A DNA stretch of 64,000 bases from Anaerolineales bacterium (GTDB lineage Bacteria > Chloroflexota > Anaerolineae > Anaerolineales > Villigracilaceae). Within the stretch, counting starts at the first letter, position 1; each line of letters begins with the position of its first letter. The notes beneath the pieces were generated by a model. It was not told the origin of the DNA and did not search any database. It saw only the letters and a program-made list of their open reading frames with translations. The position numbers and the translations under genes are program-made. The stretch lies in assembly GCA_034411715.1 (NCBI GenBank), contig DAOUMJ010000209.1:11604-75603 (forward strand), read 5' to 3'. Shown piece after piece: positions 1 to 64,000 of this stretch.

Positions 1-2502
1 CTGCACGCGCGCTTCCACGAGGACTTCGGCGCCATCGTGGACAAGGTGCAAGTGACCATCGTCACCGAGCCCGCGCTCCACGCCGAATGGCTGGAGAAGG
101 CGCGCGCCGCCTACGACTTCCGCAACAAACGTCTCGCCGACCTGACCGACGACAAAGTGGAAGAGTTCTACTCCTGCACATTATGCCAATCTTTTGCGCC
201 GAATCATGTTTGCGTGGTCTCGCCCGAACGACTCGGTTTGTGCGGCGCGTACAACTGGCTGGACTGCAAAGCCTCGTTCAGCATCAACCCGACGGGTCCT
301 AACCAGCCGATCAAACTCGGCAAATTACTGGATGATCGCAAAGGCTACTGGCAAGGCACAAACGACTACGCCCAGATCGGTTCGCATGGCGTGGTACAGG
401 AAGTCTCGATGTATTCCATCATGGAGAATCCGATGACGGCCTGCCTGACCGAAGACGCCGAGGTTTTGATAGATGGGCGATTGACAAAGATCGGCGATTT
501 CGTCAACGCGTATCGCGATCAAACCGAAACGGACTCCGAAGTCTCCAGACTTCGGAACATCCAACGACTGGAGTCGTTGGACTCCGAATTCAAGTTGGAC
601 TCCGAATTCAAGTTGCATACGTTGAACGAAGGCGGCAGGCTGGCGCAAAGCAAACTGCTGGGCGTCCACAAGAATCCCGCGCCCGAAGAGTTGATCCGCC
701 TCGAAACCAAATCGGGATTGGAACTGATCCTGACGCCCAATCACGAAGTCGCGGTGGACCGCTGGGGGCAGAACGGCCACGGTCCCTGGGCGCGCGCCGA
801 CGCGCTGCGCGCGGGCGACCGTCTCTACGCCCTCAAGCATCTGCGCCTCGAAGGAAAGATTCCGCTGACGATTGACCTCCTGCCCGACGATTGCCGCGTA
901 GCGGACGAATCATTGTTGAACGAAATCCGCGAATCCATGCTGGCGCGTTATGGCTCGCTCGCGGCGGCATATCGAACGTTGGGATTGGAGCAACCCAGCC
1001 CGCGCGTAACTTCCATGACAATGAAAGACCTGCGCCATATCGTTGAACAGTTAGGAAATTCCTGGGACGAGTTCAAGCGCAACATCACCACCGTCGCGCC
1101 GAGCAGCGGGCAACCGCGCATGAGACTGCCCGAGATTACTCCCGACTTGCTGTATCTATTGGGTCTGATCGCCTCAGACGGCTCCCTGGGTTGGAAAGGC
1201 CGCGACGAGTGCCGCGTCAACTTCACCAACGCCGAAGCGGGATTGCTGGAAGCCTTCGCCGAAATTTACGCGAGTCACTTCCCCGAAGCCGCGCTCGGAA
1301 AACGCGCCAAGCGCAGCATCGGCAACATTGACGGCCGGCCGATCGTTCCCACACAGGACAGTTTCGATCTCTATGGCAACAACTTCCTCCTGGGATTGAT
1401 GGCTGAAAGTCTCGGCGTGCGGATGCGCGGCGAGCAGGCATGGGATCTGGCGCGCCTGGTTTCCCTGCCCGAAGAACACATCGCCGCGTTCCTGTCAGGC
1501 GTTCTCGACGGCGACGGTTCCGTGCGGCTGCGCGCAGGAACGTGGACAACCGCGGAGTGTTATCTCAGCCACCAGGATAAACAGGCCGCGCATCACCTGC
1601 ATACGTTGTTGAAGCGCTTGGGCGTCGTCAGCGCGCTGCGAAAAGATCGTTCGGTCTATCGTGTGGAAATGCACGGCGCGAACCTGCGCCGCTTCGCCGA
1701 AATGTCCCGCTCGCGCCATCCGCAAAAACGCGCGACGCTGGAGCAAATCGCCGCCCTGCCCAAAAACGGACTCGACAAGGGACAGGATCAAGTCCTGCCC
1801 TACAAGGCTGGCAAGGCGCTGGCGGAATTGCAGGAAAGCCACGCCGTCCTCAGCCCGTCCACGCTGTTCTATTACAAGACGGGACGCTCGCGCCCTGTGG
1901 CGGATAACCTCCGCCTGGTGATCGAGGAAGCCCCCGAGACCTCCGCCGCGCTCGCGCCCCTGCTGGAAACCGATTTCTTCCTCGATACGATCGCTCGCGT
2001 TGAAACCGTGAAAAACGACGGCAAGTACGATTACGTTTACAACGCCAGCCTGCTCGACATCAACAGTTACATCGCCAACGGCATTCACGTCAAGAACTGT
2101 GGCTGCTTCGAATGCATCGTCATGCTCATCCCCGAAGCCAATGGCGTGATGGTCGTCAGCCGCGAGGATACGGCCATGACTCCCGCAGGCATGACCTTCT
2201 CGACCCTCGCGGGCATCGCGGGCGGCGGACTCCAAACCCCGGGCGTGATGGGCGTCGGCAAGTTCTACCTGATCAGCCCCAAGTTCATCTCATCCGACGG
2301 CGGCTTCAAGCGCGTGGTGTGGATGTCGTCGGTGCTGAAACAGTCCATGGCCGATGAGTTCAAGGCCGTCTGCGAACGCGAAGGCGACCCCGACTTTATG
2401 GAGAGAATCGCGGACGCCAGCACCGCTACCACCGTGGATGAACTGCTCGCCTTCCTCGAGGCGCACAATCATCCGGCGATGGCGATGGAGCCGATGTTCT
2501 AG
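1..2502 (+). CDS. acsB: Acetyl-CoA synthase AcsB, C-terminal part (5' end lies outside the window), interrupted by an intein. Extein = 1..441 + 2098..2502.
   Basis: Frame 1 is open from nt 1 (LHARFHEDFGAIV...), stop TAG at 2500-2502. A-cluster cubane motif 'C-TL-C-QSFAPNHV-C-VVSPERLGL-C-G'. Then 'SMYSIMENPMTA' | 552-aa insert | 'CGCFECIVM' (the Cys-Gly-Cys Ni motif). Confidence 0.95.
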   Translation: MHARFHEDFGAIVDKVQVTIVTEPALHAEWLEKARAAYDFRNKRLADLTDDKVEEFYSCTLCQSFAPNHVCVVSPERLGLCGAYNWLDCKASFSINPTGPNQPIKLGKLLDDRKGYWQGTNDYAQIGSHGVVQEVSMYSIMENPMTACLTEDAEVLIDGRLTKIGDFVNAYRDQTETDSEVSRLRNIQRLESLDSEFKLDSEFKLHTLNEGGRLAQSKLLGVHKNPAPEELIRLETKSGLELILTPNHEVAVDRWGQNGHGPWARADALRAGDRLYALKHLRLEGKIPLTIDLLPDDCRVADESLLNEIRESMLARYGSLAAAYRTLGLEQPSPRVTSMTMKDLRHIVEQLGNSWDEFKRNITTVAPSSGQPRMRLPEITPDLLYLLGLIASDGSLGWKGRDECRVNFTNAEAGLLEAFAEIYASHFPEAALGKRAKRSIGNIDGRPIVPTQDSFDLYGNNFLLGLMAESLGVRMRGEQAWDLARLVSLPEEHIAAFLSGVLDGDGSVRLRAGTWTTAECYLSHQDKQAAHHLHTLLKRLGVVSALRKDRSVYRVEMHGANLRRFAEMSRSRHPQKRATLEQIAALPKNGLDKGQDQVLPYKAGKALAELQESHAVLSPSTLFYYKTGRSRPVADNLRLVIEEAPETSAALAPLLETDFFLDTIARVETVKNDGKYDYVYNASLLDINSYIANGIHVKNCGCFECIVMLIPEANGVMVVSREDTAMTPAGMTFSTLAGIAGGGLQTPGVMGVGKFYLISPKFISSDGGFKRVVWMSSVLKQSMADEFKAVCEREGDPDFMERIADASTATTVDELLAFLEAHNHPAMAMEPMF
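442..2097 (+). mobile_element. Full-size intein (552 aa) with a LAGLIDADG homing-endonuclease domain inside acsB
   Basis: Starts with Cys ('CLTEDAEVLIDGRLTKIGDFV', block A). Block B 'LILTPNHEVAV'. Two LAGLIDADG motifs ('LLYLLGLIASDGSL', 'AAFLSGVLDGDGSV'). Ends '...SYIANGIHVKN' followed by the +1 Cys of 'CGCFEC'. Confidence 0.9.
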
Positions 2503-2552
2503 GTAGACCCGTAGACAGGTACACAGGTAACATATTCGGCCTGTGTACCTGT
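2503..2552. repeat. GTACACAG-family hairpin element after acsB
   Basis: 8-nt units GTAGACCC/GTAGACAG/GTACACAG. Stem ACAGGTACACAGG (2515-2527) pairs with CCTGTGTACCTGT (2540-2552). Confidence 0.85.
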
Positions 2553-2576
2553 TTCGTATGCGCAAAACGATACACC

Positions 2577-3545
2577 ATGAACACCAAATTCCTTTTCGCA
2601 AGCGACCTGATAAGGAAATCCCTGCTGATAAAAATTCTGGCAGTTGCTCTGCTTGTTTTGTTGTTATGCAAACTGCCGGGGGAAATTCTTTTTTGGGTGT
2701 TATGCGCGGAACAGGATCGTGACATACCGCCCAATACCGAGGTAATCGTCTCCGCCTGTAAACGTCCAATTGCGATTGGAGTACCTGGCGGTGATGCATT
2801 GTTTGTACGTGAGGAAAGCAGTAGCAAGATATACCTTCTTGATTTGCGCACCAAGGAAAAAAGAAAAGTCCCTAATGATCCGCTATTGGAGAACAAAGGC
2901 ATATTTCTCAGTTCCGAACTAGTTTGGTTGGAAGGCAGCCTAGTGTCACCAGGCGAACCAGGATATAGGCCGCACTACATTCTAGATTTGACTAACGGTC
3001 AGCGATATGAATTGCTCGATTTGGATTTGCTTCCACGTCTCGAAGGCGGCAAGTTTGATTCCAAAAACTATGTCTACATCCAGTCTGCGGAGCGGGTTTT
3101 CCTTCATCACACGGAAAACACCTTAATCGCCTTATCATCGGATTTTCGCACCAACCAAAGTGAAAGACTTATATTTTCTGGCTATTCTATTGCTACTGAG
3201 AACGGCAAAGGGCTCGAGGAACTCCTGGAAGCCCTAGGAATTAATTACGAGATTGTAGATCTGTCCACAACACGCTACGCCGACATTCCTTCGCCAACCG
3301 GTAGATATGTCGTTCGAAATGATGGCATTTACCTTTCCAGCACCAATACCTCGGTTGTGACTCGTGAGTATACAGGTGGCGTTTTCATGGGCGGTTATTT
3401 TAAGGGTTGGTATTATGATGAAAGCGCTGTGGTTGTTCAGGAAAATCCAAACTATTTAATTGTCATCAGTTTCGGCTCTTCTTTCGTTCCTGTCCCACGT
3501 CCGATTCTCAAACTTCATCTGCCTATATCGCCCATTGCCGATTAG
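2577..3545 (+). CDS. Hypothetical membrane-anchored protein (322 aa) in an AT-richer island
   Basis: Long ORF with an N-terminal hydrophobic segment ('LLIKILAVALLVLLLC'). No recognisable catalytic motif. Composition is visibly AT-richer than the flanking acs genes. Confidence 0.6.
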   Translation: MNTKFLFASDLIRKSLLIKILAVALLVLLLCKLPGEILFWVLCAEQDRDIPPNTEVIVSACKRPIAIGVPGGDALFVREESSSKIYLLDLRTKEKRKVPNDPLLENKGIFLSSELVWLEGSLVSPGEPGYRPHYILDLTNGQRYELLDLDLLPRLEGGKFDSKNYVYIQSAERVFLHHTENTLIALSSDFRTNQSERLIFSGYSIATENGKGLEELLEALGINYEIVDLSTTRYADIPSPTGRYVVRNDGIYLSSTNTSVVTREYTGGVFMGGYFKGWYYDESAVVVQENPNYLIVISFGSSFVPVPRPILKLHLPISPIAD

Positions 3546-3640
3546 CAAGTAACCCTACAGACTCTTTGCGAATGGATGCGAGTATCACATGGGCCGCTTC
3601 GGCGCAGAAAAGCAACAAGCCAAACGACTTGGAGGATGAA

Positions 3641-6600
3641 ATGGAAACACGTCGCACTGGTTTCAAACGGACAGTTGTTATCTTTGTCTTTGCCGTGTTT
3701 ATTCTATTTTTATTCATGATTCCACCAGTGTTTGCCCAAGGAGAAAACCCATCAACACCCACTCCTTACGGTACTATGCCACCCTTCCCTGACACTACTC
3801 CGGAACCCTTCTTTATGCCAGAAATTCCACAAGAAAGCCCTATTCAATCACTAAACCAGATGGAATCTACTGCTCCATTAGGTGGAGATTGGGCCGCGCA
3901 AGTCAACATTTCAGACACAGCAGACGAATCCACCAATCCCAAAATAGCAACGGACAACAACGGAATTTTGCATTTTGTTTGGAGAGAAACTGTCGGCGGA
4001 AAGCAGGAAATCTTTTACAGCCGAATTACCGGTCTCGCCCAATCCATGCCAGTCAACGTTTCCAACAGCCCATCCTTCAACTCAGATTCTCCACAAATTG
4101 TGGCTGACAGCATTGGAACAGCACACATTGTCTGGCAGGAGGAGGATAACGACCACGCTGATGATTTCGAGACGCTCTATAGTCGATGCGATGAATCTGG
4201 TTGCACACCCCCAATGATATTGTCAGACGGTAATGTTTGTAGTTCGTACAGCGGTGATTGGAAGGCTGTTACTCCCACAATAGGGATTAACACAGATAAC
4301 AATTTAATAGTCGCATGGATATCATACGAACCAAACCCGAAGAATTACTTGATGTATAGCATCTGGCCAGCATCAAGTTCGCCTCCCACAAATCGAACGG
4401 GATGTCATCCTTATGCTGGATTAATTGGTTTGCCGTTGGTAGCAGGAGATTCGAACGGAAATTTCCATTTGGTTATGCTGGATTATAGTTTTAACGTGTA
4501 TTACAGTAGCAGTAGTAGCGGAAGTTGGACGTCTATTCAAAACATAGGAACGGGATATTACCCGGTAATCTTCATTGATGAAAATAACAAGATTCATACG
4601 GCTTGGTCAGACTACAACAGTATTACTCCACTCTATCGAAGCAGGGAGGGAGCGTCTTGGTCATCGCCAGAGACTGCAATCAGCAATGCACAATGCTATC
4701 AGACTAGCCTTGCAACTGACCAGGACAATCTGCCTCGACTGGTCTGTGCTGGATATGGAACTATCTATGAAACCTCCCGCCAGCCTACTGGATGGACAGA
4801 GGCGACGAACGTTATAGGTGACGAAGCAACACCGAGCCAGCCTAATCTTGCGAAGGATATTAACGGTAATTTACATTTAGTGTGGAGCGATGTTCGCACA
4901 GGAAACAGGGAGACATTTTATTCACCTACCTACAACTGCGAAGGCATTGAACCTGCGACAACAGCTGGGCAAGCGGTTTTGGATGTTTTGGAAAGTGATT
5001 TGAGAAACAGACCATTCCTAAACTACTGCAAAAACCTGGTTGAGGAAATAATCTTAGTCCCCGCTCCCGGTGGACAGGATGATCCTAAGGAGGCTTTTAA
5101 ACAGTGGGCAGACCTCGCTAGTTCCGCCGCCCACGAAGTTGCTTTTACAGTCATGTTTTGGGACAGGGGCAGCCCTGGAGAGATTGTACTTCAAGGAATA
5201 AGGAGCCTTTATGATAAGGTAATAAATCCATCGACTACCATTGGGTATCCACACGGCATGACAGTGCGCATCTTGTTGGGCGTGAAAGTAAATGCAATTG
5301 CTCCCCCTTGGCCGGACCAAAGGGATTCTGTTTTACGCGAATTGCAAAACCAAGATATTCCAATTTATAAGACCTTACCTGATGGGCGTGTTTGGAAAAT
5401 CCAAGTGGGTGTATACCGAGAAGGCCTTCAATGGAGTAAATCGCCGGGAGCCTATAGTCACGTCAAATTAATGGTCGTAGACAGTAATAAAATGATTGTT
5501 TCTGGCTATCATCCTCAATATGCATTTCAGACCGCTGAAAATGGAGAGGCCGATTACCATGATTTGGGAATAAAAGTCGCCGGCCCTATTGCTGCAAACG
5601 GGATGGCAGTTTTCGACTCTTTATGGGCTGATAGCGAGATTAAATGTACCGAAGAAGGTGCTTGGATAATTGACAATGATCTCTCTTTAGATCTATGCGG
5701 CGAACCTGGGCTTGGGGAGAATCCAACACATTGGTTCTTTGTTCCAACTGGAGATGACATTGCCCTACCGCTATATCGCGACCTTACTCAAAAAGTAGCG
5801 GACATGGCTGTGGAGCAAGCGATTAAGTCTGCAAATACTCAAGTCTATGTTATCCAGAACCGCGTTGGGGTATCTGGAAATTTTCCTGTTTTATCTTACG
5901 GAGAAGATGGGTGGCTGAATTATGCGAACGCACTTCTTAAAGAAGCATTGGAGAATACGGAAGTTCGCATCCTCTTTTCCAGAGACACAGCCAATTTTTA
6001 CTATAACCTTCCTTCCATGTTAAATTTCATGGATAAATATTATCAAGAGGGAGGACAGGAAGAGGAATGGAATATCTTTAGATTTTATCACCCGGAGGGA
6101 TATAACCTCTTTACCCAGATTGGACTACACGCCAAAACTTTCATGATCGACGGAGAATTTCTTGTCATTGGGAGCCAGAATTTCGATCACTCTGCATTTG
6201 GTAGTTCTCGCGATGATTTAGATTTGGTAGAGTATAGCCTGGGAATAGAAGACAGTACTACTATCATAAATATAAAGCAAGATTATTATTCAGATGCCCT
6301 GTGGAATTCATCTATTGGTCCGGAGGTAATCAGCCCGGAAGATTCTTTCAAAGCAAGCGTTGAACAGGCCAGCCCCGGGGCAATTATTTTTATGAAGCCG
6401 GGATACTATGAGATTTCCAGTCCAGTAACGATTCCCGAAGGAGTTACAGTCGTTGGCTTGGATGCGGTCATCAGGCCATCAGTTTATTTCGTTGGACAAA
6501 CAGAGACGTTCAAGCTGGCTGCGCCCAATTTTGCTTCCACTCCTGCTCCACTATTGCACATTACTGGCAGTAACGTGACATTGATTGGGTTGACTCTTCA

Positions 6601-7783
6601 GAACAGTTCTGGTTATGCTATTGAAATTGGAGATGGAAGTACAGCAATTGAGAACGTTTATTTGTCTCGATTGGTTTTTGAAAACAACGCATTGGGCGGC
6701 GTTCATGTTCAAGGCCCCGCCGATGGCGGCCTTGCCGACTACACAATTGAAAATAACACCTTTGTGGGCGGCGGTTCCGGGGTGACAATCACAGCCAGTG
6801 CAACTGCAACTGGGATCATCCGTAATAACATCTTTGCCGGGCAAAGCCTCGCGCCAGTACAGATAACCTCTGAGAATGATGGAAATGTCGAGTATAATTA
6901 TAACCTGTTTTACGCTTGCGCGAGCGGCGGTTGCGCGGACAATTGGCACATTGGAAACCTGGGAGTTGGTTCGAACGCACATGACAACCTCTTTGACCTA
7001 AATCCGCTGTTCGCCAATCCCGCATTTGGAGATTACCATCTCTCTTCTGCCTCGCCCGCGATAGATATTGGCGATCCGGACATTTTGAACGATCTGGTCT
7101 ACGATGGGAATGGCGACGGTTTGCCGCGCATTGACATGGGAGCATTCGAATACTTGGGAGAATCTGGCGGGCCTACGCCAACTGTGGCTCCTTCGCCTAC
7201 ACTAACGGCAACTCCGACGCTTACATGGACACCCATATTTACCTTCACACCAACATTGACCCGGACGCCTACCTCTACTTTCACACCGACGCCAAGCCCA
7301 ACACCGACCTTGACTCGAACATCTACAGCAACTTTCACGCCAACAGTGAGCCTAACACCGACTTTCACACTGACATCGAGCCCAACACCGACCAAAACCT
7401 CGCCCCCTACAAGTTCGCCGACACAAACTGGCCTATATCAATTCACTGGGTTTTTCCCGCCGGTTGATAACCAGCCGATTCTAAATGAATTGAAAGCCGG
7501 AAGCGCCGTACCGATCAAGTTCAGTTTGGGCGGCTATCAGGGCATGAATATCTTGGCCGAGGGTTATCCAGTCTCTGGCATAGTAACTTGCGGTTTCTCC
7601 ATCGTGGACGCCATTGAGCAGACGGTCACTGCGGAATCAAGTAGTCTCTCTTACGATGCCTCGTACAACCAATATATCTACGTCTGGAAAACCAATAGCG
7701 CTTGGTCTGGCGCCTGCCGAACGTTCGTAATGAAACTGCTTGACGGCTCCTACCATCGAGCAGACTTCAAATTCAGAAAGTAG
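3641..7783 (+). CDS. Giant secreted multidomain protein: signal peptide, degenerate propeller repeats, PLD-like domain (2x HKD), right-handed beta-helix, Thr/Pro linker, C-terminal ~115-aa domain
   Basis: Start chosen at ATG 3641 ('[10 protein letters not shown]' plus the hydrophobic '[23 protein letters not shown]'), preceded by GGAGGA at 3631-3636. The ORF track start is 3566. Six to seven ~50-aa repeats ('[21 protein letters not shown]', '[15 protein letters not shown]', '[18 protein letters not shown]'). HKD motifs '[16 protein letters not shown]' (from 5459) and '[20 protein letters not shown]' (from 6128). Beta-helix repeats ('[13 protein letters not shown]', 'IRNNIFAG'). TP-rich linker ~7165-7420. 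The C-terminal domain carries 'PIKF'. Confidence 0.8.
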
Positions 7784-7788
7784 CTCGG

Positions 7789-8307
7789 ATGCGAGAGATG
7801 ATTCTAGTGGATGCGCCAGTCCTTATTCGCGACCTCATGACTATCGGTGTACCAACTTGCAAGACCACTACTCCGGTTGTTGACATCGCGCGTTTTCTGA
7901 TAGACAATAACGTGGAAGAAATGGTCGTTCTGGGAAGCGAGGGCGAAGGCGTGGGAGTGGTCGGCTACGAGGAATTGGTCACGGCCTATCATCGTGAGAA
8001 CGCCCGCGAGTTGACCGCCGAGGACGTGATGCGCGAAGGCGTGACCGAGTTACCCTCCGACATCCCGCTCACCGTCGCCGCGCAGATGATGAAAGACAAA
8101 GGCGTCCGCGTCGCGTACATGAACCATAATTCGGCAGGCATCATCTATCCCGCCGCGATGATCTCGTACCGCCACATTGTCCGTCATTTGGCCGCGAAAG
8201 ACGAGAGCGAACTGAAAGACTTGGGTCTCGCGGCGGAACGCAAATCACCTGTCGAAGTGTTTGTCGCGCGAAGAGACCAAGCGCGCAAAGAAGCGAAGAT
8301 TACATAG
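7789..8307 (+). CDS. CBS-domain pair protein
   Basis: 172-aa ORF with two CBS-like halves ('IRDLMTIGVPTC...VVDIARFLIDNNVEEMVVL', 'AEDVMREGVTELPSD..PLTVAAQMMKDKGVRVAYM'). Confidence 0.75.
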   Translation: MREMILVDAPVLIRDLMTIGVPTCKTTTPVVDIARFLIDNNVEEMVVLGSEGEGVGVVGYEELVTAYHRENARELTAEDVMREGVTELPSDIPLTVAAQMMKDKGVRVAYMNHNSAGIIYPAAMISYRHIVRHLAAKDESELKDLGLAAERKSPVEVFVARRDQARKEAKIT

Positions 8308-8308
8308 C

Positions 8309-8362
8309 AGTACCGCAAGATTTATCTTGCCTGCTGGTGGGCAACATGAATGTTGCGGTACT
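8309..8362. repeat. ~54-nt double-hairpin element, copy A
   Basis: AGTACCG-CAAGATTTATCTTG-(spacer)-CAACATGAATGTTG-CGGTACT: a 7-bp outer stem enclosing two small hairpins. Confidence 0.8.
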
Positions 8363-8375
8363 ACAAACTGCACAA

Positions 8376-8416
8376 CCTGAAACCTGACACCTGAAACCTG
8401 ACACCGAAACACCACA
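8376..8416. repeat. CCTGAAA/CCTGACA heptamer array upstream of acsD
   Basis: CCTGAAA CCTGACA CCTGAAA CCTGACA CCGAAAC ACCACAC. Confidence 0.8.
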
Positions 8417-8431
8417 CTCACTGGAGGAACA

Positions 8432-9376
8432 ATGCCAATCGAAATCCCAAAGGATAAGTGGCCTGGAAGCGTCCGCACCGTGACCATCGGCGCGACAGCC
8501 GCGGAGGGCGGGACGCGCGCCAAGTCCGTCACTGTCGGCGGCGAGACCACCCTGCCATACATGCACTTCGAAGCGCCCATGCCGAACAAACCCGTGATCG
8601 CCATCGAGATCAAGTCGCGCAAACCCGATGATTGGTCGCCGTTGTTGGCCGAGGCCTGGGGCGAGGCGATGTCCGACCCCGCTCAATGGGCGAAAAAAGC
8701 CGAAGAAGCAGGCGCCGACCTCCTCGTCCTGGCGTTGACGCTGGCCGATTCGCCCGACGACGCGGTGAAGGCCGTCAAGTCGGTCCTCGCCGCGACGGGA
8801 CACCCGCTCGTCGTCTGGGGACCCGGTCAGGCCGAGAAAGACAACGAACTGCTCGTTCCTGTGTCCGAAGCGACGAAGGGCGAGCGGATCGTCCTCGGCA
8901 TTTGCGAAGACAAAAACTACCGCACCATCGTTGCGACCGCCATGGCGAACGGACATCTCGTGCAGGCGCGCACGCCGATGGACGTGAACCTGTCGAAGCA
9001 GTTGAACATCCTCATCAGCGACATGGGCATGCCGAAGGATCGCATCATCATGGACCCGACGACGGGAGCATTGGGTTACGGGATTGAGTACGGCTACTCG
9101 GTGATGGAACGCCTGCGCCTCGCCGCGTTGCAAGGCGACGCGATGACGCAATCGCCGATGCTGGTCACGCCTGGATTCGAAGCGTGGAAAACAAAAGAGG
9201 CGAAAGTCGGCGAGGGCGTCCCCGAAACCTGGGGCGATTGGAAGGGGCGCTCGATCAATTGGGAAACCCTCACCGCCCTCGCGCTGGTCGAATCGGGCGC
9301 GGATATTCTCGTGTTGCGGTATCCCGAGTCGGTCGCGCGAGTGAAGAACGCGATTGAAGAGTTGGTGGTGGCGTGA
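8432..9376 (+). CDS. acsD: Corrinoid iron-sulfur protein small subunit (CFeSP delta, AcsD/CdhD)
   Basis: 'MPIEIPKDKWPGSVRTVTIGAT...TVGGETTLPYMHFE' is a typical AcsD N-terminus. GGAGGA lies upstream. Sits in acs operon context next to acsC. Confidence 0.9.
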   Translation: MPIEIPKDKWPGSVRTVTIGATAAEGGTRAKSVTVGGETTLPYMHFEAPMPNKPVIAIEIKSRKPDDWSPLLAEAWGEAMSDPAQWAKKAEEAGADLLVLALTLADSPDDAVKAVKSVLAATGHPLVVWGPGQAEKDNELLVPVSEATKGERIVLGICEDKNYRTIVATAMANGHLVQARTPMDVNLSKQLNILISDMGMPKDRIIMDPTTGALGYGIEYGYSVMERLRLAALQGDAMTQSPMLVTPGFEAWKTKEAKVGEGVPETWGDWKGRSINWETLTALALVESGADILVLRYPESVARVKNAIEELVVA

Positions 9377-9378
9377 AC

Positions 9379-9468
9379 GTACACAGGTAGACACGTACAC
9401 ACGTAAACATGCGGAACGGAACACGAAACACGCAACACGCACCACATAACTATGTAACCACGTAACTA
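9379..9468. repeat. Direct 8-mer (GTACACAG-type) then 7-mer (GAACACG-type) tandem array, acsD-acsC spacer
   Basis: GTACACAG GTAGACAC GTACACAC GTAAACAT, then GAACACG AAACACG CAACACG CACCACA TAACTAT GTAACCA CGTAACT. Confidence 0.8.
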
Positions 9469-9478
9469 AGGAGTCCCC

Positions 9479-10783
9479 ATGGCGCTCTCTGGAATTCAAA
9501 TCTACAAACTCTTGCCTCAGACGAACTGTAAAGAGTGTGGTTTCCCAACTTGTTTGGCCTTCGCGATGAAACTCGCCGCCAAGCAGGTCGAACTCGGCGC
9601 GTGTCCCTACGTCACCGATGAATCGAAAAAGCAACTGGCTGAATCGTCCGCGCCGCCCATCCGCCTCGTGGCGCTCAAGGCTGGCACGGAAGTCAAAGCG
9701 GGCAACGAGGTCTGCCTCTTCCGCCACGAAAAAACTTTTTACAACAAGCCTGGCCTGTTCATCCGCGTCAACGCCAGCGACCCCGACCTCGCGAAAAAAG
9801 TCGCGCAGGCCGACGCGTACAAGGTCAACTACGTGGGCATGGACTTCACGATTGACGGCTTCGCGGTCGGTGGGGATTCGGACCTGGGCGCGGCGGTCAA
9901 GACGATTCGCGGCGTGACGAAGCGACCGCTCATCCTCATCGGCGACGCGGCCTCGCTTCAATCTGGACTTTCGGCCTGCGGAGGCGAGACCCCATTGCTC
10001 TACGCGGCTGACGCGTCCAACGCCGACGCGCTCGCGGACCTCGCCAAGGGCAAAGCCGCCCTCGTCGTCAAAGCCGATTCGCTCGACGCGCTTGCCGACT
10101 TGACTCAGAAAGTCCAGGCGAAGGGCGTGGAAGATATCGTTCTCGATCCGTCCGCCTCCACGCTTGGCGCGTCCTTGGCTGTCAACACGCAACTGCGCCG
10201 ACTCGCCCTGAAAAATTTCCGTCCATTGGGCTATCCCATCATCGCCTTCCCCTGCGACGCGAAAGACGAGGGCATCGCGGCCGCGCAAGCCATCGCCAAG
10301 TATGCGGGCTTCATCGTGTTGAGCGAGTTCAAACCCGAACTGCTCTACCCGCTGCTCGTCCTGCGCGAGAACATCTACACCGACCCGCAGAAACCGATTC
10401 AAGTCCAACCTGGCATCTACGAGATCAACCAGCCCAAACCCGAAAGCCCCGTGCTGGTCACCACGAACTTCAGCATCACCTACTTCTCGGTTGCCAACGA
10501 GGTCGAAGGCTCAGGCCTTCCCGCCTGGCTGGTCGTGACCGACGCGGAAGGTATGTCCGTGCTGACCGCGTGGGCGGCGGGAAAATTCGACGCGGAGAGA
10601 ATCGCCAAGGCCATCAAAGGCTTCGACGTGGCGAGCAAAGTCAGCAAGAAGCGCGTCGTCCTGCCTGGACACGTCGCCGTGCTTTCGGGCGAACTCGAAG
10701 CGGAACTGCCCGACTGGGAGATTCGCGTCGGCCCGCGCGAGGCGGTGGATTTGCCCGCGTTTATGAAGCAGGCGCTGAATTAG
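9479..10783 (+). CDS. acsC: Corrinoid iron-sulfur protein large subunit (CFeSP gamma, AcsC/CdhE)
   Basis: N-terminal 4Fe-4S motif 'LPQTNCKECGFPTCLAFAMKLAAKQVELGACPYV'. 434 aa. AAGGAG lies upstream. Confidence 0.92.
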   Translation: MALSGIQIYKLLPQTNCKECGFPTCLAFAMKLAAKQVELGACPYVTDESKKQLAESSAPPIRLVALKAGTEVKAGNEVCLFRHEKTFYNKPGLFIRVNASDPDLAKKVAQADAYKVNYVGMDFTIDGFAVGGDSDLGAAVKTIRGVTKRPLILIGDAASLQSGLSACGGETPLLYAADASNADALADLAKGKAALVVKADSLDALADLTQKVQAKGVEDIVLDPSASTLGASLAVNTQLRRLALKNFRPLGYPIIAFPCDAKDEGIAAAQAIAKYAGFIVLSEFKPELLYPLLVLRENIYTDPQKPIQVQPGIYEINQPKPESPVLVTTNFSITYFSVANEVEGSGLPAWLVVTDAEGMSVLTAWAAGKFDAERIAKAIKGFDVASKVSKKRVVLPGHVAVLSGELEAELPDWEIRVGPREAVDLPAFMKQALN

Positions 10784-10845
10784 GTAGACAGGTAAACAGG
10801 TCGCGCGCTCCACGTGTGTACTTGTGTACGTGTTTACCTGTGTAC
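10784..10845. repeat. GTACACAG-family imperfect palindrome, acsC-acsV spacer
   Basis: Left arm GTAGACAGGTAAACAGGT. Right arm ACGTGTGTACTTGTGTACGTGTTTACCTGTGTAC. Confidence 0.85.
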
Positions 10846-10851
10846 CCCCCC

Positions 10852-12801
10852 ATGAACCACACCCTCACCTTCACTCACGAAGACAAGCAAGCCAGCGTCA
10901 CCGTTCCCACCAACACGCTGCTGGCTGACGCGGCGCGTCTCGCGGGGATTGATATCGGCCAGCCATGCGGCGGGCAGGGACGCTGCGGCCGCTGCGCGGT
11001 GCAGGTGACGGAGGGCGAAGTTCGACGCAGAAGCACACTCCGCCTCTCCGTGTCGGACGTGAATGAGGGTTACGCGTTGGCTTGTCAAACCGTTGCTGAA
11101 GGCAACGCCGCGATCTTCGTCCCGCCGCAGGAAAAGATCGAACGGCGACTCACGACCGATCGCGTCGTCGCGGAAGTCACCGTCCCTGCGGATTACGATT
11201 ACGACGCGTTCCAGACCGTCCGCCGTGTGCATCTGCAACTCAGCCCTCCCAGCATGGATGACCAGACCGACGACTGGGCGAGATTGCAAATCGCGTTTCG
11301 ATTGCAGCATGGGATGGAGAGTGTTGCGTGTTCCGTTGGCTTGCTGCGAAAGATCGGCGCCGTCCTCCGCGAAGGCGATTGGAACGTCACCGCCGTCATC
11401 GAAACTCCGCGACTAGCCGACCACGCGACTATTCGACTATTAGACTTACAACCGGGCCGCGTGGACGAATACTCCCCCCTCTGGGGCGCGGCGATTGACA
11501 TCGGCACAACGACGGTCACGCTCTGGCTGGTGGATCTGGTGACGGGACAAGTCCGCGCGCAGGCCGCCGAATACAACGGCCAGATCGCGCGCGGCGAGGA
11601 CGTGATCTCGCGCATCATCTACGCCAGCAAGGACGGCGGCGGGGACGAGATGCGCCAGCGCGTGCTGGATACGATCAACGGCCTGCTCGAAGCCGCCTGC
11701 AAGCGCGTGAAGTCCCCCGAGGGAAAAGTGACGCCCGACCAGGTTGTGAAAGCGACCATCTCTGGCAATAGCACGATGATGCACCTTCTGCTTGGAATCC
11801 CCGCCGCGCCGATTCGACTCTCGCCGTTTATCACGACGGTCAATCATCCGCCCGCGATGACCGCGCGCGAAGTGGGCTTGCACGCGCACCCCGAAGCGGC
11901 GGTGGATTGCCTGCCCGGCGTCGCGAGTTACGTCGGCGCGGATATTACGGCGGGCGCGCTGTCGTCCGGACTCGACGACGCGGAAAACGTGACGCTGTTC
12001 CTCGATGTCGGCACGAACGGCGAAACGGTGCTGGGCAACCGCGATTGGCTGGTGACGTGCGCGTGTTCGGCGGGTCCTGCCTTCGAGGGCGCGGGGGTGG
12101 TGGACGGGATGCGCGCAACGCAAGGCGCCATCGAAGAGGTGTGGATCAACAGCGAAACGCTCGAGCCGACGTACCGCGTCATCGGCGGAGGCAAGCCGAA
12201 GGGAATTTGCGGAAGCGGGCTGATCTCCCTCTTGTCGGAGGCGTTCATCACGGGAGTCCTCGACAAGGGAGGCAACGTCAATTTGGCCGCGCCCAGCCCG
12301 AGGGTCCGGGAAGGAGCGCACGGCGGGGAGTACGTCGTCGCCTGGGGAGCGGAGACCGAGTCGGGCGAGGATATTGTCCTGACGCGCGTCGACATTGACA
12401 ATCTCCTGCGCGCCAAGGCCGCGATCTACGCGGGCTTTACCGTCCTTGCCGAGAATGTCGGCATCCCGCTCGAAAGCGTGGAGCGCGTGCTGGTGGGCGG
12501 GTCGTTCGGAAAATACATCAACGTCGAGAAGGCCGTGCAGATCGGGCTTTTACCAGATCTCGAATGGAAGCGCTTCGAGTTTCTCGGCAATACGTCGGTG
12601 AAGGGCGCGTATCTCGCGCTGCTCGATTGGAGGAAGCGCGAGCGCATCACTGAGATCGCGAAGCGAATGACTTATATCGAACTTTCCGCGGACAACACAT
12701 TCTACGAGGCGTTCACGTCCGCGTTGTTTTTGCCGCACACGGATTTGAGCAAGTTTCCGAGTGTGGCGGAGGCTCTTGAACGTAAACAGGTAGACACGTA
12801 A
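10852..12801 (+). CDS. acsV: Reductive activator of CFeSP (RACo/AcsV type: 2Fe-2S ferredoxin domain plus ASKHA ATPase)
   Basis: Start moved to ATG 10852 ('MNHTLTF...'), because the track ORF from 10570 overlaps acsC. Plant-type ferredoxin motif 'CGGQGRCGRCAV..ACQ', then an ASKHA-like 'AAIDIGTTTVTLWLVD' and 'LFLDVGTNGE'. The stop lies inside a repeat element. Confidence 0.85.
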   Translation: MNHTLTFTHEDKQASVTVPTNTLLADAARLAGIDIGQPCGGQGRCGRCAVQVTEGEVRRRSTLRLSVSDVNEGYALACQTVAEGNAAIFVPPQEKIERRLTTDRVVAEVTVPADYDYDAFQTVRRVHLQLSPPSMDDQTDDWARLQIAFRLQHGMESVACSVGLLRKIGAVLREGDWNVTAVIETPRLADHATIRLLDLQPGRVDEYSPLWGAAIDIGTTTVTLWLVDLVTGQVRAQAAEYNGQIARGEDVISRIIYASKDGGGDEMRQRVLDTINGLLEAACKRVKSPEGKVTPDQVVKATISGNSTMMHLLLGIPAAPIRLSPFITTVNHPPAMTAREVGLHAHPEAAVDCLPGVASYVGADITAGALSSGLDDAENVTLFLDVGTNGETVLGNRDWLVTCACSAGPAFEGAGVVDGMRATQGAIEEVWINSETLEPTYRVIGGGKPKGICGSGLISLLSEAFITGVLDKGGNVNLAAPSPRVREGAHGGEYVVAWGAETESGEDIVLTRVDIDNLLRAKAAIYAGFTVLAENVGIPLESVERVLVGGSFGKYINVEKAVQIGLLPDLEWKRFEFLGNTSVKGAYLALLDWRKRERITEIAKRMTYIELSADNTFYEAFTSALFLPHTDLSKFPSVAEALERKQVDT

Positions 12802-12850
12802 ACAGGTACACAGGTGACGTGTGTACGTGTGTACCTGTGTACTTGTGTAC
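12782..12850. repeat. GTACACAG-family palindrome spanning the acsV stop codon
   Basis: GTAAACAGGTAGACACGTAAACAGGTACACAGGTGAC / GTGTGTACGTGTGTACCTGTGTACTTGTGTAC. The TAA at 12799-12801 lies inside the left arm. Confidence 0.85.
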
Positions 12851-12865
12851 TCGAAAGGAGAGACC

Positions 12866-13432
12866 ATGCTGCCAGACCAAATCAAAACATTCCGCGAAAT
12901 GGTCACGTTGAAAGACGGCGTTCACGTCCTGTTGAGACCGATGGTAAAAGAGGATCGCCCGCACCTGGATGAACTCTACCTGTCCGCGGCGGATGAGGAT
13001 GCGCGTTACCTGCGCGATAACGTCAAAGACCCGTCAGTTCTGCAGAAGTGGTGCGACACGCTGAATTACGACAACATCCTCCCCATGCTGGCGATGGTCA
13101 AGGATCGCGCCGTCGGAAGCGGCACGCTTCACTTTCTCAAAGGACCGAAACGCCATATCGGCGAGATTCGAATTTTCCTGACGCGCGAGTTTCGCAAGCG
13201 CGGGCTTGGCACGAAGATCATCCGCATGCTGGTGGATTTCGCGCGCCGGCAGGGACTCTCGCTCCTGCTGGCGGAGGTCACAGCCGACCAGCCGAAAGTG
13301 ATCCACGCCTTCGAGCAAATTGGTTTCAAAGCCCGCTGCACGCTCGAAGATTACTTCATGTTCCCCGACGGCGATTGCTCGGATGTGGTTGTGATGACCA
13401 TGGAGCTGAAGCCGCGCGGGGAGGAGTTCTGA
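12866..13432 (+). CDS. GNAT-family N-acetyltransferase
   Basis: Start at ATG 12866 after AGGAG. Acetyl-CoA-binding-like 'REFRKRGLGTKIIRMLVDFARRQG'. Embedded between acsV and acsE. Confidence 0.75.
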   Translation: MLPDQIKTFREMVTLKDGVHVLLRPMVKEDRPHLDELYLSAADEDARYLRDNVKDPSVLQKWCDTLNYDNILPMLAMVKDRAVGSGTLHFLKGPKRHIGEIRIFLTREFRKRGLGTKIIRMLVDFARRQGLSLLLAEVTADQPKVIHAFEQIGFKARCTLEDYFMFPDGDCSDVVVMTMELKPRGEEF

Positions 13433-13436
13433 GGAG

Positions 13437-13513
13437 GTAAACACGTAGACAGGTACACAGGTAAACACGTATACACGTGACCTGTCTACCTGTGTACTTG
13501 TGTACTTGTATAC
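13437..13513. repeat. GTACACAG-family palindrome, GNAT-acsE spacer
   Basis: GTAAACACGTAGACAGGTACACAGGTAAACACGTATACACGTGAC / CTGTCTACCTGTGTACTTGTGTACTTGTATAC. Confidence 0.85.
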
Positions 13514-13532
13514 CAACCAACTGGAGGCACAA

Positions 13533-14456
13533 ATGCTGATCATAGGCGAAAACATTCATATCATCTCCGAGAAAGTCAAGGAGGCGTTGGCTAATCGCGA
13601 CCGCGAGTTCTTCATGGATTTGGCCGTCAAGCAGGTGGAGGCGGGGGCGAAGGCGATTGACATCAACCTCGGGCCGCGCAAGAAGGATTGGGCGGAGGTC
13701 TTCCCGTGGATCGTCGAGACGATCGAGACCGTGGTGGATGTGCCGCTCTCGATTGACACGACCAACGTGGACGGGATGGAAGCCGCGCTCAAAACCATCA
13801 AGAAGGCGCAGCCGATCCTGAATTCGACATCGGCGGAACCCGAACGATTGGAAAAAGTCCCGCTGCTGGCAAAGAAATACAACGCCAAGATCATCGCGCT
13901 GACGATGGGGACGAGCGGCATCCCCGTCGAGGCCGACGCGCGCGTCAATATCGCGGTCGAGACGTTGATTCCGCGACTCATGGAGATCGGCTTCAACATG
14001 GACGATCTCATCATTGACCCGCTGGTGCTGACCGTTTCAGGCTGCCAGCAATACTGCCCGCACTTGATCGAAACCGTGCGGATGTTGCAATACGCCTGGG
14101 ATCCGGCGCCGAAGATCTCGGTCGGGTTGAGCAACGTGTCGAACGCCGTCCCGAACGAGAACCGTCCGCTCATCAACCGCGTCTACCTCGCCATGCTGAT
14201 GGGCGTCGGCCTGCAGACGATGATCGCCAATCCGTTCGACGAAAAGCAGAACGACGTCATCCGCTGGATCGAAACGAAGGACGCCTCGTCCCCGCTGGCG
14301 CGGCTGTATAACAAGATCGCCGAACGCACCGCCAACAGCGAAGAACCGCAGATGGAAGACTTCGATTTGTCCGATCCCGAACAGTCCGCCATCTGGAAGA
14401 CGACGCAGATTCTGTTGAACAAAGTCATTTATGCGGATGCGTATCTGGCGAACTGA
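13533..14456 (+). CDS. acsE: Methyltetrahydrofolate:CFeSP methyltransferase (pterin-binding domain)
   Basis: Start at ATG 13533 after GGAGG. 'MLIIGENIHIISEKV...AGAKAIDINLGP' is a typical AcsE/MeTr N-terminus. Confidence 0.9.
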   Translation: MLIIGENIHIISEKVKEALANRDREFFMDLAVKQVEAGAKAIDINLGPRKKDWAEVFPWIVETIETVVDVPLSIDTTNVDGMEAALKTIKKAQPILNSTSAEPERLEKVPLLAKKYNAKIIALTMGTSGIPVEADARVNIAVETLIPRLMEIGFNMDDLIIDPLVLTVSGCQQYCPHLIETVRMLQYAWDPAPKISVGLSNVSNAVPNENRPLINRVYLAMLMGVGLQTMIANPFDEKQNDVIRWIETKDASSPLARLYNKIAERTANSEEPQMEDFDLSDPEQSAIWKTTQILLNKVIYADAYLAN

Positions 14457-14700
14457 GCCGCGCCCCACCAGATGGATAATTGACCGCTTGCATAAGTCAG
14501 CCGACGTTAGAGAACGTCTCTTACGCAGGGCGTATTGTGCGCTCTCCCCTGGCACCGCCCGCCAGGGCAGGTGTAGCGCACTTCTGCAAGAGGTCTAATG
14601 AAAGGATTTCGCGTAAAAAGCGGAATGATGTCAGCAGAATAGAGACAAACGACACTGGCGAGATGCGGGCAAAAGTCTACAATTAAGATAAGGATACTTT

Positions 14701-17700
14701 ATGTCTAACGCCGCACCCTTTCCCGCTCGTCGAAAGCCCGCCGTAACGCTGGTGGTCGGTGGCGGCATCGGGGGAATGCGCGCCGCGCTCGATTTGGCGG
14801 ACGCGGGCTTGAAGGTCTGCCTGGTCGAGCAGACGCCCTACCTCGGCGGCCGCGTCGCGCAATTGGGATTCATGTTTCCCCAACACGACTGCGTCCTCTG
14901 CCGCGGCACACCCGACCACGGATACGGCTGTACGCGTCCCTCGATCTCGCCCGCCTACATCCAGCACAACCAGCATCCCAACATCGAAATCCTGACCAGC
15001 ACGCATATCACCGACGTGGAGGGGGAGGCGGGCGATTTCACCGTCTCCCTGCGCGAGGAGCCGCGTTATGTTGACGTGTCGCGCTGCACCAGTTGCGGCT
15101 TGTGCGCCGAGGCTTGTCCCGTCGAACTGCCAAATGACTATCAACTGGGCATGACCAGGCGGAAGGCGGCCTACAAACTGGCCGCCCGCGCCGCGCCCGA
15201 CGCGTATTGCATTGACCGCGGCCCCTATTGCGACGACTGCCGCAAATGCGTCGAAGCCTGCCCGAGCAAGGCGATCAACCTCGAGGAACAGCCGCGTCTT
15301 TCCTCGGTGGAGGTGGGCGCGATCATCCTCGCGCTCGGCCACCAGATGTACAACGCCGCCGAACTGGAGGAACTGGGCTACGGACGCTACCCAAACGTGG
15401 TGCAGGCTCTCCAGTACGAGCGTCTCGCCTCCCGGTCAGGCCCGACCGAGGGGTTGGTCGTCCGTCCCTCGGACGGCAAGCCGCCCCGATCCATCGCCTG
15501 GCTGCAGTGCATCGGTTCCCGCGACCAGGACAATCCGTTCTGCTCCTCCATTTGCTGCATGTACGCCACCAAGGAGGCGATCCTCGCCAAGCAGCGCCTG
15601 GGCGCAGACGTGCATTGCAGCGTCTTCATCATGGACGAGCGCGCCTTCAACAAGGAATACAGCGCCTATTTTGCCACGGCGCGCAACCGCCACAAGATCC
15701 AGTACAACCGCTGCCGCGTCTCTGCCGTGCGCGAAGATCCCGCCACGCGCCAGCTCATCCTGAACTTTGCCGACCCCAATGGAAAACTGCGCGAGGAAAC
15801 GTTCGACATGGTGGTTCTTGCCACCGGGCTCCAGCCGCCCGAATCGGCCGGGCAACTGGCGGAGATGCTCGACATCGGGCTGAACAAGTACGGCTTTTGC
15901 GAGACCGACAAATTCGCCCCGCTCCAGACCACGCGGCCGGGCGTCTTTGTCTGCGGCGCGTTCTCGTCCCCGAAGGAAATCGCCGAGACCATCATAGACG
16001 CCAGCGGCGCGGCGGCCGAGGTCATGCGCCTGCTCAACGACCGGCTGAACACGTACCCATACAGCCGCGAGTGGCCGTTCCTTTCCACGCAAAACGGATT
16101 CCCTCCCGAACGCGACGTGAGCGAAGAAGAACCGCGCGTGGGCGTCTTCGCCTGCAATTGCGGCGGGACGCTCAACGAGCATCTCGATTTCCCCAGGCTC
16201 ATTCAACAAGCCGGTCTCCTGCCCGGCGTGAAGACGGCAGAGATGGTGGATTTTGCCTGTTTCCCCGAAGGGCTGAGATATCTCCAGGAGCATATCCAAA
16301 ATGACCGGCTCAACCGGGTGGCGATCGCGGCGTGCAGCAACCGCACGCACGAATCGCTCTTCCAGCGGATGATGCGTCAGGCGGGACTCAACCCCTACTT
16401 GCTCGAACTGGTCAACCTGCGCGAGCAATGCGGCCGCGTCCACGAAGGACAACATGACCTTGCGAATCGCAAGGCGCTCGAAATGATCCGCCTCGCGGTG
16501 GGACGCGTCGGACTGGCGCAGCCCGTCTACAAGAAGAAGCATCGCTGCCGACCGAGCGCGCTCGTGATCGGCGGAGGGCTGGCCGGTATGACCGCCAGCC
16601 TGGCGATTGCCGACAGCGGTTACGACGTGGACCTGGTCGAACGCTCCGACCGATTGGGCGGAAACCTGCTCGACCTCTATTACGTCGCCGAGGGCTTCAA
16701 CCCCCAACGCCTGCTGCGCGATCTGGTGAATCGCGTGCGCGCCCACTCGCGCATCACGGTCCACACGCGTACCGAACTGGCCAGCCACAGCGGGCATTTG
16801 GGAAATTACGTCACCGGCCTGCGCGCCGGGCATAACGGGACAAGCGAAAACTTCGAGGTCGAACATGGCGTGACCATCATCGCCACCGGGGCCCAGGAAG
16901 CCCGCCAGCATCCCTATCCGAAGGCGCCCGGCGTGATCACCCAGCACGAGCTGGAAGAGAAGATCATCCACCAGCCGGAAGAGATCGCCGCCCTCAAGGA
17001 CGTGGTGATGATCCAATGCGTGCGGCCCGAAAGCGCGCCCGAATATTGCTCGCGGGTGTGCTGCACCAACGCCCTGAAAAACGCCATCCGCCTCAAACTG
17101 TTCAATCCCGCCTGCAATGTGACCGTCCTGTTCAAGAACATCGTGACCTATGGCTTCCGCGAGGAATACTACACCGAAGCGCGTGAACTGGGCGTGGTCT
17201 TCGTCCGCTACACCGACGCGGAGCCGCCGCAGGTCGCGTTCGATCACGATTACGACCGTCTCAAAGTGCGCGTGCGCGACCTGTCGCTCGATCGCTGGCT
17301 GAACCTCAAGGCGGATCTGATTCCCCTCAGCACGTCCATCGTCCCTTCGGCCGGCGCGGCGGAACTGGCGCGCCTCCTGCGCGTCCCGCTTTCCAGCGAG
17401 GGCTTCTTCGAGGAAGCGCAGATGAAACTGCGACCAATGGACTTCATGCGCGAGGGCATTTTCCTGGCGGGGATGGCGCATTACCCCAAATTCAGCGAGG
17501 AGGCCATCAGCCACGCCCTGGCAGCCGCGGCCCGCGCCGTGACCGTCCTCTCCCAGCGCGATTCGCTCTACCTCGGCGGCGTGGTCGCCCAGGTGGACCC
17601 GGAAAAATGCGTCGGCTGTCTCACCTGCACGCGCACCTGTCCGTTCGGCATTCCCCAGGTGATCCAGGAGGAAGGTCGGACGGGCGTCGGCGGTCTGGGC

Positions 17701-17865
17701 GGCGCGGCGTTCATTGACTCGGCCTTATGCCAGGGCTGCGGAACCTGCACCGGCGAGTGCCCGGCCAATGCCATCCAGTTGGTGCATTACACCGACGAGC
17801 AAATGATGCTGCACGACATCGGCGGACTGGGCGCATGGAGAGTGCCAGTAATCAGTGATCAGTGA
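14701..17865 (+). CDS. hdrA: HdrA-like FAD/FeS oxidoreductase (two HdrA-type modules, 1054 aa)
   Basis: 'VVGGGIGGMRAALDLADAG', 'MFPQHDCVLC', 'LQCIGSRD...CSSICCMYATKEA', a second 'VIGGGLAGMTASLAIADSG', and C-terminal 2x[4Fe-4S] 'CVGCLTCTRTCPFG...CQGCGTCTGECP'. Confidence 0.88.
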   Translation: MSNAAPFPARRKPAVTLVVGGGIGGMRAALDLADAGLKVCLVEQTPYLGGRVAQLGFMFPQHDCVLCRGTPDHGYGCTRPSISPAYIQHNQHPNIEILTSTHITDVEGEAGDFTVSLREEPRYVDVSRCTSCGLCAEACPVELPNDYQLGMTRRKAAYKLAARAAPDAYCIDRGPYCDDCRKCVEACPSKAINLEEQPRLSSVEVGAIILALGHQMYNAAELEELGYGRYPNVVQALQYERLASRSGPTEGLVVRPSDGKPPRSIAWLQCIGSRDQDNPFCSSICCMYATKEAILAKQRLGADVHCSVFIMDERAFNKEYSAYFATARNRHKIQYNRCRVSAVREDPATRQLILNFADPNGKLREETFDMVVLATGLQPPESAGQLAEMLDIGLNKYGFCETDKFAPLQTTRPGVFVCGAFSSPKEIAETIIDASGAAAEVMRLLNDRLNTYPYSREWPFLSTQNGFPPERDVSEEEPRVGVFACNCGGTLNEHLDFPRLIQQAGLLPGVKTAEMVDFACFPEGLRYLQEHIQNDRLNRVAIAACSNRTHESLFQRMMRQAGLNPYLLELVNLREQCGRVHEGQHDLANRKALEMIRLAVGRVGLAQPVYKKKHRCRPSALVIGGGLAGMTASLAIADSGYDVDLVERSDRLGGNLLDLYYVAEGFNPQRLLRDLVNRVRAHSRITVHTRTELASHSGHLGNYVTGLRAGHNGTSENFEVEHGVTIIATGAQEARQHPYPKAPGVITQHELEEKIIHQPEEIAALKDVVMIQCVRPESAPEYCSRVCCTNALKNAIRLKLFNPACNVTVLFKNIVTYGFREEYYTEARELGVVFVRYTDAEPPQVAFDHDYDRLKVRVRDLSLDRWLNLKADLIPLSTSIVPSAGAAELARLLRVPLSSEGFFEEAQMKLRPMDFMREGIFLAGMAHYPKFSEEAISHALAAAARAVTVLSQRDSLYLGGVVAQVDPEKCVGCLTCTRTCPFGIPQVIQEEGRTGVGGLGGAAFIDSALCQGCGTCTGECPANAIQLVHYTDEQMMLHDIGGLGAWRVPVISDQ

Positions 17866-17879
17866 TCAGCGGAAAAAAT

Positions 17880-18386
17880 ATGACCCAACCAGAAAAAATT
17901 TTCGAACCCGAGATCACCGCGTTTTATTGTATCTACTGCGGTTACATGGCCGCGGACACCGCCGGGGCGTTGCAGGTGCAGTACCCCGCCAATGTCAAAT
18001 TTGTGCGGATGCCCTGCTCCGGCAAGACCGACGTCCGCTACCTGCTGGAGGCCTTCGAGCGCGGCGCGGACGGCGTGTACGTGGTCGCCTGCCCAATCGG
18101 CAACTGTCATCACGTGCGCGGCAACGAACGCGGACGCGCCCGGCTCAATCGGGCAAAGAAGATCCTGGATGAAATCGGCCTGGGCGGGGAACGGTTGGAT
18201 ATGTTCTTCATGTCCGGCAGCCAGGCTCGCGCCTACGCGGCCGCCGCGCGGACGATGACGGATCGCATCCGCAAATTGGGACCGAATCCGTTGAAAGATG
18301 AAAGCGGAAAGATGAAAGATGAAATGAAGCCGCCGGTGGAAGAAGAAGAAGCCGAGTTCCGCGGCAGACGGCAGAAGAAAGGATAA
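17880..18386 (+). CDS. mvhD: MvhD-type (methyl-viologen-reducing hydrogenase delta-like) protein, Cys form, with a repeat-derived C-terminal tail
   Basis: 'ITAFYCIYCGYMAAD...MPCSGKTD...GADGVYVVACPIGNCHH'. The tail 'LKDESGKMKDEMKPPVEEEE' is encoded by GATGAAG-type repeats. Confidence 0.85.
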   Translation: MTQPEKIFEPEITAFYCIYCGYMAADTAGALQVQYPANVKFVRMPCSGKTDVRYLLEAFERGADGVYVVACPIGNCHHVRGNERGRARLNRAKKILDEIGLGGERLDMFFMSGSQARAYAAAARTMTDRIRKLGPNPLKDESGKMKDEMKPPVEEEEAEFRGRRQKKG

Positions 18387-18523
18387 GCAAGAAAGGATGA
18401 AGGCGGAAGGATGAAGGATGAAATGAAAGTCCCCGCAAAAGAAGAAGATGAGAGGATGAAATCGAACGATTCATCCTTCATCCCTTCGACTTCGCTCAGG
18501 GCAAGCCTTCATAATTCATCCTT
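18292..18523. repeat. GATGAAG/GATGAAA heptamer arrays and hairpins spanning the mvhD 3' end, the spacer and the hdrL 5' end
   Basis: GAAAGATGAAAGCGGAAAGATGAAAGATGAAATGAAG; AGGATGAAGGCGGAAGGATGAAGGATGAAATGAAAG; hairpin GGATGAAATCG-AA-CGATTCATCC; then TTCGACTTCGCTCAGGGCAAG. Confidence 0.85.
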
Positions 18524-21500
18524 GCCTGTCGGCGCGGTGATGGTTGTCGGCGGAGGCATCGCGGGCATGCAGGCCTCGCTCGACCTGGCCGAGCAGGGAT
18601 TCAAAGTCTATTTGGTGGAGAAAAATTCCGCCATCGGCGGACACATGGCGCAATTGGATAAGACCTTCCCGACCAACGACTGCGCCATGTGCACCATCTC
18701 GCCTCGCCTGGTAGAAACGGGCCGACATCCGAACATCGAAATCCTCACGAACTCCGAAGTTCTCGACATGACCGGCCAGGCGGGCAATTTCACTGCGACC
18801 ATCGAGCGGCGGCCGCGCTACATTGATACGACCAAATGTATTGCCTGCGGCGATTGCGTCAAGGTCTGCCCGGTGCTTGTGCCGGACACTTTCAACGAAG
18901 GGCTTGCCTCCCGCCGCGCGGCCTACAAACTTTATCCGCAAGCCGTTCCCAATGCCTTCGCAATCGAGAAGAACGGCATCGCCCCATGCCGGGACGCCTG
19001 TCCTGCCCATCAGCGCGCACAGGGATACATCGCGCTGATCCGCGAGGGCCGTTGGGCGGACGCGCTGCGCGTCATCAAAATGGACAATCCCTTCCCCGGC
19101 ATCTGCGGGCGCATCTGCAACCACCGCTGCGAAACGGCCTGCAATCGCGGCGAAGTGGACGAACCGATCAATATCCGCGCCCTCAAACGATTCGTGACCG
19201 ACAAGGTGTATTCCGAGCCGCGCCAACCCGTCGGGCCGGTCGAGATCAAATATCCGGATCAACGCGTCGCCATCATCGGCGCGGGACCGTGCGGATTGAC
19301 CGCCGCGCAAGACATTATCCGACAGGGTTATCCGGTCACGATTTTCGAAGCCATGCCGGTCGCGGGCGGGATGTTACGCCTGGGCGTGCCGGAGTTCCGC
19401 CTGCCGGCCGAGATCATCGAGCGCGAGGTGGCGGACATTGTTGACCTGGGCATCGAGTTGAGACTCAATACGCCCGTGACCAATCTCGACGATATTTTCA
19501 ACGAGGGATTTACTTCGGTGTTGATTTCCGTCGGCGCGCACGAGGGCGTGCGCCTGCCGATCCCCGGCGCGAATTTGGACGGCGTCATAATCAATACTCA
19601 GTTCTTGAAGGATGTGCGTTTGGGAAAATATGAAACAAAAGATGAAAGCGGAAAGCCTGCCCTGAGCGAAGTCGAAGGGATGAAAGAGGAAAGAGGCGAC
19701 GGTTCCGATAATTCATCTTTCATCTCTCATCTTTCATCTTTGGGTAAGAACGTTCTCGTCCTCGGCGGCGGAAACGTGGCGATTGACGTGGCGCGGACAG
19801 CCGTGCGTTTGGGTTGCAAGGTCTCGATGGCTTGCCTGGAAAGCCGCGAACAAATGCCCGCGCACGAATGGGAGATTCAAGCCGCGCTCGACGAAGGCAT
19901 CGCAATTTACAACGACCGTTCTTTCGAGCAAATCTTCAGCGACGAAAACGGGCGCGCTCGCGGCGTGGAATGTATGCAGGTCAGTTCGTTCAGTTTCGAC
20001 GAGATGGGACGGTTGAGCGTCGAGAAAATCCCTGAGTCGAATCACGTCCTCCCGTGCGACACGGTCATTTTCTCGGTCGGGCAGCGCGCAGGTCTGGCGT
20101 TCATCCCCGCCGACGCGGGCGTCGGTCTCACCGAACGCAAGACCATCGCCATCAATCCCAACACCTTTGCCGCCACACGTCCCGGCGTCTTCGCGGCGGG
20201 CGATAGCGTCAGCGGGACGGCCTTTGTCATCGAGGCGGTTGCCAGCGGACACAAAGCGGCGGAATCCATTCTTCGTTATTTGCAAGGCGAGGCGCTGGAA
20301 CGTCCGCCCAAGCCTGAACTGCCGGTGGTCAAACTCACGCGGCAGGAGATTGACGACCGCATCGCGCGCGGCGAGATCAAAAAACAACCGCGCGTCCCAC
20401 TCCCCGAACTGCCCGTTGAACAACGCATCAACAACTTCATCGAAGTCGAAGGCGGCTATGACGACGAATCGGCGCAGCGTGAGGCGGCGCGCTGCCTGGC
20501 CTGCGGCATCTGCTCGGAATGTATGTCCTGCACCTTCGCGTGCGGTGTCAACGCGATTGACCACGATATGGTGGCGCGGCAGGAAGCGCTCAACATCGGC
20601 GCGGTGATCCTCGCGCCGGGCTATCAGGCGTATCACGCGGAACTGTCGGAGGAATTCGGCTACGGACGCTACCCGAACGTGGTCACGTCCCTGCAATTCG
20701 AACGCCTCCTCTCCGCCTCCGGCCCGACGATGGGACACGTCCACCGGCCCTCGGATCATCGCCCGCCGAAGCGGATCGCCTTCCTCCAGTGCATCGGCTC
20801 GCGCGACCAGACTCACGATTACTGCTCGGCGGTGTGCTGTATGTATGCGACGAAGGAAGCGGTCATCGCGAAAGAGCACCAGCCTGGGCTGGACGTTCAC
20901 GTTTTTATGATGGACATGCGCGCCTTCTCGAAAGGCTATTGGGGATATTTCGAGCGCGCCCGCGAGAGATATGGAATCCAATACCATCGTTCGCGCGTCA
21001 GCATGATCCGCGAAGACCCGAATACGCATGATTTGATTCTCAGTTACATGAGTGATCAGTTATCAGTAATCAGTGATCAGTTTGATATGGTCGTACTTTC
21101 CGTCGGGATGGAAATCTCCGAGTCGGTCAGAAATCTTGGGCGGCGATTGGGCGTCGAACTGGACGATTACGGATTCTGCCAGACGGTCCAGTTCAACCCG
21201 CTCGAAACTTCGCGGCCGGGAATCTACGCCGTCGGGCCGTTCCGCGAGCCGAAAGACATTCCCGAATCGGTCGTCGAGGGGAGCGGAGCGGCCGGGGCGG
21301 CCGCGGCCCGCCTCAGTCACGCGCGATTCGCCCTGACCGTCAGCCGCGAATATCCCGAGGAGCGGGACGTCAGCCAGGAGTCGCCGCGCGTCGGCGTCTT
21401 CGTCTGCTCGTGCGGCACGAACATCGGCGGCTTTGTGGACGTGCCAACGGTCTCAGAGTACGCGTCGAAGTTGCCAAACGTGGTTCACGCCGAGTCGAAT

Positions 21501-23162
21501 CTTTATACTTGTTCGCAGGACAGCATCAAGCACATCACCGAGCAGGTGATCGAGCATGGATTGAACCGCGTGGTGGTAGCGAGTTGCACGCCGCTGACGC
21601 ATCAGCCGCTGTTTCAGGATAGCATCCGCATGGCGGGGTTGAACCCGTACCTGTACGAGATGGCGAATATTCGCAATCAGTGTTCGTGGGTGCATTCGAC
21701 GGACAAGGAAGCCGCGACGGCCAAAGCCAAAGACCTGGTGCGCGCGGCGGTGGCGCGCGCCGCGTTGCTCGAAGCGCAGCACACGATTGACGTGCCGGTG
21801 AAAAACGCCGCGCTGATCGTTGGCGGAGGCGTCGCGGGGATGACGGCTGCCCTTTCCTTGGCGGAACAAGGATTCCCGGTGCATCTCGTGGAACGGGAAG
21901 CGGAACTCGGCGGTAACTTGCGATACGTGACTGCCCTCACCCCCGGCCCCTCTCCAGATTACGGGAGAGGGGGGCAAAGAAGCCCGCAAGAAATTTTGCA
22001 AAGCCTGGCGGAAAAAATTCAAGCAAATCCAAATATCGCCCTGCACATGAACAGCGAGGTTGCGTCCTCCGCTGGCTTCATGGGCAATTTCACCAGCACG
22101 CTCAAAGGCCGCGACGGAAGCCGCTGTGAGATCGCGCACGGCGCGACCATCCTCGCGACCGGCGCGCAGGAGTATCGTGGTCCTGAATATGGCTATGGGA
22201 GCGATCCGCGCATTGTGACGCAGCAGGAATTCGAGGCGGTGTTGGCAGGTAAACAGGTAAACATGTACACAGGTACACAGGGCGGCTCATCCCTGTCTGC
22301 CTGTTTACCTGTGTACGTGTCTACCGCCTCACCAGACTCCGTCGTTATGATCCAATGCGTCGGGCCGGCAGAAAAATTCTGTGCGCGCATTTGCTGTGCG
22401 GTGGCGCTGAAGAACGCGATTCGACTCAAGGAAGTCAATCCAAAAGCGGAAGTTGTGATTCTGTATCGCGACATCCGCACTTATGGTTTCAAGGAACGGT
22501 TGTATACAGAGGCGCGCGAAAAGGGCGTGGTTTTCATTCGCTATGAGCCTGAACGCAAACCGGAAGTCGCAATTACCAATTACCAATTACCAATTACCGT
22601 TCAAGTTTGGGAGCCTGTTTTACGAAAGGAACTGACCCTCCATCCCGACCTGCTCGTGCTTTCGATGCCGGTTGTACCCAGAGAGGATGCTCACGAAACG
22701 GCGGCCGCGTTTAAAGTCCCGCGCGACGCGGACGGGTTCTTCCTCGAAGCGCACGTCAAACTGCGCCCGGTGGATTTCGCCTCGGACGGCGCTTTCATGG
22801 CTGGGATGGCGCATTATCCGAAATTGCTTGAAGAAACCATGATCCAGGCGCAGGCCGCGGCGGCGCGGGCGGCGCGCGTTCTCAGCCGCGAAACGCTAAC
22901 CGCGGGCGGGCGCGTCGCAGTGGTGGATCAAACTCAATGCACCGGCTGTCTGACCTGCGTCCGCATCTGTCCGTTTGGCGTGCCGAAGATTCGCATTGAC
23001 ATGACCGGCGTCGGCGGAATTGTTGGCGCGGCTTATGTCGAAGCCGCCGTCTGTCAAGGCTGTGGCATTTGCGCGGCGGAATGTCCCGCGCGCGCGATCC
23101 AGTTAATGCACTACACCGACGCGCAGATGACGGCGAAGGTTGGCGCGTTGATACAAGGATGA
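18411..23162 (+). CDS. Giant HdrA / GltD(NfnB)-like / HdrA fusion flavoprotein (HdrL-like, 1583 aa)
   Basis: HdrA N-terminus 'VVGGGIAGMQASLDLAEQG..TNDCAMC'. GltD-like block 'CPAHQRAQGYIALIREGRWADALRVIKMDNPFPGICGRICNHRCETAC...RVAIIGAGPCGLTAAQD'. HdrA core 'LQCIGSRDQTHDYCSAVCCMYATKEA'. Second FAD site 'IVGGGVAGMTAALSLAEQG'. C-terminal ferredoxin 'CTGCLTCVRICPFG..CQGCGICAAECP'. Repeat elements lie in frame inside it. The exact start is uncertain because it falls inside a repeat. Confidence 0.85.
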   Translation: MKDEMKVPAKEEDERMKSNDSSFIPSTSLRASLHNSSLPVGAVMVVGGGIAGMQASLDLAEQGFKVYLVEKNSAIGGHMAQLDKTFPTNDCAMCTISPRLVETGRHPNIEILTNSEVLDMTGQAGNFTATIERRPRYIDTTKCIACGDCVKVCPVLVPDTFNEGLASRRAAYKLYPQAVPNAFAIEKNGIAPCRDACPAHQRAQGYIALIREGRWADALRVIKMDNPFPGICGRICNHRCETACNRGEVDEPINIRALKRFVTDKVYSEPRQPVGPVEIKYPDQRVAIIGAGPCGLTAAQDIIRQGYPVTIFEAMPVAGGMLRLGVPEFRLPAEIIEREVADIVDLGIELRLNTPVTNLDDIFNEGFTSVLISVGAHEGVRLPIPGANLDGVIINTQFLKDVRLGKYETKDESGKPALSEVEGMKEERGDGSDNSSFISHLSSLGKNVLVLGGGNVAIDVARTAVRLGCKVSMACLESREQMPAHEWEIQAALDEGIAIYNDRSFEQIFSDENGRARGVECMQVSSFSFDEMGRLSVEKIPESNHVLPCDTVIFSVGQRAGLAFIPADAGVGLTERKTIAINPNTFAATRPGVFAAGDSVSGTAFVIEAVASGHKAAESILRYLQGEALERPPKPELPVVKLTRQEIDDRIARGEIKKQPRVPLPELPVEQRINNFIEVEGGYDDESAQREAARCLACGICSECMSCTFACGVNAIDHDMVARQEALNIGAVILAPGYQAYHAELSEEFGYGRYPNVVTSLQFERLLSASGPTMGHVHRPSDHRPPKRIAFLQCIGSRDQTHDYCSAVCCMYATKEAVIAKEHQPGLDVHVFMMDMRAFSKGYWGYFERARERYGIQYHRSRVSMIREDPNTHDLILSYMSDQLSVISDQFDMVVLSVGMEISESVRNLGRRLGVELDDYGFCQTVQFNPLETSRPGIYAVGPFREPKDIPESVVEGSGAAGAAAARLSHARFALTVSREYPEERDVSQESPRVGVFVCSCGTNIGGFVDVPTVSEYASKLPNVVHAESNLYTCSQDSIKHITEQVIEHGLNRVVVASCTPLTHQPLFQDSIRMAGLNPYLYEMANIRNQCSWVHSTDKEAATAKAKDLVRAAVARAALLEAQHTIDVPVKNAALIVGGGVAGMTAALSLAEQGFPVHLVEREAELGGNLRYVTALTPGPSPDYGRGGQRSPQEILQSLAEKIQANPNIALHMNSEVASSAGFMGNFTSTLKGRDGSRCEIAHGATILATGAQEYRGPEYGYGSDPRIVTQQEFEAVLAGKQVNMYTGTQGGSSLSACLPVYVSTASPDSVVMIQCVGPAEKFCARICCAVALKNAIRLKEVNPKAEVVILYRDIRTYGFKERLYTEAREKGVVFIRYEPERKPEVAITNYQLPITVQVWEPVLRKELTLHPDLLVLSMPVVPREDAHETAAAFKVPRDADGFFLEAHVKLRPVDFASDGAFMAGMAHYPKLLEETMIQAQAAAARAARVLSRETLTAGGRVAVVDQTQCTGCLTCVRICPFGVPKIRIDMTGVGGIVGAAYVEAAVCQGCGICAAECPARAIQLMHYTDAQMTAKVGALIQG
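19628..19742. repeat. GATGAAG-family palindromic element in frame inside the GltD-like part of hdrL
   Basis: Left AAAGATGAAAGCGGAAAG. Core CCTGAGCGAAGTCGAAGGGATGAAAGAGG. Right TTCATCTTTCATCTCTCATCTTTCATCTTT. Translates to 'YETKDESGKPALSEVEGMKEERGDGSDNSSFISHLSSL'. Confidence 0.85.
21947..21972. repeat. CCCCTCTCC...GGAGAGGGG hairpin in frame in hdrL
   Basis: CCCCTCTCC [AGATTACG] GGAGAGGGG. Translates within 'TPGPSPDYGRGGQ', which is extra relative to the HdrA paralogue. Confidence 0.8.
22246..22325. repeat. GTACACAG-family palindrome in frame inside the hdrL-like CDS
   Basis: CAGGTAAACAGGTAAACATGTACACAGGTACACAGGG [CGGCTCAT] CCCTGTCTGCCTGTTTACCTGTGTACGTGTCTACC. Translates to 'AGKQVNMYTGTQGGSSLSACLPVYVST', a segment with no counterpart in the HdrA paralogue (14701..17865). 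Confidence 0.85.
22571..22598. repeat. (AATTACC)x4 heptamer tract inside hdrL
   Basis: AATTACCAATTACCAATTACCAATTACC. Related tracts at 36587-36610 (in res) and 59451-59478 (upstream of fdhA). Confidence 0.9.
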
Positions 23163-23187
23163 AGGATGAAAGATGAAGGATGAAATT
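23157..23187. repeat. GATGAAG heptamer array containing the hdrL stop codon
   Basis: GGATGAAGGATGAAAGATGAAGGATGAAATT. The TGA at 23160-23162 is part of the first unit. Confidence 0.85.
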
Positions 23188-23232
23188 GCGTGGAACGTGT
23201 TGCGTCCCTTCGACTTCACTCAGGACAAGATT

Positions 23233-23274
23233 GTGTGTTCCGTGTTTACCTGTGCACTTGTGTACCTGTCTACC
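23233..23274. repeat. GTACACAG-family half element (reverse-orientation arm only), upstream of the Sec-mvhD
   Basis: GTGTGTTCCGTGTTTACCTGTGCACTTGTGTACCTGTCTACC. Confidence 0.75.
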
Positions 23275-23285
23275 TGACGCGACCA

Positions 23286-23711
23286 ATGAATGAACCGTTG
23301 AACATCATCGCTTATTGCTGTGAGCATTGCGCCTACGCCGCGGCCGATCTCGCGGGCGGACTGCGGATGCAGTATCCGCCTTCGGTGAAGGTGGTGCTGT
23401 TGCCCTGCACCGGTAAGCTGGATGTGCTGCTGGCGCTGAAAGCCTTCGAGGACGGCGCGGACGGCGTGATGACGGCTGGCTGACTGCCGGGCGACTGCCA
23501 TTACCTGGAAGGTAATGCTAATGCAAAGCGCAGAGTGGAATACCTGCAATCATTATTGAAAGAAATCGGCCTGGAGCCGGAGCGGGCGCGCATGTTCAAT
23601 CTCTCGGCGGCCATGGCTGGAAAATTTGTGGAAGCGACGAAAGAAATGACGGAGAAGATTGAAAAGTTGGGTCCGAATCCGTTGAAAACAAGGATGAATG
23701 ATGAAGGATGA
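23286..23711 (+). CDS. mvhD: MvhD-type protein with in-frame UGA (23481-23483) read as selenocysteine. The ORF track truncates it at 23483.
   Basis: Collinear with the paralogue at 17880: 'GADGVYVVAC-PIGNCHH' versus 'GADGVMTAG[UGA]LPGDCHY'. The frame stays open after the UGA for 75 codons with homology to the end ('KLGPNPLK'). A hairpin lies 16 nt downstream. Confidence 0.8.
23499..23517 (+). promoter_or_regulatory. Candidate bacterial SECIS hairpin for mvhD UGA
   Basis: Perfect 7-bp stem CATTACC / GGTAATG with loop TGGAA, starting 16 nt after the UGA. Confidence 0.5.
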
Positions 23712-23720
23712 AGGATGAAA
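23691..23720. repeat. GATGAAG heptamer array (left flank of the four-helix-bundle gene) containing the Sec-mvhD stop
   Basis: AGGATGAATGATGAAGGATGAAGGATGAAA. Confidence 0.85.
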
Positions 23721-23760
23721 AACGTAATACGGAAATCGCGCAAAGATATGGAGACGATCA

Positions 23761-24132
23761 ATGAACAATGAACAGCCACAAGACTTGCGGACAAGGACGA
23801 GCGATTTTGCATTGAGAATCATTCGGCTGTATGTAAGCCTGCCAAAGGCAACCGAAGCCCAGGTCATCGGAAAGCAGGTTCTACGTTCAGGCACATCGGT
23901 TGGCGCGCATTATCGCGAGGGTCATCGAGCGAAGTCCGACGCCGATATCATCAATAAATTCGAGACCGCGTTGCAGGAATTGGACGAGACCGATTACTGG
24001 TTGGAATTGCTCGTGAAAGCCGATATTGTCCCTGCCCAAAAACTGGAATCGCTTCGCAAAGAAACGAGCGAACTTCTCGCAATATTCACAACCATCGTAA
24101 CCAAAATCAAGAAGAGAACTGGAAAGAAGTGA
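23761..24132 (+). CDS. Four-helix-bundle protein (23S rRNA intervening-sequence protein family)
   Basis: 'FALRIIRLYVSLPKATEAQVIGKQVLRSGTSVGAHYREGHRAKSDADIINKF..ALQELDETDYWLELL' matches the family signature. AT-richer than its neighbours and flanked by inverted GATGAAG arrays. Confidence 0.8.
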   Translation: MNNEQPQDLRTRTSDFALRIIRLYVSLPKATEAQVIGKQVLRSGTSVGAHYREGHRAKSDADIINKFETALQELDETDYWLELLVKADIVPAQKLESLRKETSELLAIFTTIVTKIKKRTGKK

Positions 24133-24139
24133 TGAAACC

Positions 24140-24173
24140 CATTCATCCTTCATCCTTTATCCTTCATCCTTTC
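24140..24173. repeat. Inverted GATGAAG array (right flank of the four-helix-bundle gene)
   Basis: CATTCATCCTTCATCCTTTATCCTTCATCCTTTC, the reverse complement of the units at 23691-23720. Confidence 0.85.
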
Positions 24174-24184
24174 GGAGGTGAAGA

Positions 24185-24868
24185 ATGATCGTTGCAGAAC
24201 AAAAAACTTTGGAAGAGATCAAGAACCTGGTCGGCGGCGCGAAGAACGTGCTGGTCGTCGGATGCGGCACGTGCGTCACCGTCTGCTTCGCAGGCGGGGC
24301 GCGCGAGGCGGCCATCGTCTCGGCCGAGTTGCGGATGGCCTCCAAACTCGACGGCGACCCGAAAGCCGTCACCGATGTGACCGTCCAGCGGCAATGCGAG
24401 TGGGAGTATCTCGATGAGATCGCCGAGCAGATCAAGGATGTGGATGTGGTGCTTTCGCTTGGCTGCGGCGTGGGCGTGCAAGCCATCGCGGAACACTTCC
24501 CGAACGCGTGGGTTGTGCCTGGGCTGAATACCAAGTTCATGGGACTGCCGACCGAGCAGGGAGTCTGGGCGGAACGTTGCGCGGCCTGCGGCGACTGCAT
24601 CCTCGGGCTGACGGGCGGAATCTGCCCGATCGCGCGCTGTTCCAAGTCGCTTCTTAATGGACCTTGCGGCGGGTCGCTGGATGGACACTGCGAGATCAAC
24701 GAGGAGGTCTCCTGCGCCTGGCAGTTGATCTATGACCGCTTGAAGAGTATGGACAAACTGGAAGTCCTCATGGACATCCAGCCGCCCAAGAATTGGCGAA
24801 CGTCCCGCGACGGCGGCCCGCGCAAGATCGTGCGCGAAGACCTGCGTCTGATCGCAGAGGAGAAGTAG
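24185..24868 (+). CDS. metV: Methylene-THF reductase small subunit (MetV, Cys-rich MTHFR_C-type)
   Basis: 'VVGCGTCVTVCFAGG', 'CAACGDCILGLTGGICPIARCSKSLLNGPCGGS..GHCE'. Immediately upstream of metF. Confidence 0.85.
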   Translation: MIVAEQKTLEEIKNLVGGAKNVLVVGCGTCVTVCFAGGAREAAIVSAELRMASKLDGDPKAVTDVTVQRQCEWEYLDEIAEQIKDVDVVLSLGCGVGVQAIAEHFPNAWVVPGLNTKFMGLPTEQGVWAERCAACGDCILGLTGGICPIARCSKSLLNGPCGGSLDGHCEINEEVSCAWQLIYDRLKSMDKLEVLMDIQPPKNWRTSRDGGPRKIVREDLRLIAEEK

Positions 24869-24870
24869 AC

Positions 24871-25896
24871 ATGGCTGGCACAAACGGTTATCTCTCCGGC
24901 TCGAATCTCGAGCGTGTTTTGAAAAACGGTCACTTTGCCGTCACTGCCGAACTCGGCCCACCCCAGAACGCGGATGGAAATGTGATTCGAAAAAAAGTCG
25001 GTCTGCTGAAGGGATATTGTGACGCCGCCAACCTGACCGACAACCAGACCGCCATCGTGCGCATGTCCAGCATCGGCGCGGGGGCGATCCTGGTGCAGGA
25101 GGGAATCGAACCCGTTATCCAGATGGTCTGCCGCGACCGCAACCGCCTGGCCATGCAAAGCGACCTGCTCGGCGCGTACGCGCTCGGCATCCGCAACCTG
25201 CTGTGTCTCACCGGCGACCATCAGACCTTCGGAAACCATCCCACCGCTAAGAATGTGTTCGACATTGACTCCACCCAGATGGTGCAGATGGTGACGGACA
25301 TGCGCGATAAGCGCGTCTTCCAGTGCGGCGAGGAATTGAAAGGACAGGAACCGCGCTTTTTCGTCGGCGCGGCCGAATCACCCTTCGCGCATCCGGTGGA
25401 CTTCCGTCCGTACCGCCTCGGCAAGAAGGTCAAGGCGGGCGCGAGTTTCATCCAGACGCAACTGGTCTTCGACATCGCGGCCTTCAAGAAGTTCATGGAA
25501 AAAGCGCGCGAGTTGGGCATCCACAAACAAACGTACATCCTAGCCGGAGTCGGTCCGCTCAAAAGCCCGACCATGGCGAAGTACATGAAAGATAACGTAC
25601 CAGGCATTTTGATTCCCGACGAATTGATCGCGCGCATGACCGCGGCCGGCAAACCCTGGGCTGGCAAGAACAAGGATGAGTTGACCGCCGAAGACAAGAA
25701 AGCCCGCTCGAAAGCCTGGCAGGAAGAAGGCATCAAGATCTGCATCGAACTCATCCGGCAAATGCGCGAGATCGAAGGCGTGTCGGGCGTGCATCTCATG
25801 TGCATCGAATGGGAAGAGGCGGTCAAGCCGATCGTCGAGGGCGCGGGGCTGTATCCGCGGCCAATCGTGGCTGAGCCGCAGGAAGTCAGACCCTAA
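24871..25896 (+). CDS. metF: Methylenetetrahydrofolate reductase
   Basis: Start at ATG 24871, 2 nt after the metV stop. 'FAVTAELGPP', 'NLTDNQTAIVRMSS', 'CRDRNRLAMQSDLLGAYALGIRNLLCLTGDH'. Confidence 0.88.
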   Translation: MAGTNGYLSGSNLERVLKNGHFAVTAELGPPQNADGNVIRKKVGLLKGYCDAANLTDNQTAIVRMSSIGAGAILVQEGIEPVIQMVCRDRNRLAMQSDLLGAYALGIRNLLCLTGDHQTFGNHPTAKNVFDIDSTQMVQMVTDMRDKRVFQCGEELKGQEPRFFVGAAESPFAHPVDFRPYRLGKKVKAGASFIQTQLVFDIAAFKKFMEKARELGIHKQTYILAGVGPLKSPTMAKYMKDNVPGILIPDELIARMTAAGKPWAGKNKDELTAEDKKARSKAWQEEGIKICIELIRQMREIEGVSGVHLMCIEWEEAVKPIVEGAGLYPRPIVAEPQEVRP

Positions 25897-26004
25897 AGGT
25901 TTTTCCGGCGAACCATGTGGAAAGTTCGCAGGAAAACCGTGTCTGAAGAGCTCGTTTGAATGCAAAGGAAACCTTTAGGGTCTCTCTTGCAAAGGAGATA
26001 GACG

Positions 26005-27432
26005 ATGGAAGCACAAACCAATCTTAGAGAAACGATCACCATCAATCCCAAACTGGCCCAGCGCATCAAAGACGAATTGGGACAGAACGTCTATCTCTGC
26101 TATCAATGCGTCAAATGCACCAGCGGCTGTCCGCTGGCGGAATATTTCGACTGGCAGCCCAACCAGGTCATGCGCGCCGTGCAACTGGGACAGGAGGACA
26201 TCGCCCTCCATGCAAAGACTCCGTGGCTGTGCGCGTCTTGCCAGGTTTGCGCGACGCGTTGCCCACAGGGGCTGGACGTGACGGGGATCATGGCCTTCCT
26301 GACGCGCGAAGCGATTCAAAACGGAATCGAACCCGAGGTCCCGGAGGTGGACGCGCTGAATCAAGCCTTCCAGCGCGAAGTGCGTCTGTGGGGACGATCC
26401 TATGAATTGGGATTGATGGCGGAGATGAAACTCCGCACCGGACGATTGACAGAGGACCTGGATCTCGGCGTGCGAATCATCGGCAAGAACAAACTGCCGT
26501 TCCTGCCCAAACGCGTGAGACCCCCGAAGCGCCCCAAGCCCGTGCCTGCCGCGGCAGACACGGTCGCTTACTACCCCGGATGTTCGCTCCACTCCACCGC
26601 CAAAGAATACGACGCCTCCGCCAAAGCCGTGTGCGAGGCGCTGGGGCTGAAATTGCACGAGCCGCCCGGCTGGGTCTGCTGCGGAAGCACGCCCATCCAT
26701 CGCGCCTACCCCGAAACCGCCCTGCGCCTGCCCATGGAAAACCTGCGCCTGGTCGAGCAAAGCGGACTGAACGAGGTGGTGATGCCCTGCGCGGCCTGCT
26801 TCAACCACACGCGCATGGCCTTGCACGAGATTCACCACGATCCGCAGCGAAAAGCGGAAGTGGAACAGGCGATGGGCTACGCTTATCGCGACCGCGTACG
26901 CGTCAGCGCGTTGTGCGAAGCGCTCTTCCGCCGCGTGGGCGCGCAGAAAGTCGCGGACAAAGTGAAACGTCCGCTGGCTGGCTTGCGCGTGGTCTGCTAT
27001 TACGGCTGTCTGTTGACGCGTCCGCCGCAGATCACCGGCGCGGCGCACCCGGAAAACCCGACCGAAATGGACGCGCTGATGTCCGCCCTGGGCGCGGAGG
27101 TGAAGGATTGGTCGTATAAAACCACCTGTTGCGGCGCGACCCATTCGCTTTCCCGCCCGGATATCGTCCGCAAACTCAGCAGTAATCTGATCGAACACGC
27201 CCGCGAGGCTGGCGCGGATGCGATGGCGGTCGCCTGTCCGCTGTGCCACACCAACCTGGACGCGCGCCAGTTCCAGATGAAACTGGAACAGCCGATGCCG
27301 ATCTTCTACTTCACGCAGTTGATGGCAATAGCCCTGGGCTTGCCCGAGAAAGCCGCGGCGCTCGAAAAGAACCTGGTTGATCCGCGCCCGTTGTTGCAAA
27401 GCAAAGCGATGCTGCGCGGCAATCACTCCTGA
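26005..27432 (+). CDS. Fused HdrC-like (2x4Fe-4S) / HdrB-like (two CCG domains) subunit
   Basis: 'CYQCVKCTSGCP...CASCQVCATRCP', then 'YYPGCSLHSTAKEY...WVCCGS' and 'CYYGCLLTRP...TTCCGA'. AAGGAG lies upstream. Confidence 0.85.
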   Translation: MEAQTNLRETITINPKLAQRIKDELGQNVYLCYQCVKCTSGCPLAEYFDWQPNQVMRAVQLGQEDIALHAKTPWLCASCQVCATRCPQGLDVTGIMAFLTREAIQNGIEPEVPEVDALNQAFQREVRLWGRSYELGLMAEMKLRTGRLTEDLDLGVRIIGKNKLPFLPKRVRPPKRPKPVPAAADTVAYYPGCSLHSTAKEYDASAKAVCEALGLKLHEPPGWVCCGSTPIHRAYPETALRLPMENLRLVEQSGLNEVVMPCAACFNHTRMALHEIHHDPQRKAEVEQAMGYAYRDRVRVSALCEALFRRVGAQKVADKVKRPLAGLRVVCYYGCLLTRPPQITGAAHPENPTEMDALMSALGAEVKDWSYKTTCCGATHSLSRPDIVRKLSSNLIEHAREAGADAMAVACPLCHTNLDARQFQMKLEQPMPIFYFTQLMAIALGLPEKAAALEKNLVDPRPLLQSKAMLRGNHS

Positions 27433-29216
27433 AACCCCGTCTTATACAACCTGAAATAATAGCCGCCCTTCTCCAGCAACTCGCGGTGATCCCCCTGCTC
27501 GATGACGCGGCCATCATGGATGACGACGATCCTGTCCGCGTTGGTGATGGTGGACAGGCGATGCGCGATGACGAAGGACGTGCGTCCCTTCAACAAGGTC
27601 GCGAGCGCGGATTGGATGACCTGCTCGGTTTGCGTATCCACCGAGGAGGTGGCTTCATCCAGAATCAGGATTCGAGGGTCGGCCAGCAGCGCGCGGGCGA
27701 AGGAGATGAGTTGCCGCTGACCCACCGATAGCAGAACGCCGCCCTCCTCCACCGATGTGTCGTAACCGTTTTTCAGTTGCGAAATAAATTCGTGCGCGCC
27801 AACGGCAGTCGCGGCGGCGATCACTTCGCCGTCGGCCGCGTCCAACCTTCCAAACAAAATATTTTCCTTCGCCGTCCCGTTGAACAGGAACGGGTCTTGC
27901 AGGACCATCCCCATTTGGCGGCGAAGCGACTGCTGAGTCGTCGTCCGCAGGTCGAAGCCGTCCACGAGCACGCGGCCCGAGGTCGGGTCGTGGAAGCGGG
28001 CCAGCAGTTTGACGAGGGTCGTCTTGCCCGCGCCCGTCTCGCCGACGAGGGCGACGGTCTCGCCGGCGCGGATGTCGAGAGAGATGCCGTCCAGCACGAG
28101 GGTCGGATCGTCGGCGTAATGGAACGAAACGCCGTCGAAGCGGACGTCCCCGCGCAGGGGCGGGAGGCCGCGGGCGTCGGGAGCGTCCTGCACTTCCACT
28201 TCGGAATCGAGCAGGGCCAGGATGCGCTCCCCGCCTGCCATGGTGGACTGGAGGTCGTTGAAGCGGCGGCTCAGGTCGCGGATCGGCTCGAAGAAGCGGT
28301 CAACGTAAAGGATGAAGGCCACCAGCACGCCGGCGGTGATCTGCTCGCCCAATACCGCCGCGCCGCCAAGCCAGACGACCAGCATGACAGCGATGGCGCC
28401 CAGCGCGTCCACGGTGGGGCCGAAGAACGAGGCGATGCGCGCCGCGTGGATCGAGCGCTCCAGGTGATAGCGGTTGACAGTATCGGCAAATTGCCGGTAA
28501 TTGTAGCCCTGGCGCGAAAAAGCCTGCACCACGCGCACCGCGTTGACGTTTTCCGCCAGCACCGAGTTGACCCACGAGACGGCGGCGCGCACCTTGCGGT
28601 AGGCGGCGCGCGAGACGCGGCGGAAGTAGACCGTCGCCAGCGCCATCAGCGGCAGGACGCTGAAGGTGATGAGCGCCAGCCGCAGGTTCATGGTCAGCAT
28701 GATGACGACGATGAAGAAGAGGGTGAACAGGTCGCGGGTGATGGCCAGCACCGCCCAGGTCAGGAAGTCGCGCAGGGTTTCCACGTCGTTGACGACGCGG
28801 GTGATGATGCGTCCCACCGAGTAGCGGCTGTAGAAGCCGAGCGAGAGTTCCTGCAGGCGGCGGAAGAGGGTGAGGCGCACGTCGTAGATGACGGACTGTC
28901 CCACCCAGGCCATCAGGTTGACGCGCAGGTAAATGAAAAGCCATTGCAGAACCGCCGCGCCCAGGTAGGCCAGGACGATCCAGCGCAGGGAGTCGTAATC
29001 CCGCGCTGCCAGGCCGTTGTCAATGGCGAGTTTGACGAAATACGGCCCCGCGACCGCCGCGGCCGAGGCGCCCAGCATCAGCAGCATGGCAAGGAACAAT
29101 TTCCAGGCATAGGGCCGCGCAAAGGCGAACAGCCGCCGCGCCACGCGCGGGTCGTAGGATTTGTCGTATTGTTCTTCGGATTGAATCACATAAGAGGGTG
29201 GAGTGATGGTGGTCAT
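27423..29216 (-). CDS. ABC exporter, fused permease/ATPase
   Basis: Six-TM N-terminal half. Walker A 'GETGAGKTT', signature 'LSVGQRQ', Walker B 'ILILDEATS'. Convergent 10-nt overlap with hdrCB. Confidence 0.9.
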   Translation of the reverse strand: MTTITPPSYVIQSEEQYDKSYDPRVARRLFAFARPYAWKLFLAMLLMLGASAAAVAGPYFVKLAIDNGLAARDYDSLRWIVLAYLGAAVLQWLFIYLRVNLMAWVGQSVIYDVRLTLFRRLQELSLGFYSRYSVGRIITRVVNDVETLRDFLTWAVLAITRDLFTLFFIVVIMLTMNLRLALITFSVLPLMALATVYFRRVSRAAYRKVRAAVSWVNSVLAENVNAVRVVQAFSRQGYNYRQFADTVNRYHLERSIHAARIASFFGPTVDALGAIAVMLVVWLGGAAVLGEQITAGVLVAFILYVDRFFEPIRDLSRRFNDLQSTMAGGERILALLDSEVEVQDAPDARGLPPLRGDVRFDGVSFHYADDPTLVLDGISLDIRAGETVALVGETGAGKTTLVKLLARFHDPTSGRVLVDGFDLRTTTQQSLRRQMGMVLQDPFLFNGTAKENILFGRLDAADGEVIAAATAVGAHEFISQLKNGYDTSVEEGGVLLSVGQRQLISFARALLADPRILILDEATSSVDTQTEQVIQSALATLLKGRTSFVIAHRLSTITNADRIVVIHDGRVIEQGDHRELLEKGGYYFRLYKTGFQE

Positions 29217-29223
29217 TGGGTAT

Positions 29224-29264
29224 GTGTCAGGTTTCAGGTTTCAAGTGTCAGGTTTCAAGGTGTC
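29224..29264. repeat. Reverse-complement copy of the CCTGAAA/CCTGACA heptamer array (between the two ABC genes)
   Basis: GTGTCAGGTTTCAGGTTTCAAGTGTCAGGTTTCAAGGTGTC. Confidence 0.8.
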
Positions 29265-31111
29265 GCCGTCCTGAGCGGACTCCCCTCTCCCCGAATGGGG
29301 AGAGGGGTTGGGAAGGGCGGAGTGACCAGCGGATAGGAAGCGGATAATCGGATGGAAGGCGCGCTATCCGCTTCTTCGGACGGTTTGTATTGCATCAACT
29401 GCAAATCGTGAATCTCCCGGTACAGCCCGCCCTGGGCCAGCAGTTCGGCGTGGCGGCCGCGCTGGACGATGCGCCCGTCGTCCATCACCAGGATCAGGTC
29501 GGCGCGGCGGACGGTGGCGAGGCGGTGGGCGATGACGAAGGTGGTGCGGCCTTCCATCAGGCGGTCGAGCGCTTCCTGGATCAACTTTTCGGTCTGCGTG
29601 TCCACGCTGGAGGTGGAGTCGTCCAAAATCAAAATGCGCGGGTCCATCAGCAGGGCGCGGGCGATGGCCACGCGCTGGCGCTGTCCGCCGCTCAGGGTCA
29701 CGCCGCGCTCGCCGACCAGGGTGTCGTACCCTTTTGGAAATCCCACGATGAAATCGTGCGCCTGCGCGGCCCGCGCCGCGGCGACGATCTCCTCCTCGCC
29801 GGCGTCGGGGCGGCCATAGGCGACGTTGGCGCGGATCGTATCGGAGAACAACAGCGAGGTTTGCAGGACGATGCCGATCTGCTTTCGCAACGAGAGCAGG
29901 TCCACCGTCCGCACGTCGCGGCCGTCCACCAGCAGCGCGCCCTCGGTCACGTCGTAGAAGCGCGGGATGAGATTGACGAGCGAGGTCTTGCCCGAGCCCG
30001 TCCCCCCGATCAGCGCGACGAGTTGGTTCGGCTCCACGGCCAGGTGGATGCCGGTCAGCGCGACCGACTTCTCGTCCTGATAGCGAAGCGAGACGCCGCG
30101 GAATTCGACGCGGCCGCGCAGGGCGGGAAGAACCTCCGCTTCGCGCGGCGACCGAATGGCGGGTTCCGTTTCGAGAATCTCCAGCGCACGCTGGGCGCCC
30201 GCGCCCGCCTCCCCCGCCGCGTTGACCAGCCAGGCGATCTGCTGGACGGGCGCGGAAAGCATCAGCCAGTAGGCGTTGAAGGCCACGATCCCGCCGACGG
30301 TCAGCCTGCCTTCGAGAACCATCCGCCCGCCGAAGATCAGGATGAGGATTGTGCCGAGGGCGATCAGCAGGTTGGTGGTGGGCATGACCTTGGACCATTC
30401 GCCGATGATGCGGACGCGCGAGTCGAAGTACGTGCGGTTGGCCTGCTCGAAGCGTCCGATCTCGTAGGGTTCGCGGGCGAAGGCGCGCACCACCTGCACG
30501 CCGCTGACGCTCTCCTGCAAGCGGGTCGAGAGGTCGCCGAGGGCCGTGTCCACCCTGTAGAACAAGCGCGTGACGCGCCCGCCGAAGTCGGCGGTGATCA
30601 TCACCATCGGGATCAGCGGCAGGAGCGCGATGGCCGCCAGGCGGGAGTCCGCCGAGAACAGGGCGGCCGTCACGCCGACGGCGATGAAGGCCAGTTGGAC
30701 GATCTCGATGAGGCTGCCGCCGGCGAAGTTCTGGATGGCGCGCACGTCTTCGATGCAGCGGGTGATCAGTTGTCCCGTCTGGGCGTGATCGTGGTACGTG
30801 AAGGGCAGATGCTGGATGCGGTCGTACATCGCGTTGCGCAGGTCATAGCCGATGCGCGCGGCCACCCACTCGGAGAAATAGCGCTGGAAGAAATTGAGCA
30901 GGGCGGTCGTTAATCCCAGTCCCAGCAGGATCAGGGCGGCGCGCGCGAGGTAATCCGTCTCGCCCTGAAGCAGTCCCTGATCCACCACGTCCTTGAGGAT
31001 GCGCGGGACGATCAGCGAAAGGCCGGTGATGACCAGCAGGATGAGCAGGTTGAGCAGGAGTTTGCCGAGGTAGGGTTTGAGGTAGGAGCGGAGTTTGAAA
31101 AGATAGTTCAT
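29255..31111 (-). CDS. ABC exporter, fused permease/ATPase, with a repeat-encoded C-terminal tail
   Basis: Walker A 'GGTGSGKTS', 'LSGGQRQR', 'ILILDDSTS'. The last ~40 aa ('...PPFPTPLPIRGEGSPLRTATP') run through the hairpin repeat at 29282-29307. Confidence 0.88.
   Translation of the reverse strand: MNYLFKLRSYLKPYLGKLLLNLLILLVITGLSLIVPRILKDVVDQGLLQGETDYLARAALILLGLGLTTALLNFFQRYFSEWVAARIGYDLRNAMYDRIQHLPFTYHDHAQTGQLITRCIEDVRAIQNFAGGSLIEIVQLAFIAVGVTAALFSADSRLAAIALLPLIPMVMITADFGGRVTRLFYRVDTALGDLSTRLQESVSGVQVVRAFAREPYEIGRFEQANRTYFDSRVRIIGEWSKVMPTTNLLIALGTILILIFGGRMVLEGRLTVGGIVAFNAYWLMLSAPVQQIAWLVNAAGEAGAGAQRALEILETEPAIRSPREAEVLPALRGRVEFRGVSLRYQDEKSVALTGIHLAVEPNQLVALIGGTGSGKTSLVNLIPRFYDVTEGALLVDGRDVRTVDLLSLRKQIGIVLQTSLLFSDTIRANVAYGRPDAGEEEIVAAARAAQAHDFIVGFPKGYDTLVGERGVTLSGGQRQRVAIARALLMDPRILILDDSTSSVDTQTEKLIQEALDRLMEGRTTFVIAHRLATVRRADLILVMDDGRIVQRGRHAELLAQGGLYREIHDLQLMQYKPSEEADSAPSIRLSASYPLVTPPFPTPLPIRGEGSPLRTATP
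29282..29307. repeat. CCCCTCTCCCC...GGGGAGAGGGG hairpin in the 3' tail of the ABC exporter gene
   Basis: 11-bp stem with loop GAAT. Same family as 21947-21972. Confidence 0.8.
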
Positions 31112-31112
31112 T

Positions 31113-31240
31113 GGTTGCGTAGTTTGGTAGTGGGTAGTTGGGTAGTTGGGTAGTTATGTAGTTTGGTAGTTGTGTAGTTCGGTAGTCGATTCGTCGAGTG
31201 GTCAAATGGTCGGATAGTCTGATAGTCGGGTGGTTGGATG
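31113..31240. repeat. GGTAGTTG-type direct octamer array (~15 units) between the ABC exporter start and marR
   Basis: GCGTAGTT TGGTAGTG GGTAGTTG GGTAGTTG GGTAGTTA TGTAGTTT GGTAGTTG TGTAGTTC GGTAGTCG ... GGTCAAAT GGTCGGAT AGTCTGAT AGTCGGGT. Confidence 0.85.
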
Positions 31241-31307
31241 AGGCGCGGAGTCCAACGTCTCCAGACGTTGGGGAAAAGCCTGGAGACTTTTGAGTCCGCT
31301 TAAACGA

Positions 31308-31748
31308 TTAGGGTGTGGGGTAATTGAATGCGGCGCGCAGGAGGGAAAGCGCCTGCCCGATCTGCTCGGTCTGTGCGGGCAGAAGGGACTGGAAGCGTTC
31401 GGCCAGCCAGGCTTCCGTCTCGGCACGGATGGCGGAGAGGACGCGCTGCCCCTCCTCGGTCAACGAGAGATGGACGCGGCGGCGGTCGCGGCTGTCGGCG
31501 AGGCGCGTCACCAGTTTCCTGTTGACCAGCGCGTCCACCGCCCGGCTGGCTTGTGAGCGGCCGAGGCGTCCCTCCTCGGCCAGCGCGCTGACGGAATCGT
31601 GTCCCTTGCGGATGCGCCGCAGCGCCTGGAACTGCTCCACGGTCAGCCCGAAGCGCTCGGCCGCCACGCCGCGAATCTGGCCGCGCGTCTGCCGCCATAC
31701 GGGAGGGATGGTCTCCCAGAATTTTTCGATCAAATCGGTGGTTGACAT
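31308..31748 (-). CDS. MarR-family transcriptional regulator
   Basis: Start placed at ATG 31748 ('MSTTDLIEKFWE'). Winged-helix 'VSALAEEGRLGRSQASRAVDALVNRKLVTRLADSRDRRRVHLSLTEEG'. Lies next to the two ABC exporter genes on the same strand. Confidence 0.8.
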   Translation of the reverse strand: MSTTDLIEKFWETIPPVWRQTRGQIRGVAAERFGLTVEQFQALRRIRKGHDSVSALAEEGRLGRSQASRAVDALVNRKLVTRLADSRDRRRVHLSLTEEGQRVLSAIRAETEAWLAERFQSLLPAQTEQIGQALSLLRAAFNYPTP

Positions 31749-31950
31749 GGAATTGGCTGCGCTCCAGAATAGTTGCGTTTTGAAACTATTATAGCACAGG
31801 AGGATGCCCGCTTTTTGGGGAGAAGAACGAAGAAGGCGCGCGTAAACCATGTCAGTGGGACAAGTCCATAGCGAAACCATGCTTTTGGGCGAGGGATGGT
31901 AAAATCACAACACAAAAAGCGATCATCTCTTACGGAAACAGGGAAATCTC

Positions 31951-34656
31951 ATGCCAACGATCAACCGCTACGAAAGACAATTCCTCGACGCGCTGAAAGA
32001 CATCTTCGTCGGCGCAAAAGTGGAAGGGGATTCGGGCTACATCAACCTGATGAAGATCAAGTCGCGCTATTTTACCGCGGGCGTCTTTCCGCAGTTAATG
32101 AAAGACATCGAAAAAGCCTGCAAGCCTTTTGAGAAGCCCTTCCGCGAGGAATTGTTCGATAAACTCTACGATTTCTTCAAGCGTTATTTCAGCGAAAGCG
32201 GCTCGATCTATTTCCGCTATACGGCTTTGCACAACAACGTGTACGAGAGGGTGTACACCGACGACCGCGACGTGATGTTGTTCTGGAAGACGCACATGCT
32301 GTATTACGTCAAGACCGACCGATTGTTCAACAGCATGGAAATCGAAGTGGACGGCGAGAAATTCTTCTTCGACGTTTCGGGGATGGAACTTAAACGCGCC
32401 AACGAAAAGCGCGAGTTGACCTACGCCTTTCAGTCATACAAAAGCGGCAAAGCAATTTTGTCCGTTGGTTATTCCGAAAAGGGACGCAAGACCAAGATTG
32501 ACGACATCCTGCGCGCCTTGAAGGAAAAGGGCATCACGCTCGGCGAAGAGACGCTCGAAAAAGCCTTCCGCGTTTTCGAGAAGCAAAGCGAAGTGGATTA
32601 CTTCATCAACAAGAACGCCAAAGCCTTCCTCAAAGAGCAATTCGACTTATGGCGGTATCAATATGTGTTTTCAGGCGAGAGCGACTTCGACGAGACGCGT
32701 CTGAAACAACTGCAAGCCATCAAGGGCATTGCCTACAAGATCATTGACTTCATCGCCCAATTTGAAGACGAACTGGTGCGCGTGTGGAATAAACCCAAGT
32801 TTGTTAGAAACTCGCACTACATCATCACCCTCGACCACGTCATTGCGAGAAGCGGAGCGACGAAGCAATCTCCCAATGGCAAGAAGAAAGGCCGCGAACA
32901 GGGGATTGCTTCGGGTCTCGATACGGCGGGAGAACGCCGCCTACTCGACCCTCGCAATGACGGACTGCTTGCGAAGATTTTCGCCCACAAAGGCATGAAA
33001 GTTCAATTGCAGGAATGGCAGGATTTGGGCATGGTGGATTCCAGGTTCAAACTCGACCAGGTTCTCGAAAAGGACTTGCTCGGCGAACCCATTCACCCGC
33101 AAGTTCAATTCCTGCCGCTGGACACCAAATATTTCCCCGATTTGGAACTGGATATTCTGGCGCTCTTCGACGATCTCGATTCTGCTCTGGATGGCTGGTT
33201 GATTCACAGCGAGAATTATCAGGCGCTGAATACGTTTTCGCGGAAATTTCAGGAGCGAGTGAAGTGCGTACATATTGATCCGCCGTACAATACGGAAACA
33301 AGCGGCTTTCTTTACGCAAATACATACCAACATTCCAGTTGGCTTACAATGATGGAAAATCGCATCGCAGAAAGTGTGGGGTTTTTGACACGAGACGGTT
33401 CAGTGTTATGTCACATTGACGAAAACGAATACGAAAGATTGCATTTGCTGTTTGAGCAACTCTCTATCCCAAACGCAGGTACCATAACATGGGACAAAAG
33501 AAATCCGATGAATTCGGGAAGCGGTATAGCAACTCAACACGAGTATATTGTTTGGAGAACCAAGCAAGAATCCCCGATTTACCTTAGAAACGAGAGCGTT
33601 TTAGAAATGCTTCAAGTGGCGCGCGAGTTGGTGAAGAAATACGGAAAAGGATCGGAGAAGGCTCAGAAAGAATATGCGACATGGGTGACAAATAATGAAA
33701 ACTTATCAGGAGGCGAAAAGGCTTATCGTTATCTTGATAAGGAGGGTGTAGTCTATCAAAGCGTAAGTTTGAGAGCTCCCGAACCAAGAACCGACCCCAA
33801 GTTCTTTGTACCCTTAATTCATCCTGTCACCAAGAAACCCTGCGCCGTTCCTCCAAATGGGTTTTCTCGAACTCCCGACACTCTGAAGAGAATGGTGGAT
33901 GACGGCGAGATCATTTTTGGTGATGATGAGACAACGCAACCCCGACAAAAAGTGCCGCTAACCGAAGGGAAAAGAAGACAAATTGCATCACTCATTCAAG
34001 ACGGTAAAAAGGGTAAAGCAGACTTAGATTTACTGGGACTTGATTTTCCTTACTGTCATCCAGTTTCTCTATATGAGAGATTGACGGGTGCGGCATCGGA
34101 TTCCCCCGATGACATTGTTCTAGATTTCTTTGCTGGTTCTGGAACAACTGCGCATGCTGTATTCAAGTTGAATCGTCTCGATAACGGCAAGCGCAAGTAC
34201 ATTCTGGTCGAAATGGGCGAGCATTTCAACACGGTCATCTTGCCGCGCGTCAAGAAGGTTGCCTTTAACGATACATGGAAAGACGGCAAGGCACAGGCAG
34301 GCAAAGGCATCAGCCACTTTGCCAAGTACTTTGAACTGGAACAATACGAAGACGCCCTGCGCCGCGCCCGCTATGAAGAAAGCGATCTGTTCGCCGCCAG
34401 TGACGCCTACACCAGTTACGTCTTCCTGCGCGACTTGAAAATGCTCGAGGCGGTGTCGCTCGACAAGATGAAGAACAAGGTGGATGTCCAGTTGGATAAA
34501 CTCTACGATGGCATTGACCTGGCTGAAACGCTCTCGTGCGTCACGGGCAAGTGGATCAAGCGTATTACCAAAGATATGGTCGAGTTTCAGGATGGCACAT
34601 CCGCAAGTTTGACGGAGCCTGATTGGGCGCTGGTCAAGCCGTTGGTGTGGTGGTAA
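31951..34656 (+). CDS. mod: Type III-like R-M DNA methyltransferase (beta-class N6A/N4C, 901 aa) with a long N-terminal domain
   Basis: Motif IV 'VHIDPPYNT' (DPPY at 33277-33288) precedes motif I 'LDFFAGSGTTAHA' (from 34123). N-terminal 'EVDYFINKNAKAFLKEQFDLW' box. In-frame hairpin repeat at 32839-32961. Confidence 0.85.
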   Translation: MPTINRYERQFLDALKDIFVGAKVEGDSGYINLMKIKSRYFTAGVFPQLMKDIEKACKPFEKPFREELFDKLYDFFKRYFSESGSIYFRYTALHNNVYERVYTDDRDVMLFWKTHMLYYVKTDRLFNSMEIEVDGEKFFFDVSGMELKRANEKRELTYAFQSYKSGKAILSVGYSEKGRKTKIDDILRALKEKGITLGEETLEKAFRVFEKQSEVDYFINKNAKAFLKEQFDLWRYQYVFSGESDFDETRLKQLQAIKGIAYKIIDFIAQFEDELVRVWNKPKFVRNSHYIITLDHVIARSGATKQSPNGKKKGREQGIASGLDTAGERRLLDPRNDGLLAKIFAHKGMKVQLQEWQDLGMVDSRFKLDQVLEKDLLGEPIHPQVQFLPLDTKYFPDLELDILALFDDLDSALDGWLIHSENYQALNTFSRKFQERVKCVHIDPPYNTETSGFLYANTYQHSSWLTMMENRIAESVGFLTRDGSVLCHIDENEYERLHLLFEQLSIPNAGTITWDKRNPMNSGSGIATQHEYIVWRTKQESPIYLRNESVLEMLQVARELVKKYGKGSEKAQKEYATWVTNNENLSGGEKAYRYLDKEGVVYQSVSLRAPEPRTDPKFFVPLIHPVTKKPCAVPPNGFSRTPDTLKRMVDDGEIIFGDDETTQPRQKVPLTEGKRRQIASLIQDGKKGKADLDLLGLDFPYCHPVSLYERLTGAASDSPDDIVLDFFAGSGTTAHAVFKLNRLDNGKRKYILVEMGEHFNTVILPRVKKVAFNDTWKDGKAQAGKGISHFAKYFELEQYEDALRRARYEESDLFAASDAYTSYVFLRDLKMLEAVSLDKMKNKVDVQLDKLYDGIDLAETLSCVTGKWIKRITKDMVEFQDGTSASLTEPDWALVKPLVWW
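32839..32961. repeat. GTCATTGCGAG...CTCGCAATGAC nested-hairpin element in frame in mod (123 nt = 41 codons)
   Basis: Outer arms GTCATTGCGAG / CTCGCAATGAC. Inner GAAGCAATCTCCC / GGGGATTGCTTC. Translates to 'VIARSGATKQSPNGKKKGREQGIASGLDTAGERRLLDPRND'. Confidence 0.85.
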
Positions 34657-34823
34657 CCGTCCACGAATGAAACCACGAATGCACGAATGACCATGCTCGT
34701 ATTCGTTTATTCGTGAACAATTCGTGGATGGTCGGCGATGGAAGAACCGTCCACGAATGAAACCACGAATGCACGAATGTTGGCGGTGCGGAATTCGTTT
34801 ACTCGTGAACAATTCGTGGATGG
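34657..34823. repeat. Two tandem ~77-nt CACGAAT-family hairpin elements (period 90 nt) right after the mod stop
   Basis: Each copy: CCGTCCACGAATGAAACCACGAATGCACGAATG-(loop)-ATTCGTTTAYTCGTGAACAATTCGTGGATGG. Copies at 34657-34732 and 34747-34823. Confidence 0.9.
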
Positions 34824-34844
34824 AGCTTTTTGAAAGGAGACCCT

Positions 34845-35282
34845 ATGTCACTTGTAACGGACGCAACTGGAAACGACCTGACATATAAAATCATCGGCCT
34901 TGCTATGGAAGTCCATAATGAGATTGGGCATGGCTTCAAGGAGGATGTGTACGAGAAGGCGATGGAAGTCAAGCTCAACCATGCGGGCATGGAACCCTTC
35001 CGTCAACATGAAGTATTCGTTGATTTTGAAGGAGAAAGGGTTGCAACCTTCTATTTGGATTTATTTCCAAACAGGCAGGTGGTGGTCGAGATCAAGGCGT
35101 TCAGCCACCAACTGACCAACGATGAACTGGCGCAAGTCATAAACTACTTGAAGGCCGCTGGCGCGCCTGTGAGTCTGTTGCTCAATTTTGGACGCAGAAG
35201 ATTGGAATATCGGCGCATCTTCCCTGGCAAGGATATGAAACCTGTGCAGCGAATTGGCAGGGATAATGCCATCAAAAGGTGA
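34845..35282 (+). CDS. GxxExxY-family protein (PD-(D/E)XK-like small protein)
   Basis: Start at ATG 34845 after AGGAG. 'IGLAMEVHNEIGHGFKEDVYEKAMEVKL' (G-FK-E-DV-Y), 'VVVEIKA', 'QVINYLKAAGAPVSLLLNFG'. Flanked by CACGAAT-type repeats. Confidence 0.8.
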   Translation: MSLVTDATGNDLTYKIIGLAMEVHNEIGHGFKEDVYEKAMEVKLNHAGMEPFRQHEVFVDFEGERVATFYLDLFPNRQVVVEIKAFSHQLTNDELAQVINYLKAAGAPVSLLLNFGRRRLEYRRIFPGKDMKPVQRIGRDNAIKR

Positions 35283-35293
35283 CATTGCTTCCA

Positions 35294-35392
35294 AATTCGT
35301 TTATTCGTGAAATATTCGTGGATGGTCTGCCCCGCGAAACCATCCAAGAATGATGCCGCGAATTCGTTTATTCGTGATAAATTCGTGGACGG
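35294..35392. repeat. CACGAAT-family arms downstream of the GxxExxY gene
   Basis: ATTCGTTTATTCGTGAAATATTCGTGGATGG ... CCATCCAAGAATG ... GAATTCGTTTATTCGTGATAAATTCGTGGACGG. Confidence 0.85.
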
Positions 35393-35407
35393 TTCATACT
35401 GGAGCAA

Positions 35408-35656
35408 ATGATGAGTTCTTTATTTTCCGATACCCATCCCAAAATGGAAGCCCTGCAAATCGAATTGATTCGGCACATGCCATCGTGGAAAAAGATCTCC
35501 ATGGTGGACAGCCTGAACGAAACGGTGAAAACACTGGCGGTCAGCGGCATTAAACAACGACATCCCGAAGCGACGCCCGAACAAATCCGCCGCATGTTGG
35601 CGGAAATCGTGCTCGGCCTGGAACTGGCGCGAAAGGTATACGACCATGCAAGGTGA
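35408..35656 (+). CDS. Small hypothetical protein (82 aa), probable partner of the downstream nucleotidyltransferase
   Basis: GGAG lies upstream. Overlaps the next ORF by 11 nt, suggesting translational coupling. No recognisable motif. Confidence 0.5.
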   Translation: MMSSLFSDTHPKMEALQIELIRHMPSWKKISMVDSLNETVKTLAVSGIKQRHPEATPEQIRRMLAEIVLGLELARKVYDHAR

Positions 35657-36221
35657 AGCCACTCGAATTACATTGCTCGTCACGCAAACGCTGGAACGGA
35701 TCGGGATTCCCTACGCGGTGGGCGGCTCGCTGGCGAGTTCCCTGCACGGCGTCATGCGCTCCACGCTGGATGTGGACATTGTGGCAGATATGAAGGTGGA
35801 ACACATCCCCGCCCTGGTTGCCGCGCTCTCGAAGGAATTTTATGCCGATGACGAAATGATGAAAGACGCCATCGCGCATCACAGCAGTTTCAACCTCATC
35901 CATTACGAAACCGCCTTCAAGGTGGATATTTTCATCCGCAAGTTGCGCGCCTTCGATCAAATGCAGTTGGAACGGCGCAGGCCATCGGTCATTGCCACCG
36001 AACCCGAAGAAAGCGTGTACGTTGTCAGCCCCGAAGATATCATCCTCTCCAAACTGGAATGGTATCGCATGGGCGGGGAAGTGTCCGACCGCCAGTGGCG
36101 CGATATCCTGGGTGTGCTGAAAGCCCGCGCGGGCGAACTCGACCTGGCCTACCTGCGAAAATGGGCGGGCGAACTGAAGGTCAGTGATTTGATGGAACGC
36201 GCTTTGAACGAAGCGGCATGA
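35646..36221 (+). CDS. Nucleotidyltransferase-fold protein (MNT/AbiEii-like)
   Basis: NTase signature 'AVGGSLASSLHGVMRSTLDVDIV' (G-S ... D-x-D). ATGA overlap with the res start. Confidence 0.65.
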   Translation: MQGEATRITLLVTQTLERIGIPYAVGGSLASSLHGVMRSTLDVDIVADMKVEHIPALVAALSKEFYADDEMMKDAIAHHSSFNLIHYETAFKVDIFIRKLRAFDQMQLERRRPSVIATEPEESVYVVSPEDIILSKLEWYRMGGEVSDRQWRDILGVLKARAGELDLAYLRKWAGELKVSDLMERALNEAA

Positions 36222-39200
36222 AAAAACTTCAAACCCTCCTCAATGATATTGATTTCGAGTCCATGCCTGCCGCATGGACAGAGTTCGATTTGGCGCGCTT
36301 TTCCAGGTCCAAGAAGTTGTGGGATTACCAGCAAACCGCCGTCGAGAACGCGCTCAAGGCATTGTGGAAGTATTACTCGTTTGATTCCGTCATTGCGAGC
36401 GAAGCGAAGCAATCTCGTGTTAGCGCGGGGATTGCTTCGGGCGGGCAAAAAACGCCCGAACGCCCTCGCAATGACGCGATACGAAAAGAAGCCTTCCATC
36501 AATGGTACGCCGACAACCAAATCGAACTTCCCGAACTTTCCTTCGGCAAAAAGCGCGATAACGCGGCTCTGCTATCTCCTTATTATCCAATTACCAATAA
36601 CCAATTACCATATTCCCACTTCATCAACCGCATGGGCTTCTGGATGGCGACAGGTTCGGGGAAAACCATTGTCATCGTCAAACTCATCGAAATCCTGTGG
36701 GCGCTCATCGGGCGCAAAGAAATCCCCGATAACGACATTCTGGTACTCACCCATCGCGAAGACCTGATCCAGCAATTGCGCGGCCACGTGGACGAATACA
36801 ACGCGGCGAGCGGCAGTCTCTTCATCCGCTTGAAGGAACTCAGGGAATATGCCGATATCAAGCGCGGCTTTCCGTCCCTGCTCGGGCATCAGGAAATCAC
36901 GGTCTTTTACTATCGCTCCGACAACCTGAGCGACGAACAAAAAGAACGCATCGTTGACTTCCGCAATTACGACAACAACGGCCGCTGGTACATCTTGCTG
37001 GATGAGGCGCACAAAGGCGATAAGGAAGATTCCAAACGCCAGCACATCTACAGCATTTTGAGCCGGGACGGTTTCCTGTTCAACTTCTCTGCCACCTTCA
37101 CCGACGACCGCGACAAACTCACCACTGCCGCCGAATTCAACCTGTCCAGTTTCATCGAAGCGGGTTACGGCAAGCACATCTCCATTCTCAAACAGGAAAA
37201 CAGCGCCTTCCGCAAAGACAGCGGCGATTTCACCGACGAGGAAAAACAGAAGATCGTCCTGCAATCCCTGTTGATGATGACTTATATCAACAAGACACGG
37301 GAAGGTTTGCTGGAAGCCACCGGCACGGAACTCTATCACCGTCCGCTTTTGCTGGCGCTGGTCAACTCGGTCAACACCGATGACGCCGACCTGAAAATCT
37401 TCTTCGCCCAACTGGAACGCATCGCCAAAGGCGAACTTGGCCGCGAGGCCTTCTCCCGCGCCAAATCCGACCTGTGGAATGAACTCAAAGCCGAACCTGA
37501 ATGGCTGTACGAAGATTCCCGCTTCATCCCCGACCAAAGCCTGTTCCAAAGCCTGACGCTCAAAGACATCCTGAAAACGGTCTTCAACTCCGAAAATCAC
37601 AGCGAGATCGAAGTGCTGACGCGTCCGAGCAACGACAAGGAACTGGCGTTCAAACTCAAAACGTCCGCCGCGCCGTTTGCCCTTATCCGCATCGGCAACA
37701 CCGCCGAATGGCTCAAAGACGTGCTGGCAGGCTACCAGTTCGTGCAGGGTTTCGAAGATGAGAGTTTCTTCCAGCGCATCAACGAGGAAGACAGTGAAAT
37801 AAATCTGCTCATGGGTTCGCGCAGTTTCTACGAAGGCTGGGATTCCAACCGCCCCAACGTGATTACCTTCATCAACATCGGCGGCGCGGACGCCAAGAAA
37901 TTCATCCTGCAATCCGTTGGGCGCGGCGTCCGCATCGAACCCATCCCCAATAAACGCAAACGACTTGCGTCACTGGATACTGCGAAAGAAGTAGATCATT
38001 CCCTGTTCACACAGGCAAGACCATTCCTCCCTGCTGTTGAAACCCTCTTTATCTTCGGTACCAATCGCGCCGCGCTCGAAAGCGTCTTCAAAGAACTCGA
38101 CAACGAAAAAGAGAAGGAGGAAGGCGTCGAAATTGCGCTCGAAGTCAATCCCGCCGCTGTGGATGGTCGGCCTTTGCTCATTCCCACCTATCGCTATTCC
38201 AACCAACCGCTCATCGAGCAACGCGCCCCAAGCAAGTTCGATATTCCGCAGGAGGAATTGGACTATCTGAACAAGTATCTCAAGTATCTTGGCGATGAAC
38301 GTTTATTGCTGGCGCATCACGATCTATCCCCGCAACAAATCGGCTACGTTCAAAAAAGCGTTGCCGATCCTGATACCTATTTCGACACATCGGGCGGACG
38401 GAAATTCGGGAATATCAACATCCTGCTCCCGCGCCTCGTTCGCTATCTCGACATCATCCCGTGCGAGTTGGAAGGCTTCAAGCCGCTGGAGGCCGAGATC
38501 AACCATTACAAGCATATCCGCGTGTTTCTCAAAGACATCGAAGAATTGCGCAGGAAAATAAAGGCAGTCCAGCAATTCAGCGATCCTGAAGAGCGAAAAA
38601 CCTTTTTGAAACAACGACTGGCAACAGGGGAAATCAACATTGATACCTACACCGCTACCATCGAAGGCATTGCCCGCACGTCCGCCGAAGAAACCTTTAC
38701 CCCGCCACAAGGCGCGACCCTGAAAATCAAAAACATCGCCGCGCATTACTATATGCCTCTGCTTTTATCCGAAGACGAAAAAATTGATTACATTCGTCAT
38801 GTCATCCACGTGGAAAGCGAAGTTTTTTTCATCAAGCAATTGGAAGATTACCTTCAACAAGACGACAACTACTTCAAGTCCTTTGACTGGTGGATGTTCA
38901 GCCGCGCCGATGAAACGCTGGATAAAGTCGTCATCCCCTATTACGACCCAACCCAAAACAAAATGCGCGACTTCCATCCCGACTTCATCTTCTGGCTCAA
39001 ACGCTGGAACGATTACTTCATCCTGTTCGTTGACCCCAAAGGTATGCAAAATACTGGTTACGAATACAAGGTGGATGGCTACAAGGATATTTTCTGGGAG
39101 AACGGAAAGATGAAATCCATCCCTTATCGCGGCCTGAATGTTTGCGTCTCACTGGCGATGTTCAATCCTAAAGCAAGCCAATCGCCGCAGGGATACAACG

Positions 39201-39256
39201 ATTGTTGGTACGACCATCCAAAGCAGGTTTTGAAGAAGTTGATTGCACATAATTAA
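36218..39256 (+). CDS. res: Type III-like restriction subunit: SF2 helicase plus C-terminal PD-(D/E)XK nuclease (1012 aa)
   Basis: 'LWDYQ', Walker A 'MATGSGKT', 'LLDEAHKG', 'SATF', 'QSVGRGVRI'. C-terminal 'FHPDFIFW...ILFVDPKG'. In-frame hairpin repeat at 36389-36475 and a heptamer tract at 36587-36610. Confidence 0.85.
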   Translation: MKKLQTLLNDIDFESMPAAWTEFDLARFSRSKKLWDYQQTAVENALKALWKYYSFDSVIASEAKQSRVSAGIASGGQKTPERPRNDAIRKEAFHQWYADNQIELPELSFGKKRDNAALLSPYYPITNNQLPYSHFINRMGFWMATGSGKTIVIVKLIEILWALIGRKEIPDNDILVLTHREDLIQQLRGHVDEYNAASGSLFIRLKELREYADIKRGFPSLLGHQEITVFYYRSDNLSDEQKERIVDFRNYDNNGRWYILLDEAHKGDKEDSKRQHIYSILSRDGFLFNFSATFTDDRDKLTTAAEFNLSSFIEAGYGKHISILKQENSAFRKDSGDFTDEEKQKIVLQSLLMMTYINKTREGLLEATGTELYHRPLLLALVNSVNTDDADLKIFFAQLERIAKGELGREAFSRAKSDLWNELKAEPEWLYEDSRFIPDQSLFQSLTLKDILKTVFNSENHSEIEVLTRPSNDKELAFKLKTSAAPFALIRIGNTAEWLKDVLAGYQFVQGFEDESFFQRINEEDSEINLLMGSRSFYEGWDSNRPNVITFINIGGADAKKFILQSVGRGVRIEPIPNKRKRLASLDTAKEVDHSLFTQARPFLPAVETLFIFGTNRAALESVFKELDNEKEKEEGVEIALEVNPAAVDGRPLLIPTYRYSNQPLIEQRAPSKFDIPQEELDYLNKYLKYLGDERLLLAHHDLSPQQIGYVQKSVADPDTYFDTSGGRKFGNINILLPRLVRYLDIIPCELEGFKPLEAEINHYKHIRVFLKDIEELRRKIKAVQQFSDPEERKTFLKQRLATGEINIDTYTATIEGIARTSAEETFTPPQGATLKIKNIAAHYYMPLLLSEDEKIDYIRHVIHVESEVFFIKQLEDYLQQDDNYFKSFDWWMFSRADETLDKVVIPYYDPTQNKMRDFHPDFIFWLKRWNDYFILFVDPKGMQNTGYEYKVDGYKDIFWENGKMKSIPYRGLNVCVSLAMFNPKASQSPQGYNDCWYDHPKQVLKKLIAHN
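36389..36475. repeat. Same GTCATTGCGAG...CTCGCAATGAC element in frame in res (87 nt = 29 codons)
   Basis: GTCATTGCGAG-CGAAGCGAAGCAATCTC...GGGGATTGCTTCGGG-CGGGCAAAAAACGCCCG-...CTCGCAATGAC. Translates to 'VIASEAKQSRVSAGIASGGQKTPERPRND'. A partial left arm also occurs at ~56618-56632. Confidence 0.85.
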
Positions 39257-39423
39257 AAAACGACTCCTCCTTTCCTCGGCGGGAATTTATTTGAACTTCC
39301 TTCGCGCTTCTTTGTGTCCTTCGCGGTTCGAAAGTTTTTCCGCTCCAAACTCGTGATATTCGTCAATTGTCCGATACGCCAACTTGACCTATACTTGGAG
39401 CATCCCAACCCTTCGGATATTAC

Positions 39424-41412
39424 ATGAGCAAACGACGTACTCCTACTCGAATTGACCCGATCAACCTGCCGCGCCGCCTGCGGGAGAGCCTCGCGGAAGC
39501 GAGTGAATTGCTGGAAGAAAAAAAACCAGTCAAAGCGAAAGCGATACTCGAAGAATTAGTCAAAGCCTTTCCTCGCCAGGAGGACGCGCTCGGCCTGCTT
39601 GCCAACGCCTGTGCGGACACAAAAGATGATCGAGGCTATCTTCAGGTGATGCTAAAACTCCACAGCCTCCGTCCCAACAACCCGGAATACAATCTTGGTT
39701 TGGCGGGCGGCTACCTGAGCAACGCCTACATAGTCCTGGCCCTGCAGACTTTCGAACGTTTCATCAATCGGTGGCCGGGACATCCAAAAGCGGACGATGC
39801 CCGTGAGGCCATCAAAACAATTCGCGGAGGGCTGGATAATATTCTTGGCGAACTTCGCCTGGAGGAAAAGGATGGGCTCGAATTTTCAGCAAAACACGAT
39901 GAATTAAGACTCTGCCTCGACACCGGCCAATACCAACGCGGCAAGACGCTCGCAAAGGAACTACTCAAGGTCAAGCCCGATTTTGCCCCGGCGCGCAACA
40001 ACCTGAGCCAGATCTATTGGCTGGAAGGCGACACTGAAAAAGCCATCGAAACCTGCAAGGAGGTGCTTGCCCTCGAGCCCGATAACATCCACGCGCTTTC
40101 GAACATCATCCGCCTCCTGTTTCTGGCCGGTCGAAAAGAAGAGTCGTCGGTCTACATAGCAAGGCTGAAGGAATCCAGAGCCGAAGCGGCAGACCGCTGG
40201 AAGAAAATCGCCGAGGTGTTGAGTTTCATCGGCGACGACCAGGGAATTCTCGAATTGAAAGCGCAGGCGCAGAAAGAAGCCAGGCCGGAGGAGTTGGACG
40301 AGTATTTTCATCATTTTGCGGCAGTTTCAGAGCTGATTGTGGGACAGGAGAATGAGGCCAGGAACGATTGGAGACATGCCCTGAAACTCCAACCAGGTTT
40401 TTCTCCCGCCCAGGAAAACCTCGATGACCTGAAACTGCCGAAACACAAGCGGAACGGTCCCTGGGCGCATTCGATGGCGGAAATGGTCACCAGGAAAACC
40501 GTCCGTGAATTGACCGATGTAATCCAACGCGCCGCCAAAAGCAAAAGCGGGAATAGCGTCCAATTTGCCGCGCAACGCTTCCTGAATTCGCACCCCGAAA
40601 TCCTTCAACTTGCGCCGTTGATATTAGAGCGAGGCGAGAAGATCGCGAAGGAACTCATTTTGAACGTCGCGGATATGTCCGCTCATCCAGAATTTCTCGC
40701 CCTGCTCAAGGAGTTTGCCTTCGGCCAGGCGGGGTCCGACAAGATGCGAATGGAAGCGGCCCAAATCCTTTCGCAACACAACGCCGCGCCGGGCGGCCGG
40801 GTCAATATGTGGATTGAAGGCGAGCAAAGGGAACTTCTCCTGCTCGGATTTGAAATAACTCCCGAGCCGACGCTCGACATCCCCTTGAAACCCAAAGTAG
40901 CGGGCCTGCTGGAGCAAGCCATCTACGCGCTTCGCGAGCGTGACGGCGCGCGGGCCGAACAGCGCCTGCGAAACGCGCTCGCCCTCCAGCCCGAAGTTCC
41001 CACCTTGCTCAACAACCTCGCGGTAGCCCTCGTCCTGCAAGGGAAACAGGCCGAATCAGACTCCATCCTGAACCATCTCATCCAGGATTTTCCCAATTAC
41101 TTTTTCGGGCAAATGTCGCTCGCCCGAATATCACTCAATGCGGGAGACTACGAAAAAGCCCATGCCATTCTTAATCATTGGCTGGAAACCAAAAAGAAAT
41201 ATCACCACACTGAATATAACATGCTGTGCAAGACCGAGATTGACCTTATGCTGGCGGAGAAAAAATACGAAGGCGCAACCTCGTGGCTTGAGATGTGGGA
41301 ACGCACCGAACCGGACGACCCTGAGTTCGAAAAGTACAAAGCATTGGTGCAGATGTCCCGAGGCCTGTTCAAAAATCCTTTCGGAAACAAAGACCAAAAG
41401 AAAAAGGAGTAA
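39424..41412 (+). CDS. TPR-repeat protein (662 aa)
   Basis: Repeated 34-aa TPR-like units ('NLGLAGGYLSNAYIVLALQTFERFI', 'NLSQIYWLEGDTEKAIETCKEVLALEPDN', 'LNNLAVALVLQGKQAES'). Confidence 0.75.
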   Translation: MSKRRTPTRIDPINLPRRLRESLAEASELLEEKKPVKAKAILEELVKAFPRQEDALGLLANACADTKDDRGYLQVMLKLHSLRPNNPEYNLGLAGGYLSNAYIVLALQTFERFINRWPGHPKADDAREAIKTIRGGLDNILGELRLEEKDGLEFSAKHDELRLCLDTGQYQRGKTLAKELLKVKPDFAPARNNLSQIYWLEGDTEKAIETCKEVLALEPDNIHALSNIIRLLFLAGRKEESSVYIARLKESRAEAADRWKKIAEVLSFIGDDQGILELKAQAQKEARPEELDEYFHHFAAVSELIVGQENEARNDWRHALKLQPGFSPAQENLDDLKLPKHKRNGPWAHSMAEMVTRKTVRELTDVIQRAAKSKSGNSVQFAAQRFLNSHPEILQLAPLILERGEKIAKELILNVADMSAHPEFLALLKEFAFGQAGSDKMRMEAAQILSQHNAAPGGRVNMWIEGEQRELLLLGFEITPEPTLDIPLKPKVAGLLEQAIYALRERDGARAEQRLRNALALQPEVPTLLNNLAVALVLQGKQAESDSILNHLIQDFPNYFFGQMSLARISLNAGDYEKAHAILNHWLETKKKYHHTEYNMLCKTEIDLMLAEKKYEGATSWLEMWERTEPDDPEFEKYKALVQMSRGLFKNPFGNKDQKKKE

Positions 41413-41415
41413 TCC

Positions 41416-42273
41416 ATGTCCGAACCCCGCAAGAAGATCACCCTGCCCTACCTCTTCGACAAAGTGAGGAAGGGCGAACCCATCACCTGGCTGACGTGCT
41501 ACGACTATCCCACCGCCTATTTGCAGGAGCAGGCGGGCATCGAGATGATCCTCGTCGGCGACAGCCTCGGAATGACCATGCTCGGCTACGATTCCACGCT
41601 GCCGGTCACGATGGACGACATGATCCGCCACTCGCAGGCCGTGAGGCGCGGCGCGCCGACCGCGTTCGTCATCGGGGATATGCCCTATATGACGTACCAG
41701 CCGAGTGTTGAACTGGCTATACGCAACGCGGGACGCTTCATGGCCGAAGCCGGTTGCGACGCCATCAAACTGGAGGGCGGCGCGGCCATGGCCGACCGCG
41801 TCAAAGGCATCGTGGAAGCGGGCATCCCGGCCATCGGCCACCTCGGGCTCACGCCGCAATCCGTCTCCGCGCTGGGCGGCTTCCGCCTGCAGGGCAAGTC
41901 CGCCGCCCTGGCGAAAAAGATCGTGGATGACGCCAAAGCCCTCGAACAGGCGGGCGCGTTCTGCATCCTGCTCGAACTCGTCCCCGACCGGCTATGCCAA
42001 CTGATCACCGAGCGCGCCGAGAATTGCATCATCATGAGTCTCGGCTCCGGGCCGAACGCGCACGGTCAACTGCTCATCTACCACGACATGTTCGGGCTGT
42101 ATCCCAAATTCAAGCCGAAGATGGCCAAGGTCTACGGCAACGCGGGCGAGGTCATTCTCAACGGCCTCAAGAACTACCACGATGAAGTCATCGCCAAAAA
42201 ATTCCCCGCGCCCGATAACTGGTTCGGGATGCCGGATGAGGAATATGACGAACTGAAGAAGATGCTTGGATAG
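41416..42273 (+). CDS. panB: 3-methyl-2-oxobutanoate hydroxymethyltransferase
   Basis: 'TCYDYPTAYLQEQAGIEMILVGDSLGMTMLGYDSTLPVTMDDMIRHSQAV', 'DAIKLEGG', 'GHLGLTPQS'. AAGGAG lies upstream. Confidence 0.92.
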   Translation: MSEPRKKITLPYLFDKVRKGEPITWLTCYDYPTAYLQEQAGIEMILVGDSLGMTMLGYDSTLPVTMDDMIRHSQAVRRGAPTAFVIGDMPYMTYQPSVELAIRNAGRFMAEAGCDAIKLEGGAAMADRVKGIVEAGIPAIGHLGLTPQSVSALGGFRLQGKSAALAKKIVDDAKALEQAGAFCILLELVPDRLCQLITERAENCIIMSLGSGPNAHGQLLIYHDMFGLYPKFKPKMAKVYGNAGEVILNGLKNYHDEVIAKKFPAPDNWFGMPDEEYDELKKMLG

Positions 42274-42365
42274 TCTCATAGTCTGATAGTCAAATGGTCA
42301 AGCCGGCCATGGGACTATCAGACCAACGACTATAAGACTATGAGACCATGAGACTATAAGACTAC
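42270..42365. repeat. AGTCTGAT/GACTATAA-family palindrome after panB (shares units with 31195-31235)
   Basis: GATAGTCTCATAGTCTGATAGTC [AAATGGTCAAGCCGGCCATGG] GACTATCAGACCAACGACTATAAGACTATGAGACCATGAGACTATAAGACTAC. Confidence 0.85.
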
Positions 42366-42385
42366 AAAACCAGGAGACTACCCCC

Positions 42386-43648
42386 ATGACCAACCTCCAA
42401 AAATCCCTCAAAATCTCCCCCGATAAACTCAAAGCCGTCAATTCTGTTTTTCTCGACCCCGACTCGCGGGTGATGAAAGACTTCCTCGCCGTGGTGGAAA
42501 AATACGGCACGCCCGAAGAGATCAACCGCAAACACCGCGCCGCGCGCAAAATGGAGAATCTCTTCAAGATCGTGCGGGAACGCAACCCCCAGGCGATCCA
42601 GGATTTGAACTGGCTCATCGAACAGCGCGACCGGGGCGCGTTCATCTCCGTCGAAGACTATCGCCGCCGCGTTCTTGGACCCAAAGCGGACGCGACCAAA
42701 TTCAAGGACCGCTACGCCGTCACGCTCGAAGTCTCGGCGCTCCAATATTTCCCGTGGATTCGTCCCATGGCGGAACGCGCTATCGCCGAGAAGACGCTCG
42801 TCCCCGGCCGCTTCATCGCCGTCCGCAAGATGAAGGAATCCGAGGCCGACGGCGACTTGCCAGCCATCGTCGCCGCGCTGGACATCATCGGCGCGTCCTT
42901 CGTCGAGACGCTGGACACGAAGGGGACGGACGGCTCGAATCCGCACCTCGGCGGCCCCGCCACCATCACCGGCTACTTCGGCGGGATCGGCCAGCCCAAC
43001 GAGCACGCCCTGCAATGGCTGGACGAGTTCCTCTACTACTACACCAACTACGGCGTCCAGCACGTCCTGAACTTCAACGCGGGGACGATCCTGCTCGGCT
43101 TCCTGCTCCACCGCCTCGGCGTGGACATCCAGTTCAAGATCTCGGTCTTCTTCGGCTCAGACAATCCCTACCACGCGCTGTGGATCATGACCATGGCGAA
43201 ACTGTTCAGCCGCGACGACGGGACCAGCCCGCTCATCGGCTTCAACTGGTCGAACTCGATCAACAACCAGACCATGGAACTGACCGCCGAATTTCGAAAG
43301 GCGCTCGGCTTCGAGAAGGTCGTCCGCTTCGAGCATCACATCGTCGAGACGTGGAAGAGCATCGTCGTCCAGCCCTACAACCGCCGCGCCGAACTGATCG
43401 AAATTGCCGACCACGTGGCGAACATCGCCGCCAAACACGAGGGCGGCGACCCCGAAGTGGAGCAGACCCTCGCCCACCCCTCCGACATCCTGGATTACTT
43501 CCGCGAGAAGAAGGAGGTCATCGAAAGCGGCGATTGGGAGGCTCTCCAGACCAACTTCCTGTACAAGGTGGAGGCGGCCAATCACACCGCCTGGGATTTG
43601 ACGGCGAAAGGATTGTCCTTTATTGCCGCAAGGAATTTGCACAAGTAA
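42386..43648 (+). CDS. Conserved-looking hypothetical protein (420 aa), function unknown
   Basis: Long ORF with host-like composition and AGGAG upstream. No motif I can assign. Confidence 0.7.
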   Translation: MTNLQKSLKISPDKLKAVNSVFLDPDSRVMKDFLAVVEKYGTPEEINRKHRAARKMENLFKIVRERNPQAIQDLNWLIEQRDRGAFISVEDYRRRVLGPKADATKFKDRYAVTLEVSALQYFPWIRPMAERAIAEKTLVPGRFIAVRKMKESEADGDLPAIVAALDIIGASFVETLDTKGTDGSNPHLGGPATITGYFGGIGQPNEHALQWLDEFLYYYTNYGVQHVLNFNAGTILLGFLLHRLGVDIQFKISVFFGSDNPYHALWIMTMAKLFSRDDGTSPLIGFNWSNSINNQTMELTAEFRKALGFEKVVRFEHHIVETWKSIVVQPYNRRAELIEIADHVANIAAKHEGGDPEVEQTLAHPSDILDYFREKKEVIESGDWEALQTNFLYKVEAANHTAWDLTAKGLSFIAARNLHK

Positions 43649-43670
43649 GGTTGAACAAATTACGAACAAA

Positions 43671-43704
43671 ACGCCCTCCCAGGCCGCTGGAGAGGGCGTT
43701 TTCT
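43671..43704. terminator. Bidirectional rho-independent terminator between convergent genes
   Basis: ACGCCCTC-CCAG [GCCG] CTGG-A-GAGGGCGT followed by TTTTCT. An A-rich run on the other side serves the minus-strand gene. Confidence 0.7.
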
Positions 43705-43725
43705 GATGGCAATTCTCCACACGCG

Positions 43726-44667
43726 CTATTTCATTTCAAATGGATACACAGCCACCAATGTATCGCCCACGGCAATCCAATATTCATACTTATCGCCCAC
43801 CTTGATATTTCTAAGCACGGCACTGCAATGTCTATAACCCAGCATTTCATAATACGCTTTAGTCTCAATCTTCTGTGTCTGAACGTTATATAAGCCAATC
43901 ATAAATTGTTCCCGACTTGCCTTTTTCGGATAATCTTGGAAACAAATTAAACGGCCTTCAGTATACCCTTCGCTAATATCGTCAAAGCGTTGCGAGGCAA
44001 AATCAAAGACTGTAATACTTATGGCATGGAAATAATTTTTGAACGCCTCTTCGTCCAAAACATCGGGAAAGGGCAACGTAGCGGGTGGCACGATTTGATC
44101 CGGGAGTAGCCTTTCCACCTGTTGTGCTAAAGTCACCACATCATCCAAATTCGCTTTTCCGTTGGGGTTGAAATTGCTTATCCGAATCATGGCATTCCCC
44201 TTGTAGAAAAAGAGCTGAATTTCCTTACCGCCCTCCTCCACCTCGGCGGCAATCGCTGCCTGCCCAATCGTTGGCACAGTAAGTGTGACAACAGGATTGT
44301 GAATGATTAGATCTGCCTCGGTAAGTAACTTATCGCTTGCGGTCACGGTGGCGCTAAGATTGATGTTGCCAGGCAAATTGCACAACAGCCTTGCGGATGT
44401 CATGCCAACAGAATACTCAATCCACTTGCATTGAGGAAGGTCAGCAACCGTAGGCAAGTAGACAATTGGTTCGGGGCCTGGAATTGGAGTGGGGGTGCTG
44501 GTAAAGGTTGGCGTAGGCGGTACAGGCGTAAGGGTTGGCGTTGATGTTGACGTTGCCGTTACAGTCGGGGTAATAGTAGGGCCAAACACCTGTCCCGGAC
44601 CGCAGCCTGAAACAAGCAGGCTGAGCGCCAATAAACATACTGTAACCGCTTTTGCGCTTGTGTCCAT
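43726..44667 (-). CDS. Lipoprotein with a Thr/Pro-rich linker, function unknown
   Basis: Start at ATG 44667 after AGGAGG. Lipobox 'LLVSGC'. 'TPTVTATSTSTPTLTPVPPTPTFTSTPTP' linker. AT-richer island. Confidence 0.75.
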   Translation of the reverse strand: MDTSAKAVTVCLLALSLLVSGCGPGQVFGPTITPTVTATSTSTPTLTPVPPTPTFTSTPTPIPGPEPIVYLPTVADLPQCKWIEYSVGMTSARLLCNLPGNINLSATVTASDKLLTEADLIIHNPVVTLTVPTIGQAAIAAEVEEGGKEIQLFFYKGNAMIRISNFNPNGKANLDDVVTLAQQVERLLPDQIVPPATLPFPDVLDEEAFKNYFHAISITVFDFASQRFDDISEGYTEGRLICFQDYPKKASREQFMIGLYNVQTQKIETKAYYEMLGYRHCSAVLRNIKVGDKYEYWIAVGDTLVAVYPFEMK

Positions 44668-44932
44668 GATTCCTCCTGTCGCTATTACGGGCGCACCCGG
44701 CAACTGCTCATGCGAGTTGCAATATCACAAGGCGGTTCGCAATGGTTGTTGTGATACTCACATATTATTATAACATTAAAGCCAGACAATTGGCTGGCCG
44801 AGCAGTAGCGAGATCCAAACACAGAAAAGGTCGCGGCAAAAGGCGAATGACTCTAATATTGTAACGCAAGGTTGGCAGCATGGGGTCGTGAAAGTGACCA
44901 GCGGAAGGGTCTCGGAGATTCTCTTATTATCG

Positions 44933-45460
44933 CTAATCGTCCTCAGGCGGCGGCATTTCCTGTTCTTTTTTACCGATGAAGATAAATGACTCCAGGTCAT
45001 CCAAATCTTCGGGGGCATATTTTCGGAAGACCGCGCGAACTTCATCCAGCGCCTCATCGGACGCCCAGCCTAATAGCGTGCCCAAATCACCCAGGTCGCG
45101 AACTCGTTGGGCAGACATTTTCATCAGCACCAGATACGGCAAACCAACAACAGGGTATCCGGCAGGATCCTGTTCCGTATGCGATAAGGCTTCCTTCAAC
45201 CACTTGTATTTTCCAAAGATGACATCCAGCTCAGTTCCATCAGGAGCGACCAACAGATAACCAGGGACAGCCAAACGCGAAGCCACACGATAACCAGCCT
45301 GTTTCAGTTTCCTGATCGCCTCTTCGCCATCCTTCGCATGAACAACTATGTCCAAATCCTTCGTTGTGCGTTCAGGCATGTAGGCGCGAGTCGCCACGCC
45401 TCCAACAATCGCCCATTGGATCTCCTTCAAGATGGGGCGTAAATCAGGCCATGGATTCAT
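44933..45460 (-). CDS. Nucleotidyltransferase-fold protein
   Basis: Start preferred at ATG 45460 (AAGGAG 7 nt upstream). The track ORF extends to 45616. 'AIVGGVATRAYMPERTTKDLDIVV' G-x ... D-x-D signature. Confidence 0.6.
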   Translation of the reverse strand: MNPWPDLRPILKEIQWAIVGGVATRAYMPERTTKDLDIVVHAKDGEEAIRKLKQAGYRVASRLAVPGYLLVAPDGTELDVIFGKYKWLKEALSHTEQDPAGYPVVGLPYLVLMKMSAQRVRDLGDLGTLLGWASDEALDEVRAVFRKYAPEDLDDLESFIFIGKKEQEMPPPEDD

Positions 45461-45660
45461 AGCCGTTCTCCTTCTCATAAACTCGTGACTACTGCCCGTG
45501 CCTGGCCTGCCTCGCTTCAACGCCATGTCAATCATAAACCGCCGCACTTGGCGCGGGGTTAGGTTGCCGTCTGGCGCAATCCTGGCAATGGCTGGGGGGA
45601 CCGGTAATGCGCTCATACGGCAATCTTACTATAACTTTGGCAGGTGTTACAATCGAAGCC

Positions 45661-46707
45661 ATGCCTGACTTCCATTTCCAGACAACCCACGTCGGCTCCG
45701 TGCCGCACAAGGACCCGACCGACCTGACCCACCGCCTCGCCTCCCAACTTGACATTCCCTGCTGGCTGCAACTCCCGCGCCGCCACTACCTCGAAAACAT
45801 CTACACTCAATACGCCGCCACCCTGCCCGGCGCTCACGTGGACGCGGAAAAAGAGAAAGCCTTCATGCGCACCGACGCGGCGGACTTCGACGCGCAACTC
45901 GAAGCCTTCTATCAATCCGTGATTGACGACGATCTCAATCACTTCGCGCTCACCCGCGATTGCGCGCTCGGCTTCTTCACTTTGCTGGATGAACTCAAAA
46001 CCAACCCGGCCAAATGGGTCAAGGGACAGGTGATGGGTCCCATCAGTTTCGGCCTCACGGTCACAGATCAAAACCTGCGCGCCAGCCTCTACGACGAAAC
46101 GCTCGCCGATGCCCTCGTCAAGAACATGGGCATGAACGCCCGCTGGCAGGTTCGTCAGTTGAAAAAGGTGGGAGAGAACGTAATCATGTTCGTGGACGAG
46201 CCGTATATGGCCTCCTTCGGCTCCGCTTTCATCAGTCTCAGCCGCGAGCAGGCACTGGGCTATATGAACGAGGTCTACGAGGCGGTGCATGGCGAGGGCG
46301 TGCTGGTCGGCGTTCACTGCTGCGGCAACACCGATTGGAGCATCCTGCTCGACTCGCAGGCGGACATCCTGAACCTCGACGCGTATGGCTACCTCGAAAA
46401 CCTCGCCCTCTACCCCGCCGAACTCCGCCTCTTCCTGGACCGAGGCGGCGCGCTCTGCTGGGGAATCGTTCCCAACAACGAGCAGATTTGGAACGAAACG
46501 CCACAGTCGCTCGCGGACCGCCTGCGCGCCGGGCTGAAACTTATCTCAGCGAAGGCGGCCGCGCGCGGTATGACCATCACCACAGACGAACTGGCTTCCC
46601 GAAGCCTCGTCAGCCCCGCCTGCGGGCTTGGGTCAACCACCGTTGAAATCGCGGAGCAGGTTTTCGAGGTGATGGTAGAGACGAGCATGATGCTGAAAAA
46701 GGGATAA
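45661..46707 (+). CDS. Short (core) MetE-like / UROD-superfamily methyltransferase, candidate corrinoid-dependent methionine synthase
   Basis: Start at ATG 45661. ~348 aa, a single MetE-like barrel. 'VDEPYM', 'GVHCCGNTDW' and 'VSPACGLG' resemble the His/Cys/Cys zinc site of cobalamin-independent methionine synthase. Confidence 0.7.
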   Translation: MPDFHFQTTHVGSVPHKDPTDLTHRLASQLDIPCWLQLPRRHYLENIYTQYAATLPGAHVDAEKEKAFMRTDAADFDAQLEAFYQSVIDDDLNHFALTRDCALGFFTLLDELKTNPAKWVKGQVMGPISFGLTVTDQNLRASLYDETLADALVKNMGMNARWQVRQLKKVGENVIMFVDEPYMASFGSAFISLSREQALGYMNEVYEAVHGEGVLVGVHCCGNTDWSILLDSQADILNLDAYGYLENLALYPAELRLFLDRGGALCWGIVPNNEQIWNETPQSLADRLRAGLKLISAKAAARGMTITTDELASRSLVSPACGLGSTTVEIAEQVFEVMVETSMMLKKG

Positions 46708-46829
46708 CTCGTATGGATGTTTACCAGCGGGCTTGTTCATTACATCGTTGAAGAGAAAAAGAGCAATATACTGGCTACACGCAAGATGCGATTCTTGCCC
46801 CTCTAAAATTGGAGACTTTGGAATTTGCC

Positions 46830-47618
46830 TCAAGACAGGAGTTTTTCCATCATCGTCACAACCGACTGGTAAACCGGCGAACTGTCCGGCAGATCCACCA
46901 GCGGCTTGCCGGAATATTCAAAGTTCGCCAGTTCTTCGTTCGCGGGGATGGTTCCCAGCAGCGGCACATCCATCGTTTCCACAAAGGTTTTCAGGTCGGG
47001 GGGCGTTTCGGCGGGAAGACGGTTGAGGATCAGGCAGGCGTTCTCGATGCGGATGTCCAACTCTTTGCGCATGTCGGCGATGCGCTGCGCGGCGACCAAC
47101 CCGCGCTGGGTGGGATCGCTGACGATGAGCAGATGCTGAACGTCGCGCGTGGTGCGCCGCGAGAGATGCTCCATCCCCGCTTCGTTGTCAATGACGACGT
47201 AGGCGTAATGTTTGCTCATCCCGTCAATGACCTCGCGCAGGTTGTGGTTGACCGCGCAGTAGCATCCCTGTCCCTCGCCGCGCCCCATGGCGATCAGGTC
47301 GAAGCGGCTCCCCTCTGCCAGCGCCGACTTGACGTGATATTCCAGGTAATCGCGCTTGTTGACGCCGCCGGGCAGCGCGCCCATGGCCGCTCCGCCTCCC
47401 AGCAGCGACGATTTGACCTGCTCCAGCATATCCTCGCGGATGTCGCCGACGGTCCAATCGAGGTCGAGTCCCAGCACCATGTTGAGGTTGCTGGACGGGT
47501 CCGCGTCTATGGCGAGGATGCTGCCCGGCTGGTTCTGCGCCAGCCACTTGATGACCATTCCTGCGACGGTGGTCTTGCCGACGCCGCCCTTGCCTGCGAG
47601 TGCGATGGTGGTTGTCAA
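46830..47618 (-). CDS. cooC: CooC/AcsF-type Ni-insertion ATPase (CODH/ACS maturation)
   Basis: Deviant Walker A 'IALAGKGGVGKTT', 'DADPSSN', 'CYCAVN'. Start proposed at TTG 47618, 1 nt after the relE-like stop. The ORF-track ATG at 47660 would overlap that gene by 41 nt. Confidence 0.8.
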   Translation of the reverse strand: MTTTIALAGKGGVGKTTVAGMVIKWLAQNQPGSILAIDADPSSNLNMVLGLDLDWTVGDIREDMLEQVKSSLLGGGAAMGALPGGVNKRDYLEYHVKSALAEGSRFDLIAMGRGEGQGCYCAVNHNLREVIDGMSKHYAYVVIDNEAGMEHLSRRTTRDVQHLLIVSDPTQRGLVAAQRIADMRKELDIRIENACLILNRLPAETPPDLKTFVETMDVPLLGTIPANEELANFEYSGKPLVDLPDSSPVYQSVVTMMEKLLS

Positions 47619-47619
47619 T

Positions 47620-47883
47620 TTACTTTCCTTTGTAAACTTCCCGACGGTGACCAATCTCATACACTACGATCAAGCCTTCCTTATCGAAAACTTGGTAAAT
47701 GGCGCGATAATCACCAATACGGAATTTCAAAAATTCAGACAAATCGCCAGTCAAAGGTTCGCGTCGAACTATTTCAATATTTTCCGCTAACCATTTCAAC
47801 TTCCTGGCGATACGACGTGCGGTTTCTTTTTCGAGAGACGCCAGATCGTTTTGAGCCCGATCAAGCAGGCGCAATTGGTACAT
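47620..47883 (-). CDS. RelE/ParE-family toxin
   Basis: 87 aa. 'KLKWLAEN...PLTGDLSEFLKFRIGDYRAIYQVFDKEGLIVVYEIGHRREVY' is a typical RelE/ParE fold signature. Confidence 0.8.
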   Translation of the reverse strand: MYQLRLLDRAQNDLASLEKETARRIARKLKWLAENIEIVRREPLTGDLSEFLKFRIGDYRAIYQVFDKEGLIVVYEIGHRREVYKGK

Positions 47884-47886
47884 TGC

Positions 47887-48102
47887 CTAAAGCCCCAAAT
47901 CTTTGACTACATCCTGGAGTAATTTTCCGCGTTCTCCACGATCTACAGCAGACTTGCTCTTCAACAGCCGCAGGCGAACTTCCTCGCGTAAAACAAGACC
48001 TTCATCGGGGTCCCCGAATAACTCGATGAGTTTGTTCTCAATGGAGGATTCAATCACCTGTTGAAGTTCCTCTTTTGTCATTTGAGACACCATTTGTTCC
48101 AT
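47887..48102 (-). CDS. Putative antitoxin of the RelE/ParE-like toxin
   Basis: 71-aa ORF 3 nt upstream of the toxin, with GAGGTG ahead of the ATG. Confidence 0.6.
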   Translation of the reverse strand: MEQMVSQMTKEELQQVIESSIENKLIELFGDPDEGLVLREEVRLRLLKSKSAVDRGERGKLLQDVVKDLGL

Positions 48103-48160
48103 AGTACACCTCGGCTCTTATTTTACTCTTTTTTTGATTGGCACAGACGACGCGTGGATT

Positions 48161-49678
48161 CTAACGCTCGTATAAATAATTCAACTCACGGATTCGATCC
48201 CGCAATTCATCCGTCAGCGCGGACGAGTCCATCCGCCAGCCCCAGTTGCCGTCCGGGCGCGAGGGATAGTTCATGCGCGCCTCCCCTCCGAGGGCGAGAA
48301 AGTCCTGCATGGGCGCGAGGGCGAAGACAGCCAGAGAAGACCACGCCGTGCGAATGAGATGCGCGGGAAATTCCCTTGCCATGCTTCGCCCTGCCTTCAG
48401 GCCGAGGTAACGGAGGGCAAATTCGCGTTCCGCATCGGGGGCGGTTTCGTACCAGCCGCGCGACGTGTCGTTATCGTGGACGCCGGTGTAAACAACGCAG
48501 TTCTCAGGGAAATGATGCGGCAGGAAGAGATTATCGGGGCCGGAAAAAGCGAAATGGAGAATCTTCATGCCGGGAAAGCCAAAGTCGTCGCGCAGGGCGA
48601 TGACATCTTCGGTGATCAGGCCGAGGTCTTCGGCGACGATGGGAAGTTCGCCGAGGGACTGCTTCATGGCGGCGAACAGGTCTGCGCCAAGGGCGGGGAC
48701 CCAGCGCCCCTGTTCGGCGGTGGGAGCGGAGGCGGGGATTTCGTAGCAACCCGCGAAGCCGCGAAAGTGGTCGAGGCGGATGATGTCCACCTGCGCGAGC
48801 GCGGAGCGGAAGCGCGCCAGCCACCAGGCGAAGCCCGTCTCTTTGTGCCTCTGCCAGTCATAGAGCGGATTGCCCCACAACTGCCCCGTTGGTGAAAAGA
48901 AATCAGGCGGGACGCCCGCCACAACCGTGGGGCGTCGCTGCTCGTCGAGAAAAAAAAGATCGGGGTTGGCCCACGCGTCGGCGGAGTCGTAGGCGACGAA
49001 GATGGGGATATCGCCGATGATCTTCACGCCGCGCCGACTGGCGCAATCGCGAAGTTCGCGCCACTGCTTGAAAAACAGGAACTGGATAAACTTATGGCGG
49101 GCAATGGAATCGGCCAGGCCGGCGCGCGCCTGCGCGAGCGCGGAGGGTTCGCGCAGGCGGAGGGGCCCGGGCCAATCGCTCCACGCGCCGCCGCCGTAGG
49201 CTTCCTTGACGGCCATGAAGAGCGCGAAGTCGTCGAGCCAGGGGGCCTCCTCGGCGGCGAACCGGTCGAAGTCGGCCTCACCCGCACCGGGGTCGGAGGC
49301 GAAGCGCCGCCAGGCCCGCTCGAGCAGGTTCAACTTCCAGGGGATGATCCGCCCGTAATCCACCCTTCGACTTCGCCCAGGGTTTCGCGCGCCGGCCGGG
49401 AAGTCCGCCTGTTCGAGATCGTCGGATTGGAGGAAACCGTCGCGAATCAGGAAATCGGGGCTGACGAGGAAGGGATTGCCCGCAAAAGCCGAGAAACATT
49501 GATAGGGCGAATCGCCATAGCCGGTGGGTCCAAGCGGAAGCACCTGCCAGAGTTTGTTGCCCGCCTCGGCGAGGAAATCCACGAAACGATGCGCCTCCGG
49601 GCCGAGGTCGCCAATGCCGTAGGAGCCGGGCAGGCTGGTGGGATGGAGGAGGATGCCGCTGGAGCGTTGAAATGACAT
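48161..49678 (-). CDS. malQ: 4-alpha-glucanotransferase (amylomaltase, GH77)
   Basis: 'RSSGILLHPTSLPGSYGIGDLG', 'WQVLPLGPTGYGDSPYQ', 'IGDIPIFVAYDSADAW', 'IRLDHFRGF'. Confidence 0.92.
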   Translation of the reverse strand: MSFQRSSGILLHPTSLPGSYGIGDLGPEAHRFVDFLAEAGNKLWQVLPLGPTGYGDSPYQCFSAFAGNPFLVSPDFLIRDGFLQSDDLEQADFPAGARNPGRSRRVDYGRIIPWKLNLLERAWRRFASDPGAGEADFDRFAAEEAPWLDDFALFMAVKEAYGGGAWSDWPGPLRLREPSALAQARAGLADSIARHKFIQFLFFKQWRELRDCASRRGVKIIGDIPIFVAYDSADAWANPDLFFLDEQRRPTVVAGVPPDFFSPTGQLWGNPLYDWQRHKETGFAWWLARFRSALAQVDIIRLDHFRGFAGCYEIPASAPTAEQGRWVPALGADLFAAMKQSLGELPIVAEDLGLITEDVIALRDDFGFPGMKILHFAFSGPDNLFLPHHFPENCVVYTGVHDNDTSRGWYETAPDAEREFALRYLGLKAGRSMAREFPAHLIRTAWSSLAVFALAPMQDFLALGGEARMNYPSRPDGNWGWRMDSSALTDELRDRIRELNYLYER

Positions 49679-49692
49679 ATAAAATCTTCTTT

Positions 49693-49780
49693 GTACACGG
49701 ATTGCACGGATTTACGGATTTTCACGGAAAGTCAAAAGAAAAATCCGTGCCCGTCCGTGCAATCCGCGTAATCCGTGTAC
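49693..49780. repeat. CACGGAT-family hairpin between glgA and malQ
   Basis: GTACACGGATTGCACGGATTTACGGATTTTCACGG [AAAGTCAAAAGAAAA] ATCCGTGCCCGTCCGTGCAATCCGCGTAATCCGTGTAC. Confidence 0.9.
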
Positions 49781-49785
49781 GGTTT

Positions 49786-51219
49786 TTATTTCGTCTTTGA
49801 GAGCAACGTTCGATACAGTTCGAAATATTCCCGCGCGGGTTTCGACCACGAGAAATCGGCGCGCATGGCGGATTGCTGCATGGCGCGCCAGCGCGTTCGG
49901 TCGGGATACACCGACAGGGCTTTGACGAGCGCGGCGCGCAGCGAGCGCGGCGCTGCAGACTTGAAGCGGAAGCCCGTTTCGTCGGTGACGGTATCGTTCA
50001 GGCCGCCGGTGGCGTGAACGATGGGCAGGCATCCGTAACGCATGGCGATCATCTGCGCCAGGCCGCAGGGTTCGTAGCGCGAGGGCATGAGAAGCATGTC
50101 GGCCGCGGCGTAGATGTGACGCGCCAGCGCGCCGTCGAAGCGCAGTTCGGCGCGCACGCGGCCGGGAAATTCCATCTGCAACTTGCGGGCGGCTTCCTCC
50201 AGGGCAGAGTCGCCGGTGCCGAGCAGGACGAATTGCCATGGAATATCGGCCAGTTTTTTCAGCGCGCCCAGCGCCAGGTCCACCCCCTTCTGGCGGTCCA
50301 TGCGCCCGACCATGGCGATCATCGGCGTGACGGGATCAACGGGCAGGTTGAGTTTCTCCTGCAGGGCGGTCTTGTTCTTTTCGCGAATGGCGGGATTTTC
50401 GGCGGTGAACTGGAAGGGGACGGCCGGGTCGTTGGAAGGGTCGAACGATTCGGTATCCAGCCCATTGAGGATGCCGCGCAGCGCTTCGCGGTGGCGGTGG
50501 ATGAAATCCTCCAGCCCGCCGCCGAATTCGGGCGTGAGAATCTCGCGCGCGTAGGTGGGAGAAACCGCGACGATGGCGTCGGCGGAAAAGAGACCCAGCG
50601 GCAGGGGCAGGGCGCGCGCCCAATCGGGCAGGTCGGTTTGGGCGATGGGCAGGTTGTAGGAGGCCAGAATGTCGGTCGCGTCCGCGCCCATGTAGGGCAG
50701 GTTGTGCAGAGTCAACACCGAGGCCGCACGGGACATCTCCCCGGACCAGCGCTTGAGGAGCAGGGCGTAAACGGCCAGGGCGGTATGCCAATCGTGAGCG
50801 TGGAAGATATCCACCTCCCAATTGAGAATGCGCGGCAACTCCAGCGCGGCCAGCGAGAAGAAGGCATATTTCTCCGCGTCCACTGCGGGGTTGGAGGAAT
50901 ACACCGACCCGACCGAGGAAATCGGCCCGCCGCCGATGAAATAGACGGGCATGTTATCCAGCGCAGTCTCGGAGACCTGCACCGCCAGGTCTTTGCCGCC
51001 GCGTTCGAGCGGGAAGATGGCGAGCGGGCGCGCTTCGGCTTTGATCGCGCTGTGGTGCGGCAGAACCAGCCTCACGTCGAGGAACGAATCGCCGCGCGCC
51101 TCGGCGGGCAAATTCCGCAGGGCGCGCGGCAGCGCGCTGGCCACATCTCCCAGTCCGCCCACTTTGACGAACGGCTCGGCCTCGGCCGCGAGAAACAGCA
51201 CATTGATATTTTTGGGCAT
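49786..51219 (-). CDS. glgA: Glycogen synthase
   Basis: 'NVLFLAAEAEPFVKVGGLGDVASALPRAL', 'HAHDWHTA', 'MPSRYEPCGLAQMIAMRYG'. Confidence 0.92.
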   Translation of the reverse strand: MPKNINVLFLAAEAEPFVKVGGLGDVASALPRALRNLPAEARGDSFLDVRLVLPHHSAIKAEARPLAIFPLERGGKDLAVQVSETALDNMPVYFIGGGPISSVGSVYSSNPAVDAEKYAFFSLAALELPRILNWEVDIFHAHDWHTALAVYALLLKRWSGEMSRAASVLTLHNLPYMGADATDILASYNLPIAQTDLPDWARALPLPLGLFSADAIVAVSPTYAREILTPEFGGGLEDFIHRHREALRGILNGLDTESFDPSNDPAVPFQFTAENPAIREKNKTALQEKLNLPVDPVTPMIAMVGRMDRQKGVDLALGALKKLADIPWQFVLLGTGDSALEEAARKLQMEFPGRVRAELRFDGALARHIYAAADMLLMPSRYEPCGLAQMIAMRYGCLPIVHATGGLNDTVTDETGFRFKSAAPRSLRAALVKALSVYPDRTRWRAMQQSAMRADFSWSKPAREYFELYRTLLSKTK

Positions 51220-51312
51220 GGGGCAATTGTAACGTGAATTGGCGGAATTTTTACAATCCGCTCATATTCGGATAACCTTCGCGAGGCATAATACGGAGCG
51301 AAAGAAACGAAT

Positions 51313-52242
51313 ATGAAACGGACGATCTTTGCCGCCCTCGCGATCTTGATTCTTGCGACATCCTGCCGCTTCACGCGTGACGTTGGGCCTGCTTCCGCGC
51401 AAGACGCGGCCTCCACGCCCGATCCGCTCCCTCCCGCCCCGCGCCCTACGCTGGATTCCGCCAAACCCATCCTTAACCTCCGATACAGCGAAGAAACACC
51501 CCCGCGTCCCGATGCCCTCAGCCTCGACGTGTATCCCGCCAGCGGCGCGAACCTGCCCGTGATGATCTCCGTGCATGGCGGGGGCTGGTTCCGCGGCGAC
51601 AAATCGCAAGTGGACGCCAAGCCCGCCGCGTTCAACGCGCGCGGCTTCGTCTTCGTTTCGGTCAATTACCGCCTGATCGCCGAGGTGAACCTGACCCAAC
51701 AGGTGAAGGATGTGGCCCGCGCCATCGCCTGGGTGAAACAGAACATCGCCCAGTACGGCGGCGACCCGGCGCGCCTGTTCCTGATGGGACATTCATCGGG
51801 CGCGCACCTCGTCTCGTTGATCGGCACAGACGAAACGTACCTGCGCGAGGAGGGACTTTCGTTTTCGGATATCAAAGGCGTGGTCTCGCTCGACACGCAG
51901 GCCTACGATATGTTCACGCTCATGTCGAACCTTACTCCGCCCAGCGGCGAGGTGTATTGGGCGGCCTTCGGCGACGATCCCGAATTCTGGAAGGTCATGT
52001 CTCCCCTGCGGCACGTGGAAGCGGGCAAGGACATTCCTCCCTTCGTGGTGGCGTACACAGGCGACCGTGAAACACGCGCCTATTTCTCGAAACAATTCTT
52101 CGCCGCCCTGCAGGAGGCGGGCGTCCCCTCCCTGCTGCTGCCCGCGCCCGAATACGCGCACGAGGAGATGGCCGCCAACTTCGGCCTGCCCGGCGACCGC
52201 GTCAGCGAAATCGTCTTCGAGTGGCTGGAGGGACTACTGTAA
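51313..52242 (+). CDS. Alpha/beta-hydrolase (esterase/lipase-like) lipoprotein
   Basis: Lipobox 'LILATSC'. Oxyanion 'VHGGGW'. Nucleophile elbow 'GHSSGAH'. Confidence 0.8.
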   Translation: MKRTIFAALAILILATSCRFTRDVGPASAQDAASTPDPLPPAPRPTLDSAKPILNLRYSEETPPRPDALSLDVYPASGANLPVMISVHGGGWFRGDKSQVDAKPAAFNARGFVFVSVNYRLIAEVNLTQQVKDVARAIAWVKQNIAQYGGDPARLFLMGHSSGAHLVSLIGTDETYLREEGLSFSDIKGVVSLDTQAYDMFTLMSNLTPPSGEVYWAAFGDDPEFWKVMSPLRHVEAGKDIPPFVVAYTGDRETRAYFSKQFFAALQEAGVPSLLLPAPEYAHEEMAANFGLPGDRVSEIVFEWLEGLL

Positions 52243-52431
52243 TTCCTTATTGCCGAACCCTCACTCCGCCTTCTGCCCGAAGCCTGGGGATTTGTGTGCG
52301 CGCAAAGGTTGTCGCCGCGGACTGCAAAATCTCCTGATTTTGCTCGAAAGTCGGGAGACTTTCGACTCCGTACCTGACATGGTTTGCGTGCACACGGGGA
52401 TTTCGGACTCCGCCCTCCTGGATGGTGAAAC

Positions 52432-52440
52432 TGGTATACT
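52432..52440 (+). promoter_or_regulatory. Possible extended -10 promoter (TGGTATACT) for the Hcy-methyltransferase gene
   Basis: TGnTATACT lies 28 nt upstream of ATG 52468. A similar TGCTATACT at 62320-62328 precedes the CBS gene at 62362. Confidence 0.3.
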
Positions 52441-52467
52441 CGCCCCATCACACATTTGGAGGGCCGC

Positions 52468-53349
52468 ATGGCAGATTTCATCGGAAGATTGCAAGCGGGG
52501 GAAATTCTCGTGGCAGACGGCGCGACGGGGACAAATTTCCAAAAAATGGGACTGTCCCCGGGCCAACCGCCCGAGGCCTGGGCGCTGGAACAGCCCGATA
52601 AAATCCTGACATTGTCGCAAAGTTTCGTGGACGCCGGCGCGGACATCATCCTGACCTGCACTTTCGGCGGGACGCGCCTGCGCCTGCGCGAATCTCCCCT
52701 GGCCGACCGCGTGACGGAGATCAACCATCGCGCCGCGGAACTGGCGCGCCAGGCCGCCTCGAAACGGACGAACATCCTCGTGGGCGGTTCGCTCGGACCG
52801 ACCGGCCTGCTGATGAACCCCTACGGGCCGATGACACCCGAGGAGGCGGCCGCGGCCTACGAAGAGCAGGCCAAAGCGCTCGCCGAGGGAGGCGTGGACC
52901 TGCTCGTCATCGAGACGATGTTCGCGCTCGACGAGGCGAAGTCCGCGCTGGAGGGCGCGCGGCGCGTCACCGATCTGCCCGTTGTCGTCTCGTTCAGTTA
53001 CGACCGCGGCGTCCGCACCATGATGGGCGTCAAGCCCGCGCAGGTGGCCTCCACCTTTCTGCCGCTGGGCGCGGACGTGATCGGCGCGAACTGCGGGACG
53101 ACGCTCGAAAACATGGAAACGATCATCGCGGAATACAAAGCCGCCGCGCCCGAGGCGATCCTGTGGGCCAAGCCGAACGCCGGCCTGCCCGAAATGGGGC
53201 CGGACAACCAGGCATTGTACAAAGTGACCCCCGAGGAAATGGGCGCGTTCGCGAAGAAATATGTCGAGGCCGGGGCGCGCATCGTGGGCGGATGCTGCGG
53301 CTCCACACCCGAACATGTGGCGGGGATCGTGAAGGCGGCGCTTGATTAG
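52468..53349 (+). CDS. Homocysteine S-methyltransferase-domain protein (MetH N-terminal-like, stand-alone)
   Basis: Start at ATG 52468 after GGAGGG. 'LVADGATGTNFQKMGL', 'ILTCTFGG', 'IGANCG', 'GGCCGSTPEH' (Zn/Hcy-binding cysteines). Confidence 0.85.
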   Translation: MADFIGRLQAGEILVADGATGTNFQKMGLSPGQPPEAWALEQPDKILTLSQSFVDAGADIILTCTFGGTRLRLRESPLADRVTEINHRAAELARQAASKRTNILVGGSLGPTGLLMNPYGPMTPEEAAAAYEEQAKALAEGGVDLLVIETMFALDEAKSALEGARRVTDLPVVVSFSYDRGVRTMMGVKPAQVASTFLPLGADVIGANCGTTLENMETIIAEYKAAAPEAILWAKPNAGLPEMGPDNQALYKVTPEEMGAFAKKYVEAGARIVGGCCGSTPEHVAGIVKAALD

Positions 53350-53519
53350 ACGAATTAGCGGAATTTGCCTGCAAGTTGCCGTCCGCCCAATTTAGCGAAG
53401 TCGTACAAAAGTTGAGCGCGTTGATACCGAGGCAAATTCAAATCAGTTGATTCACCAGAGACCTGACGCCTTATTTTTGTGCAAATTAGGCTACATCTCA
53501 TCGCGCGCCGCCAAAACCT

Positions 53520-53607
53520 GTACACGGATTTCGCGGATTTCACGGACAAACACGGAAAAATCCAAAAAAATCCGCGAAAATCCGTGCGATCCGTGTAATC
53601 CGTGTCC
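53520..53607. repeat. CACGGAT-family hairpin in the 510-nt spacer upstream of hicB
   Basis: GTACACGGATTTCGCGGATTTCACGGACAAACACGG [AAAAATCCAAAAAA] ATCCGCGAAAATCCGTGCGATCCGTGTAATCCGTGTCC. Confidence 0.9.
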
Positions 53608-53687
53608 GAAAAAGATGTCAGTCAGCCAATCACGCGATGACTTGTCGCTTATTTTGGGCAAAATTTAGGTGTCAGGTCTTTCCCATT

Positions 53688-53787
53688 ACCCCCACCCCGA
53701 AAGAATTTTCTCCGCCGTTGAACTGCCAACGTGATAGTCGGAAAGCGACTTTTTATTGTCATAATGAGTAGTGTGGTTGTATAATCC
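53688..53787 (+). repeat. ~100-nt promoter-bearing cassette, copy 1 (upstream of hicBA)
   Basis: CCCCACCCCGAAAGAATTTTCTCCGCCGTTGAAC...TTGTATAATCC. Roughly 70% identical by eye to 54457-54554. Confidence 0.75.
53756..53785 (+). promoter_or_regulatory. Sigma-70-like promoter for hicBA
   Basis: -35 TTGTCA (53756-53761), 18-nt spacer, -10 TATAAT (53780-53785). The hicB ATG lies 75 nt downstream. Confidence 0.5.
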
Positions 53788-53859
53788 ATGCGGAAGCGAT
53801 GATTAGATTGTTTATCCGAAAAAGCAACGCTCGCAAGAGTAGAATGCGGAGGTTCGCGC

Positions 53860-54144
53860 ATGTTAACGTATAGAGCCATGTACAAATATCTGGATAAAGG
53901 CGTCCACGCTGAAGTGCTGGACTTCCCTGGCGTCATTTCCTTTGGCGCGAGTTTGGAGGAAGCCCGCCGCATGTTATCCAGCGCCCTGGTGGACATGGCA
54001 GAGACCAATTGGCTCAATGGCGAACCATTGCCATCCCCCGATCCACGCATCAGCGACCCAGAGGCCGACCTGGAGGAACCAATCCACCTGTTGTTGACCG
54101 CCGCGTCTCGTGTCGCTCATGTGCCGCAAGACGCACTCACATGA
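53860..54144 (+). CDS. hicB: HicB-family antitoxin
   Basis: 'YLDKGVHAEVLDFPGVISFGASLEEARRMLSSALVDM'. ATGA overlap with hicA. Confidence 0.8.
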   Translation: MLTYRAMYKYLDKGVHAEVLDFPGVISFGASLEEARRMLSSALVDMAETNWLNGEPLPSPDPRISDPEADLEEPIHLLLTAASRVAHVPQDALT

Positions 54145-54329
54145 AACGCCGCGATCTGTTGCAGCATCTACGCAAGCATGGATGTCGTTTTGTGCGCGAG
54201 GGCGCGGAACATTCGATCTGGGAGAATCCAGCGACAGGCCGCCGCACAACGGTACCGCGGCATCGCGAAATTCCCGCTTACACCGCGATCAAGATCTGCA
54301 AGCAATTGGGCATTCCTGAGCCGAAGTGA
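54141..54329 (+). CDS. hicA: HicA-family mRNA-interferase toxin
   Basis: 'MKRRDLLQHLRKHGCRFVREGAEHSIWENPATGRRTTVPRHREIPAYTAIKICKQLGI'. Start at 54141 overlaps the hicB stop. Confidence 0.85.
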   Translation: MKRRDLLQHLRKHGCRFVREGAEHSIWENPATGRRTTVPRHREIPAYTAIKICKQLGIPEPK

Positions 54330-54455
54330 CCATCCACCAATGGGAATTACGAATTAACGAATGCCGCACTCCCCAATAATCCGCCCGTGGATGGGGATCG
54401 AACGCGCGAACGCACGACTCCCCATTCGTTTATTCGTGGCCAAATTCGTGGATGG
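54330..54455. repeat. CACGAAT-family hairpin with a large loop, immediately after the hicA stop
   Basis: CCATCCACCAATGGGAATTACGAATTAACGAATG ... CATTCGTTTATTCGTGGCCAAATTCGTGGATGG. Confidence 0.85.
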
Positions 54456-54456
54456 T

Positions 54457-54554
54457 TCCCCCATCCCGAAACAATTTTGTCCGCCGTTGGACAACCATCG
54501 TGAGAATCGGGCAAGAGTTTTCGTTGTCGTGAGTAAGGCGCAGTTGTATAATCT
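54457..54554 (+). repeat. ~100-nt promoter-bearing cassette, copy 2 (upstream of the 246-aa gene)
   Basis: CCCCATCCCGAAACAATTTTGTCCGCCGTTGGAC...TTGTATAATCT. Confidence 0.75.
54524..54552 (+). promoter_or_regulatory. Sigma-70-like promoter for the 54591/55402 gene pair
   Basis: -35 TTGTCG (54524-54529), 17-nt spacer, -10 TATAAT (54547-54552). The ATG lies 39 nt downstream. Confidence 0.5.
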
Positions 54555-54590
54555 GAACACAAACGATTAGTCGGCTTCTGGATAAAAAAA

Positions 54591-55331
54591 ATGACTGACA
54601 ACAAAAAAGCCAGAGAACGCCTCTTCCTCGATGAATTTGCAACAATTTATCCTGCATTTCCCGCAGGGAATATTGTTCACCGCGAAAGCCCAGATTTCTT
54701 AATCGAGCAAGATACACAAGTTATCGGTATTGAGATTGTAGATTACATTAGGGGTCAAAACAAAGGCGAGTCCGAAGAACGTCGAATTGAAGTTTTATGG
54801 CAAAAAGTTGCAAATGAAGCAAAACAAAAATTTGAGGCAAAATACAATATCCCTCTTTTAGTTCATTTTCACTGGAACAAACACTACGTTCTTCGTCAGT
54901 CAGAAATATCTCAATTAGCAGACAATGCAGTTAATATCATGGAAAACTTTGTTCCGACACAGTTGTTTGAAAATGTTCGTATTGGCTCAGACGAACTTGA
55001 TGACACTTTGTTGGAAAAAGTATGTCATTCAATCACAGTCTGGAAAGTTAGGAATGAAAAACAAAGTTTGTGGTCATTTATAGGTTCGGGCTGGATTGAA
55101 GGTCAAACCAACGAAATACAATATCTTCTGGATTCGAAAGATAACAAGGTGCAGGAGTACTTGCGAGTTTGCGACAAAGTCTGGCTCATCATAGTCGCGG
55201 ACGGGCGTTATATTTCATCGAACATTGACATTTCTAGCGCGGTAGCAAACAATGCTTATAAATCTTCGTTTGAGCAAGTTTTTGTTTATGACCGCTTTAG
55301 CAAAACTGTGTTTCCATTAAGAATTCAATAA
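54591..55331 (+). CDS. Hypothetical protein (246 aa) with a possible PD-(D/E)XK-like N-terminal motif
   Basis: AT-rich ORF. 'HRESPDFLIEQDTQVIGIEIVDY' resembles a PD...E-x-(K) nuclease core, but the Lys is not obvious. Confidence 0.6.
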   Translation: MTDNKKARERLFLDEFATIYPAFPAGNIVHRESPDFLIEQDTQVIGIEIVDYIRGQNKGESEERRIEVLWQKVANEAKQKFEAKYNIPLLVHFHWNKHYVLRQSEISQLADNAVNIMENFVPTQLFENVRIGSDELDDTLLEKVCHSITVWKVRNEKQSLWSFIGSGWIEGQTNEIQYLLDSKDNKVQEYLRVCDKVWLIIVADGRYISSNIDISSAVANNAYKSSFEQVFVYDRFSKTVFPLRIQ

Positions 55332-55401
55332 GCACAAAACTGTAACCAAGAGCGCATGAGCTGTTCCCTTTTCTATCAAATTGGGCGAGAGATAAAGAGT
55401 T

Positions 55402-56583
55402 ATGAAATCGAGAGCCAATAAAAAGACGCCTAAAAAAGTTCGATTACCTCCAGTGTCATTGGGCATTACGGTGAGGGAGGATCTGCCATTTCCCGTTGTT
55501 CATTACCCAAGCCATTATGGTACTTTTATTGCCTTCGCTAAAGACGAGCAGTCACGGGCTTATCTCTGTTTATGCGCTCGTTCAGCAGTTGAAAACTATA
55601 TCAAACTTCGTCCACTACATTATCCAAATTCAACATTTGAAGGATTGTCTAATGCTCCTTTAAGTGGCGGTCAGTTTCCAAGTATTATTGCGGAAATTTC
55701 ACAGGGCATGACTTTTGAAGACGGCGTAACTGACTCTATTTTTGCTCCAAATCTATGTCACCGTTGCAACATGAAAACGCCATCCGTTCGTTGGTGTCAC
55801 GAAATGTATGGAGTTTCCTTTGTTCAGTATTATGGATGGTATATCAATCAAACTTATTTTAGGCTTGGAATTTTTCCTGGGGAATTTTCCAGCACCTTTT
55901 TGGATGAAATATGTCCTGACGAAATACAACAGGATATTATTTCCGCAAAGTTTGCAAACGAAAAATTCCGAGCAGAGGAAGCAAGAATTTATGAAATGAT
56001 TGCTAGGCCGAAGCGCGAAGATATTCCCGATGATGAAATTACATACTTTCATAATGTCAAGTTGGTGGAGGCAAAAGAGTATGCAAAATTAAGGCGTGAG
56101 GCCGCTCAATTTCGCCGAAAATTTACAAGTAAAGTTGAAAACATTGCTCGCGCTGAATTTGGGTTCAAGAAAATTGGCGAAGGTTGGGTTAATGAGACGT
56201 TACTTTACAACACAATCACACATATATATCCGAGCCAGACCATCATTAGGCATCATCGTCCTGACTGGCTCGACAGGCTAGAACTTGACATTTTTTTACC
56301 AGAGTTGAAATTGGCTTTTGAATATCAGGGGCAACAGCATTTTCATGCTATTAAGGCTTGGGGTGGCGAAAAAGCATTAATTAATTTGCAAGAACGAGAC
56401 AGAAAGAAAGCGCATTTATGTAGCCAACATGGAATTACGCTCATCCCGATAGATTATACAGAACCATTAACTGAGGGATACTTGCACCAAGTAATTTCAC
56501 AGAAAACTGACAAGGTTCGTAATGGCAATAACTCGCGACTAATCAGGACAAAAATCACCCTCTCCCACGAAGAAAAGGACTAA
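55402..56583 (+). CDS. Hypothetical protein (393 aa): Cys/His-rich N-terminal half plus a Vsr/DUF559-like endonuclease-fold C-terminus
   Basis: 'CLCARS...CHRCNMKTPSVRWCHEMYG', then 'LELDIFLPELKLAFEYQGQQHF' (the D-x-(F/Y)-x-P...E-(Y/V)-x-G..H pattern of DUF559/Vsr-like domains). Confidence 0.6.
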   Translation: MKSRANKKTPKKVRLPPVSLGITVREDLPFPVVHYPSHYGTFIAFAKDEQSRAYLCLCARSAVENYIKLRPLHYPNSTFEGLSNAPLSGGQFPSIIAEISQGMTFEDGVTDSIFAPNLCHRCNMKTPSVRWCHEMYGVSFVQYYGWYINQTYFRLGIFPGEFSSTFLDEICPDEIQQDIISAKFANEKFRAEEARIYEMIARPKREDIPDDEITYFHNVKLVEAKEYAKLRREAAQFRRKFTSKVENIARAEFGFKKIGEGWVNETLLYNTITHIYPSQTIIRHHRPDWLDRLELDIFLPELKLAFEYQGQQHFHAIKAWGGEKALINLQERDRKKAHLCSQHGITLIPIDYTEPLTEGYLHQVISQKTDKVRNGNNSRLIRTKITLSHEEKD

Positions 56584-56641
56584 CGCAGAACCCCCCGAGG
56601 GGCGATAATAGCCTTGTGTCCGTCATTGCGAGCGAGGCCCC

Positions 56642-58354
56642 ATGACCAACAAAAAAATCGTCCACACCCCCATCCAACCCGAAATCCTGCAACTGGCCGC
56701 CGAGCACGGGAACAGTCCCGAAGCCGTCCTCGAAGTCCTGAGCGACATCCAGGCGCGGCACGGCGGTCTCTCGCGCCAGCGCATCACCGATGCCGCCCGC
56801 GCCCTCGGCCTGCCCGCCAGCCGCGCCTACGGCATCGCCACCTTCTACTCCATGCTCTCGCTCGACGAACGCCGCGCCGTTCTGCGCGTCTGCGATGGAC
56901 CCGTCTGCTGGCTCAAGCGCGCCTCGGTGGACGCGTGGAAAAAGAAAATGCCCGCCGACGATTGGACGGTGGAGCGTACTTCCTGTTTGGGACTCTGCGA
57001 CCGCGCCCCCGCCGTCCTCGTCAACGACGATCAGGCTGGACCCGCCAGCGGGCGCGACGCAACGCGCGTGACGCGCGGCTGGCGCGGCCAACCGACAGAT
57101 TACTCCAAGCCTCGACGCGGCGAACTGCGCGTGATGACCGAACTGATCAGCAAGATCAATCCCGATTCGATTGACGACGCGCTCGCGCATGGCGTGTACG
57201 GCGGAATTAATTCCGCCCTGCAAAAATCACCCGAGGAAGTGATCGCCATCGTCGAGGCGAGCGGACTGCAAGGACGCGGCGGCGCGGGATTCCCCGTCGG
57301 TCGAAAATGGAAATTCGTCGCCGCGGAAAAACGGACGCCGCGTTACATCATCTGCAACGCGGACGAGAGCGAGCCGCTGATCTTCAAAGACCGCGTACTG
57401 ATTGACACGAACCCGCATCAACTGCTGGAGGGCATCGCGATTGCGGGCTACGCCTGCGGCGCGGCGGAGGCGTGGATCTACATTCGAGGGGAATACGAGA
57501 GCCAGACGCGGCGGTTGGAAAACGCGATCAAGCAAGCCGAAGCGAAAAACCTGCTCGGCGAAAATATTTTGGGAAGCGGATTTAGTTTTAAGATTCACGC
57601 GCATCGCGGCGCGGGCGCGTATATTTGCGGAGAGGAGACCGCGCTGATCGAGTCGCTCGAAGGCAAGCGCGGCGAACCGAGGCTGAGGCCGCCATTCCCG
57701 CCCGCCTACGGATTCCGCGGCCAACCAACCGCCGTCAACAACGTGGAGTCATTTTGCGCCGCGACGCATATTTTGAAAAACGGCGCGGATTGGTGGAAGT
57801 CGCTGACGGGTTACCCCGTGGCTGGAACGAAAATTTACATGGTTCTCGGACACGTCAAGAACCCTGGGCTGTTCGAAGCGCCGTTCGGGTTGACGTTGCG
57901 CGATGTCATCAAGATGGGCGGCGGGATGGCGGAAGGCTCGAAGTTCCAGTTTGCGCTGTGCGGCGGCGCGGCAGGGACGATTGTGGACAAGTCGTTGATG
58001 GACGTGCCACTGGATTACTCGTCCACGCAAAAGGGAATCTCCATCGGCGCGGGCGCGTTTTTGATCTGCGATCAGAGTGTCTCACTCGTCGCATTCCTGC
58101 GTGAGTTGCTGCGCTTCTTCGCGGCGGAGAGTTGCGGAAAGTGTACACCCTGCCGCGTCGGGACGTGGCGCTCGCTGGAGATTCTCAATCGCATGGCCGC
58201 GGGCGAAGGTCACGCGGGAGATGTGGACGTATTGAAATCCCTCTCCGCGCTCATGCTCGATTCGTCGTTCTGCGGATTGGGACAGTCCGTGCCGATACCG
58301 ATGAATTCGGCGATGGCTAATTTTGGAAAAGAGTTTGAGAAGATGGAGAAGTAG
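56642..58354 (+). CDS. NuoE-NuoF-like fusion (NAD(P)H-binding FMN/FeS subunit of a soluble formate dehydrogenase/hydrogenase-type complex)
   Basis: NuoE-like 'AYGIATFYSMLS...VCDGPVCW'. NuoF-like 'GLQGRGGAGFPVGRKWKF', 'YICGEETALIESLEG', 'ESCGKCTPCRVGT'. Confidence 0.88.
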   Translation: MTNKKIVHTPIQPEILQLAAEHGNSPEAVLEVLSDIQARHGGLSRQRITDAARALGLPASRAYGIATFYSMLSLDERRAVLRVCDGPVCWLKRASVDAWKKKMPADDWTVERTSCLGLCDRAPAVLVNDDQAGPASGRDATRVTRGWRGQPTDYSKPRRGELRVMTELISKINPDSIDDALAHGVYGGINSALQKSPEEVIAIVEASGLQGRGGAGFPVGRKWKFVAAEKRTPRYIICNADESEPLIFKDRVLIDTNPHQLLEGIAIAGYACGAAEAWIYIRGEYESQTRRLENAIKQAEAKNLLGENILGSGFSFKIHAHRGAGAYICGEETALIESLEGKRGEPRLRPPFPPAYGFRGQPTAVNNVESFCAATHILKNGADWWKSLTGYPVAGTKIYMVLGHVKNPGLFEAPFGLTLRDVIKMGGGMAEGSKFQFALCGGAAGTIVDKSLMDVPLDYSSTQKGISIGAGAFLICDQSVSLVAFLRELLRFFAAESCGKCTPCRVGTWRSLEILNRMAAGEGHAGDVDVLKSLSALMLDSSFCGLGQSVPIPMNSAMANFGKEFEKMEK

Positions 58355-58382
58355 ACAGGTACACAAGTACACAGGTACACAC
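58351..58382. repeat. GTACACAG-family half element overlapping the nuoEF-like stop codon
   Basis: GTAGACAGGTACACAAGTACACAGGTACACAC. Confidence 0.75.
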
Positions 58383-58386
58383 GGCC

Positions 58387-58438
58387 AGTACCGCAACATT
58401 CATGTTGCTTCTCGTGGCAAGATAAATCTTGCGGTACT
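58387..58438. repeat. ~52-nt double-hairpin element, copy B (reverse complement of copy A with a different central spacer)
   Basis: AGTACCG-CAACATTCATGTTG-CTTCTCGTGG-CAAGATAAATCTTG-CGGTACT. Confidence 0.8.
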
Positions 58439-58677
58439 AATACCCGCGAGCGACGCGGCGCAACGCGATCCGTCGGGGATGAATTCCCCGCCTCAGCACG
58501 TGAAAGTCGGATGAATCCGACTCGGCGCTCTCGCGGCCAGTCCGAAGGACTTTCACGTACTGAGCAGGCGGCTTTCGCGAAGCACCCTTTAGGGTAGCCC
58601 CGCGAGCCTGCGAACACGGAAGAACAAAAATCGGGAGGACAAGCCTCCCGACCCAGAACCTTGAAAACCGATAGCAT

Positions 58678-58968
58678 TTACGCCGCGAGCGGCGCGGGCA
58701 GGATGGTCGGGGTCCATTCGATTTGTTGAACCATTCGCTTCTCCATACGGATGTAAACGAATGGCGCATCCTCGGGCGGTTTCGGCGAGGATTTCACCAT
58801 CTCGATGTTGGCGCGGTTGAATTCCTCATCCTCTGGATCGAGCAGAACGATGACGGCACGCTCTGGCAAATCATCGAGAATATCAGGATGAGTGAAAATG
58901 TAATGGTTGAACTGTTCCATGAGTTCAAACACTTTATCGGCTACAACTTTAGGATTTAGTTTGTCCAT
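58678..58968 (-). CDS. Small hypothetical protein (96 aa)
   Basis: AT-richer ORF that overlaps the upstream small ORF by 13 nt. No assignable motif. Confidence 0.45.
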   Translation of the reverse strand: MDKLNPKVVADKVFELMEQFNHYIFTHPDILDDLPERAVIVLLDPEDEEFNRANIEMVKSSPKPPEDAPFVYIRMEKRMVQQIEWTPTILPAPLAA

Positions 58969-59270
58969 TCTCTATACCTTTCTGCATAGAACTCATAATT
59001 CACACGAAAATCTCGAATGGCAAAGTTGAAAGCATCCTCGTAGTTTGGAAACACCATCGGCAATGTTTTTATCTGTTCGCCGTTTGGTTGAAGATCGTCG
59101 CGATGAACAAAGCCGTGAGAAGTATCGTAGCGAGAAATTGGCGTCCAATCATCGTTCCAGTAGATTTCCAACTGAACCACGAACCAAAGGAAGTGTCCAC
59201 GGTCTTTGAGGTAACGAACCCGAATACGCACCAGAACGCCAGGATATTGAAAGTATTCTCGCTCGTTCAT
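58956..59270 (-). CDS. Small hypothetical protein (104 aa)
   Basis: AT-richer ORF, first gene of an overlapping pair on the strand opposite to the flanking FDH genes. Confidence 0.45.
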   Translation of the reverse strand: MNEREYFQYPGVLVRIRVRYLKDRGHFLWFVVQLEIYWNDDWTPISRYDTSHGFVHRDDLQPNGEQIKTLPMVFPNYEDAFNFAIRDFRVNYEFYAERYREWTN

Positions 59271-59327
59271 CCTGGCAAAATGCTATCACAACTTGGATAA
59301 ACCTACAAGCAAGGCTCCTGCCCCCAT

Positions 59328-59440
59328 CCGACGCTAGAGAGCGTCTCCTACGCGTCATCGCGTAACGGACGTTCTCTAGTCCCGTTCGACGCCAGAGAGC
59401 GTCTCCTACGCTCGGCGCGTAACGGACGTTCTCTAACGTC
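59328..59440. repeat. Two tandem ~55-nt palindromic units upstream of fdhA
   Basis: Unit: CGACGC[T/C]AGAGAGCGTCTCCTACGC-(6 nt)-GCGTAACGGACGTTCTCTA[G/A]. Units at 59328-59381 and 59387-59440. A partial copy lies at 14501-14526. Confidence 0.85.
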
Positions 59441-59490
59441 CGCCAGACACAATTACCAATCACTAATTACCAATTACCCCCGAGGTGATC

Positions 59491-62298
59491 ATGACAATCA
59501 GCCTAACCATCAACGGACAAAAAATCGAAGCCCAGCCTAGTCAAACCATCCTCGATGTGGCGCGCTCGAACGGCGTTGACATCCCGACCCTCTGCTATCA
59601 CAAAGACCTGTCCCCCACTGGCAACTGCCGAATGTGCGTGGTCGAGGTCAAGGGCGGACGATTCCTGTCCGCCGCGTGTGTGACTTCGGTGTGGGAGGGG
59701 ATGGAAATCCAGACGCACAGCGAAAAAGTGGTCAAAGATCGCAAACTGACGCTGGAACTCATGCTGGCAAATCACCCGCAGGATTGCATCACCTGTGACG
59801 TGAGCGGCGAGTGCGAGTTGCAGGATTTGGCCTACGAACACAAGGTTGTCGTTCCGAGTTGGGGGACGAAAGGGACGCGCTATCCTGTTGACAGCGACCC
59901 GAATCCCTTCATCCGCGTGGACATGAACCGCTGTATCCTGTGCCGTCGCTGCGTGCTGGCCTGCGGCGAGATTCAAGTGCGGGATGTTTGGGGTGTCGCC
60001 AAGCGCGGCTTCGAGGAGATCATCGTTGCGGGAGCGGGGACTTCCATGCTCGAAGCGCGCTGCGAGTCCTGCGGGCAGTGCGTGGCGTACTGTCCGACGG
60101 GCGCGCTATCGAACAAGATGAACTACGGGGTGGCGCGCGCGCATCAGGTCGGGAAAGTGACGACGACCTGTTCGTATTGCGGCGTCGGCTGTCAGTTTGA
60201 TTTATTGGTGAAAAATAACAAGGTGATTGGCGTTCAGTCCAATCCCAATGCGCCAGTAAATGGAATGGCACTCTGCGTCAAAGGACGTTACGGTTACGAC
60301 TATATCCACCACCCCGACAGACTCTTGAAACCCAAAGTCCGCCGCTATTTACTCGACGGCGATTCAAAGCCAATCGTAAATCGTAAATCTGAAATCCAAA
60401 ATCCAAAATGGGACTGGGTTGAGACAGATTGGGAAACCGCGCTCGGCATCACTGCTCGAAAATTAGTGGAGACACGCGAAAAACACGGCGCGGACAGCGT
60501 CGGCATATTGACTTCGGCGAAGTGTTTGAACGAAGAAAACTACCTGATGAACAAACTGGCGCGGCAGGTCTTGGGGACGAACAACATAGACCACTGCGCC
60601 CGTCTCTGACACTCCAGCACGGTGGCCGGTCTGGCCGCCTCCTTCGGTTCGGGCGCGATGTCCAACAGCATGGACGACGTGGCTGCGCAAGCAAAAGCCT
60701 TCTTCATCATTGGCTCCAACACCACGGAACAGCATCCCGTCTTCGGGACGATGCTCCGCCGCGCGGTTCGCTTCCGCGGCGCGAAACTGGTGGTAGCCGA
60801 TCCGCGTCGCATTGACATCACCGACTTCGCCACGCTTCACCTCCGTCACAAACCCGGCACGGACATCGCCCTCGTCAACGGGCTGATGTACATCATCCTC
60901 GAAAAAGGCTGGGAGGACAAAGCCTTCATCGAGGAGCGCTGCGAGAACTTCGACGAGTTCAAAGCCACGGTGATGAACTACCAGCCCGAGAAAGCCAGCG
61001 AGATCACGGGCATTCCCGTGGAGCAACTTTATCAAGCCGCCGAAATCATCTCGCAAAACAAGCCCAGCGCGGTGATATGGGCGATGGGAATCACCCAACA
61101 CATTTCGGGCGTCCGCAACGTGATGGACCTCGCCAACCTGCAAATGCTGCTCGGAAACATGGGCAAAGCGGGCGGAGGCGTCAACCCGTTGCGCGGACAA
61201 AACAACGTTCAGGGCGCGTGCGATATGGGCGGATTGCCGAATGTCTATCCTGCCTACCAACCCGTCACCAGCGAGGAAGTCCGCGAGAAATTTGTCAAAG
61301 CCTGGGGCGCGACCAGTTCCACAAAAGTCGGCGCGGTTGTCACCGAAATGATCCCTGGCATTCTCGAAGGCAAGACCCACGCGCTTTACATCCTCGGCGA
61401 AGACCCCGTGATGTCCGATCCCGATACGAACCACATCCGCAAGTGTCTCGAAGCGATTGACTTCCTCGTCTTGCAGGAAATCTTCCCCTCTGAGACCTCG
61501 GCTTACGCGGACGTTCTCCTGCCTGGCGTTTCCTTCGCCGAAAAGACGGGGACGTTCACCAATACCGAGCGGCGGGTTCAGATGGTTCGTCAAGCGATTC
61601 CCCCTCTCGGCGACGCGCGTGACGATTGGTGGATCACGGCTGAAATTGCAAAACGCGTCATCCAATTCAGAATTCAGAATTCAGAATTCAGAATTGATCC
61701 GGAAGCGCCGTGGGCGAAGTGGGATTACAAAGACACATCCGCCATCATGGACGAGATCAACGCGCTGACCCCCTCCTACGCTGGCATCACGCACGCCCGT
61801 CTCGAAAAGGGCGAGCGATTGCAATGGCCTTGCCCAACGACAGACCATCCTGGCACGCCGATCCTGCACACGAAACAATTCACGCGTGGAAAGGGCAAGT
61901 TCATGCCGATTGACCACGTCCCGCCTGCGGAAGAGCCGACGGAGGAGTATCCGTTCGTTTTGTCCACGGGACGCGTTCTCTACCACTGGCACGGCGGAGG
62001 AATGACGCGCCGCGCGGCAGGCCTGATGCAAGTCTACGACGAGGCGCTGGTGGAGTTGAATCCCGACGACGCGGCGCGGCTGGGGGTCAATGGCAAGAAG
62101 CGGGTGCGTGTCACGTCGCGGCGCGGCAACATCGAAGTTCAGGCATGGATCACGGATCGAGTCCCGCCGGGAATGGTCTACGCCAACTTCCACTTCCCCG
62201 AAGCCTCCGCCAACGAGCTGACCATCGCCGCGCTCGATCCCGTTTCGAAGATTCCTTCGTACAAGGTCGCGGCGGTAAAAGTTGAGTTGGCAAAATAA
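59491..62298 (+). CDS. fdhA: Formate dehydrogenase catalytic subunit (NuoG-like FeS N-terminus plus molybdopterin domain) with selenocysteine at UGA 60607-60609. The ORF track splits it into 59485..60609 and 60622..62298.
   Basis: Both track ORFs are in one frame. The read-through gives '[30 protein letters not shown]' (compare E. coli FdhF 'CARV-U-HGPSVAGL'). 2Fe-2S 'CYHKDLSPTGNCRMC'. 4Fe-4S motifs. C-terminal 'PPGMVYANFHF'. Confidence 0.9.
60372..60408. repeat. AATCGTA/AATCCAA heptamer tract inside fdhA
   Basis: AATCGTA AATCGTA AATCTGA AATCCAA AATCCAA AA. Translates to 'IVNRKSEIQNPK'. Confidence 0.85.
60621..60639 (+). promoter_or_regulatory. Candidate SECIS hairpin for fdhA UGA
   Basis: GGTGGCC [GGTCT] GGCCGCC, a 7-bp stem (one G-U pair) starting 12 nt after the UGA, with GGU in the loop. 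Confidence 0.6.
61664..61696. repeat. (AATTCAG)x4.7 heptamer tract inside fdhA
   Basis: AATTCAGAATTCAGAATTCAGAATTCAGAATTG. Translates to 'IQFRIQNSEFRID'. Confidence 0.9.
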
Positions 62299-62361
62299 TG
62301 CGCCAAAGGCTCGAATTTTTGCTATACTGGAATCAACCCAAACGCCAAAAGGAGAGCAGAC

Positions 62362-62808
62362 ATGACCACCGTTCGACAACTACTTGAGGAGAAGGAGCAA
62401 ACGGGCTACATCTCGGTCGCGTCCACAGACACTATCCTGCAAGCGCTCAAAGTGATGTCCGAGAAAAGAATCGGATCGGTGATGGTGACAGAGGGAGGAA
62501 AAATCGTGGGCATCTACACCGAGCGCGATTACCTCCACAAAGGCGAGCTCGAAGGCCGCGTCGCGAAGGATACGCTCATCAAGGATGTGATGACGCCGCG
62601 CATGGTCACGGTGACGCGGGATACGTCGGTGGAGGAATGTTCCGCGCTAATGAAGGAACATCACATCCGCCACCTGCCCGTGGTGGAGAACGACCAACTC
62701 ATCGGCCTGGTTTCCATGCGCGACGTGCTGGTTGCCGCGCTCGAAGACCGCGAGAGCGAGATCCGCGGCCTGGAGAATTTCATCACGGGTTCGGGGTTTC
62801 AGTCGTAG
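62362..62808 (+). CDS. CBS-domain pair protein
   Basis: 148 aa. 'ILQALKVMSEKRIGSVMVTEGGKIVGIYTERD' and 'ECSALMKEHHIRHLPVVENDQLIGLVSMRD'. AAGGAG lies upstream. Confidence 0.8.
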   Translation: MTTVRQLLEEKEQTGYISVASTDTILQALKVMSEKRIGSVMVTEGGKIVGIYTERDYLHKGELEGRVAKDTLIKDVMTPRMVTVTRDTSVEECSALMKEHHIRHLPVVENDQLIGLVSMRDVLVAALEDRESEIRGLENFITGSGFQS

Positions 62809-62945
62809 GAAAAGCAGGACGATCTGGTAATCGCAAGCGGTTTGCCGAGTTGGAAAATGGGAATACCTTGCGCCCAGCAGGAGTGAACTTTTTTTGCAGG
62901 AAAATCCTGTCGCTTTCCACCCAACCACCGAAAGGAGGCGCCGCC

Positions 62946-63197
62946 ATGTCCGAAGTGGAAATTGGAAAAGTCACGCACTACTTCGATCACATCAGCGTGG
63001 CCGTGCTTGCGCTCACCAGTCCGCTCAAGGTGGGCGAGACGATCCACATTCACGGTCACTCCACCGACTTCACCCAAACCGTGGCCTCGCTGCAGATCGA
63101 GCATCAGCCCGTCCAATCCGCGAAAGAGGGGGATGACGTTGCGCTCAAAGTGGAACACAAGGCGCATCCGCACGACAAGGTGTTCAGGGTCGAATAG
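62946..63197 (+). CDS. Small beta-barrel protein (EF-Tu domain-2-like), 83 aa
   Basis: Start at ATG 62946 after AAGGAGG. 'IGKVTHYFDHISVAVLALTSPLKVGETIHIHG...AKEGDDVALKV'. Confidence 0.55.
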   Translation: MSEVEIGKVTHYFDHISVAVLALTSPLKVGETIHIHGHSTDFTQTVASLQIEHQPVQSAKEGDDVALKVEHKAHPHDKVFRVE

Positions 63198-63331
63198 TCC
63201 GCGCCTGTCGCGTCCGTGCGGGAGAGAGGGGATGATTTCGCGTGCCTGTAATTCATCAACCGCTGAGTTCGCGGAGAAATCACAACGAATATTCTCTGCG
63301 CTCTCCGCGTACTCTGCGGTAAAATTAAGAT

Positions 63332-64000
63332 ATGGATATCGTTACCGGTAAGATCCTCAAACGCAACGGCTGGCCCGATGGACGCATCATCGGCATCGCC
63401 AAGGACGCCGCGGCGCGCCTGCTCGAAACGGGCCTCGACCGCGACTCGGTTCTCGCGCGACTTTCGGCGGTGCGCGCCGACCCGGGCCGTTTCCTCGCCG
63501 ACGCGACCCTGTCCGAGTTGGCGCGCGAATGTGTCCGCGTGAGTCAGCCCAGGGAGGAGAGTCCCGCCGAACTGCGCGGCGAGGCGATTCCCTATCCGAT
63601 CTGGGGACGCGAAAATATTGACGACCAGTCCCTCGCGCAAATGAACAACGCCATGCGACTGCCCATCACCGTGGCGGGCGCGCTCATGCCCGACGCGCAC
63701 GTGGGCTACGGCCTGCCCATCGGCGGCGTGCTGGCCACCGAGAACGCCGTCATCCCGTATGCCGTGGGAGTTGATATTGCCTGTTTTTCAGGGGATACAA
63801 AAGTTCCGCTGTTGGACGGAAATGACTATACGCTCGAAGAACTTGTAAATCGAACAGAACCGTTTTACGTTTATGCCTGCAAATCTGATGGGAAAATCGT
63901 TATTGCTCCTGCAACTGCCGTCAAAACCGCGAAAAATGCCCGACTTGTTGAAGTGACGCTTGATAATGGCGAGAAAGTTTTCTGCACTCCAGATCATGAT
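63332..64000 (+). CDS. rtcB: RNA ligase RtcB, 5' part (runs off the window), interrupted by an intein from 63782
   Basis: Not in the ORF track (no stop in the window). ATG at 63332. 'ALMPDAHVGYGLPIGGV' and 'IPYAVGVDIA' | 'CFSGDTKVPLLDG...' (the RtcB 'GVDIGCG' metal site is interrupted). Confidence 0.85.
   Translation, partial: MDIVTGKILKRNGWPDGRIIGIAKDAAARLLETGLDRDSVLARLSAVRADPGRFLADATLSELARECVRVSQPREESPAELRGEAIPYPIWGRENIDDQSLAQMNNAMRLPITVAGALMPDAHVGYGLPIGGVLATENAVIPYAVGVDIACFSGDTKVPLLDGNDYTLEELVNRTEPFYVYACKSDGKIVIAPATAVKTAKNARLVEVTLDNGEKVFCTPDHD
63782..64000 (+). mobile_element. Intein N-terminal part inside rtcB (continues beyond the window)
   Basis: Block A 'CFSGDTKVPLLDGNDYTLEELV', later 'VFCTPDH' (block B-like). 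An abrupt shift to AT-rich sequence falls exactly at the junction. Confidence 0.8.

Follow-up and report, generated by a model that had tools for sequence, protein, structure and literature searches.

Positions 442–2097 of the forward strand in the analysed window (the whole stretch of 64,000 nucleotides from an Anaerolineales bacterium) most probably encode a genuine class-1 intein with a two-motif LAGLIDADG endonuclease within acsB, the gene for acetyl-CoA synthase (ACS), key to carbon fixation by the ancient Wood-Ljungdahl pathway. We assign a probability of roughly 0.85 to this reading, in which the element is mainly a selfish mobile element and is predicted to splice. A preliminary description of the DNA had proposed an in-frame insert of 552 amino acids at these positions, and its boundaries and reading were reproduced exactly. 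The acsB reading frame (+1) runs uninterrupted from the first base to the stop codon at 2500–2502, with the 5' end lying beyond the window, and reads ...SMYSIMENPMTA / CLTEDAEVLIDG...(552 aa)...SYIANGIHVKN / CGCFECIVM..., where slashes mark the junctions. The host gene and its insert are composed as follows.

1–441, + strand: acsB N-extein, partial, corresponding to Moorella ACS residues ~448–594.
175–243, + strand: cubane motif C-x2-C-x8-C-x9-C in the N-extein, frame residues 59–81.
442–2097, + strand: ACS intein, 552 aa, from Cys1 (TGC, 442–444) to Asn552 (AAC, 2095–2097).
2098–2502, + strand: acsB C-extein, 134 aa plus stop codon, first residues Cys+1-Gly-Cys.
2098–2106, + strand: Cys+1-Gly-Cys codons TGTGGCTGC, corresponding to Moorella C595-G596-C597.

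With the insert taken out, the joined exteins (281 aa) aligned gap-free with Moorella ACS (1mjg_M, residues 450–728, E 3.7e-103) and with the Carboxydothermus ACS structure; these homologues therefore do not carry ~550 aa at the junction. The Pfam model ACS_CODH_B_C matched in two stretches flanking the insert (E 1e-104), and the C-terminus of the C-extein coincides with that of Moorella ACS. Both signatures of the A-cluster domain, the cubane motif and the Ni-site Cys-Gly-Cys, were found with Moorella spacing. The junction lies 67 residues past the last cubane Cys, as had been proposed, and the Moorella distance is restored once the insert is removed. In the alignment to 1mjg_M the +1 Cys falls on residue 595, so the assignment of the +1 nucleophile as the C595 equivalent held. 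The residues C595-G596-C597 are ligands of the proximal and distal Ni of ACS (PMC10299331). The claim that the intein splits Cys-Gly-Cys needs to be amended: the insert is located between Ala(-1) and Cys595 and adjoins the motif, and the tripeptide is contiguous in the C-extein. What the insert parts is the Cys-Gly-Cys of the C-extein from the four cubane Cys residues of the N-extein.

A complete Wood-Ljungdahl cluster accompanies acsB in the window (acsD, acsC, RACo, acsE, and MTHFR), and no second acsB was found within the window. The GC content of the intein is 0.597 compared to 0.58 and 0.62 for the exteins, and its codon usage has a cosine of 0.92 to the other Wood-Ljungdahl genes (0.93 for the exteins), in line with the host-like composition noted before. 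Along the window the GC content is patchy (0.40–0.66), with a low-GC block directly after acsB. Such patchiness might point to an assembly or binning artefact, that is, a chimeric contig of an ACS gene and an unrelated homing-endonuclease gene. We regard this as a negligible prospect: the reading frame continues through both junctions, GC and codon usage are host-like, and at least 48 genomes and nine metagenome contigs, each assembled independently, show the same architecture.

The intein itself was divided into the following parts.

442–852, + strand: N-terminal splicing (Hint) region, aa 1–137, based on TIGR01445 and invariant residues; kept in the mini-intein of L084.
442–477, + strand: block A, CLTEDAEVLIDG, within the N-terminal splicing region.
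517–612, + strand: window-specific loop expansion between aa 26 and 57, from alignments with relatives.
733–744, + strand: block B, T98-P-N-H101, within the N-terminal splicing region.
853–1767, + strand: endonuclease region, aa 138–442, a linker/DNA-recognition-like segment plus the LAGLIDADG core.
1147–1188, + strand: LAGLIDADG motif 1, LLYLLGLIASDGSL, aa 236–249, catalytic D246.
1483–1524, + strand: LAGLIDADG motif 2, AAFLSGVLDGDGSV, aa 348–361, D356-G-D358-G.
1768–1965, + strand: conserved helical module, aa 443–508, helical in the model and kept in the mini-intein.
1849–1899, + strand: invariant motif of the helical module, LSPSTLFYYKTGRSRPV.
1966–2097, + strand: C-terminal splicing region, aa 509–552, blocks F and G, DFFLD…YVYNASLLDINSYIANGIHVKN.

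Both the Hint and the LAGLIDADG parts were recognized by profile models: TIGR01445 (intein_Nterm) matched aa 1–104 with 44.1 bits (cutoff 24.5) and Pfam LAGLIDADG_3 scored 59.5 bits (cutoff 22.5, E 4e-16). Together with the ACS_CODH_B_C match, these scores rule out chance. Pfam Intein_splicing (PF14890) remained under its gathering threshold (27.5 vs. 35.8 bits), and the HMM search of the insert returned no match to the intein_Cterm model; both results are consistent with three C-terminal assisting residues being absent (see below). As a sole test PF14890 was therefore insufficient, and TIGR01445, a family profile searched against the PDB, and the predicted fold were used. A single-sequence search of the PDB gave weak intein matches (best E 0.002). 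The profile built from nine family members matched the solved inteins KlbA (4e-11), PI-PkoII (1e-9), PhoCDC21-1, TliVMA, and RadA, as well as hedgehog Hint domains and, for the endonuclease part, I-MsoI and I-CreI. The C-terminal region was aligned to the C-termini of the PhoCDC21-1 and KlbA inteins. An AlphaFold2 model of the intein reached a pLDDT of 85.8 and a pTM of 0.86. Its top PDB matches in Foldseek were PI-TkoII (E 3e-19, TM 0.61/0.62), the TliVMA intein, PI-PfuI, and PI-SceI, while the endonuclease core matched I-DmoI, I-Tsp061I, E-DreI, and I-AniI with TM scores on the target of 0.5–0.7, and also I-CreI-type enzymes.

The catalytic residues were conserved. C1, T98, H101, and N552 are invariant in all nine aligned sequences at 38–59% identity, and so are the endonuclease residues D246, D356, and D358 in the contexts LLYLLGLIASD246G and AAFLSGVLD356GD358G. 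Cys+1 was present in all 49 sequences tabulated. The element thus combines an in-frame insert absent from orthologues, the Cys1/Cys+1 pair, a block B Thr-x-x-His, a C-terminal Asn, and a Hint match with two acidic LAGLIDADG motifs and a LAGLIDADG core fold. Profiles, fold, and invariant residues agree with the full-size LAGLIDADG intein first proposed, and the features then listed (a Cys start, TPNH at aa 98–101, two LAGLIDADG motifs, and Asn followed by Cys) were all located. In the helical module, Y477, Y478, R482, S483, R484, and P485 are invariant in the nine-sequence alignment. Pfam scans of this module and of the linker yielded no significant match, and DNA binding by the module is therefore only a guess.

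The ACS intein recurs elsewhere. A homologue occupies the same acsB junction in at least 48 GTDB species representatives, all of them metagenome-assembled genomes (MAGs) of uncultured organisms, from about nine phyla (Chloroflexota, Omnitrophota, Aerophobetes, Actinomycetota, Bipolaricaulota, and others). In these carriers the ACS reading frame is open and full-length through both exteins. The genes are annotated only as 'LAGLIDADG family homing endonuclease' (some as 'partial') or as plain ACS.

No intein domains were detected in the best 120 extein homologues (73–91% identity), and the six inspected among them read PMTACGCFEC with flanks identical to those of the window. The nearest relatives are MAGs of Anaerolineae/Chloroflexota. 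Empty alleles were found close to the window sequence: P0024–P0026 have an empty site at 90–91% extein identity, and the empty-site DNA of the intein-free allele L079 (TACTCGATCATGGAAAACCCCATGACGGCC/TGCGGTTGCTTTGAGTGCATCGTCATGCTC) is identical to the joined window flanks in 51 of 60 nucleotides. Full-size inteins occur in the same narrow clade (L080, L081, L083, and L001). In L084–L088, from five metagenome samples and with 93% extein identity, a mini-intein of 222 aa was found; according to protein alignment, the block missing from this closest relative is exactly the endonuclease region, aa 138–442. The closest ACS relatives thus appear to represent every stage of a homing cycle, from empty through full-size to endonuclease-less alleles. 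Intein turnover appears to be ongoing, because all three allele types lie within 87–93% extein identity and a second intein occurs at Cys509 (see below). The earlier suggestion of an old resident is accordingly only partly borne out: among the nearest full-size relatives the intein has diverged about as far as the extein, yet the mixture of empty, full, and mini alleles at 87–93% extein identity speaks for turnover.

Compared with L001 and L002, the dN/dS ratio was 0.11 for the whole intein, 0.11–0.13 for the exteins, 0.08–0.09 for the endonuclease core, and lowest (0.06–0.07) for the helical module; the values are rough because dS was about 1 or more for all pairs. By this measure the intein appears to be under purifying selection as strong as that on the host enzyme. 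The low extein ratio (~0.1) and the intact frames in at least 48 species indirectly support splicing to ligated exteins, and the low ratio of the endonuclease core together with the patchy distribution of empty, full-size, and mini alleles points indirectly to cleavage of the empty allele and homing; both activities are predicted from sequence.

The C-terminal splicing motif is atypical. A penultimate His (G:6), an Asp at F:4, and a His at F:13 are common but not obligatory assisting residues (PMC4031507). None of the three is present in the window intein, which has Asn at F:4, Asn at F:13, Lys551 at the penultimate position, and a His at -4 (His549). Among the 49 sequences, the penultimate residue is Lys in most, Ala in a few, and His in one; F:4 is Asn in nearly all, and Asn at F:13 is found in the clade of the window. 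The Lys-Asn ending with F:4 Asn is therefore a family-wide variant rather than a lesion. Compensation between a His at F:13 and a His at -4 was considered and ruled out with the 49-sequence table, as the Anaerolineae sub-clade ending in 'LLVKN' has His at neither position.

These substitutions could instead mean that the insert is dead, with splicing lost through block F/G or through the new loop and acsB inactive as a pseudogene. Besides the three residues and the sub-threshold Pfam score for the splicing domain, the loop expansion in the N-terminal splicing domain would favor this. It is ~24–25 aa longer in the window intein than in every relative aligned, holds a perfect and recent 18-bp tandem duplication (TTGGACTCCGAATTCAAG twice, 577–612, LDSEFK LDSEFK), and is probably disordered (AlphaFold pLDDT <50 for aa 29–49). 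Inactivation is nevertheless very improbable. The same non-canonical residues recur in 49 sequences from many phyla with frames intact through both exteins, the exteins are under purifying selection, the C-extein stops where Moorella ACS stops, and the gene belongs to an intact Wood-Ljungdahl cluster. Moreover, splicing without a penultimate His is documented (reference 74 in PMC4031507).

Returning to the predicted active intein, its closest structural counterparts are PI-TkoII (2cw7), PI-PfuI (1dq3), and TliVMA (7qss), in which the Hint domain is likewise split by a two-motif LAGLIDADG endonuclease plus helical/DNA-recognition segments. They were matched by the sequence profile and by Foldseek (E 3e-19 to 8e-15, query TM 0.54–0.62), but share only 13–16% identity with the window intein. 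They reside in DNA polymerase, ribonucleotide reductase, and V-ATPase, whereas the host here is a carbon-fixation metalloenzyme. In the canonical inteins known of this type the last two residues are His-Asn, in contrast to the Lys-Asn ending with F:4 Asn of the ACS family. The nearest sequence relatives outside ACS are inteins of TruB/Cbf5 pseudouridine synthase and PFOR-like proteins (P0019–P0022; L050–L078), with 24–30% identity along nearly their entire length (E 1e-25 to 1e-30). They differ in having archaeal hosts and other proteins and sites, and none of them has an N/CGCF junction.

Some carriers (L006, L037, L048, L049, L084–L088, and P0007) have a paralogous intein before Cys509. It resembles the window intein in host, architecture, size (540–553 aa), its …VVKN ending, and Cys at +1, with 27–32% identity (E 1e-45 to 1e-55). 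It differs in its insertion site, FYSCxL/CQSFAPNHVC; in the window acsB this site (…FYSCTL/CQSFAPNHVC…) is uninterrupted and the second intein absent. As in the window intein, the +1 residue is a proximal-Ni ligand; Cys509 and Cys595 supply two of the three thiolates that bind the catalytic proximal Ni (PMC10299331). Long C-terminal ACS extensions in L013, L019, L035, and L037 were also considered as a third intein and turned out to be a Pro/Ala-rich linker followed by an AcsD/CdhD-like domain.

In a rival reading, the intein now serves the host as a conditional step in ACS maturation. A disulfide formed between Cys1 and Cys+1 (or Cys1 and Cys+3) under oxidizing conditions, or alternatively Ni2+ or another metal bound to the Cys-Gly-Cys of the precursor, would then block splicing and thereby confine construction of the oxygen-sensitive A-cluster to suitable conditions. 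Several observations are compatible with such a domesticated switch: Cys1 and Cys+1 do not vary in the family, metal ligands stand at +1 and two residues later, selection on the whole intein is as strong as on the enzyme, the splicing domain was kept after endonuclease loss in L084–L088, and two independent insertion sites both have a ligand of the proximal Ni at +1. We nevertheless consider the switch unlikely. The redox idea derives from the presence of Cys1 and Cys+1 and is unsupported by data, and inteins as a group most often use this pair of nucleophiles. The closest relatives (90–91% extein identity) have empty alleles, so neither the function nor the regulation of ACS depends on the intein. 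A mini-intein would be expected to persist anyway, since only precise deletion restores the gene, and insertion into conserved catalytic motifs is a general rule for selfish inteins.

Precedents for conditional splicing exist. The mycobacterial SufB intein is one condition-sensitive example, and some condition-sensitive inteins sit in metal-cluster or radical-SAM related hosts. The Pyrococcus abyssi MoaA and PolII and the mycobacterial DnaB and SufB inteins have Cys nucleophiles at 1 and/or +1, as in the window intein. Conditional splicing was measured for these four, whereas for the ACS intein it is hypothetical, and beyond the Hint fold no sequence relationship between them and the ACS intein was detectable. 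Works cited in PMC4031507 concern redox-trapped and metal-inhibited inteins, among them the MoaA and PolII inteins with a redox trap or disulfide between the catalytic Cys residues, and the mycobacterial DnaB intein is reported to be an oxidative stress sensor (PMC6195587). The wider idea that both ACS inteins (+1 Cys595 and Cys509) sense Ni or redox state, that splicing gates A-cluster assembly, and that the Lys-Asn/F:4-Asn chemistry is tuned accordingly is improbable as well. If true, Ni/redox-gated splicing would constitute a natural post-translational checkpoint for the central Wood-Ljungdahl enzyme in strict anaerobes.

For the mainly selfish class-1 intein, the following course is proposed. 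The acsB gene would be translated as a precursor containing the intein, and splicing would begin with an N-S acyl shift at Cys1. Transthioesterification would transfer the N-extein to Cys+1, which later serves as a Ni ligand, cyclization of Asn552 would release the intein, and an S-N shift would form the native …NPMTA-CGCFEC… bond, the same as in intein-free alleles. The predicted ligated peptide across the junction is ENPMTACGCFECIVMLIPEANGVMVVSR, and the junction is scar-free. The endonuclease target would be the conserved DNA encoding the A-cluster motif in intein-free alleles; the location of the intein can be explained by this very conserved target and by the need for Cys, Ser, or Thr at +1. 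From these data we infer that the intein splices, that its endonuclease is active, and that metal insertion follows splicing. The C-terminal ACS domain would fold round the A-cluster and gain its two Ni only after splicing. That the Ni sites cannot form before splicing is a reasonable structural inference. A block on formation of the cubane [4Fe-4S] cluster is less certain, because all four cubane Cys residues lie in the N-extein.

This kind of intein is well known, and ACS as its host is without a published description that we could find. Nothing in the papers searched connects inteins to ACS, CODH, ACDS, or the Wood-Ljungdahl pathway, in agreement with the initial impression that no ACS intein had been characterized. 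In surveys, inteins cluster in proteins of replication and repair and in ATPases (PMC4760082). The ACS intein family extends this host range to a Ni-Fe-S metalloenzyme of central C1 metabolism, in about nine mostly uncultured phyla and at two sites, each with a ligand of the catalytic Ni as the predicted splice nucleophile.

Because annotation pipelines label such genes 'LAGLIDADG family homing endonuclease, partial', Wood-Ljungdahl capacity may be missed in MAG reconstructions of Anaerolineae, Omnitrophota, Aerophobetes, and others. The clade represents a compact natural series for the homing cycle: empty, full-size, and mini alleles occur in it, as do genes with both inteins. If splicing precedes Ni insertion in ACS maturation, as proposed here, these genes would provide a natural system for studying the order of cluster assembly. 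Ligation exactly at Ser/Ala594-Cys595 is apparently tolerated by ACS, provided that splicing occurs as predicted, and semisynthetic ACS by expressed-protein ligation, with isotope or selenocysteine labels in Cys-Gly-Cys, is suggested.

An open reading frame extends in frame +1 from the window's first base to a stop at 2500-2502, and acsB is truncated by the window's 5' edge. The frame reads …SMYSIMENPMTA ↓ CLTEDAEVLIDG … SYIANGIHVKN ↓ CGCFECIVM…, where arrows mark the boundaries of a 552-aa insert. Removal of the insert leaves 281 aa, which align without gaps to residues 450-728 of Moorella ACS (1mjg_M, E 3.7e-103) and likewise to the Carboxydothermus and Clostridium enzymes. In the alignment to 1mjg_M, the first residue past the insert occupies position 595, and the last residue of the ACS C-x2-C-x8-C-x9-C motif lies 67 residues ahead of the junction. 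A preliminary description had the insert splitting Cys-Gly-Cys; its assignment to the Cys595 equivalent stands, but the insert directly precedes the tripeptide rather than lying within it. The motifs quoted there were all found in place. In the Moorella enzyme, the proximal Ni is bound by Cys595, Cys597, and the bridging Cys509, and the distal Ni by Cys595 and Cys597 together with backbone amides from the Cys595-Gly596-Cys597 tripeptide (PMC10299331). The features of the insert are as follows.

Features of the acsB insert
Window 442-2097, forward strand: insert in acsB, 552 aa
Intein aa 98-101: TPNH motif
Intein aa 236-249: LLYLLGLIASDGSL
Intein aa 348-361: AAFLSGVLDGDGSV
Intein aa 443-508, window 1768-1965: helical module with motif LSPSTLFYYKTGRSRPV, where conservation within the intein is highest
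Window 577-612: perfect 18-bp in-frame tandem duplication, TTGGACTCCGAATTCAAG twice (LDSEFK LDSEFK), inside a 24-25-aa loop expansion

The identification as a full-size LAGLIDADG intein proved right. Pfam matched ACS_CODH_B_C in two stretches flanking the insert, and LAGLIDADG_3 within it above threshold (E 4e-16). NCBIfam TIGR01445, the intein N-terminal splicing region, covered aa 1-104 with 44.1 bits (cutoff 24.5), whereas Pfam Intein_splicing scored below its cutoff (27.5 against 35.8 bits). A nine-member family profile matched the solved inteins Mja KlbA (4e-11), PI-PkoII (1e-9), PhoCDC21-1, TliVMA, and Pho RadA and, beyond inteins, hedgehog Hint domains along with free-standing LAGLIDADG enzymes (I-MsoI, I-DmoI/I-CreI chimera, and I-CreI). 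The AlphaFold2 model based on the nine-member alignment was confident (pLDDT 85.8, pTM 0.86; below 50 only at aa 29-49 and 111-113), and its best PDB matches were full-size intein endonucleases: PI-TkoII (E 3e-19, TM 0.61/0.62), followed by the TliVMA intein, PI-PfuI, and PI-SceI. Cys1, Thr98, His101, and Asn552, together with D246, D356, and D358 of the endonuclease, are invariant among the nine sequences (38-59% identity). Judged by its sequence, the insert is a class-1 intein, with Cys at positions 1 and +1 and a residue other than Cys at F:4 (nomenclature of PMC4031507).

The C-terminal splicing motif departs at some positions from the consensus. At F:4, Asn replaces the usual Asp in nearly all of 49 sequences; the penultimate His is replaced by Lys in most (Lys551 in the window), by Ala in a few, and by Glu in the search match P0004, and is kept in one. 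The Anaerolineae clade carries Asn for the usual His at F:13, and the window's sub-clade has His at position -4. Inteins that splice with no His at the penultimate position have been documented (reference 74, as cited in PMC4031507), so this C-terminal motif is a variant rather than a defective one. The 24-25-aa expansion, which lengthens a loop of the N-terminal splicing domain and is predicted to be disordered (AlphaFold2), is unique to the window's copy. Within the intein, dN/dS is lowest (0.06-0.07) in the helical module, which holds an invariant YYKTGRSRP; the module had no Pfam family match and may be a DNA-binding helix-turn-helix.

Splicing would follow the standard class-1 pathway with its Cys1, Cys+1, and Asn steps (PMC4031507): an N-S acyl shift at Cys1, transthioesterification onto Cys+1, cyclisation of Asn552, and an S-N shift giving a native Ala-Cys bond. 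The spliced ACS would be indistinguishable from the product of intein-free alleles. For the A-cluster to form, the four cubane Cys, supplied by the N-extein, and the Cys-Gly-Cys of the C-extein must come together in one folded domain. Because the cluster thus spans both exteins and Cys595 is itself the splice nucleophile, the Ni sites could hardly be completed before splicing; for the [4Fe-4S] cubane this is less certain. The preliminary description had suggested that ACS activation could be conditional on redox state, a reading that can be widened to Ni sensitivity of splicing because the precursor keeps an intact Cys-Gly-Cys beside the scissile bond. We consider such a switch improbable: Cys1/Cys+1 is a common nucleophile pair among inteins, and the nearest relatives function without an intein. 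Across phyla, few codons of the gene are as well conserved as those around PMT(A/S)↓CGCFEC, and with a Cys available at +1 this is the site that a selfish element would choose.

Near relatives of the window's acsB show every stage of the homing cycle. Empty alleles, for which a survey had been proposed, were found: no intein domains occur in the 120 top-ranking homologues (73-91% identity) to the spliced extein, and the six inspected read …SMYSIMENPMTACGCFECIVMLIPEANG…, identical to the window's flanks. At the empty site of locus L079, 51/60 DNA positions match the joined window flanks. Full-size inteins, confined to the C595 site, are present in loci L080, L081, L083, L001, and L002 (83-92% extein identity). 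At that site a 222-aa mini-intein occurs in the closest relative (L084-L088; L084 ORF 4717-9297), which was assembled from five separate metagenome samples and has an extein identity of 93%. The mini-intein keeps residues 1-25, 51-137, and 443-552 of the window intein, helical module included, at 88.7% identity across shared parts, but has cleanly lost the endonuclease (residues 138-442).

The nearest inteins are those of L083 (79.6%) and of L001, L002, and L080 (about 78.6%). Against the nearest full-size relatives, dS is similar for intein (1.2-1.3) and extein (0.85-0.94), though near saturation and therefore rough. The equally rough dN/dS values (intein 0.11, endonuclease core 0.08-0.09, extein 0.11-0.13) argue that the endonuclease is not decaying in the window's lineage, and the figures are consistent with the host-like GC and codon usage of the intein. 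Anaerolineae hosts of about 80% extein identity to the window carry two intein sub-lineages, one with the ending '…HVKN' (59-79% identical), the other with '…LVKN' (about 50%); as both occur at similar extein identity, intein divergence is only loosely tied to host divergence.

The ACS gene of L084-L088 also holds a 541-aa full-size LAGLIDADG intein, FYSCTL↓C…VVKN↓CQSFAPNHVC (L084 4717-9297), whose +1 residue is the equivalent of Cys509, the bridge between cubane and proximal Ni. Inteins at this site, of 540-553 aa and ending …VVKN, also occur in L006, L017, L037, L048, L049, and the protein match P0007. Sequence comparison makes them paralogues: they share 27-32% identity with the window intein (E 1e-45 to 1e-55), and a segment of theirs (…W..G.RRPS…) resembles its helical module. 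Conserved codons and a Cys at +1 explain this site as well. It is empty in the window's acsB.

Searching protein sequences with the window intein recovered 18 homologues in ACS hosts, at 40-70% identity and exclusively of metagenome or MAG origin. When one genome was scanned for each GTDB species, homologues appeared at 78 loci; 48 of these show the …N↓CGCF(E/Q)(C/S) junction inside an ACS reading frame, and the rest are archaeal inteins in non-ACS proteins (24-30% identity). The 48 hosts include no cultured isolate.

Hosts of ACS inteins
Chloroflexota: Anaerolineae, Caldilineaceae, Ardenticatenaceae, Thermoflexus
Aerophobetes, Actinomycetota, Omnitrophota, Bipolaricaulota/Acetothermia
Fraserbacteria, Planctomycetia, Poribacteria, one Clostridia MAG

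As a sequence family these inteins are few: an exhaustive HMMER search over 1.84 billion cluster representatives yielded just 23 at E ≤ 1e-30.

In the window, acsB heads a Wood-Ljungdahl cluster that also contains HdrA-like flavoproteins.

Elements near acsB (window positions)
2577-7783: 5.2-kb low-GC block parting acsB from acsD/acsC
8432-9376: acsD
9479-10783: acsC
10570-12801: RACo
13500-14456: AcsE-like methyltransferase
24793-25896: MTHFR

Two proteins are encoded in the low-GC block (GC about 45% versus about 60%; codon-usage cosine 0.70 versus 0.93): one of 322 aa that matches no family, and one of 1405 aa that combines PLD-like and right-handed beta-helix domains. The block is variable and probably horizontally acquired, since L084 has a different, 1032-aa protein at the equivalent position. 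The window's acsB is unfused, with a normal C-terminal end; in the Anaerolineae loci L013, L019, L035, and L037 (ACS ORFs of 1760-2380 aa), a long Pro/Ala-rich linker joins the ACS C-terminus to an AcsD/CdhD-like corrinoid-protein domain. Window 31951-34656, in a second low-GC stretch (about 46-50%), holds a 901-aa ORF with an N6/N4 DNA methylase domain, possibly belonging to a mobile restriction-modification island. At 63332-64000, an RtcB gene is interrupted by another intein, truncated by the window end (…PYAVGVDIA↓CFSGDTKVPLLDG…). Its GC of 0.43, against 0.66 for its N-extein, bears out the compositional contrast drawn earlier with the host-like ACS intein and would fit a much more recent arrival.

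Full-text literature searches turned up no publication in which inteins are connected to ACS, CODH, ACDS, or the Wood-Ljungdahl pathway, in agreement with the preliminary description, and the main text of a large prokaryotic intein survey (PMC4760082) mentions neither acetyl-CoA nor dehydrogenases. The sequences themselves are already public and poorly annotated. JGI names the homologues ACS or 'intein/homing endonuclease', and the NCBI pipeline labels intein-containing ACS 'LAGLIDADG family homing endonuclease (partial)' (P0002, P0007, P0008, P0009, P0016), which hides the key Wood-Ljungdahl enzyme in MAG annotations. Judged by the literature covered, what is new is the host protein and the insertion sites; the element type is conventional, with a mildly atypical C-terminal motif. 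The interest of these inteins lies in their distribution, their two Ni-ligand insertion sites, and the natural series of full, mini, and empty alleles, with consequences for annotation and for protein engineering.

Follow-up and report, generated by a model that had tools for sequence, protein, structure and literature searches.

Short-tandem-repeat palindromes of the GTACACAG family in the acs spacers of an Anaerolineales genome, and a structurally conserved hairpin slot between acsC and RACo

We find that five acs spacers in the 64,000-nt stretch of DNA analysed here (the window), which comes from an uncultured Anaerolineales bacterium, are occupied by arrays of GTA[ACG]AC.. octamers, the GTACACAG family. 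We read these, with a probability of roughly 60%, as clade-specific short-tandem-repeat palindromes that are lineage-specific in four of the spacers and that in the fifth, between acsC and RACo, fill a structurally conserved slot with a putative function in the mRNA.

Octamer arrays in the window and in the genome

The elements of the window are as follows.

2503-2556, + strand: GTACACAG hairpin, acsB-orf spacer, directly after the acsB stop TAG (2500-2502)
9379-9409, + strand: sense GTACACAG arm of four units, acsD-acsC spacer, 2 nt past the acsD stop TGA (9374-9376)
9410-9467, + strand: AACACGC-type heptamers (9416-9445), then AACTATGT/AACCACGT units (9441-9466), acsD-acsC spacer
10784-10845, + strand: GTACACAG hairpin filling the acsC-RACo slot after the acsC TAG (10781-10783)
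12782-12850, + strand: GTACACAG hairpin, RACo-GNAT, spanning the RACo stop
13437-13513, + strand: GTACACAG hairpin, GNAT-acsE, after the GNAT TGA (13430-13432)
22246-22325, + strand: GTACACAG hairpin in frame inside a 1583-aa HdrA/GltD-like (hdrL) ORF
23234-23276, + strand: unpaired CTGTGTAC (antisense-type) arm, 10 nt before the Sec-mvhD ATG (23286)
58349-58381, + strand: sense GTACACAG arm of four units at the 3' end of ORF 56642-58354

TRF reports period-8 arrays at each of the octamer sites, and GTAVACVS is matched 54 times in the window compared to 14.9 ± 3.9 times in shuffled sequence, with 0/100 shuffles reaching 54. The octamer arrays that a first-pass annotation had placed in the acs spacers (2503-2552, 9379-9409, 10784-10845, 12782-12850 and 13437-13513) are all present, and its proposal that all except the acsD spacer form hairpins is borne out: four fold (MFE -29 to -42.1 kcal/mol, z -3.9 to -4.9, stems of ~16-31 pairs), while acsD-acsC, where the arm at 9379-9409 lacks a complementary partner, does not (z +1.1). 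This spacer had been described as octamers throughout, which holds for 9379-9409 and not for the heptamers and other units of 9410-9467; the two segments form an ordered composite, A then B then C, followed by the acsC SD (AAGGAG, 9468-9473) and ATG (9479).

The acsB-orf hairpin (5' arm 2503-2529, 3' arm ~2541-2556; MFE -29 kcal/mol, z -3.87) has a 16-bp perfect stem, and the next ATG is at 2577; the earlier statement that each hairpin ends a few nucleotides before the next SD or ATG fails for this one, which lies 25 nt before the ATG. Between acsC and RACo, a 5' arm of two units (10784-10801) and a 3' arm of four (10814-10845) form a hairpin (MFE -32.6 kcal/mol, z -4.89) followed by CCCCCC and the ATG of RACo (10852), which has no SD. 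The RACo-GNAT hairpin (5' arm 12782-12813, loop GTGAC, 3' arm 12819-12850; MFE -34.3 kcal/mol, z -3.92) holds the RACo stop TAA (12799-12801) within its third unit and precedes the GNAT SD (GGAG at 12857) and ATG (12866). GNAT-acsE is the most stable of the four (five units, loop GTGAC, four units; MFE -42.1 kcal/mol, z -4.0), ahead of the acsE SD (GGAGG, 13523-13527) and ATG (13533). The spacers had been assigned to one acs operon, yet three non-acs genes lie between acsB and acsD. The three additional copies noted at first do exist, but that at 22246-22325 lies inside the hdrL ORF, where it reads as ~27 residues (AGKQVNMYTGTQGGSSLSACLPVYVST; MFE -45.5, z -6.0), and that at 23234-23276 is a CTGTGTAC arm only. 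Its spacer also holds an (AAGGATG)4 array (23155-23184), to which the arm is not complementary, and folds into no hairpin (MFE -10.7, z -0.25). At 58349-58381, the first GTAGACAG unit provides the TAG stop (58352-58354) of ORF 56642-58354.

A genome-wide census gives 104 GTACACAG elements with 143 arms, compared to 0 in a reversed-sequence control. With genes called by a home-made caller that misses some compositionally atypical genes, 78/104 elements are non-coding or at gene edges, versus 16% expected (p ~4e-41; the genome is 84% coding), and 57/65 sit in co-directional gaps (p=1.8e-4). The distribution, enriched in non-coding DNA, biased towards co-directional gaps and adjoining the upstream stop, is REP-like as first suggested. 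The GTACACAG arm begins at the upstream stop codon (median +2 nt; 35/57 within ±8 nt) and the CTGTGTAC arm finishes shortly before the next start; unpaired single arms are sense in 27 cases and antisense in 8, and some elements lie in frame within ORFs. No Rfam entry matches the elements, no transposase, RAYT included, was found in association with them, and the Y1 transposase genes of the genome are flanked by other palindromes.

Tandem repeats with 7-9-nt units make up >20 families in this MAG, the present one among them; periods 7 (567 arrays) and 8 (234 arrays; ≥3 copies, many unit families) dominate and cover 3.4% of non-coding DNA versus 0.44% of coding. Arms measure ~26-34 nt across all families (~4 units in GTACACAG elements) and stay at ~30 nt whatever the unit period, with unit sequences strongly conserved inside each family. 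Hairpins open with the purine-rich arm in 41 cases and close with it in 10, a chirality that is true for either strand, and composites keep their order (A-B 18 times versus B-A once; A-B-C four times versus 0; A, GTACACAG-type). The run of four consecutive same-family spacers at acs is unique and unusual for the genome (permutation p=0.002-0.005).

Turnover of spacer contents and the acsC-RACo slot

Comparison with relatives separates the acsC-RACo spacer, where a hairpin is conserved in position across a survey of 79 operons, from the other four, which in close relatives are empty or occupied by unrelated repeats. The GTACACAG family is found in 10/13 congeners, with 0 to ~590 three-unit matches per genome, and is nearly absent from the other genera in that comparison; other Anaerolineales MAGs carry it at different acs slots. 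Orthologous slots are empty or contain AATTACC, GTGTCAG, GTCGAAA, GGAGATT, GCGTATT or GTTGAAG hairpins, and in relatives whose acs proteins are 85-95% identical the slots are empty or filled by unrelated or non-folding repeats. One tight clade, (G012,(G002,G011)), shows three different states at a single slot. In the closest, 95%-identical relative (L018), the acsD-acsC array is common over its 5' 33 nt and completely different in its 3' half, and the RACo-GNAT hairpin is missing (32-nt spacer). G005, alone among nine relatives in having the GNAT-acsE hairpin, has an empty RACo-GNAT slot (15 nt). The acsD-acsC spacer is empty (10-13 nt) in 30/79 operons. Since the same slots are empty or refilled by unrelated unit families in close relatives, turnover is fast, and for the same reason the acsB-orf, acsD-acsC, RACo-GNAT and GNAT-acsE elements look like lineage-specific filler and are best read as lineage-specific occupants. 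These four spacers are presumably co-transcribed, and their elements may affect mRNA decay incidentally. Such elements arise, exchange arms and vanish quickly, surviving mainly in the interval that separates a stop codon from the ribosome-binding site after it, where an insertion harms neither neighbour; the purine-richer arm comes first, adjoining or supplying the upstream stop, and the pyrimidine-richer arm ends just before the next SD or ATG. A model of purely tolerated filler leaves the same-family run of four spacers unexplained.

The slot survey of 79 Anaerolineales operons covers acsC-RACo together with CBS-acsD, acsD-acsC and RACo-next; acsB-orf and GNAT-acsE lie outside it. A strong hairpin is found at acsC-RACo in 46/79 operons (58%), versus 7/62, 8/79 and 7/73 (~10%) at the neighbouring slots (Fisher ~1e-10). 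Its position after acsC is conserved and its sequence is not, as the hairpins comprise at least 19 sequence clusters; many genomes have plain non-repeat GC hairpins here, and some occupants are MITE-like GTCATTGCGAG palindromes. In related genomes this slot hardly ever lacks a hairpin of some kind; it is empty in 3/79 operons compared to 30/79 and 21/73 for the adjoining slots, with a small GC hairpin still present in two of the three "empty" cases; its occupants are self-folding in 83%, versus 32-47% at neighbouring slots. The hairpin generally begins at the acsC stop and finishes ~8 nt before the start of RACo, which is SD-less in 74/79 genomes (SD in 5/79) whereas ~99% of other genes have an SD. 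The frequency of strong hairpins and the SD-less RACo start lend support, for this slot alone, to a function of the RNA in stability or in translational coupling.

The GTACACAG element would be the current filling of this slot in this genome, and the hairpin most likely acts in the polycistronic mRNA. It could be a 3'-exonuclease barrier or an RNase III site (the genome has an RNase III gene), so that the acsB-acsD-acsC segment would outlive the RACo segment; and/or it could hold the acsC stop near the RACo AUG, allowing terminating ribosomes to restart on the SD-less cistron. The idea that the hairpins set subunit stoichiometry fails for the set as a whole, because relatives' spacers are empty or unrelated and the three surveyed neighbours are at the ~10% background, though the acsC-RACo hairpin would fit differential expression of CFeSP/ACS versus RACo.

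Alternative explanations

A neutral or selfish nature of the elements at all slots, with acsC-RACo occupancy reflecting insertion bias at hot or tolerant, hairpin-prone or SD-free sites, is unlikely, yet several results are consistent with it: the at least 19 unrelated occupants, MITE-like palindromes included, the in-frame insertions in ORFs, the equal sense and antisense stability at acsC-RACo, and the lack of a genome-wide association between SD-less genes and hairpins. In repeat-bearing spacers the antisense RNA is more stable than the sense RNA, which speaks against mRNA structure being under selection in general; at acsC-RACo the two are equal (36 versus 35), so the G.U signature of RNA-level selection is absent. 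Genome-wide in G000, strong hairpins are not enriched before SD-less downstream genes (20% versus 22%), so coupling is not a general rule. Against it stand a slot so rarely empty, with a small GC hairpin in two of three exceptions, and its overwhelmingly self-folding occupants, and a bias of repeats leaves the non-repeat GC hairpins of many genomes unexplained. High occupancy could also mark a mutational hot spot, an ancestral hairpin attracting palindromic insertions.

We consider it improbable that the five hairpins have together been selected as an operon-specific set of segmental mRNA stabilisers, processing sites or protein-binding sites tuning ACS/CFeSP/RACo/AcsE stoichiometry. The four very stable stems, their genome-unique run, spacers without promoter room and an encoded RNase III would suit such a set; poor conservation in relatives with closely similar acs proteins already counts against it, as do background hairpin frequencies at neighbouring slots, the non-folding acsD-acsC array and sense RNA less stable than antisense. 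A role at the DNA level, as cruciforms affecting supercoiling or replication or as binding arrays for a nucleoid, gyrase or IHF-like protein of the type proposed for BIMEs, is very improbable: chirality on either strand, period-independent arm length and unit conservation point that way, but >20 unrelated unit families would require many binding proteins, copy number ranges from 0 to ~590 among congeners, and placement follows the direction of transcription and the positions of stop and start codons. Equally remote are U-less terminators or attenuators grading transcription along the operon, for despite strong GC-containing stems right after stop codons, a U-rich tail is found in 0/46 acsC-RACo hairpins and follows no acs hairpin of G000, canonical hairpin+U terminators do occur in the genome (at 33% of convergent 3' ends versus 4.5% of controls), and the stems end 6-25 nt before downstream genes, in spacers where promoters would not fit.

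Comparison with known repeats

As a class, GTACACAG elements correspond, in Chloroflexota, to cyanobacterial STRR and to the long simple-sequence repeats, rich in heptamers, that other bacteria carry, with a REP-like distribution. STRR of filamentous cyanobacteria are ~7-nt tandem units dispersed genome-wide and mostly intergenic, as here, and both groups place hairpins in metalloenzyme operon spacers; for both, the functions proposed are in transcript stability or in translational coupling. Arms built from tandem units were at first called unusual, which is overstated given the STRR heptamer hairpin between hupS and hupL, for which such roles have been proposed (PMC2670836). The GTACACAG family differs in its host group (Chloroflexota/Anaerolineales), octamer period, unrelated unit sequences and many co-existing families, and the Anaerolineales repeats additionally have quantified rules of strict stop-codon-to-SD placement and purine-arm-first order, and a documented exchange of occupants for non-homologous ones at orthologous slots.

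REPs are located close to the 3' ends of upstream genes and provide TAG stops (Di Nocera et al. 2013, PMC3733652); GTAG-REP/BIMEs share with our elements a location between unidirectional ORFs at variable downstream distance, ends that often provide the TAG, in-frame copies in ORFs and mosaic combinations (PMC3733652). In contrast, GTACACAG stems consist of ~4+4 tandem octamers instead of one 20-40-bp palindrome, their ends are not tagged by GTAG, loops and unit numbers vary freely, and Y1 transposase genes adjoin other palindromes. Heptamers are the commonest long simple-sequence repeats and are ascribed to slippage (PMC4679880, PMC4692102; see the Mrazek 2007 survey cited there), for example GGGAATC in Xanthomonas/Nostoc (PMC4692102) and TAACTGA in Beggiatoaceae (PMC4679880). 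Like ours, they are short-unit arrays, enriched in intergenic DNA between same-direction ORFs and closer to the upstream one, that vary in length and sequence among close relatives, with slippage invoked; unlike ours, they are direct arrays of a single unit, not reverse-complement hairpins or fixed-order composites, and >20 families coexist in the present genome.

Rickettsia palindromic elements, discussed in PMC3733652, also occur in frame inside protein-coding genes, as does the 22246-22325 copy, though they are longer, of fixed sequence and not tandem-unit arrays. The malE-malF REP of E. coli and the puf operon hairpins of Rhodobacter are intercistronic mRNA-stabilising hairpins, to which acsC-RACo compares as a functional analogy only: a stable U-less stem immediately after an abundant-subunit gene and before a gene required at a lower level, conserved in structure and not in sequence. 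It differs in that its occupant is swapped for unrelated sequences between species and the gene downstream is SD-less.

Octamer arrays in the acs operon spacers

The window corresponds to C209:11604-75603 (C-numbers are contigs of the genome under study, G000) within a 3.95-Mb, 306-contig assembly of 58.7% GC, and its acs gene order, checked with Pfam, is listed below.

Gene order of the acs operon in window coordinates (Pfam)
37-2502, acsB, intein-bearing, LAGLIDADG domain (PF14528 and PF14890)
2577-3545, ORF of 322 aa with no named function
3566-7783, PLD/beta-helix protein of 1405 aa
between the PLD/beta-helix gene and acsD, CBS protein
8432-9376, acsD
9479-10783, acsC
10852-12801, RACo (AcsV)
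12866-13432, GNAT
13533-14456, acsE
after acsE, hdr/mvhD/metF genes

We find that the octamer arrays reported by the first-pass annotation in all five acs spacers, and at three further sites, are present, with Tandem Repeats Finder returning a period-8 array at every one. They belong to the GTACACAG family (GTA.AC.. units, the sense arm), with CTGTGTAC as the opposite, antisense-type arm, and the motif GTAVACVS is matched 54 times in the window compared to 14.9 ± 3.9 times in dinucleotide-preserving shuffles, 0 of 100 of which reach 54. Folding of the spacer RNAs gives long imperfect stems for four of the five (-29, -32.6, -34.3 and -42.1 kcal/mol; z-scores against shuffles of -3.9 to -4.9), and the acsD-acsC spacer has less structure than shuffled versions of itself (z +1.1). 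Description of this last spacer as an octamer array holds for 9379-9409, which is of GTACACAG type, but not for the remainder. Two of the further copies likewise exist but need qualification, as that at 22246 lies in frame within a 1583-aa HdrA/GltD-like ORF and that at 23234 is a single CTGTGTAC arm with no partner.

Several neighboring features were recorded alongside. Two compositionally atypical genes (2577-7783) split the operon between acsB and CBS/acsD; both are scored as non-native by our codon-usage caller, and the content of relatives differs at the same position. The HdrA/GltD-like ORF holds more in-frame arrays at 19625-19741, 21051-21081 and 22570-22598 (an AAGATGA/TCATCTT hairpin, AGTGATC and CAATTAC), read as short peptide inserts. 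The spacer at 23155-23285 carries (AAGGATG)4 after the hdrL stop and the CTGTGTAC arm before Sec-mvhD, which are of different families, non-complementary and non-folding; similar hybrids at C204:4271 and C230:34379 complete a set that suggests mixable "post-stop" and "pre-start" modules. An in-frame TGA (23481-23483) in the second MvhD/FlpD gene, at the G-x-LPGDCHY position where Cys is expected, probably encodes selenocysteine, and the ORF list cuts this gene at 65 aa. At 23690-24171, (AAGGATG)4 and its inverse (CATCCTT)4 flank a 123-aa ORF (23761-24132) whose predicted product looks like a four-helix-bundle protein of the 23S-rRNA-IVS type. Finally, a palindromic element of ~55 nt distinct from these arrays, CAGTACCGCAAGATTTATCTTGCC...GGCAACATGAATGTTGCGGTACT, with its inner part in both orientations, occupies several spacers, often beside tandem-repeat arrays (window 8308-8362 and 58386-58438, the latter folding at ~-30 kcal/mol; contigs C238, C154 and C169).

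Genome-wide placement and turnover among relatives

A genome-wide census, in which an arm was called from at least three in-phase GTA.AC.. units, yields 143 arms, grouped into 104 elements that are spread over more than 60 contigs; the reversed genome yields no arm. The GTACACAG arrays comprise 3-12 units arranged head-to-tail. Most tandem arrays in this genome have a period of 7 (567 with three or more copies) or 8 (234), and their units also include AATTACC, ACACCTG, AACACGC, AATACGC, ACTGATC, AAGGATG, AAATCCGTG and others; GTACACAG is therefore one of more than 20 families. Period-7/8 arrays make up 3.4% of non-coding DNA versus 0.44% of coding DNA, and are found in 446 of the 2265 gaps of at least 20 nt.

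Genes were called with a simple, home-made codon-usage caller checked on the Pfam-annotated window; because it misses a few atypical genes (e.g., 3566-7783), the count of 26 "intragenic" elements is approximate. The genome is 84% coding, yet of the 104 GTACACAG elements 78 fall in non-coding DNA or at a gene edge, with 16% expected (p ~4e-41), and 57 of the 65 that can be classified lie in co-directional gaps, which account for 68% of gap length (p = 1.8e-4). Read along the transcript, the GTACACAG arm starts a median of +2 nt from the upstream stop (within ±8 nt in 35/57), the CTGTGTAC arm adjoins the next Shine-Dalgarno (SD) sequence or ATG, and repeat units fill such spacers almost throughout, from stop to SD. 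Lone arms are sense in 27 cases and antisense in 8. About 15 elements provide the upstream stop themselves, as the TAG/TAA within their first unit (GTAGAC or GTAAAC); this is no general trait of 5' arms, since it holds for GTA(G/A)AC units and fails for the GTGTCAG and GTCGAAA units of relatives. Because they supply stops, false GTG starts and in-frame ORF copies, such arrays can mislead gene callers on Anaerolineales metagenome-assembled genomes (MAGs).

Two designs recur, namely a hairpin of ~4+4 units with a variable loop of ~5 nt, and an A/C-rich, non-folding composite, GTACACAG followed by AACACGC and then AACTACG, to which the acsD-acsC spacer (9379-9467) belongs. The three composite units look as if step-by-step changes connect them, the period moving from 8 to 7.

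Comparison with close relatives (Chloroflexota/Anaerolineales MAGs) shows that acs operon order is kept and the spacers are not. Of 13 same-genus panel genomes, 10 carry the three-unit pattern (0 to ~590 matches per genome), which is near-absent from other panel genera; in a wider set of named MAGs, the GTACACAG family occurs in other acs slots, a slot being the spacer between two named genes. In panel genomes G012 and G013 the acsD-acsC slot contains just TAAAGGAGnnnnnATG; G002, G010 and G008 have a hairpin of AATTACC units there, G005 one of GTGTCAG and G011 one of GTACACAG units, such that a tight clade in the acs-protein tree, (G012,(G002,G011)), has three states at one slot. Among nine relatives, the GNAT-acsE element is found in G005 only, where the RACo-GNAT slot is empty. 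Even the closest relative, locus L018 (95% AcsC identity), is without the RACo-GNAT element and shares only the first 33 nt of the acsD-acsC array, the 3' half being completely different. Turnover is therefore fast, and insertions recur in the narrow stop-to-SD slot, the sole place that spares both genes. In the same tree (concatenated AcsD/AcsC/RACo/AcsE), G022 and G016, labeled as other genera, nest among same-genus genomes, which suggests either that the acs operon was transferred or that the taxonomy is at odds with the gene tree.

Arm length, ~26-34 nt in all families and so ~30 nt whatever the unit period, hints at templated, ruler-limited synthesis or conversion over random slippage. 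Templated synthesis or conversion is also hinted at by a strand-independent arrangement in which the purine-richer arm comes first (41 hairpins versus 10, all families), by the fixed order of the GTACACAG-AACACGC-AACTACG composite (first to second 18, second to first 1, in 18 loci; all three in this order 4 versus 0), by the wholly different acsD-acsC 3' half in the 95%-identical relative, and by the span of one family across four consecutive spacers of one operon. This run of four is the sole run of three or more GTACACAG spacers in the genome (permutation p = 0.002-0.005) and hints at local copying; genome-wide clustering of the family is not significant (4 adjacent pairs versus 2.5 expected, p = 0.23).

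A structurally conserved slot between acsC and RACo

We surveyed 79 Anaerolineales acs operons (loci L018-L097), defining a strong hairpin by MFE/length < -0.40, for spacers no shorter than 40 nt, and an empty slot as one of 30 nt or less.

Hairpin occupancy of acs operon slots (slot; strong hairpin; empty)
acsC-RACo; 46/79 (58%); 3/79
CBS-acsD; 7/62; 2/62
acsD-acsC; 8/79; 30/79
RACo-next gene; 7/73; 21/73

The acsC-RACo slot differs from each neighboring slot (Fisher p ~1e-8 to 1e-10), the baseline for strong hairpins in co-directional gaps of 40-200 nt in our genome being 21%, and a small GC hairpin remains even in two of the three "empty" spacers. Among its occupants, at least 19 clusters can be told apart by sequence, and these include GTCATTGCGAG-type palindromes, simple GC stems and repeat hairpins built from many different units. 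By median, the stem begins 1.5 nt past the acsC stop and leaves 8.5 nt ahead of the RACo start. RACo is without an SD in 74 of 79 genomes, with CCCCCC preceding its start in our genome (window 10846-10854); an SD is found for acsD in 60/61, for acsC in 78/79 and for the gene after RACo in 73/73. Thus acsC and the SD-less RACo stay separated by a hairpin, whatever its sequence, and the GTACACAG element is the hairpin with which our genome fills this structurally conserved slot. Structure at a fixed position regardless of sequence, as expected of an intercistronic mRNA stabilizer or processing hairpin, is found at acsC-RACo only and not at the other slots.

The GTCATTGCGAG...CTCGCAATGAC palindrome is MITE-like, 90-190 nt long and widespread in Anaerolineales (loci L020, L025, L028, L036, L037, L039, L045, L047 and others; C188:~13930-14040 in our genome), and often occupies the acsD-acsC and acsC-RACo slots instead of a tandem-repeat hairpin.

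What this case contributes is a slot where the hairpin persists as a structure and its sequence has been exchanged again and again. It amounts to a natural experiment, in which the acsC-RACo hairpin persists through at least 19 non-homologous replacements before an SD-less gene while the neighboring slots do not, and makes the proposition that structure matters and sequence does not directly testable.

The four non-conserved acs spacers are probably tolerated filler, presumably carried in the operon mRNA. The acsC-RACo hairpin most likely acts at the RNA level, by either or both of two mechanisms. By blocking 3' exonucleases or serving as an RNase III substrate (RNase III is encoded in the genome), it could allow the acsB-acsD-acsC segment to outlive the RACo segment; alternatively, by holding stop and start close together, it could let terminating ribosomes restart on the SD-less RACo cistron. 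Both have been proposed, without proof, for cyanobacterial hupS-hupL hairpins (PMC2670836). We give about one chance in five to the combined reading that an undescribed directional process at the DNA level, neither RAYT-type transposition nor plain polymerase slippage, builds and exchanges the elements, and that selection keeps the acsC-RACo product as it bridges stop and SD-less start for termination-reinitiation. Occupancy of this slot could also come from a hot spot for insertion where a hairpin already existed. Genome-wide, SD-less downstream genes show no link with strong hairpins (20% versus 22%). Selection at the RNA level acting through G.U wobble was rejected, as GTACACAG spacers are more often less stable in sense than in antisense RNA (35 versus 15, p = 0.012) and the two strands are equally stable at acsC-RACo.

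Relation to known repeat classes

Assignment to the REP/BIME type, the precedent invoked in the first-pass annotation, stands for placement (co-directional gaps, the upstream 3' end, stop supply), and does not extend to the single-palindrome, GTAG-tagged structure or to a RAYT link. In placement the GTACACAG elements match the GTAG-REPs of Di Nocera et al., which are found close to where the upstream ORF ends, provide TAG stops and also occur within genes (PMC3733652). Those are single imperfect palindromes of 20-40 bp with an unpaired GTAG tag at one end, whereas the stems here are built from ~4+4 octamers, and GTAG-type units are no terminal tag, being found at the terminal unit in 30/143 arms versus 38/143 at the second. 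RAYT/IS200 mobilization fails as well, as the Y1 genes (PF01797) at C118:19737-20081 and C215:7884-8228 are bracketed by unrelated palindromes of their own. The PF01797 hits on C118, C230, C117 and C207 have no GTACACAG arm within 3 kb; one near the C215 gene (5294-5325, ~2.5 kb off) does not flank it, and among congeners the number of GTACACAG copies does not follow Y1 gene content. These C118 and C215 transposases (IS200/RAYT-like, ~145-150 aa), with their GC-rich palindromes (e.g., GCACGGGGATGAAATCCGCCGTGCT), are a genuine REP/RAYT-like system, unrelated to the tandem-repeat hairpins. A MITE is rejected because unit number, unit variants and loops vary between copies with no fixed length, and filled-versus-empty site comparisons with relatives reveal no target-site duplication. 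With Y1 genes that keep their own palindromes, no GTAG tag, no duplication and variable copies, the elements are neither REPs nor MITEs in the classical sense.

Intrinsic terminators are also unlikely, since no terminator-like site is found on the + strand of the acs spacers, no U-tract follows any acs hairpin, and none of the 46 strong acsC-RACo hairpins among relatives has a U-tail, while the genome does use canonical hairpin-plus-U terminators (33% of convergent 3' ends versus 4.5% of intragenic controls). Rfam 15 gives no match at gathering score in 1-26000, only two chance-level hits to miRNA models (27 and 25 bits versus 100).

The elements most resemble cyanobacterial short tandemly repeated repetitive sequences (STRR) and long simple-sequence repeats, with a short unit (8 nt here, 5-11 nt in the class) in tandem beyond chance and many dispersed copies enriched in intergenic DNA. 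The named units and cyanobacterial host range of STRR are not shared, as the host here is of the Chloroflexota/Anaerolineales and the GTACACAG unit is presumably unrelated to the cyanobacterial heptamers. The intercistronic hairpin of the hupS-hupL type is shared, with four of five acs spacers folding (PMC2670836). Heptamer-rich simple-sequence repeats and STRR hairpins are thus already known (PMC4679880, PMC4692102, PMC2670836), and our literature search found no description of them in Anaerolineae. Our analysis adds a second phylum for heptamer/octamer tandem-repeat hairpins of the STRR type, together with quantified placement rules: from stop codon to SD, purine-rich arm first, and ~4 units per arm.

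What the first reader, a model, noticed from the sequence alone, without database searches (positions are those of the whole stretch)
19628..22325. Palindromic repeat elements inserted in frame in hdrL, mod, res and the acsB intein
Seen: elements identical in type to the intergenic hairpins lie inside ORFs without breaking them.
- hdrL carries a GATGAAG-type palindrome (19628-19742, 'YETKDESGKPALSEVEGMKEERGDGSDNSSFISHLSSL') between the GltD 'FLKDVRLGK' and 'GKNVLVLGGGNVAID'.
- hdrL also carries a CCCCTCTCC hairpin (21947-21972).
- hdrL also carries an 80-nt GTACACAG palindrome (22246-22325, 'AGKQVNMYTGTQGGSSLSACLPVYVST').
- All three hdrL segments are extra relative to the paralogue at 14701..17865.
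- mod (32839-32961, 123 nt) and res (36389-36475, 87 nt) each carry the GTCATTGCGAG...CTCGCAATGAC element. Both lengths are exact multiples of 3.
- The acsB intein has hairpins at 535-580.

Established: in-frame palindromic elements are documented in Rickettsia (the Rickettsia palindromic elements, RPEs).

Inference: a comparable but multi-family phenomenon operates here. It tolerates or exploits surface-loop insertions in core metabolic and R-M proteins.
Basis: partly seen in the sequence, partly recalled or inferred. Interest (0 to 1): 0.75.

Follow-up and report, generated by a model that had tools for sequence, protein, structure and literature searches.

The report
In-frame hairpin repeats in Anaerolineae genes
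Several families of small hairpin-forming DNA repeats that litter this Chloroflexota (Anaerolineae) genome also sit in frame inside working genes, always in flexible protein loops. Close relatives carry different repeats, or none, in the same loops, so this resembles the Rickettsia palindromic elements but with more families and faster turnover.

Summary
Every listed element exists at its coordinates, lies in an unbroken reading frame, and belongs to a repeat family enriched far above chance in the window.

Orthologue alignments show that each segment is extra sequence in a short variable loop. This holds for hdrL, the type III mod and res genes, and the AcsB intein. AlphaFold models put the three hdrL inserts in low-confidence coil between confident secondary-structure elements.

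The phenomenon is wider than reported:
- The window holds further in-frame repeat runs in hdrL, res, a selenocysteine fdhA, and the tails of FlpD and a 618-aa ORF of unscanned function.
- The same loops carry different repeat families in close relatives. One strain pair is 99.4% identical over 10.6 kb, and its only indel is a 111-nt hairpin in hdrL.

No target-site duplication, transposase, RAYT gene or Rfam family was found. Inserts often replace 12-24 nt of the loop.

Best reading: dispersed REP/REPIN-like palindromes and hairpins with arms of tandem 7-8-nt units are filtered by selection to in-frame, loop-located copies. They then turn over by slippage, deletion and recombination.

This is a new variant of a known kind (Rickettsia palindromic elements, intragenic REPs). 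Translation of the segments is inferred, not shown.

The parts
18388..18528 (+). GATGAAG-family palindrome with the inverted core CCCTTCGACTTCGCTCAGGG, spanning the FlpD stop, the FlpD-hdrL junction and the annotated N-terminus of hdrL (MKDEMK...SSFIPSTSLRASLHNSSL).
   Evidence: Inverted repeats I7 and I17. Fold -46.8 kcal/mol, z -3.4. Conserved at this junction in 8 of 10 close relatives. Residues 1-36 model as pLDDT<50 coil. The true start codon may lie downstream, because orthologues start at ...PVGAVMVVGGG.
19628..19742 (+). hdrL site 1: in-frame GATGAAA-arm hairpin with a nested 20-nt core (PALSEVEG).
   Evidence: The modal loop is 13 aa in 40 orthologues and 40 aa here. pLDDT is below 50 at aa 405-410 and 415-442. 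Only 1 of 6 frames is free of stop codons.
21051..21081 (+). hdrL GTGATCA/GTTATCA heptamer run encoding SDQLSVISDQ, with no length change relative to orthologues.
   Evidence: Tandem repeat finder: period 7, 4.4 copies. Ortholog alignment. Modelled as a structured beta-turn.
21938..21985 (+). hdrL site 2: CCTCACCCC + CCCCTCTCC hairpin element (TALTPGPSPDYGRGGQ). The hairpin proper is 21947-21972.
   Evidence: Absent from the paralogue and from L081, L001, L002, L003, L005 and L020. Present in L080, L086 and L007, and longer in L004. pLDDT<50 coil at aa 1176-1188.
22241..22325 (+). hdrL site 3: hairpin with arms of GTACACAG/GTAAACAG 8-nt units (KQVNMYTGTQGGSSLSACLPVYVST).
   Evidence: (z -5.9). 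The modal loop is 12 aa in 43 orthologues. pLDDT<50 at aa 1282-1305.
22570..22598 (+). hdrL CAATTAC heptamer run (ITNYQLPIT).
   Evidence: Tandem repeat finder: 4.1 copies at 100% identity. Variable in orthologues, which carry SDQSSVIS and other runs at this site.
32838..32962 (+). mod: in-frame inverted doublet of the GTCATTGCGAG...GAAGCAATC unit (VIARSGATKQSP...LLDPRND).
   Evidence: z -4.8. Most of 60 mod orthologues have no insert here, and others carry different hairpin families.
36388..36476 (+). res: in-frame inverted doublet of the same family (VIASEAKQSR...PERPRND).
   Evidence: z -5.9. Ortholog alignment. DNA comparison with L082 and L083.
36582..36610 (+). res ATTACCA heptamer run (YYPITNNQLPY). 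This is a second variable site, where L083 carries a CCCCTCTCC hairpin.
523..615 (+). AcsB intein: two small hairpins (535-580) plus an 18-nt tandem repeat (576-615), encoding TETDSEVSRLRNIQRLESLDSEFKLDSEFKL.
   Evidence: z -5.1. The closest AcsB-intein homologues P0448, P0455 and P0452 lack about 29 aa here. The same hairpin type occurs at 31245-31299 and in res of L082.
60372..60409 (+). fdhA: AATCGTA and AAATCCA heptamer runs in frame (KPIVNRKSEIQNPKW).
61664..61695 (+). fdhA: AATTCAG heptamer run in frame (QFRIQNSEFRID).
   Evidence: Tandem repeat finder: 4.6 copies at 100% identity..
18292..18324 (+). FlpD C-terminal tail built from TGAAAGA/GATGAAA heptamers (KDESGKMKDEMK).
29282..29307 (-). 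Second CCCCTCTCC hairpin, in the C-terminal tail (PTPLPIRGEGSP) of the 618-aa ORF 29255..31111(-). This ORF was not scanned against any family library.
13422..13525 (.). Representative intergenic copy of the 8-nt-unit (GTACACAG) hairpin family. Others are at 2510-2556, 10782-10847, 12772-12858 and 23234-23276.
23155..23184 (+). GATGAAG array overlapping the hdrL stop codon, followed by an inverted core copy (23206-23225) and an 8-nt-unit array.

Best explanation
The window comes from an Anaerolineae (Chloroflexota) genome loaded with several families of short dispersed repeats that can form hairpins. They fall into four types:
- REP/REPIN-like units and inverted doublets (GTCATTGCGAG...GAAGCAATC).
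- Small G/C-block hairpins (CCTCACCCC and CCCCTCTCC).
- A 20-24-nt core (CCCTGAGCGAAGTCGAAGGG).
- Hairpins whose arms are tandem 7- or 8-nt units (GATGAAG, GTACACAG, GTGATCA, CAATTAC, AATTCAG).

Most copies lie between genes or at gene ends.

Shown here: copies also lie inside genes, and those copies keep the reading frame, lack stop codons and sit in short variable loops.

Inferred:
1. New copies arise inside genes at a high rate, and selection removes all but the frame-preserving, loop-located ones.
2. The surviving copies are translated as flexible, mostly hydrophilic loop extensions of HdrL, FdhA, Mod, Res and the AcsB intein.

After fixation the elements keep changing. Tandem units expand and contract in frame-preserving steps, hairpins are deleted, smaller elements nest in larger ones, and whole loop alleles are swapped between related strains by homologous recombination. 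As a result the same loop carries different families in close relatives.

The enzyme or process that disperses the repeats is unknown. No transposase was found, and the junctions are not clean cut-and-paste junctions.
For: **Elements are real and enriched.**

**They are in frame in intact ORFs.**. An independent contig encodes the same 1583-aa HdrL with one substitution.

**They are extra relative to orthologues.**
- Distant HdrL orthologues have loops of 12-13 aa at sites 1 and 3 and no insert at site 2.
- Most mod and res orthologues lack the segments.
- The closest AcsB inteins lack about 29 aa.

**Loop location.** The hdrL inserts and N-terminus model as pLDDT<50 coil flanked by confident helices or strands.

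**Selection filter.**
- Strong hairpins occur at 3.0 per 10 kb outside large ORFs and 0.51 per 10 kb inside them, across 1.27 Mb of window plus related loci. Both exceed shuffles: 102 against 2 outside, 48 against 14 inside.
- Genic GTCATTGCGAG doublets measure 66, 123 and 87 nt. Intergenic ones measure 86, 93, 83, 131, 78 and 92 nt.

**Dispersal.**
- Inserted sequence shares 11-mers with other places in the same locus in 12 of 14 expanded loops at site 1 and 15 of 22 at site 3.
- The GTCATTGCGAG unit occurs in more than 120 IMG/VR contigs, as singles, inverted doublets and tandem copies.

**Turnover.**
- L084 and L085 are 99.4% identical over 10.6 kb, and the only indel is a 111-nt site 3 hairpin.
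- The 24-nt RQVDRETS unit is present in 2, 3 or 4 copies within one 90%-identity cluster.
- L086 and L001 are 91.5% identical. They hold a GATGAAG hairpin and a GACCCTAAAGGTCTC hairpin in exactly the same slot, and site 2 is filled in one and empty in the other.

**Precedent.** Intragenic in-frame REPs and RPEs are documented in many bacteria (PMC3733652). A heptamer-encoded LSVINYQLS lies in a surface loop of an RNA polymerase beta-prime-like protein (PMC4679880).
Against: - No mobilising enzyme was found. None of the 24 window ORFs scanned against Pfam or NCBIfam is a RAYT, transposase or reverse transcriptase, and most of the roughly 47 ORFs were not scanned.
- Recurrent neighbours of the GTCATTGCGAG unit in 120 viral loci looked, by eye from their sequences, like phage structural proteins. 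None resembled a transposase, but none was scanned against a family library.
- No target-site duplications were seen. Filled and empty alleles differ by replacement of 12-24 nt, not by a clean insertion.
- Substitutions cluster next to the 111-nt indel. This fits allele exchange better than a fresh transposition.
- Some variants at the same sites are tandem runs without a reverse arm (L080, L003, L004 and L020 at site 3). Not every insert is a palindrome.
- Translation is not demonstrated.
- All data are from metagenome-assembled genomes.
- Surface exposure was inferred from low pLDDT and coil, not computed. Model quality is moderate (mean pLDDT 69 and 59).
Confidence: 0.7

Rival explanations
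1. Hairpin-slot cassette exchange. The hairpins are ORF-less relatives of small cassettes in which a gene sits between inverted heptamer arrays, as in 23S rRNA intervening sequences. A structure-directed process inserts or swaps elements specifically at pre-existing hairpins. That would explain why different families occupy exactly the same slot.
For: - A TIGR02436 four-helix-bundle gene (the Pfam 23S_rRNA_IVP family) at 23761-24132 sits between inverted GATGAAG arrays. The whole roughly 480-nt unit is absent from L080 and L004.
- All five loci that carry this gene have the same flanking arrays.
- A TIGR04256 GxxExxY protein gene (34830-35282; its L083 counterpart hits Pfam PDDEXK_3) sits between CACGAATG/ATTCGTG arrays between mod and res. 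It is present in L083 and absent in L082.
- Two unrelated hairpin families have coincident boundaries at hdrL site 1.
- The 20-nt core is nested inside heptamer arrays of two different families: GATGAAA/TTCATCC at the FlpD-hdrL junction and hdrL site 1, and GTGATCA-type at hdrL site 3 of L005 and L021.
Against: - The five four-helix-bundle copies probably descend from one orthologous insertion, so there are effectively two independent cassettes.
- No enzyme has been linked to the hairpins.
- Selection for permissive loops, together with recombination, can explain slot sharing without any targeting.
- No literature support was found.
Confidence: 0.12
2. Local origin without mobility. The segments arise where they are, by replication slippage (tandem 7-8-mers) and template switching (inverted copies) in mutable loops. 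Similarity between loci then reflects shared mutational bias.
For: - Copy-number variation of the 24-nt unit within one 90%-identity cluster.
- Tandem-only variants at site 3.
- Heptamer patches that replace native residues without changing length, at the SDQ and NYQ sites and at res YYPIT.
Against: - Identical 12-20-nt motifs recur at many unlinked places far above chance.
- The GTCATTGCGAG unit is shared by more than 120 unrelated viral contigs.
- Unrelated families occupy one slot in relatives that are 91.5% identical.

Slippage explains later expansion, not origin.
Confidence: 0.08
3. Selected RNA or DNA structure. The hairpins are kept in the mRNA or DNA for a function, such as RNase III processing, ribosome pausing at domain boundaries, occlusion of the ribosome-binding site, or phase variation through units not divisible by 3. 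The encoded peptide would be a by-product.
For: - A hairpin of some kind persists at hdrL site 1 and at the FlpD-hdrL junction in most close relatives.
- GATGAAG arrays contain AGGA, ATG and TGA, and sit at gene starts and stops.
- GTCATTGCGAG units sit just upstream of ribosome-binding sites in phage contigs.
Against: - Most orthologues lack any structure at these sites.
- Hairpins are replaced by non-palindromic runs or deleted between near-identical strains.
- No Rfam family matches.
- Site 1 and site 2 folds do not exceed shuffles.
Confidence: 0.07
4. Artefact. The inserts are assembly errors that place repeats in metagenome contigs.
For: All sequences are MAG or metagenome contigs, and repeats are hard to assemble.
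Against: - Reading frames stay open through every element.
- An independent contig gives the same protein with one substitution.
- The same elements at the same sites recur in independent assemblies from other samples: L080, L081 and L086.
Confidence: 0.02

Closest known systems
Rickettsia palindromic elements (RPE-1 to RPE-8; Ogata et al. 2000, recalled from memory; discussed in PMC3733652)
   Same: They are dispersed palindromic repeats found between genes and also in frame inside conserved protein genes. They are absent from orthologues, lie in regions that tolerate extra residues, and belong to several families in one genome.
   Different: - The lineage differs: Chloroflexota, not Rickettsia.
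- Many elements here have arms made of tandem 7-8-nt units, and their lengths vary by slippage.
- The same loop holds different families in close relatives.
- There is presence/absence variation at 99.4% identity.
- Sequence relatedness to RPE consensus sequences was not tested.
REP / REPIN elements (GTAG- and CGTC-tagged REPs, Di Nocera et al. 2013, PMC3733652; REPINs, Bertels and Rainey 2011, PMC3116915)
   Same: - The GTCATTGCGAG...GAAGCAATC unit is 24-38 nt and occurs as singletons and as inverted doublets that fold into one long hairpin.
- It is mostly intercistronic and sometimes intragenic and in frame.
- PMC3733652 also reports different REPs at about the same site of recB in two Xanthomonas species.
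   Different: - No RAYT gene was found.
- The CGTC tag is not constant: the base before the unit is T in 69 of 124 units and C in 50.
- The family is spread over many unrelated viral and metagenomic contigs rather than being specific to one genome.
Cyanobacterial STRR and Beggiatoaceae TAACTGA heptamer repeats (MacGregor 2015, PMC4679880)
   Same: They are tandem heptamers, abundant near gene starts and ends and occasionally inside ORFs in the stop-free orientation. One example encodes LSVINYQLS in a surface loop of an RNA polymerase beta-prime-like protein. The window encodes the near-identical peptides SDQLSVISDQ and ITNYQLPIT.
   Different: Here the arrays are usually paired with a complementary array to form hairpins. 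They include 8-nt units, and they are embedded in core Wood-Ljungdahl enzymes at several sites per protein.
Bacterial MITEs that extend ORFs (for example the Coxiella MITEs of PMC5896051; review PMC10969869)
   Same: They are short non-autonomous elements with terminal inverted repeats that can add residues to proteins.
   Different: No target-site duplication and no cognate insertion sequence were found here. Many elements are much shorter than typical MITEs (26-90 nt).

Membership tests
Rickettsia palindromic elements (RPE) | Dispersed multi-copy palindromic repeat able to fold as a hairpin | tested here: met
   Four families are enriched over shuffles, and four of the six claimed folds have z of -4.8 or lower. 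The FlpD-hdrL junction palindrome, which was not among the six, has z -3.4.
Rickettsia palindromic elements (RPE) | In-frame copies inside conserved protein genes, absent from orthologues | tested here: met
Rickettsia palindromic elements (RPE) | Insert located at the protein surface without disturbing the fold | tested here: inconclusive
   The inserts are pLDDT<50 coil between confident secondary-structure elements. Solvent exposure was not computed, and model confidence is moderate.
Rickettsia palindromic elements (RPE) | Sequence homology to RPE consensus sequences; Rickettsia lineage | not tested
   No RPE sequences were available. The organism is an Anaerolineae/Chloroflexota MAG, so it is not filed as an RPE.
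REP / REPIN | Imperfect palindromic unit of 20-40 nt | tested here: met
   The GTCATTGCGAG...GAAGCAATC units are mostly 24-38 nt, with modes at 26 and 32.
REP / REPIN | Inverted doublets that form one long hairpin (REPIN) | tested here: met
   The mod and res elements. Plus/minus pairs 20-30 nt apart in many viral loci.
REP / REPIN | Conserved GTAG or CGTC tetranucleotide at one end | tested here: inconclusive
   Both window copies begin with CGTC. Across 124 units the preceding base is T in 69 and C in 50.
REP / REPIN | Cognate RAYT (IS200/IS605-type Y1 transposase) gene flanked by the repeats | tested here: inconclusive
   None among the 24 ORFs scanned in the window. None among recurrent neighbours in 120 viral loci, judged by eye only. 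Only 64 kb of this genome was available, and most window ORFs were not scanned.
MITE | Terminal inverted repeats | tested here: met
   The 11-12-nt termini GTCATTGCGAG/CTCGCAATGAC.
MITE | Target-site duplication flanking the element | tested here: not met
   No duplication at any filled-against-empty comparison. Instead 12-24 nt of the loop is replaced.
Tandem heptamer repeats (STRR / TAACTGA type) | Tandem 7-nt units, mainly intergenic and close to gene ends | tested here: met
   The tandem repeat finder lists many arrays of period 7 or 8. Their positions are at gene starts and stops.
Self-splicing intron or intein (segments removed after transcription or translation) | Intron RNA family match, or intein splicing/endonuclease domains, in the segment | tested here: not met
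   No Rfam match in the window. Pfam finds no intein domains in HdrL, Mod or Res. The segments are 9-41 aa.

The most novel reading that the evidence does not exclude
The hairpins define exchangeable 'slots'. A structure-directed process inserts and swaps hairpin elements at pre-existing hairpins, even inside essential genes. It may be linked to the small genes found nested between inverted heptamer arrays: the TIGR02436 four-helix-bundle gene (Pfam 23S_rRNA_IVP family, which as I recall also includes the DGR accessory protein Avd) and the GxxExxY gene. The in-frame elements would then be ORF-less relatives of rRNA-intervening-sequence-like cassettes. The process would be an undescribed mode of DNA mobility operating across Anaerolineae, and perhaps in the many phage and metagenome contigs that carry the GTCATTGCGAG unit.
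Probability: 0.12. Interest if true: 0.8.

Novelty: new variant of a known kind. Interest (0 to 1): 0.6.

Why it matters
- **Scope.** In-frame colonisation of proteins by palindromic repeats is not a curiosity of Rickettsia or a few Proteobacteria. It operates on a large scale in a free-living, environmentally abundant lineage, in the central Wood-Ljungdahl and electron-bifurcation enzymes (HdrL, FdhA, the AcsB intein) and in horizontally mobile restriction-modification genes.
- **Natural map of permissive sites.** The fast turnover at fixed loops shows where these large enzymes tolerate insertions.
- **Annotation.** The elements are a practical warning for MAG annotation. They can lead to false starts, spurious peptides such as VIARSEATKQS or PALSEVEG, and inflated protein-family diversity.
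- **A route to the mechanism.** Strain pairs that are 99% identical and differ by one element could reveal how such repeats move. For the transposase-less CGTC-type REPs this is still unknown (PMC3733652).

Tried and rejected
- **Hairpin detection.** A gapless-seed census was too strict for arms with bulges or repeat register shifts. A sliding 100-nt minimum-free-energy scan did not separate real from shuffled sequence in this GC-rich DNA. A blastn self-comparison used scoring that was too harsh and found almost nothing. A banded hairpin alignment replaced them.
- **Rfam.** No family reached its gathering score in the window.
- **Literature.** Searching for the repeat sequences and their typical peptides returned only unrelated primer matches. 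Searching TIGR02436 and GxxExxY returned nothing relevant.
- **Mobilising enzyme.** None was found in the 24 window ORFs scanned. Guilt by association around 124 units in 120 viral loci gave only families that looked like phage structural proteins, judged by eye without a family scan.
- **Intron or intein removal** of the segments was considered and rejected. There are no matching domains or RNA families.
- **A diversity-generating retroelement origin** for the loop variability was considered and rejected. Lengths and whole sequence families differ, not just adenine-templated positions. No reverse transcriptase was seen among the 24 window ORFs scanned.
- **The paralogue comparison for site 1** is uninformative, because the paralogue lacks that module.
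Full report
**Context.** The window has 56% G+C. Its HdrL, Mod and Res proteins have their best matches in metagenome-assembled Chloroflexota, mostly labelled Anaerolineae or Anaerolineales.

It encodes:
- a Wood-Ljungdahl and electron-bifurcation cluster: AcsB with a LAGLIDADG intein, an HdrA-like paralogue at 14701..17865, FlpD, and the 1583-aa HdrA-GltD fusion 'HdrL' at 18411..23162;
- a type III restriction-modification pair: mod at 31951..34656 and res at 36218..39256.

| Element | Coordinates | Fold z-score |
|---|---|---|
| hdrL site 1 | 19628-19742 | -1.35 |
| hdrL site 2 | 21947-21972 | -1.27 |
| hdrL site 3 | 22241-22325 | -5.9 |
| mod | 32838-32962 | -4.8 |
| res | 36388-36476 | -5.9 |
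| AcsB intein hairpins | 535-580 | -5.1 |

Sites 1 and 2 do not exceed shuffles of the same segment, because a purine block followed by a pyrimidine block pairs in any order. Their identity as repeat copies rests on sequence:

| Motif | Observed | Expected by shuffle |
|---|---|---|
| 20-nt core CCCTGAGCGAAGTCGAAGGG | 4 | 0.02 |
| CCCCTCTCC-N-GGAGAGGGG hairpin | 2 | 0 |
| GGTACACAGGTA, up to 2 mismatches | 40 | 1.2 |
| GATGAAGGATGAA, up to 2 mismatches | 21 | 1.7 |

Against the paralogue, site 2 is a 10-aa insert and site 3 a 20-aa insert. Site 1 cannot be compared that way, because the paralogue lacks the GltD-like module.

**Orthologues of HdrL.** I aligned 70 HdrL homologues and read the DNA of 79 species-representative loci plus five closer contigs.

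- Orthologues at 70-75% identity have short loops: YGPGGDAPPLG at site 1, no insert at site 2, and ARLAAGDDLPGS at site 3.
- Loops at least 6 aa longer than the mode occur in 14 of 40 orthologues at site 1 and 22 of 43 at site 3.
- Many of these expanded loops show hairpin or tandem 7-8-nt signals.
- 11-mers shared with other parts of the same locus occur in 12 of 14 (site 1), 15 of 22 (site 3), 11 of 16 (SDQ) and 3 of 7 (NYQ) expanded loops.

**Mod, Res and the intein.** The same holds for Mod. The loop after ...ITLDK is empty in most of 60 orthologues. In others it carries GTCATTGCGAG-type, CCCCTCTCC-type or GAAGTCT-type peptides, including in a protein labelled Thermodesulfobacteriota. Res behaves likewise at two loops. 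The closest AcsB inteins lack about 29 aa where the window has its hairpins and 18-nt repeat.

**Structure.** AlphaFold2 models were built from the ortholog alignments. The C-terminal model has mean pLDDT 69 and the N-terminal model 59.

- Site 1 (aa 405-442), site 2 (aa 1176-1188), site 3 (aa 1282-1305) and the repeat-derived N-terminus (aa 1-36) fall in pLDDT<50 coil between confident helices and strands.
- The two heptamer patches that do not change length (SDQLSVISDQ and NYQLPIT) fall in structured beta-turns.
- This fits loop insertion. Surface exposure itself was not computed.

**The repeat landscape.** The tandem repeat finder lists dozens of arrays of period 7 or 8. A banded hairpin scan finds 30 hairpin clusters in the window, against 5-8 in shuffles. 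Most are intergenic or at gene ends.

In-frame repeat runs beyond those reported:
- two in fdhA (60372-60409 and 61664-61695);
- the FlpD C-terminal tail (18292-18324);
- the C-terminal tail of the 618-aa ORF 29255..31111(-), which I did not scan against any family library (29282-29307);
- a run in res (36582-36610).

Over 1.27 Mb of window plus related loci, strong hairpins occur at 3.0 per 10 kb outside large ORFs and 0.51 per 10 kb inside. Both exceed shuffles: 102 against 2 outside, 48 against 14 inside. The loci were chosen for hdrL, so the genic count is biased toward that gene.

Genic GTCATTGCGAG doublets are 66, 123 and 87 nt long. Intergenic ones are 86, 93, 83, 131, 78 and 92 nt. The numbers are small, but they run in the direction expected from a frame filter.

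**Dynamics.** Within clusters at 90% identity or above, HdrL varies in length only at these sites or at the termini, apart from one single-residue indel near aa 566.

- The 24-nt RQVDRETS unit is present in 2, 3 or 4 copies.
- L084 and L085 are 99.4% identical over 10.6 kb. Their only indel is a 111-nt site 3 hairpin, and several substitutions cluster next to it.
- L086 and L001 are 91.5% identical. They carry a GATGAAG hairpin and a GACCCTAAAGGTCTC hairpin between the same flanking codons at site 1. A 54-nt CCCCTCTCC element replaces 24 nt at site 2, and the content at the SDQ site also differs.
- At site 3, ten close relatives carry at least five unrelated families. The pattern does not follow overall similarity.
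- An independent contig encodes the window's HdrL with one substitution and every element intact. That argues against assembly error.

**Mechanistic clues.**
- I found no target-site duplication. Filled alleles replace 12-24 nt of the loop rather than simply adding sequence.
- The 20-nt core is nested inside heptamer arrays of two different families: GATGAAA/TTCATCC at the FlpD-hdrL junction and hdrL site 1, and GTGATCA-type at hdrL site 3 of L005 and L021.
- The mod and res elements are inverted doublets of a 24-38-nt unit. That unit is present in more than 120 IMG/VR contigs as singles, doublets and tandem copies. It often sits just upstream of a ribosome-binding site, and once lies in frame in a portal-like ORF.
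- None of the 24 window ORFs I scanned is a transposase, RAYT or reverse transcriptase. None stood out among recurrent neighbours of the unit, though I judged those by eye only.
- No Rfam family matches.
- Two small genes sit between inverted heptamer arrays, like the ORFs of 23S rRNA intervening sequences. One is a TIGR02436 four-helix-bundle gene at 23761-24132, between GATGAAG arrays. The other is a TIGR04256 GxxExxY gene at 34830-35282, between CACGAATG arrays. Each is present or absent among relatives.

**Interpretation.** Shown:
- several dispersed repeat families exist;
- some copies lie in frame in variable loops;
- they are gained, lost, resized and exchanged quickly.

Inferred:
- the copies are translated;
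- selection for frame, absence of stop codons and loop location is what restricts them to a few sites per protein;
- slippage, hairpin deletion and homologous recombination produce the turnover.

Unknown: how new copies are made.

The rivals are a hairpin-targeted cassette exchange, purely local slippage and template switching, selected RNA structure, and artefact. They are weighed in their own sections. None is excluded except artefact, which is very unlikely.

**Comparison with what is known.** In-frame palindromic repeats are established for RPEs in Rickettsia. GTAG- and CGTC-tagged REPs occur inside ORFs in many bacteria, including two different REPs at about the same recB site in two Xanthomonas species (PMC3733652). 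Heptamer repeats inside ORFs, encoding LSVINYQLS in a surface loop, are reported for Beggiatoaceae (PMC4679880).

What differs here:
- the lineage;
- the number of co-resident families;
- hairpins whose arms are tandem 7-8-nt units;
- several occupied loops per protein in core enzymes;
- documented slot sharing and strain-level turnover.

I found no paper describing these families. The library does not hold most subscription journals.

**Verdict.** This is a new variant of a known kind, of moderate to fairly high interest. Its main value is the fast turnover at fixed loops and the open question of what moves these elements.

Noticed in passing
window 23286-23700 (TGA at 23481-23483): The small FlpD/MvhD-like gene after hdrL has an in-frame TGA at codon 66 (VMTAG-TGA-LPGDCHYLEG). 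The same TGA is present in L080. It is probably selenocysteine at a Cys position, and gene callers truncate the protein to 65 aa.
   Followed up: partly
window 59485-62298 (TGA at 60607-60609): The two ORFs 59485..60609 and 60622..62298 are in the same frame and together form a formate dehydrogenase alpha subunit. They are joined by an in-frame TGA in the motif DHCARL-TGA-HSSTV, so this is probably a selenocysteine FdhA.
   Followed up: partly
window 23690-24175: A roughly 480-nt unit is absent from L080 and L004. It holds a TIGR02436 four-helix-bundle gene (Pfam 23S_rRNA_IVP family, 23761-24132) between inverted GATGAAG heptamer arrays. All five loci with this gene have the same flanking arrays, though they probably share one orthologous insertion.
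   Followed up: partly
window 34656-35363: A TIGR04256 GxxExxY protein gene (34830-35282; its L083 counterpart hits Pfam PDDEXK_3) lies between mod and res, flanked by CACGAATG/ATTCGTG arrays. It is present in L083 and absent in L082. The same arrays recur at 54326-54460.
   Followed up: partly
window 8301-8372 and 58386-58439: A further REPIN-like doublet family occurs in opposite orientations at the two sites: AGTACCGC-GCAAGATTTATCTTGC...GCAACATGAATGTTGC-GCGGTACT.
   Followed up: no
window 14479-14599 and 59327-59443: Another hairpin family is built on GACGTTAGAGAACGTC / GACGCTAGAGAGCGTC units. A related copy follows hdrL in L004.
   Followed up: no
It is often directly upstream of a ribosome-binding site. 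L132 has four tandem copies at 33-nt spacing, and L122 has a copy in frame in a portal-like ORF.
   Followed up: partly
window 2577-7783 and 54591-56583: These genes have much lower third-position G+C (0.36-0.46, against 0.7-0.85 for neighbours). One is a 1405-aa protein with a PLD-like domain and a beta-helix. They are probably recently acquired DNA.
   Followed up: no
window 31114-31186: The longest tandem array in the window has nine copies of the 8-nt unit GTTGGGTA. It is intergenic, next to the GGAGTCCAACGTCTCCAGACGTTGG hairpin at 31245-31299.
   Followed up: no
window 18393-18422, 23155-23184, 23690-23719: GATGAAG arrays contain AGGA (Shine-Dalgarno-like), ATG and TGA. They coincide with the hdrL start, the hdrL stop and the end of the FlpD-like gene. 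In most relatives the FlpD stop and the hdrL start both lie inside the array.
   Followed up: no
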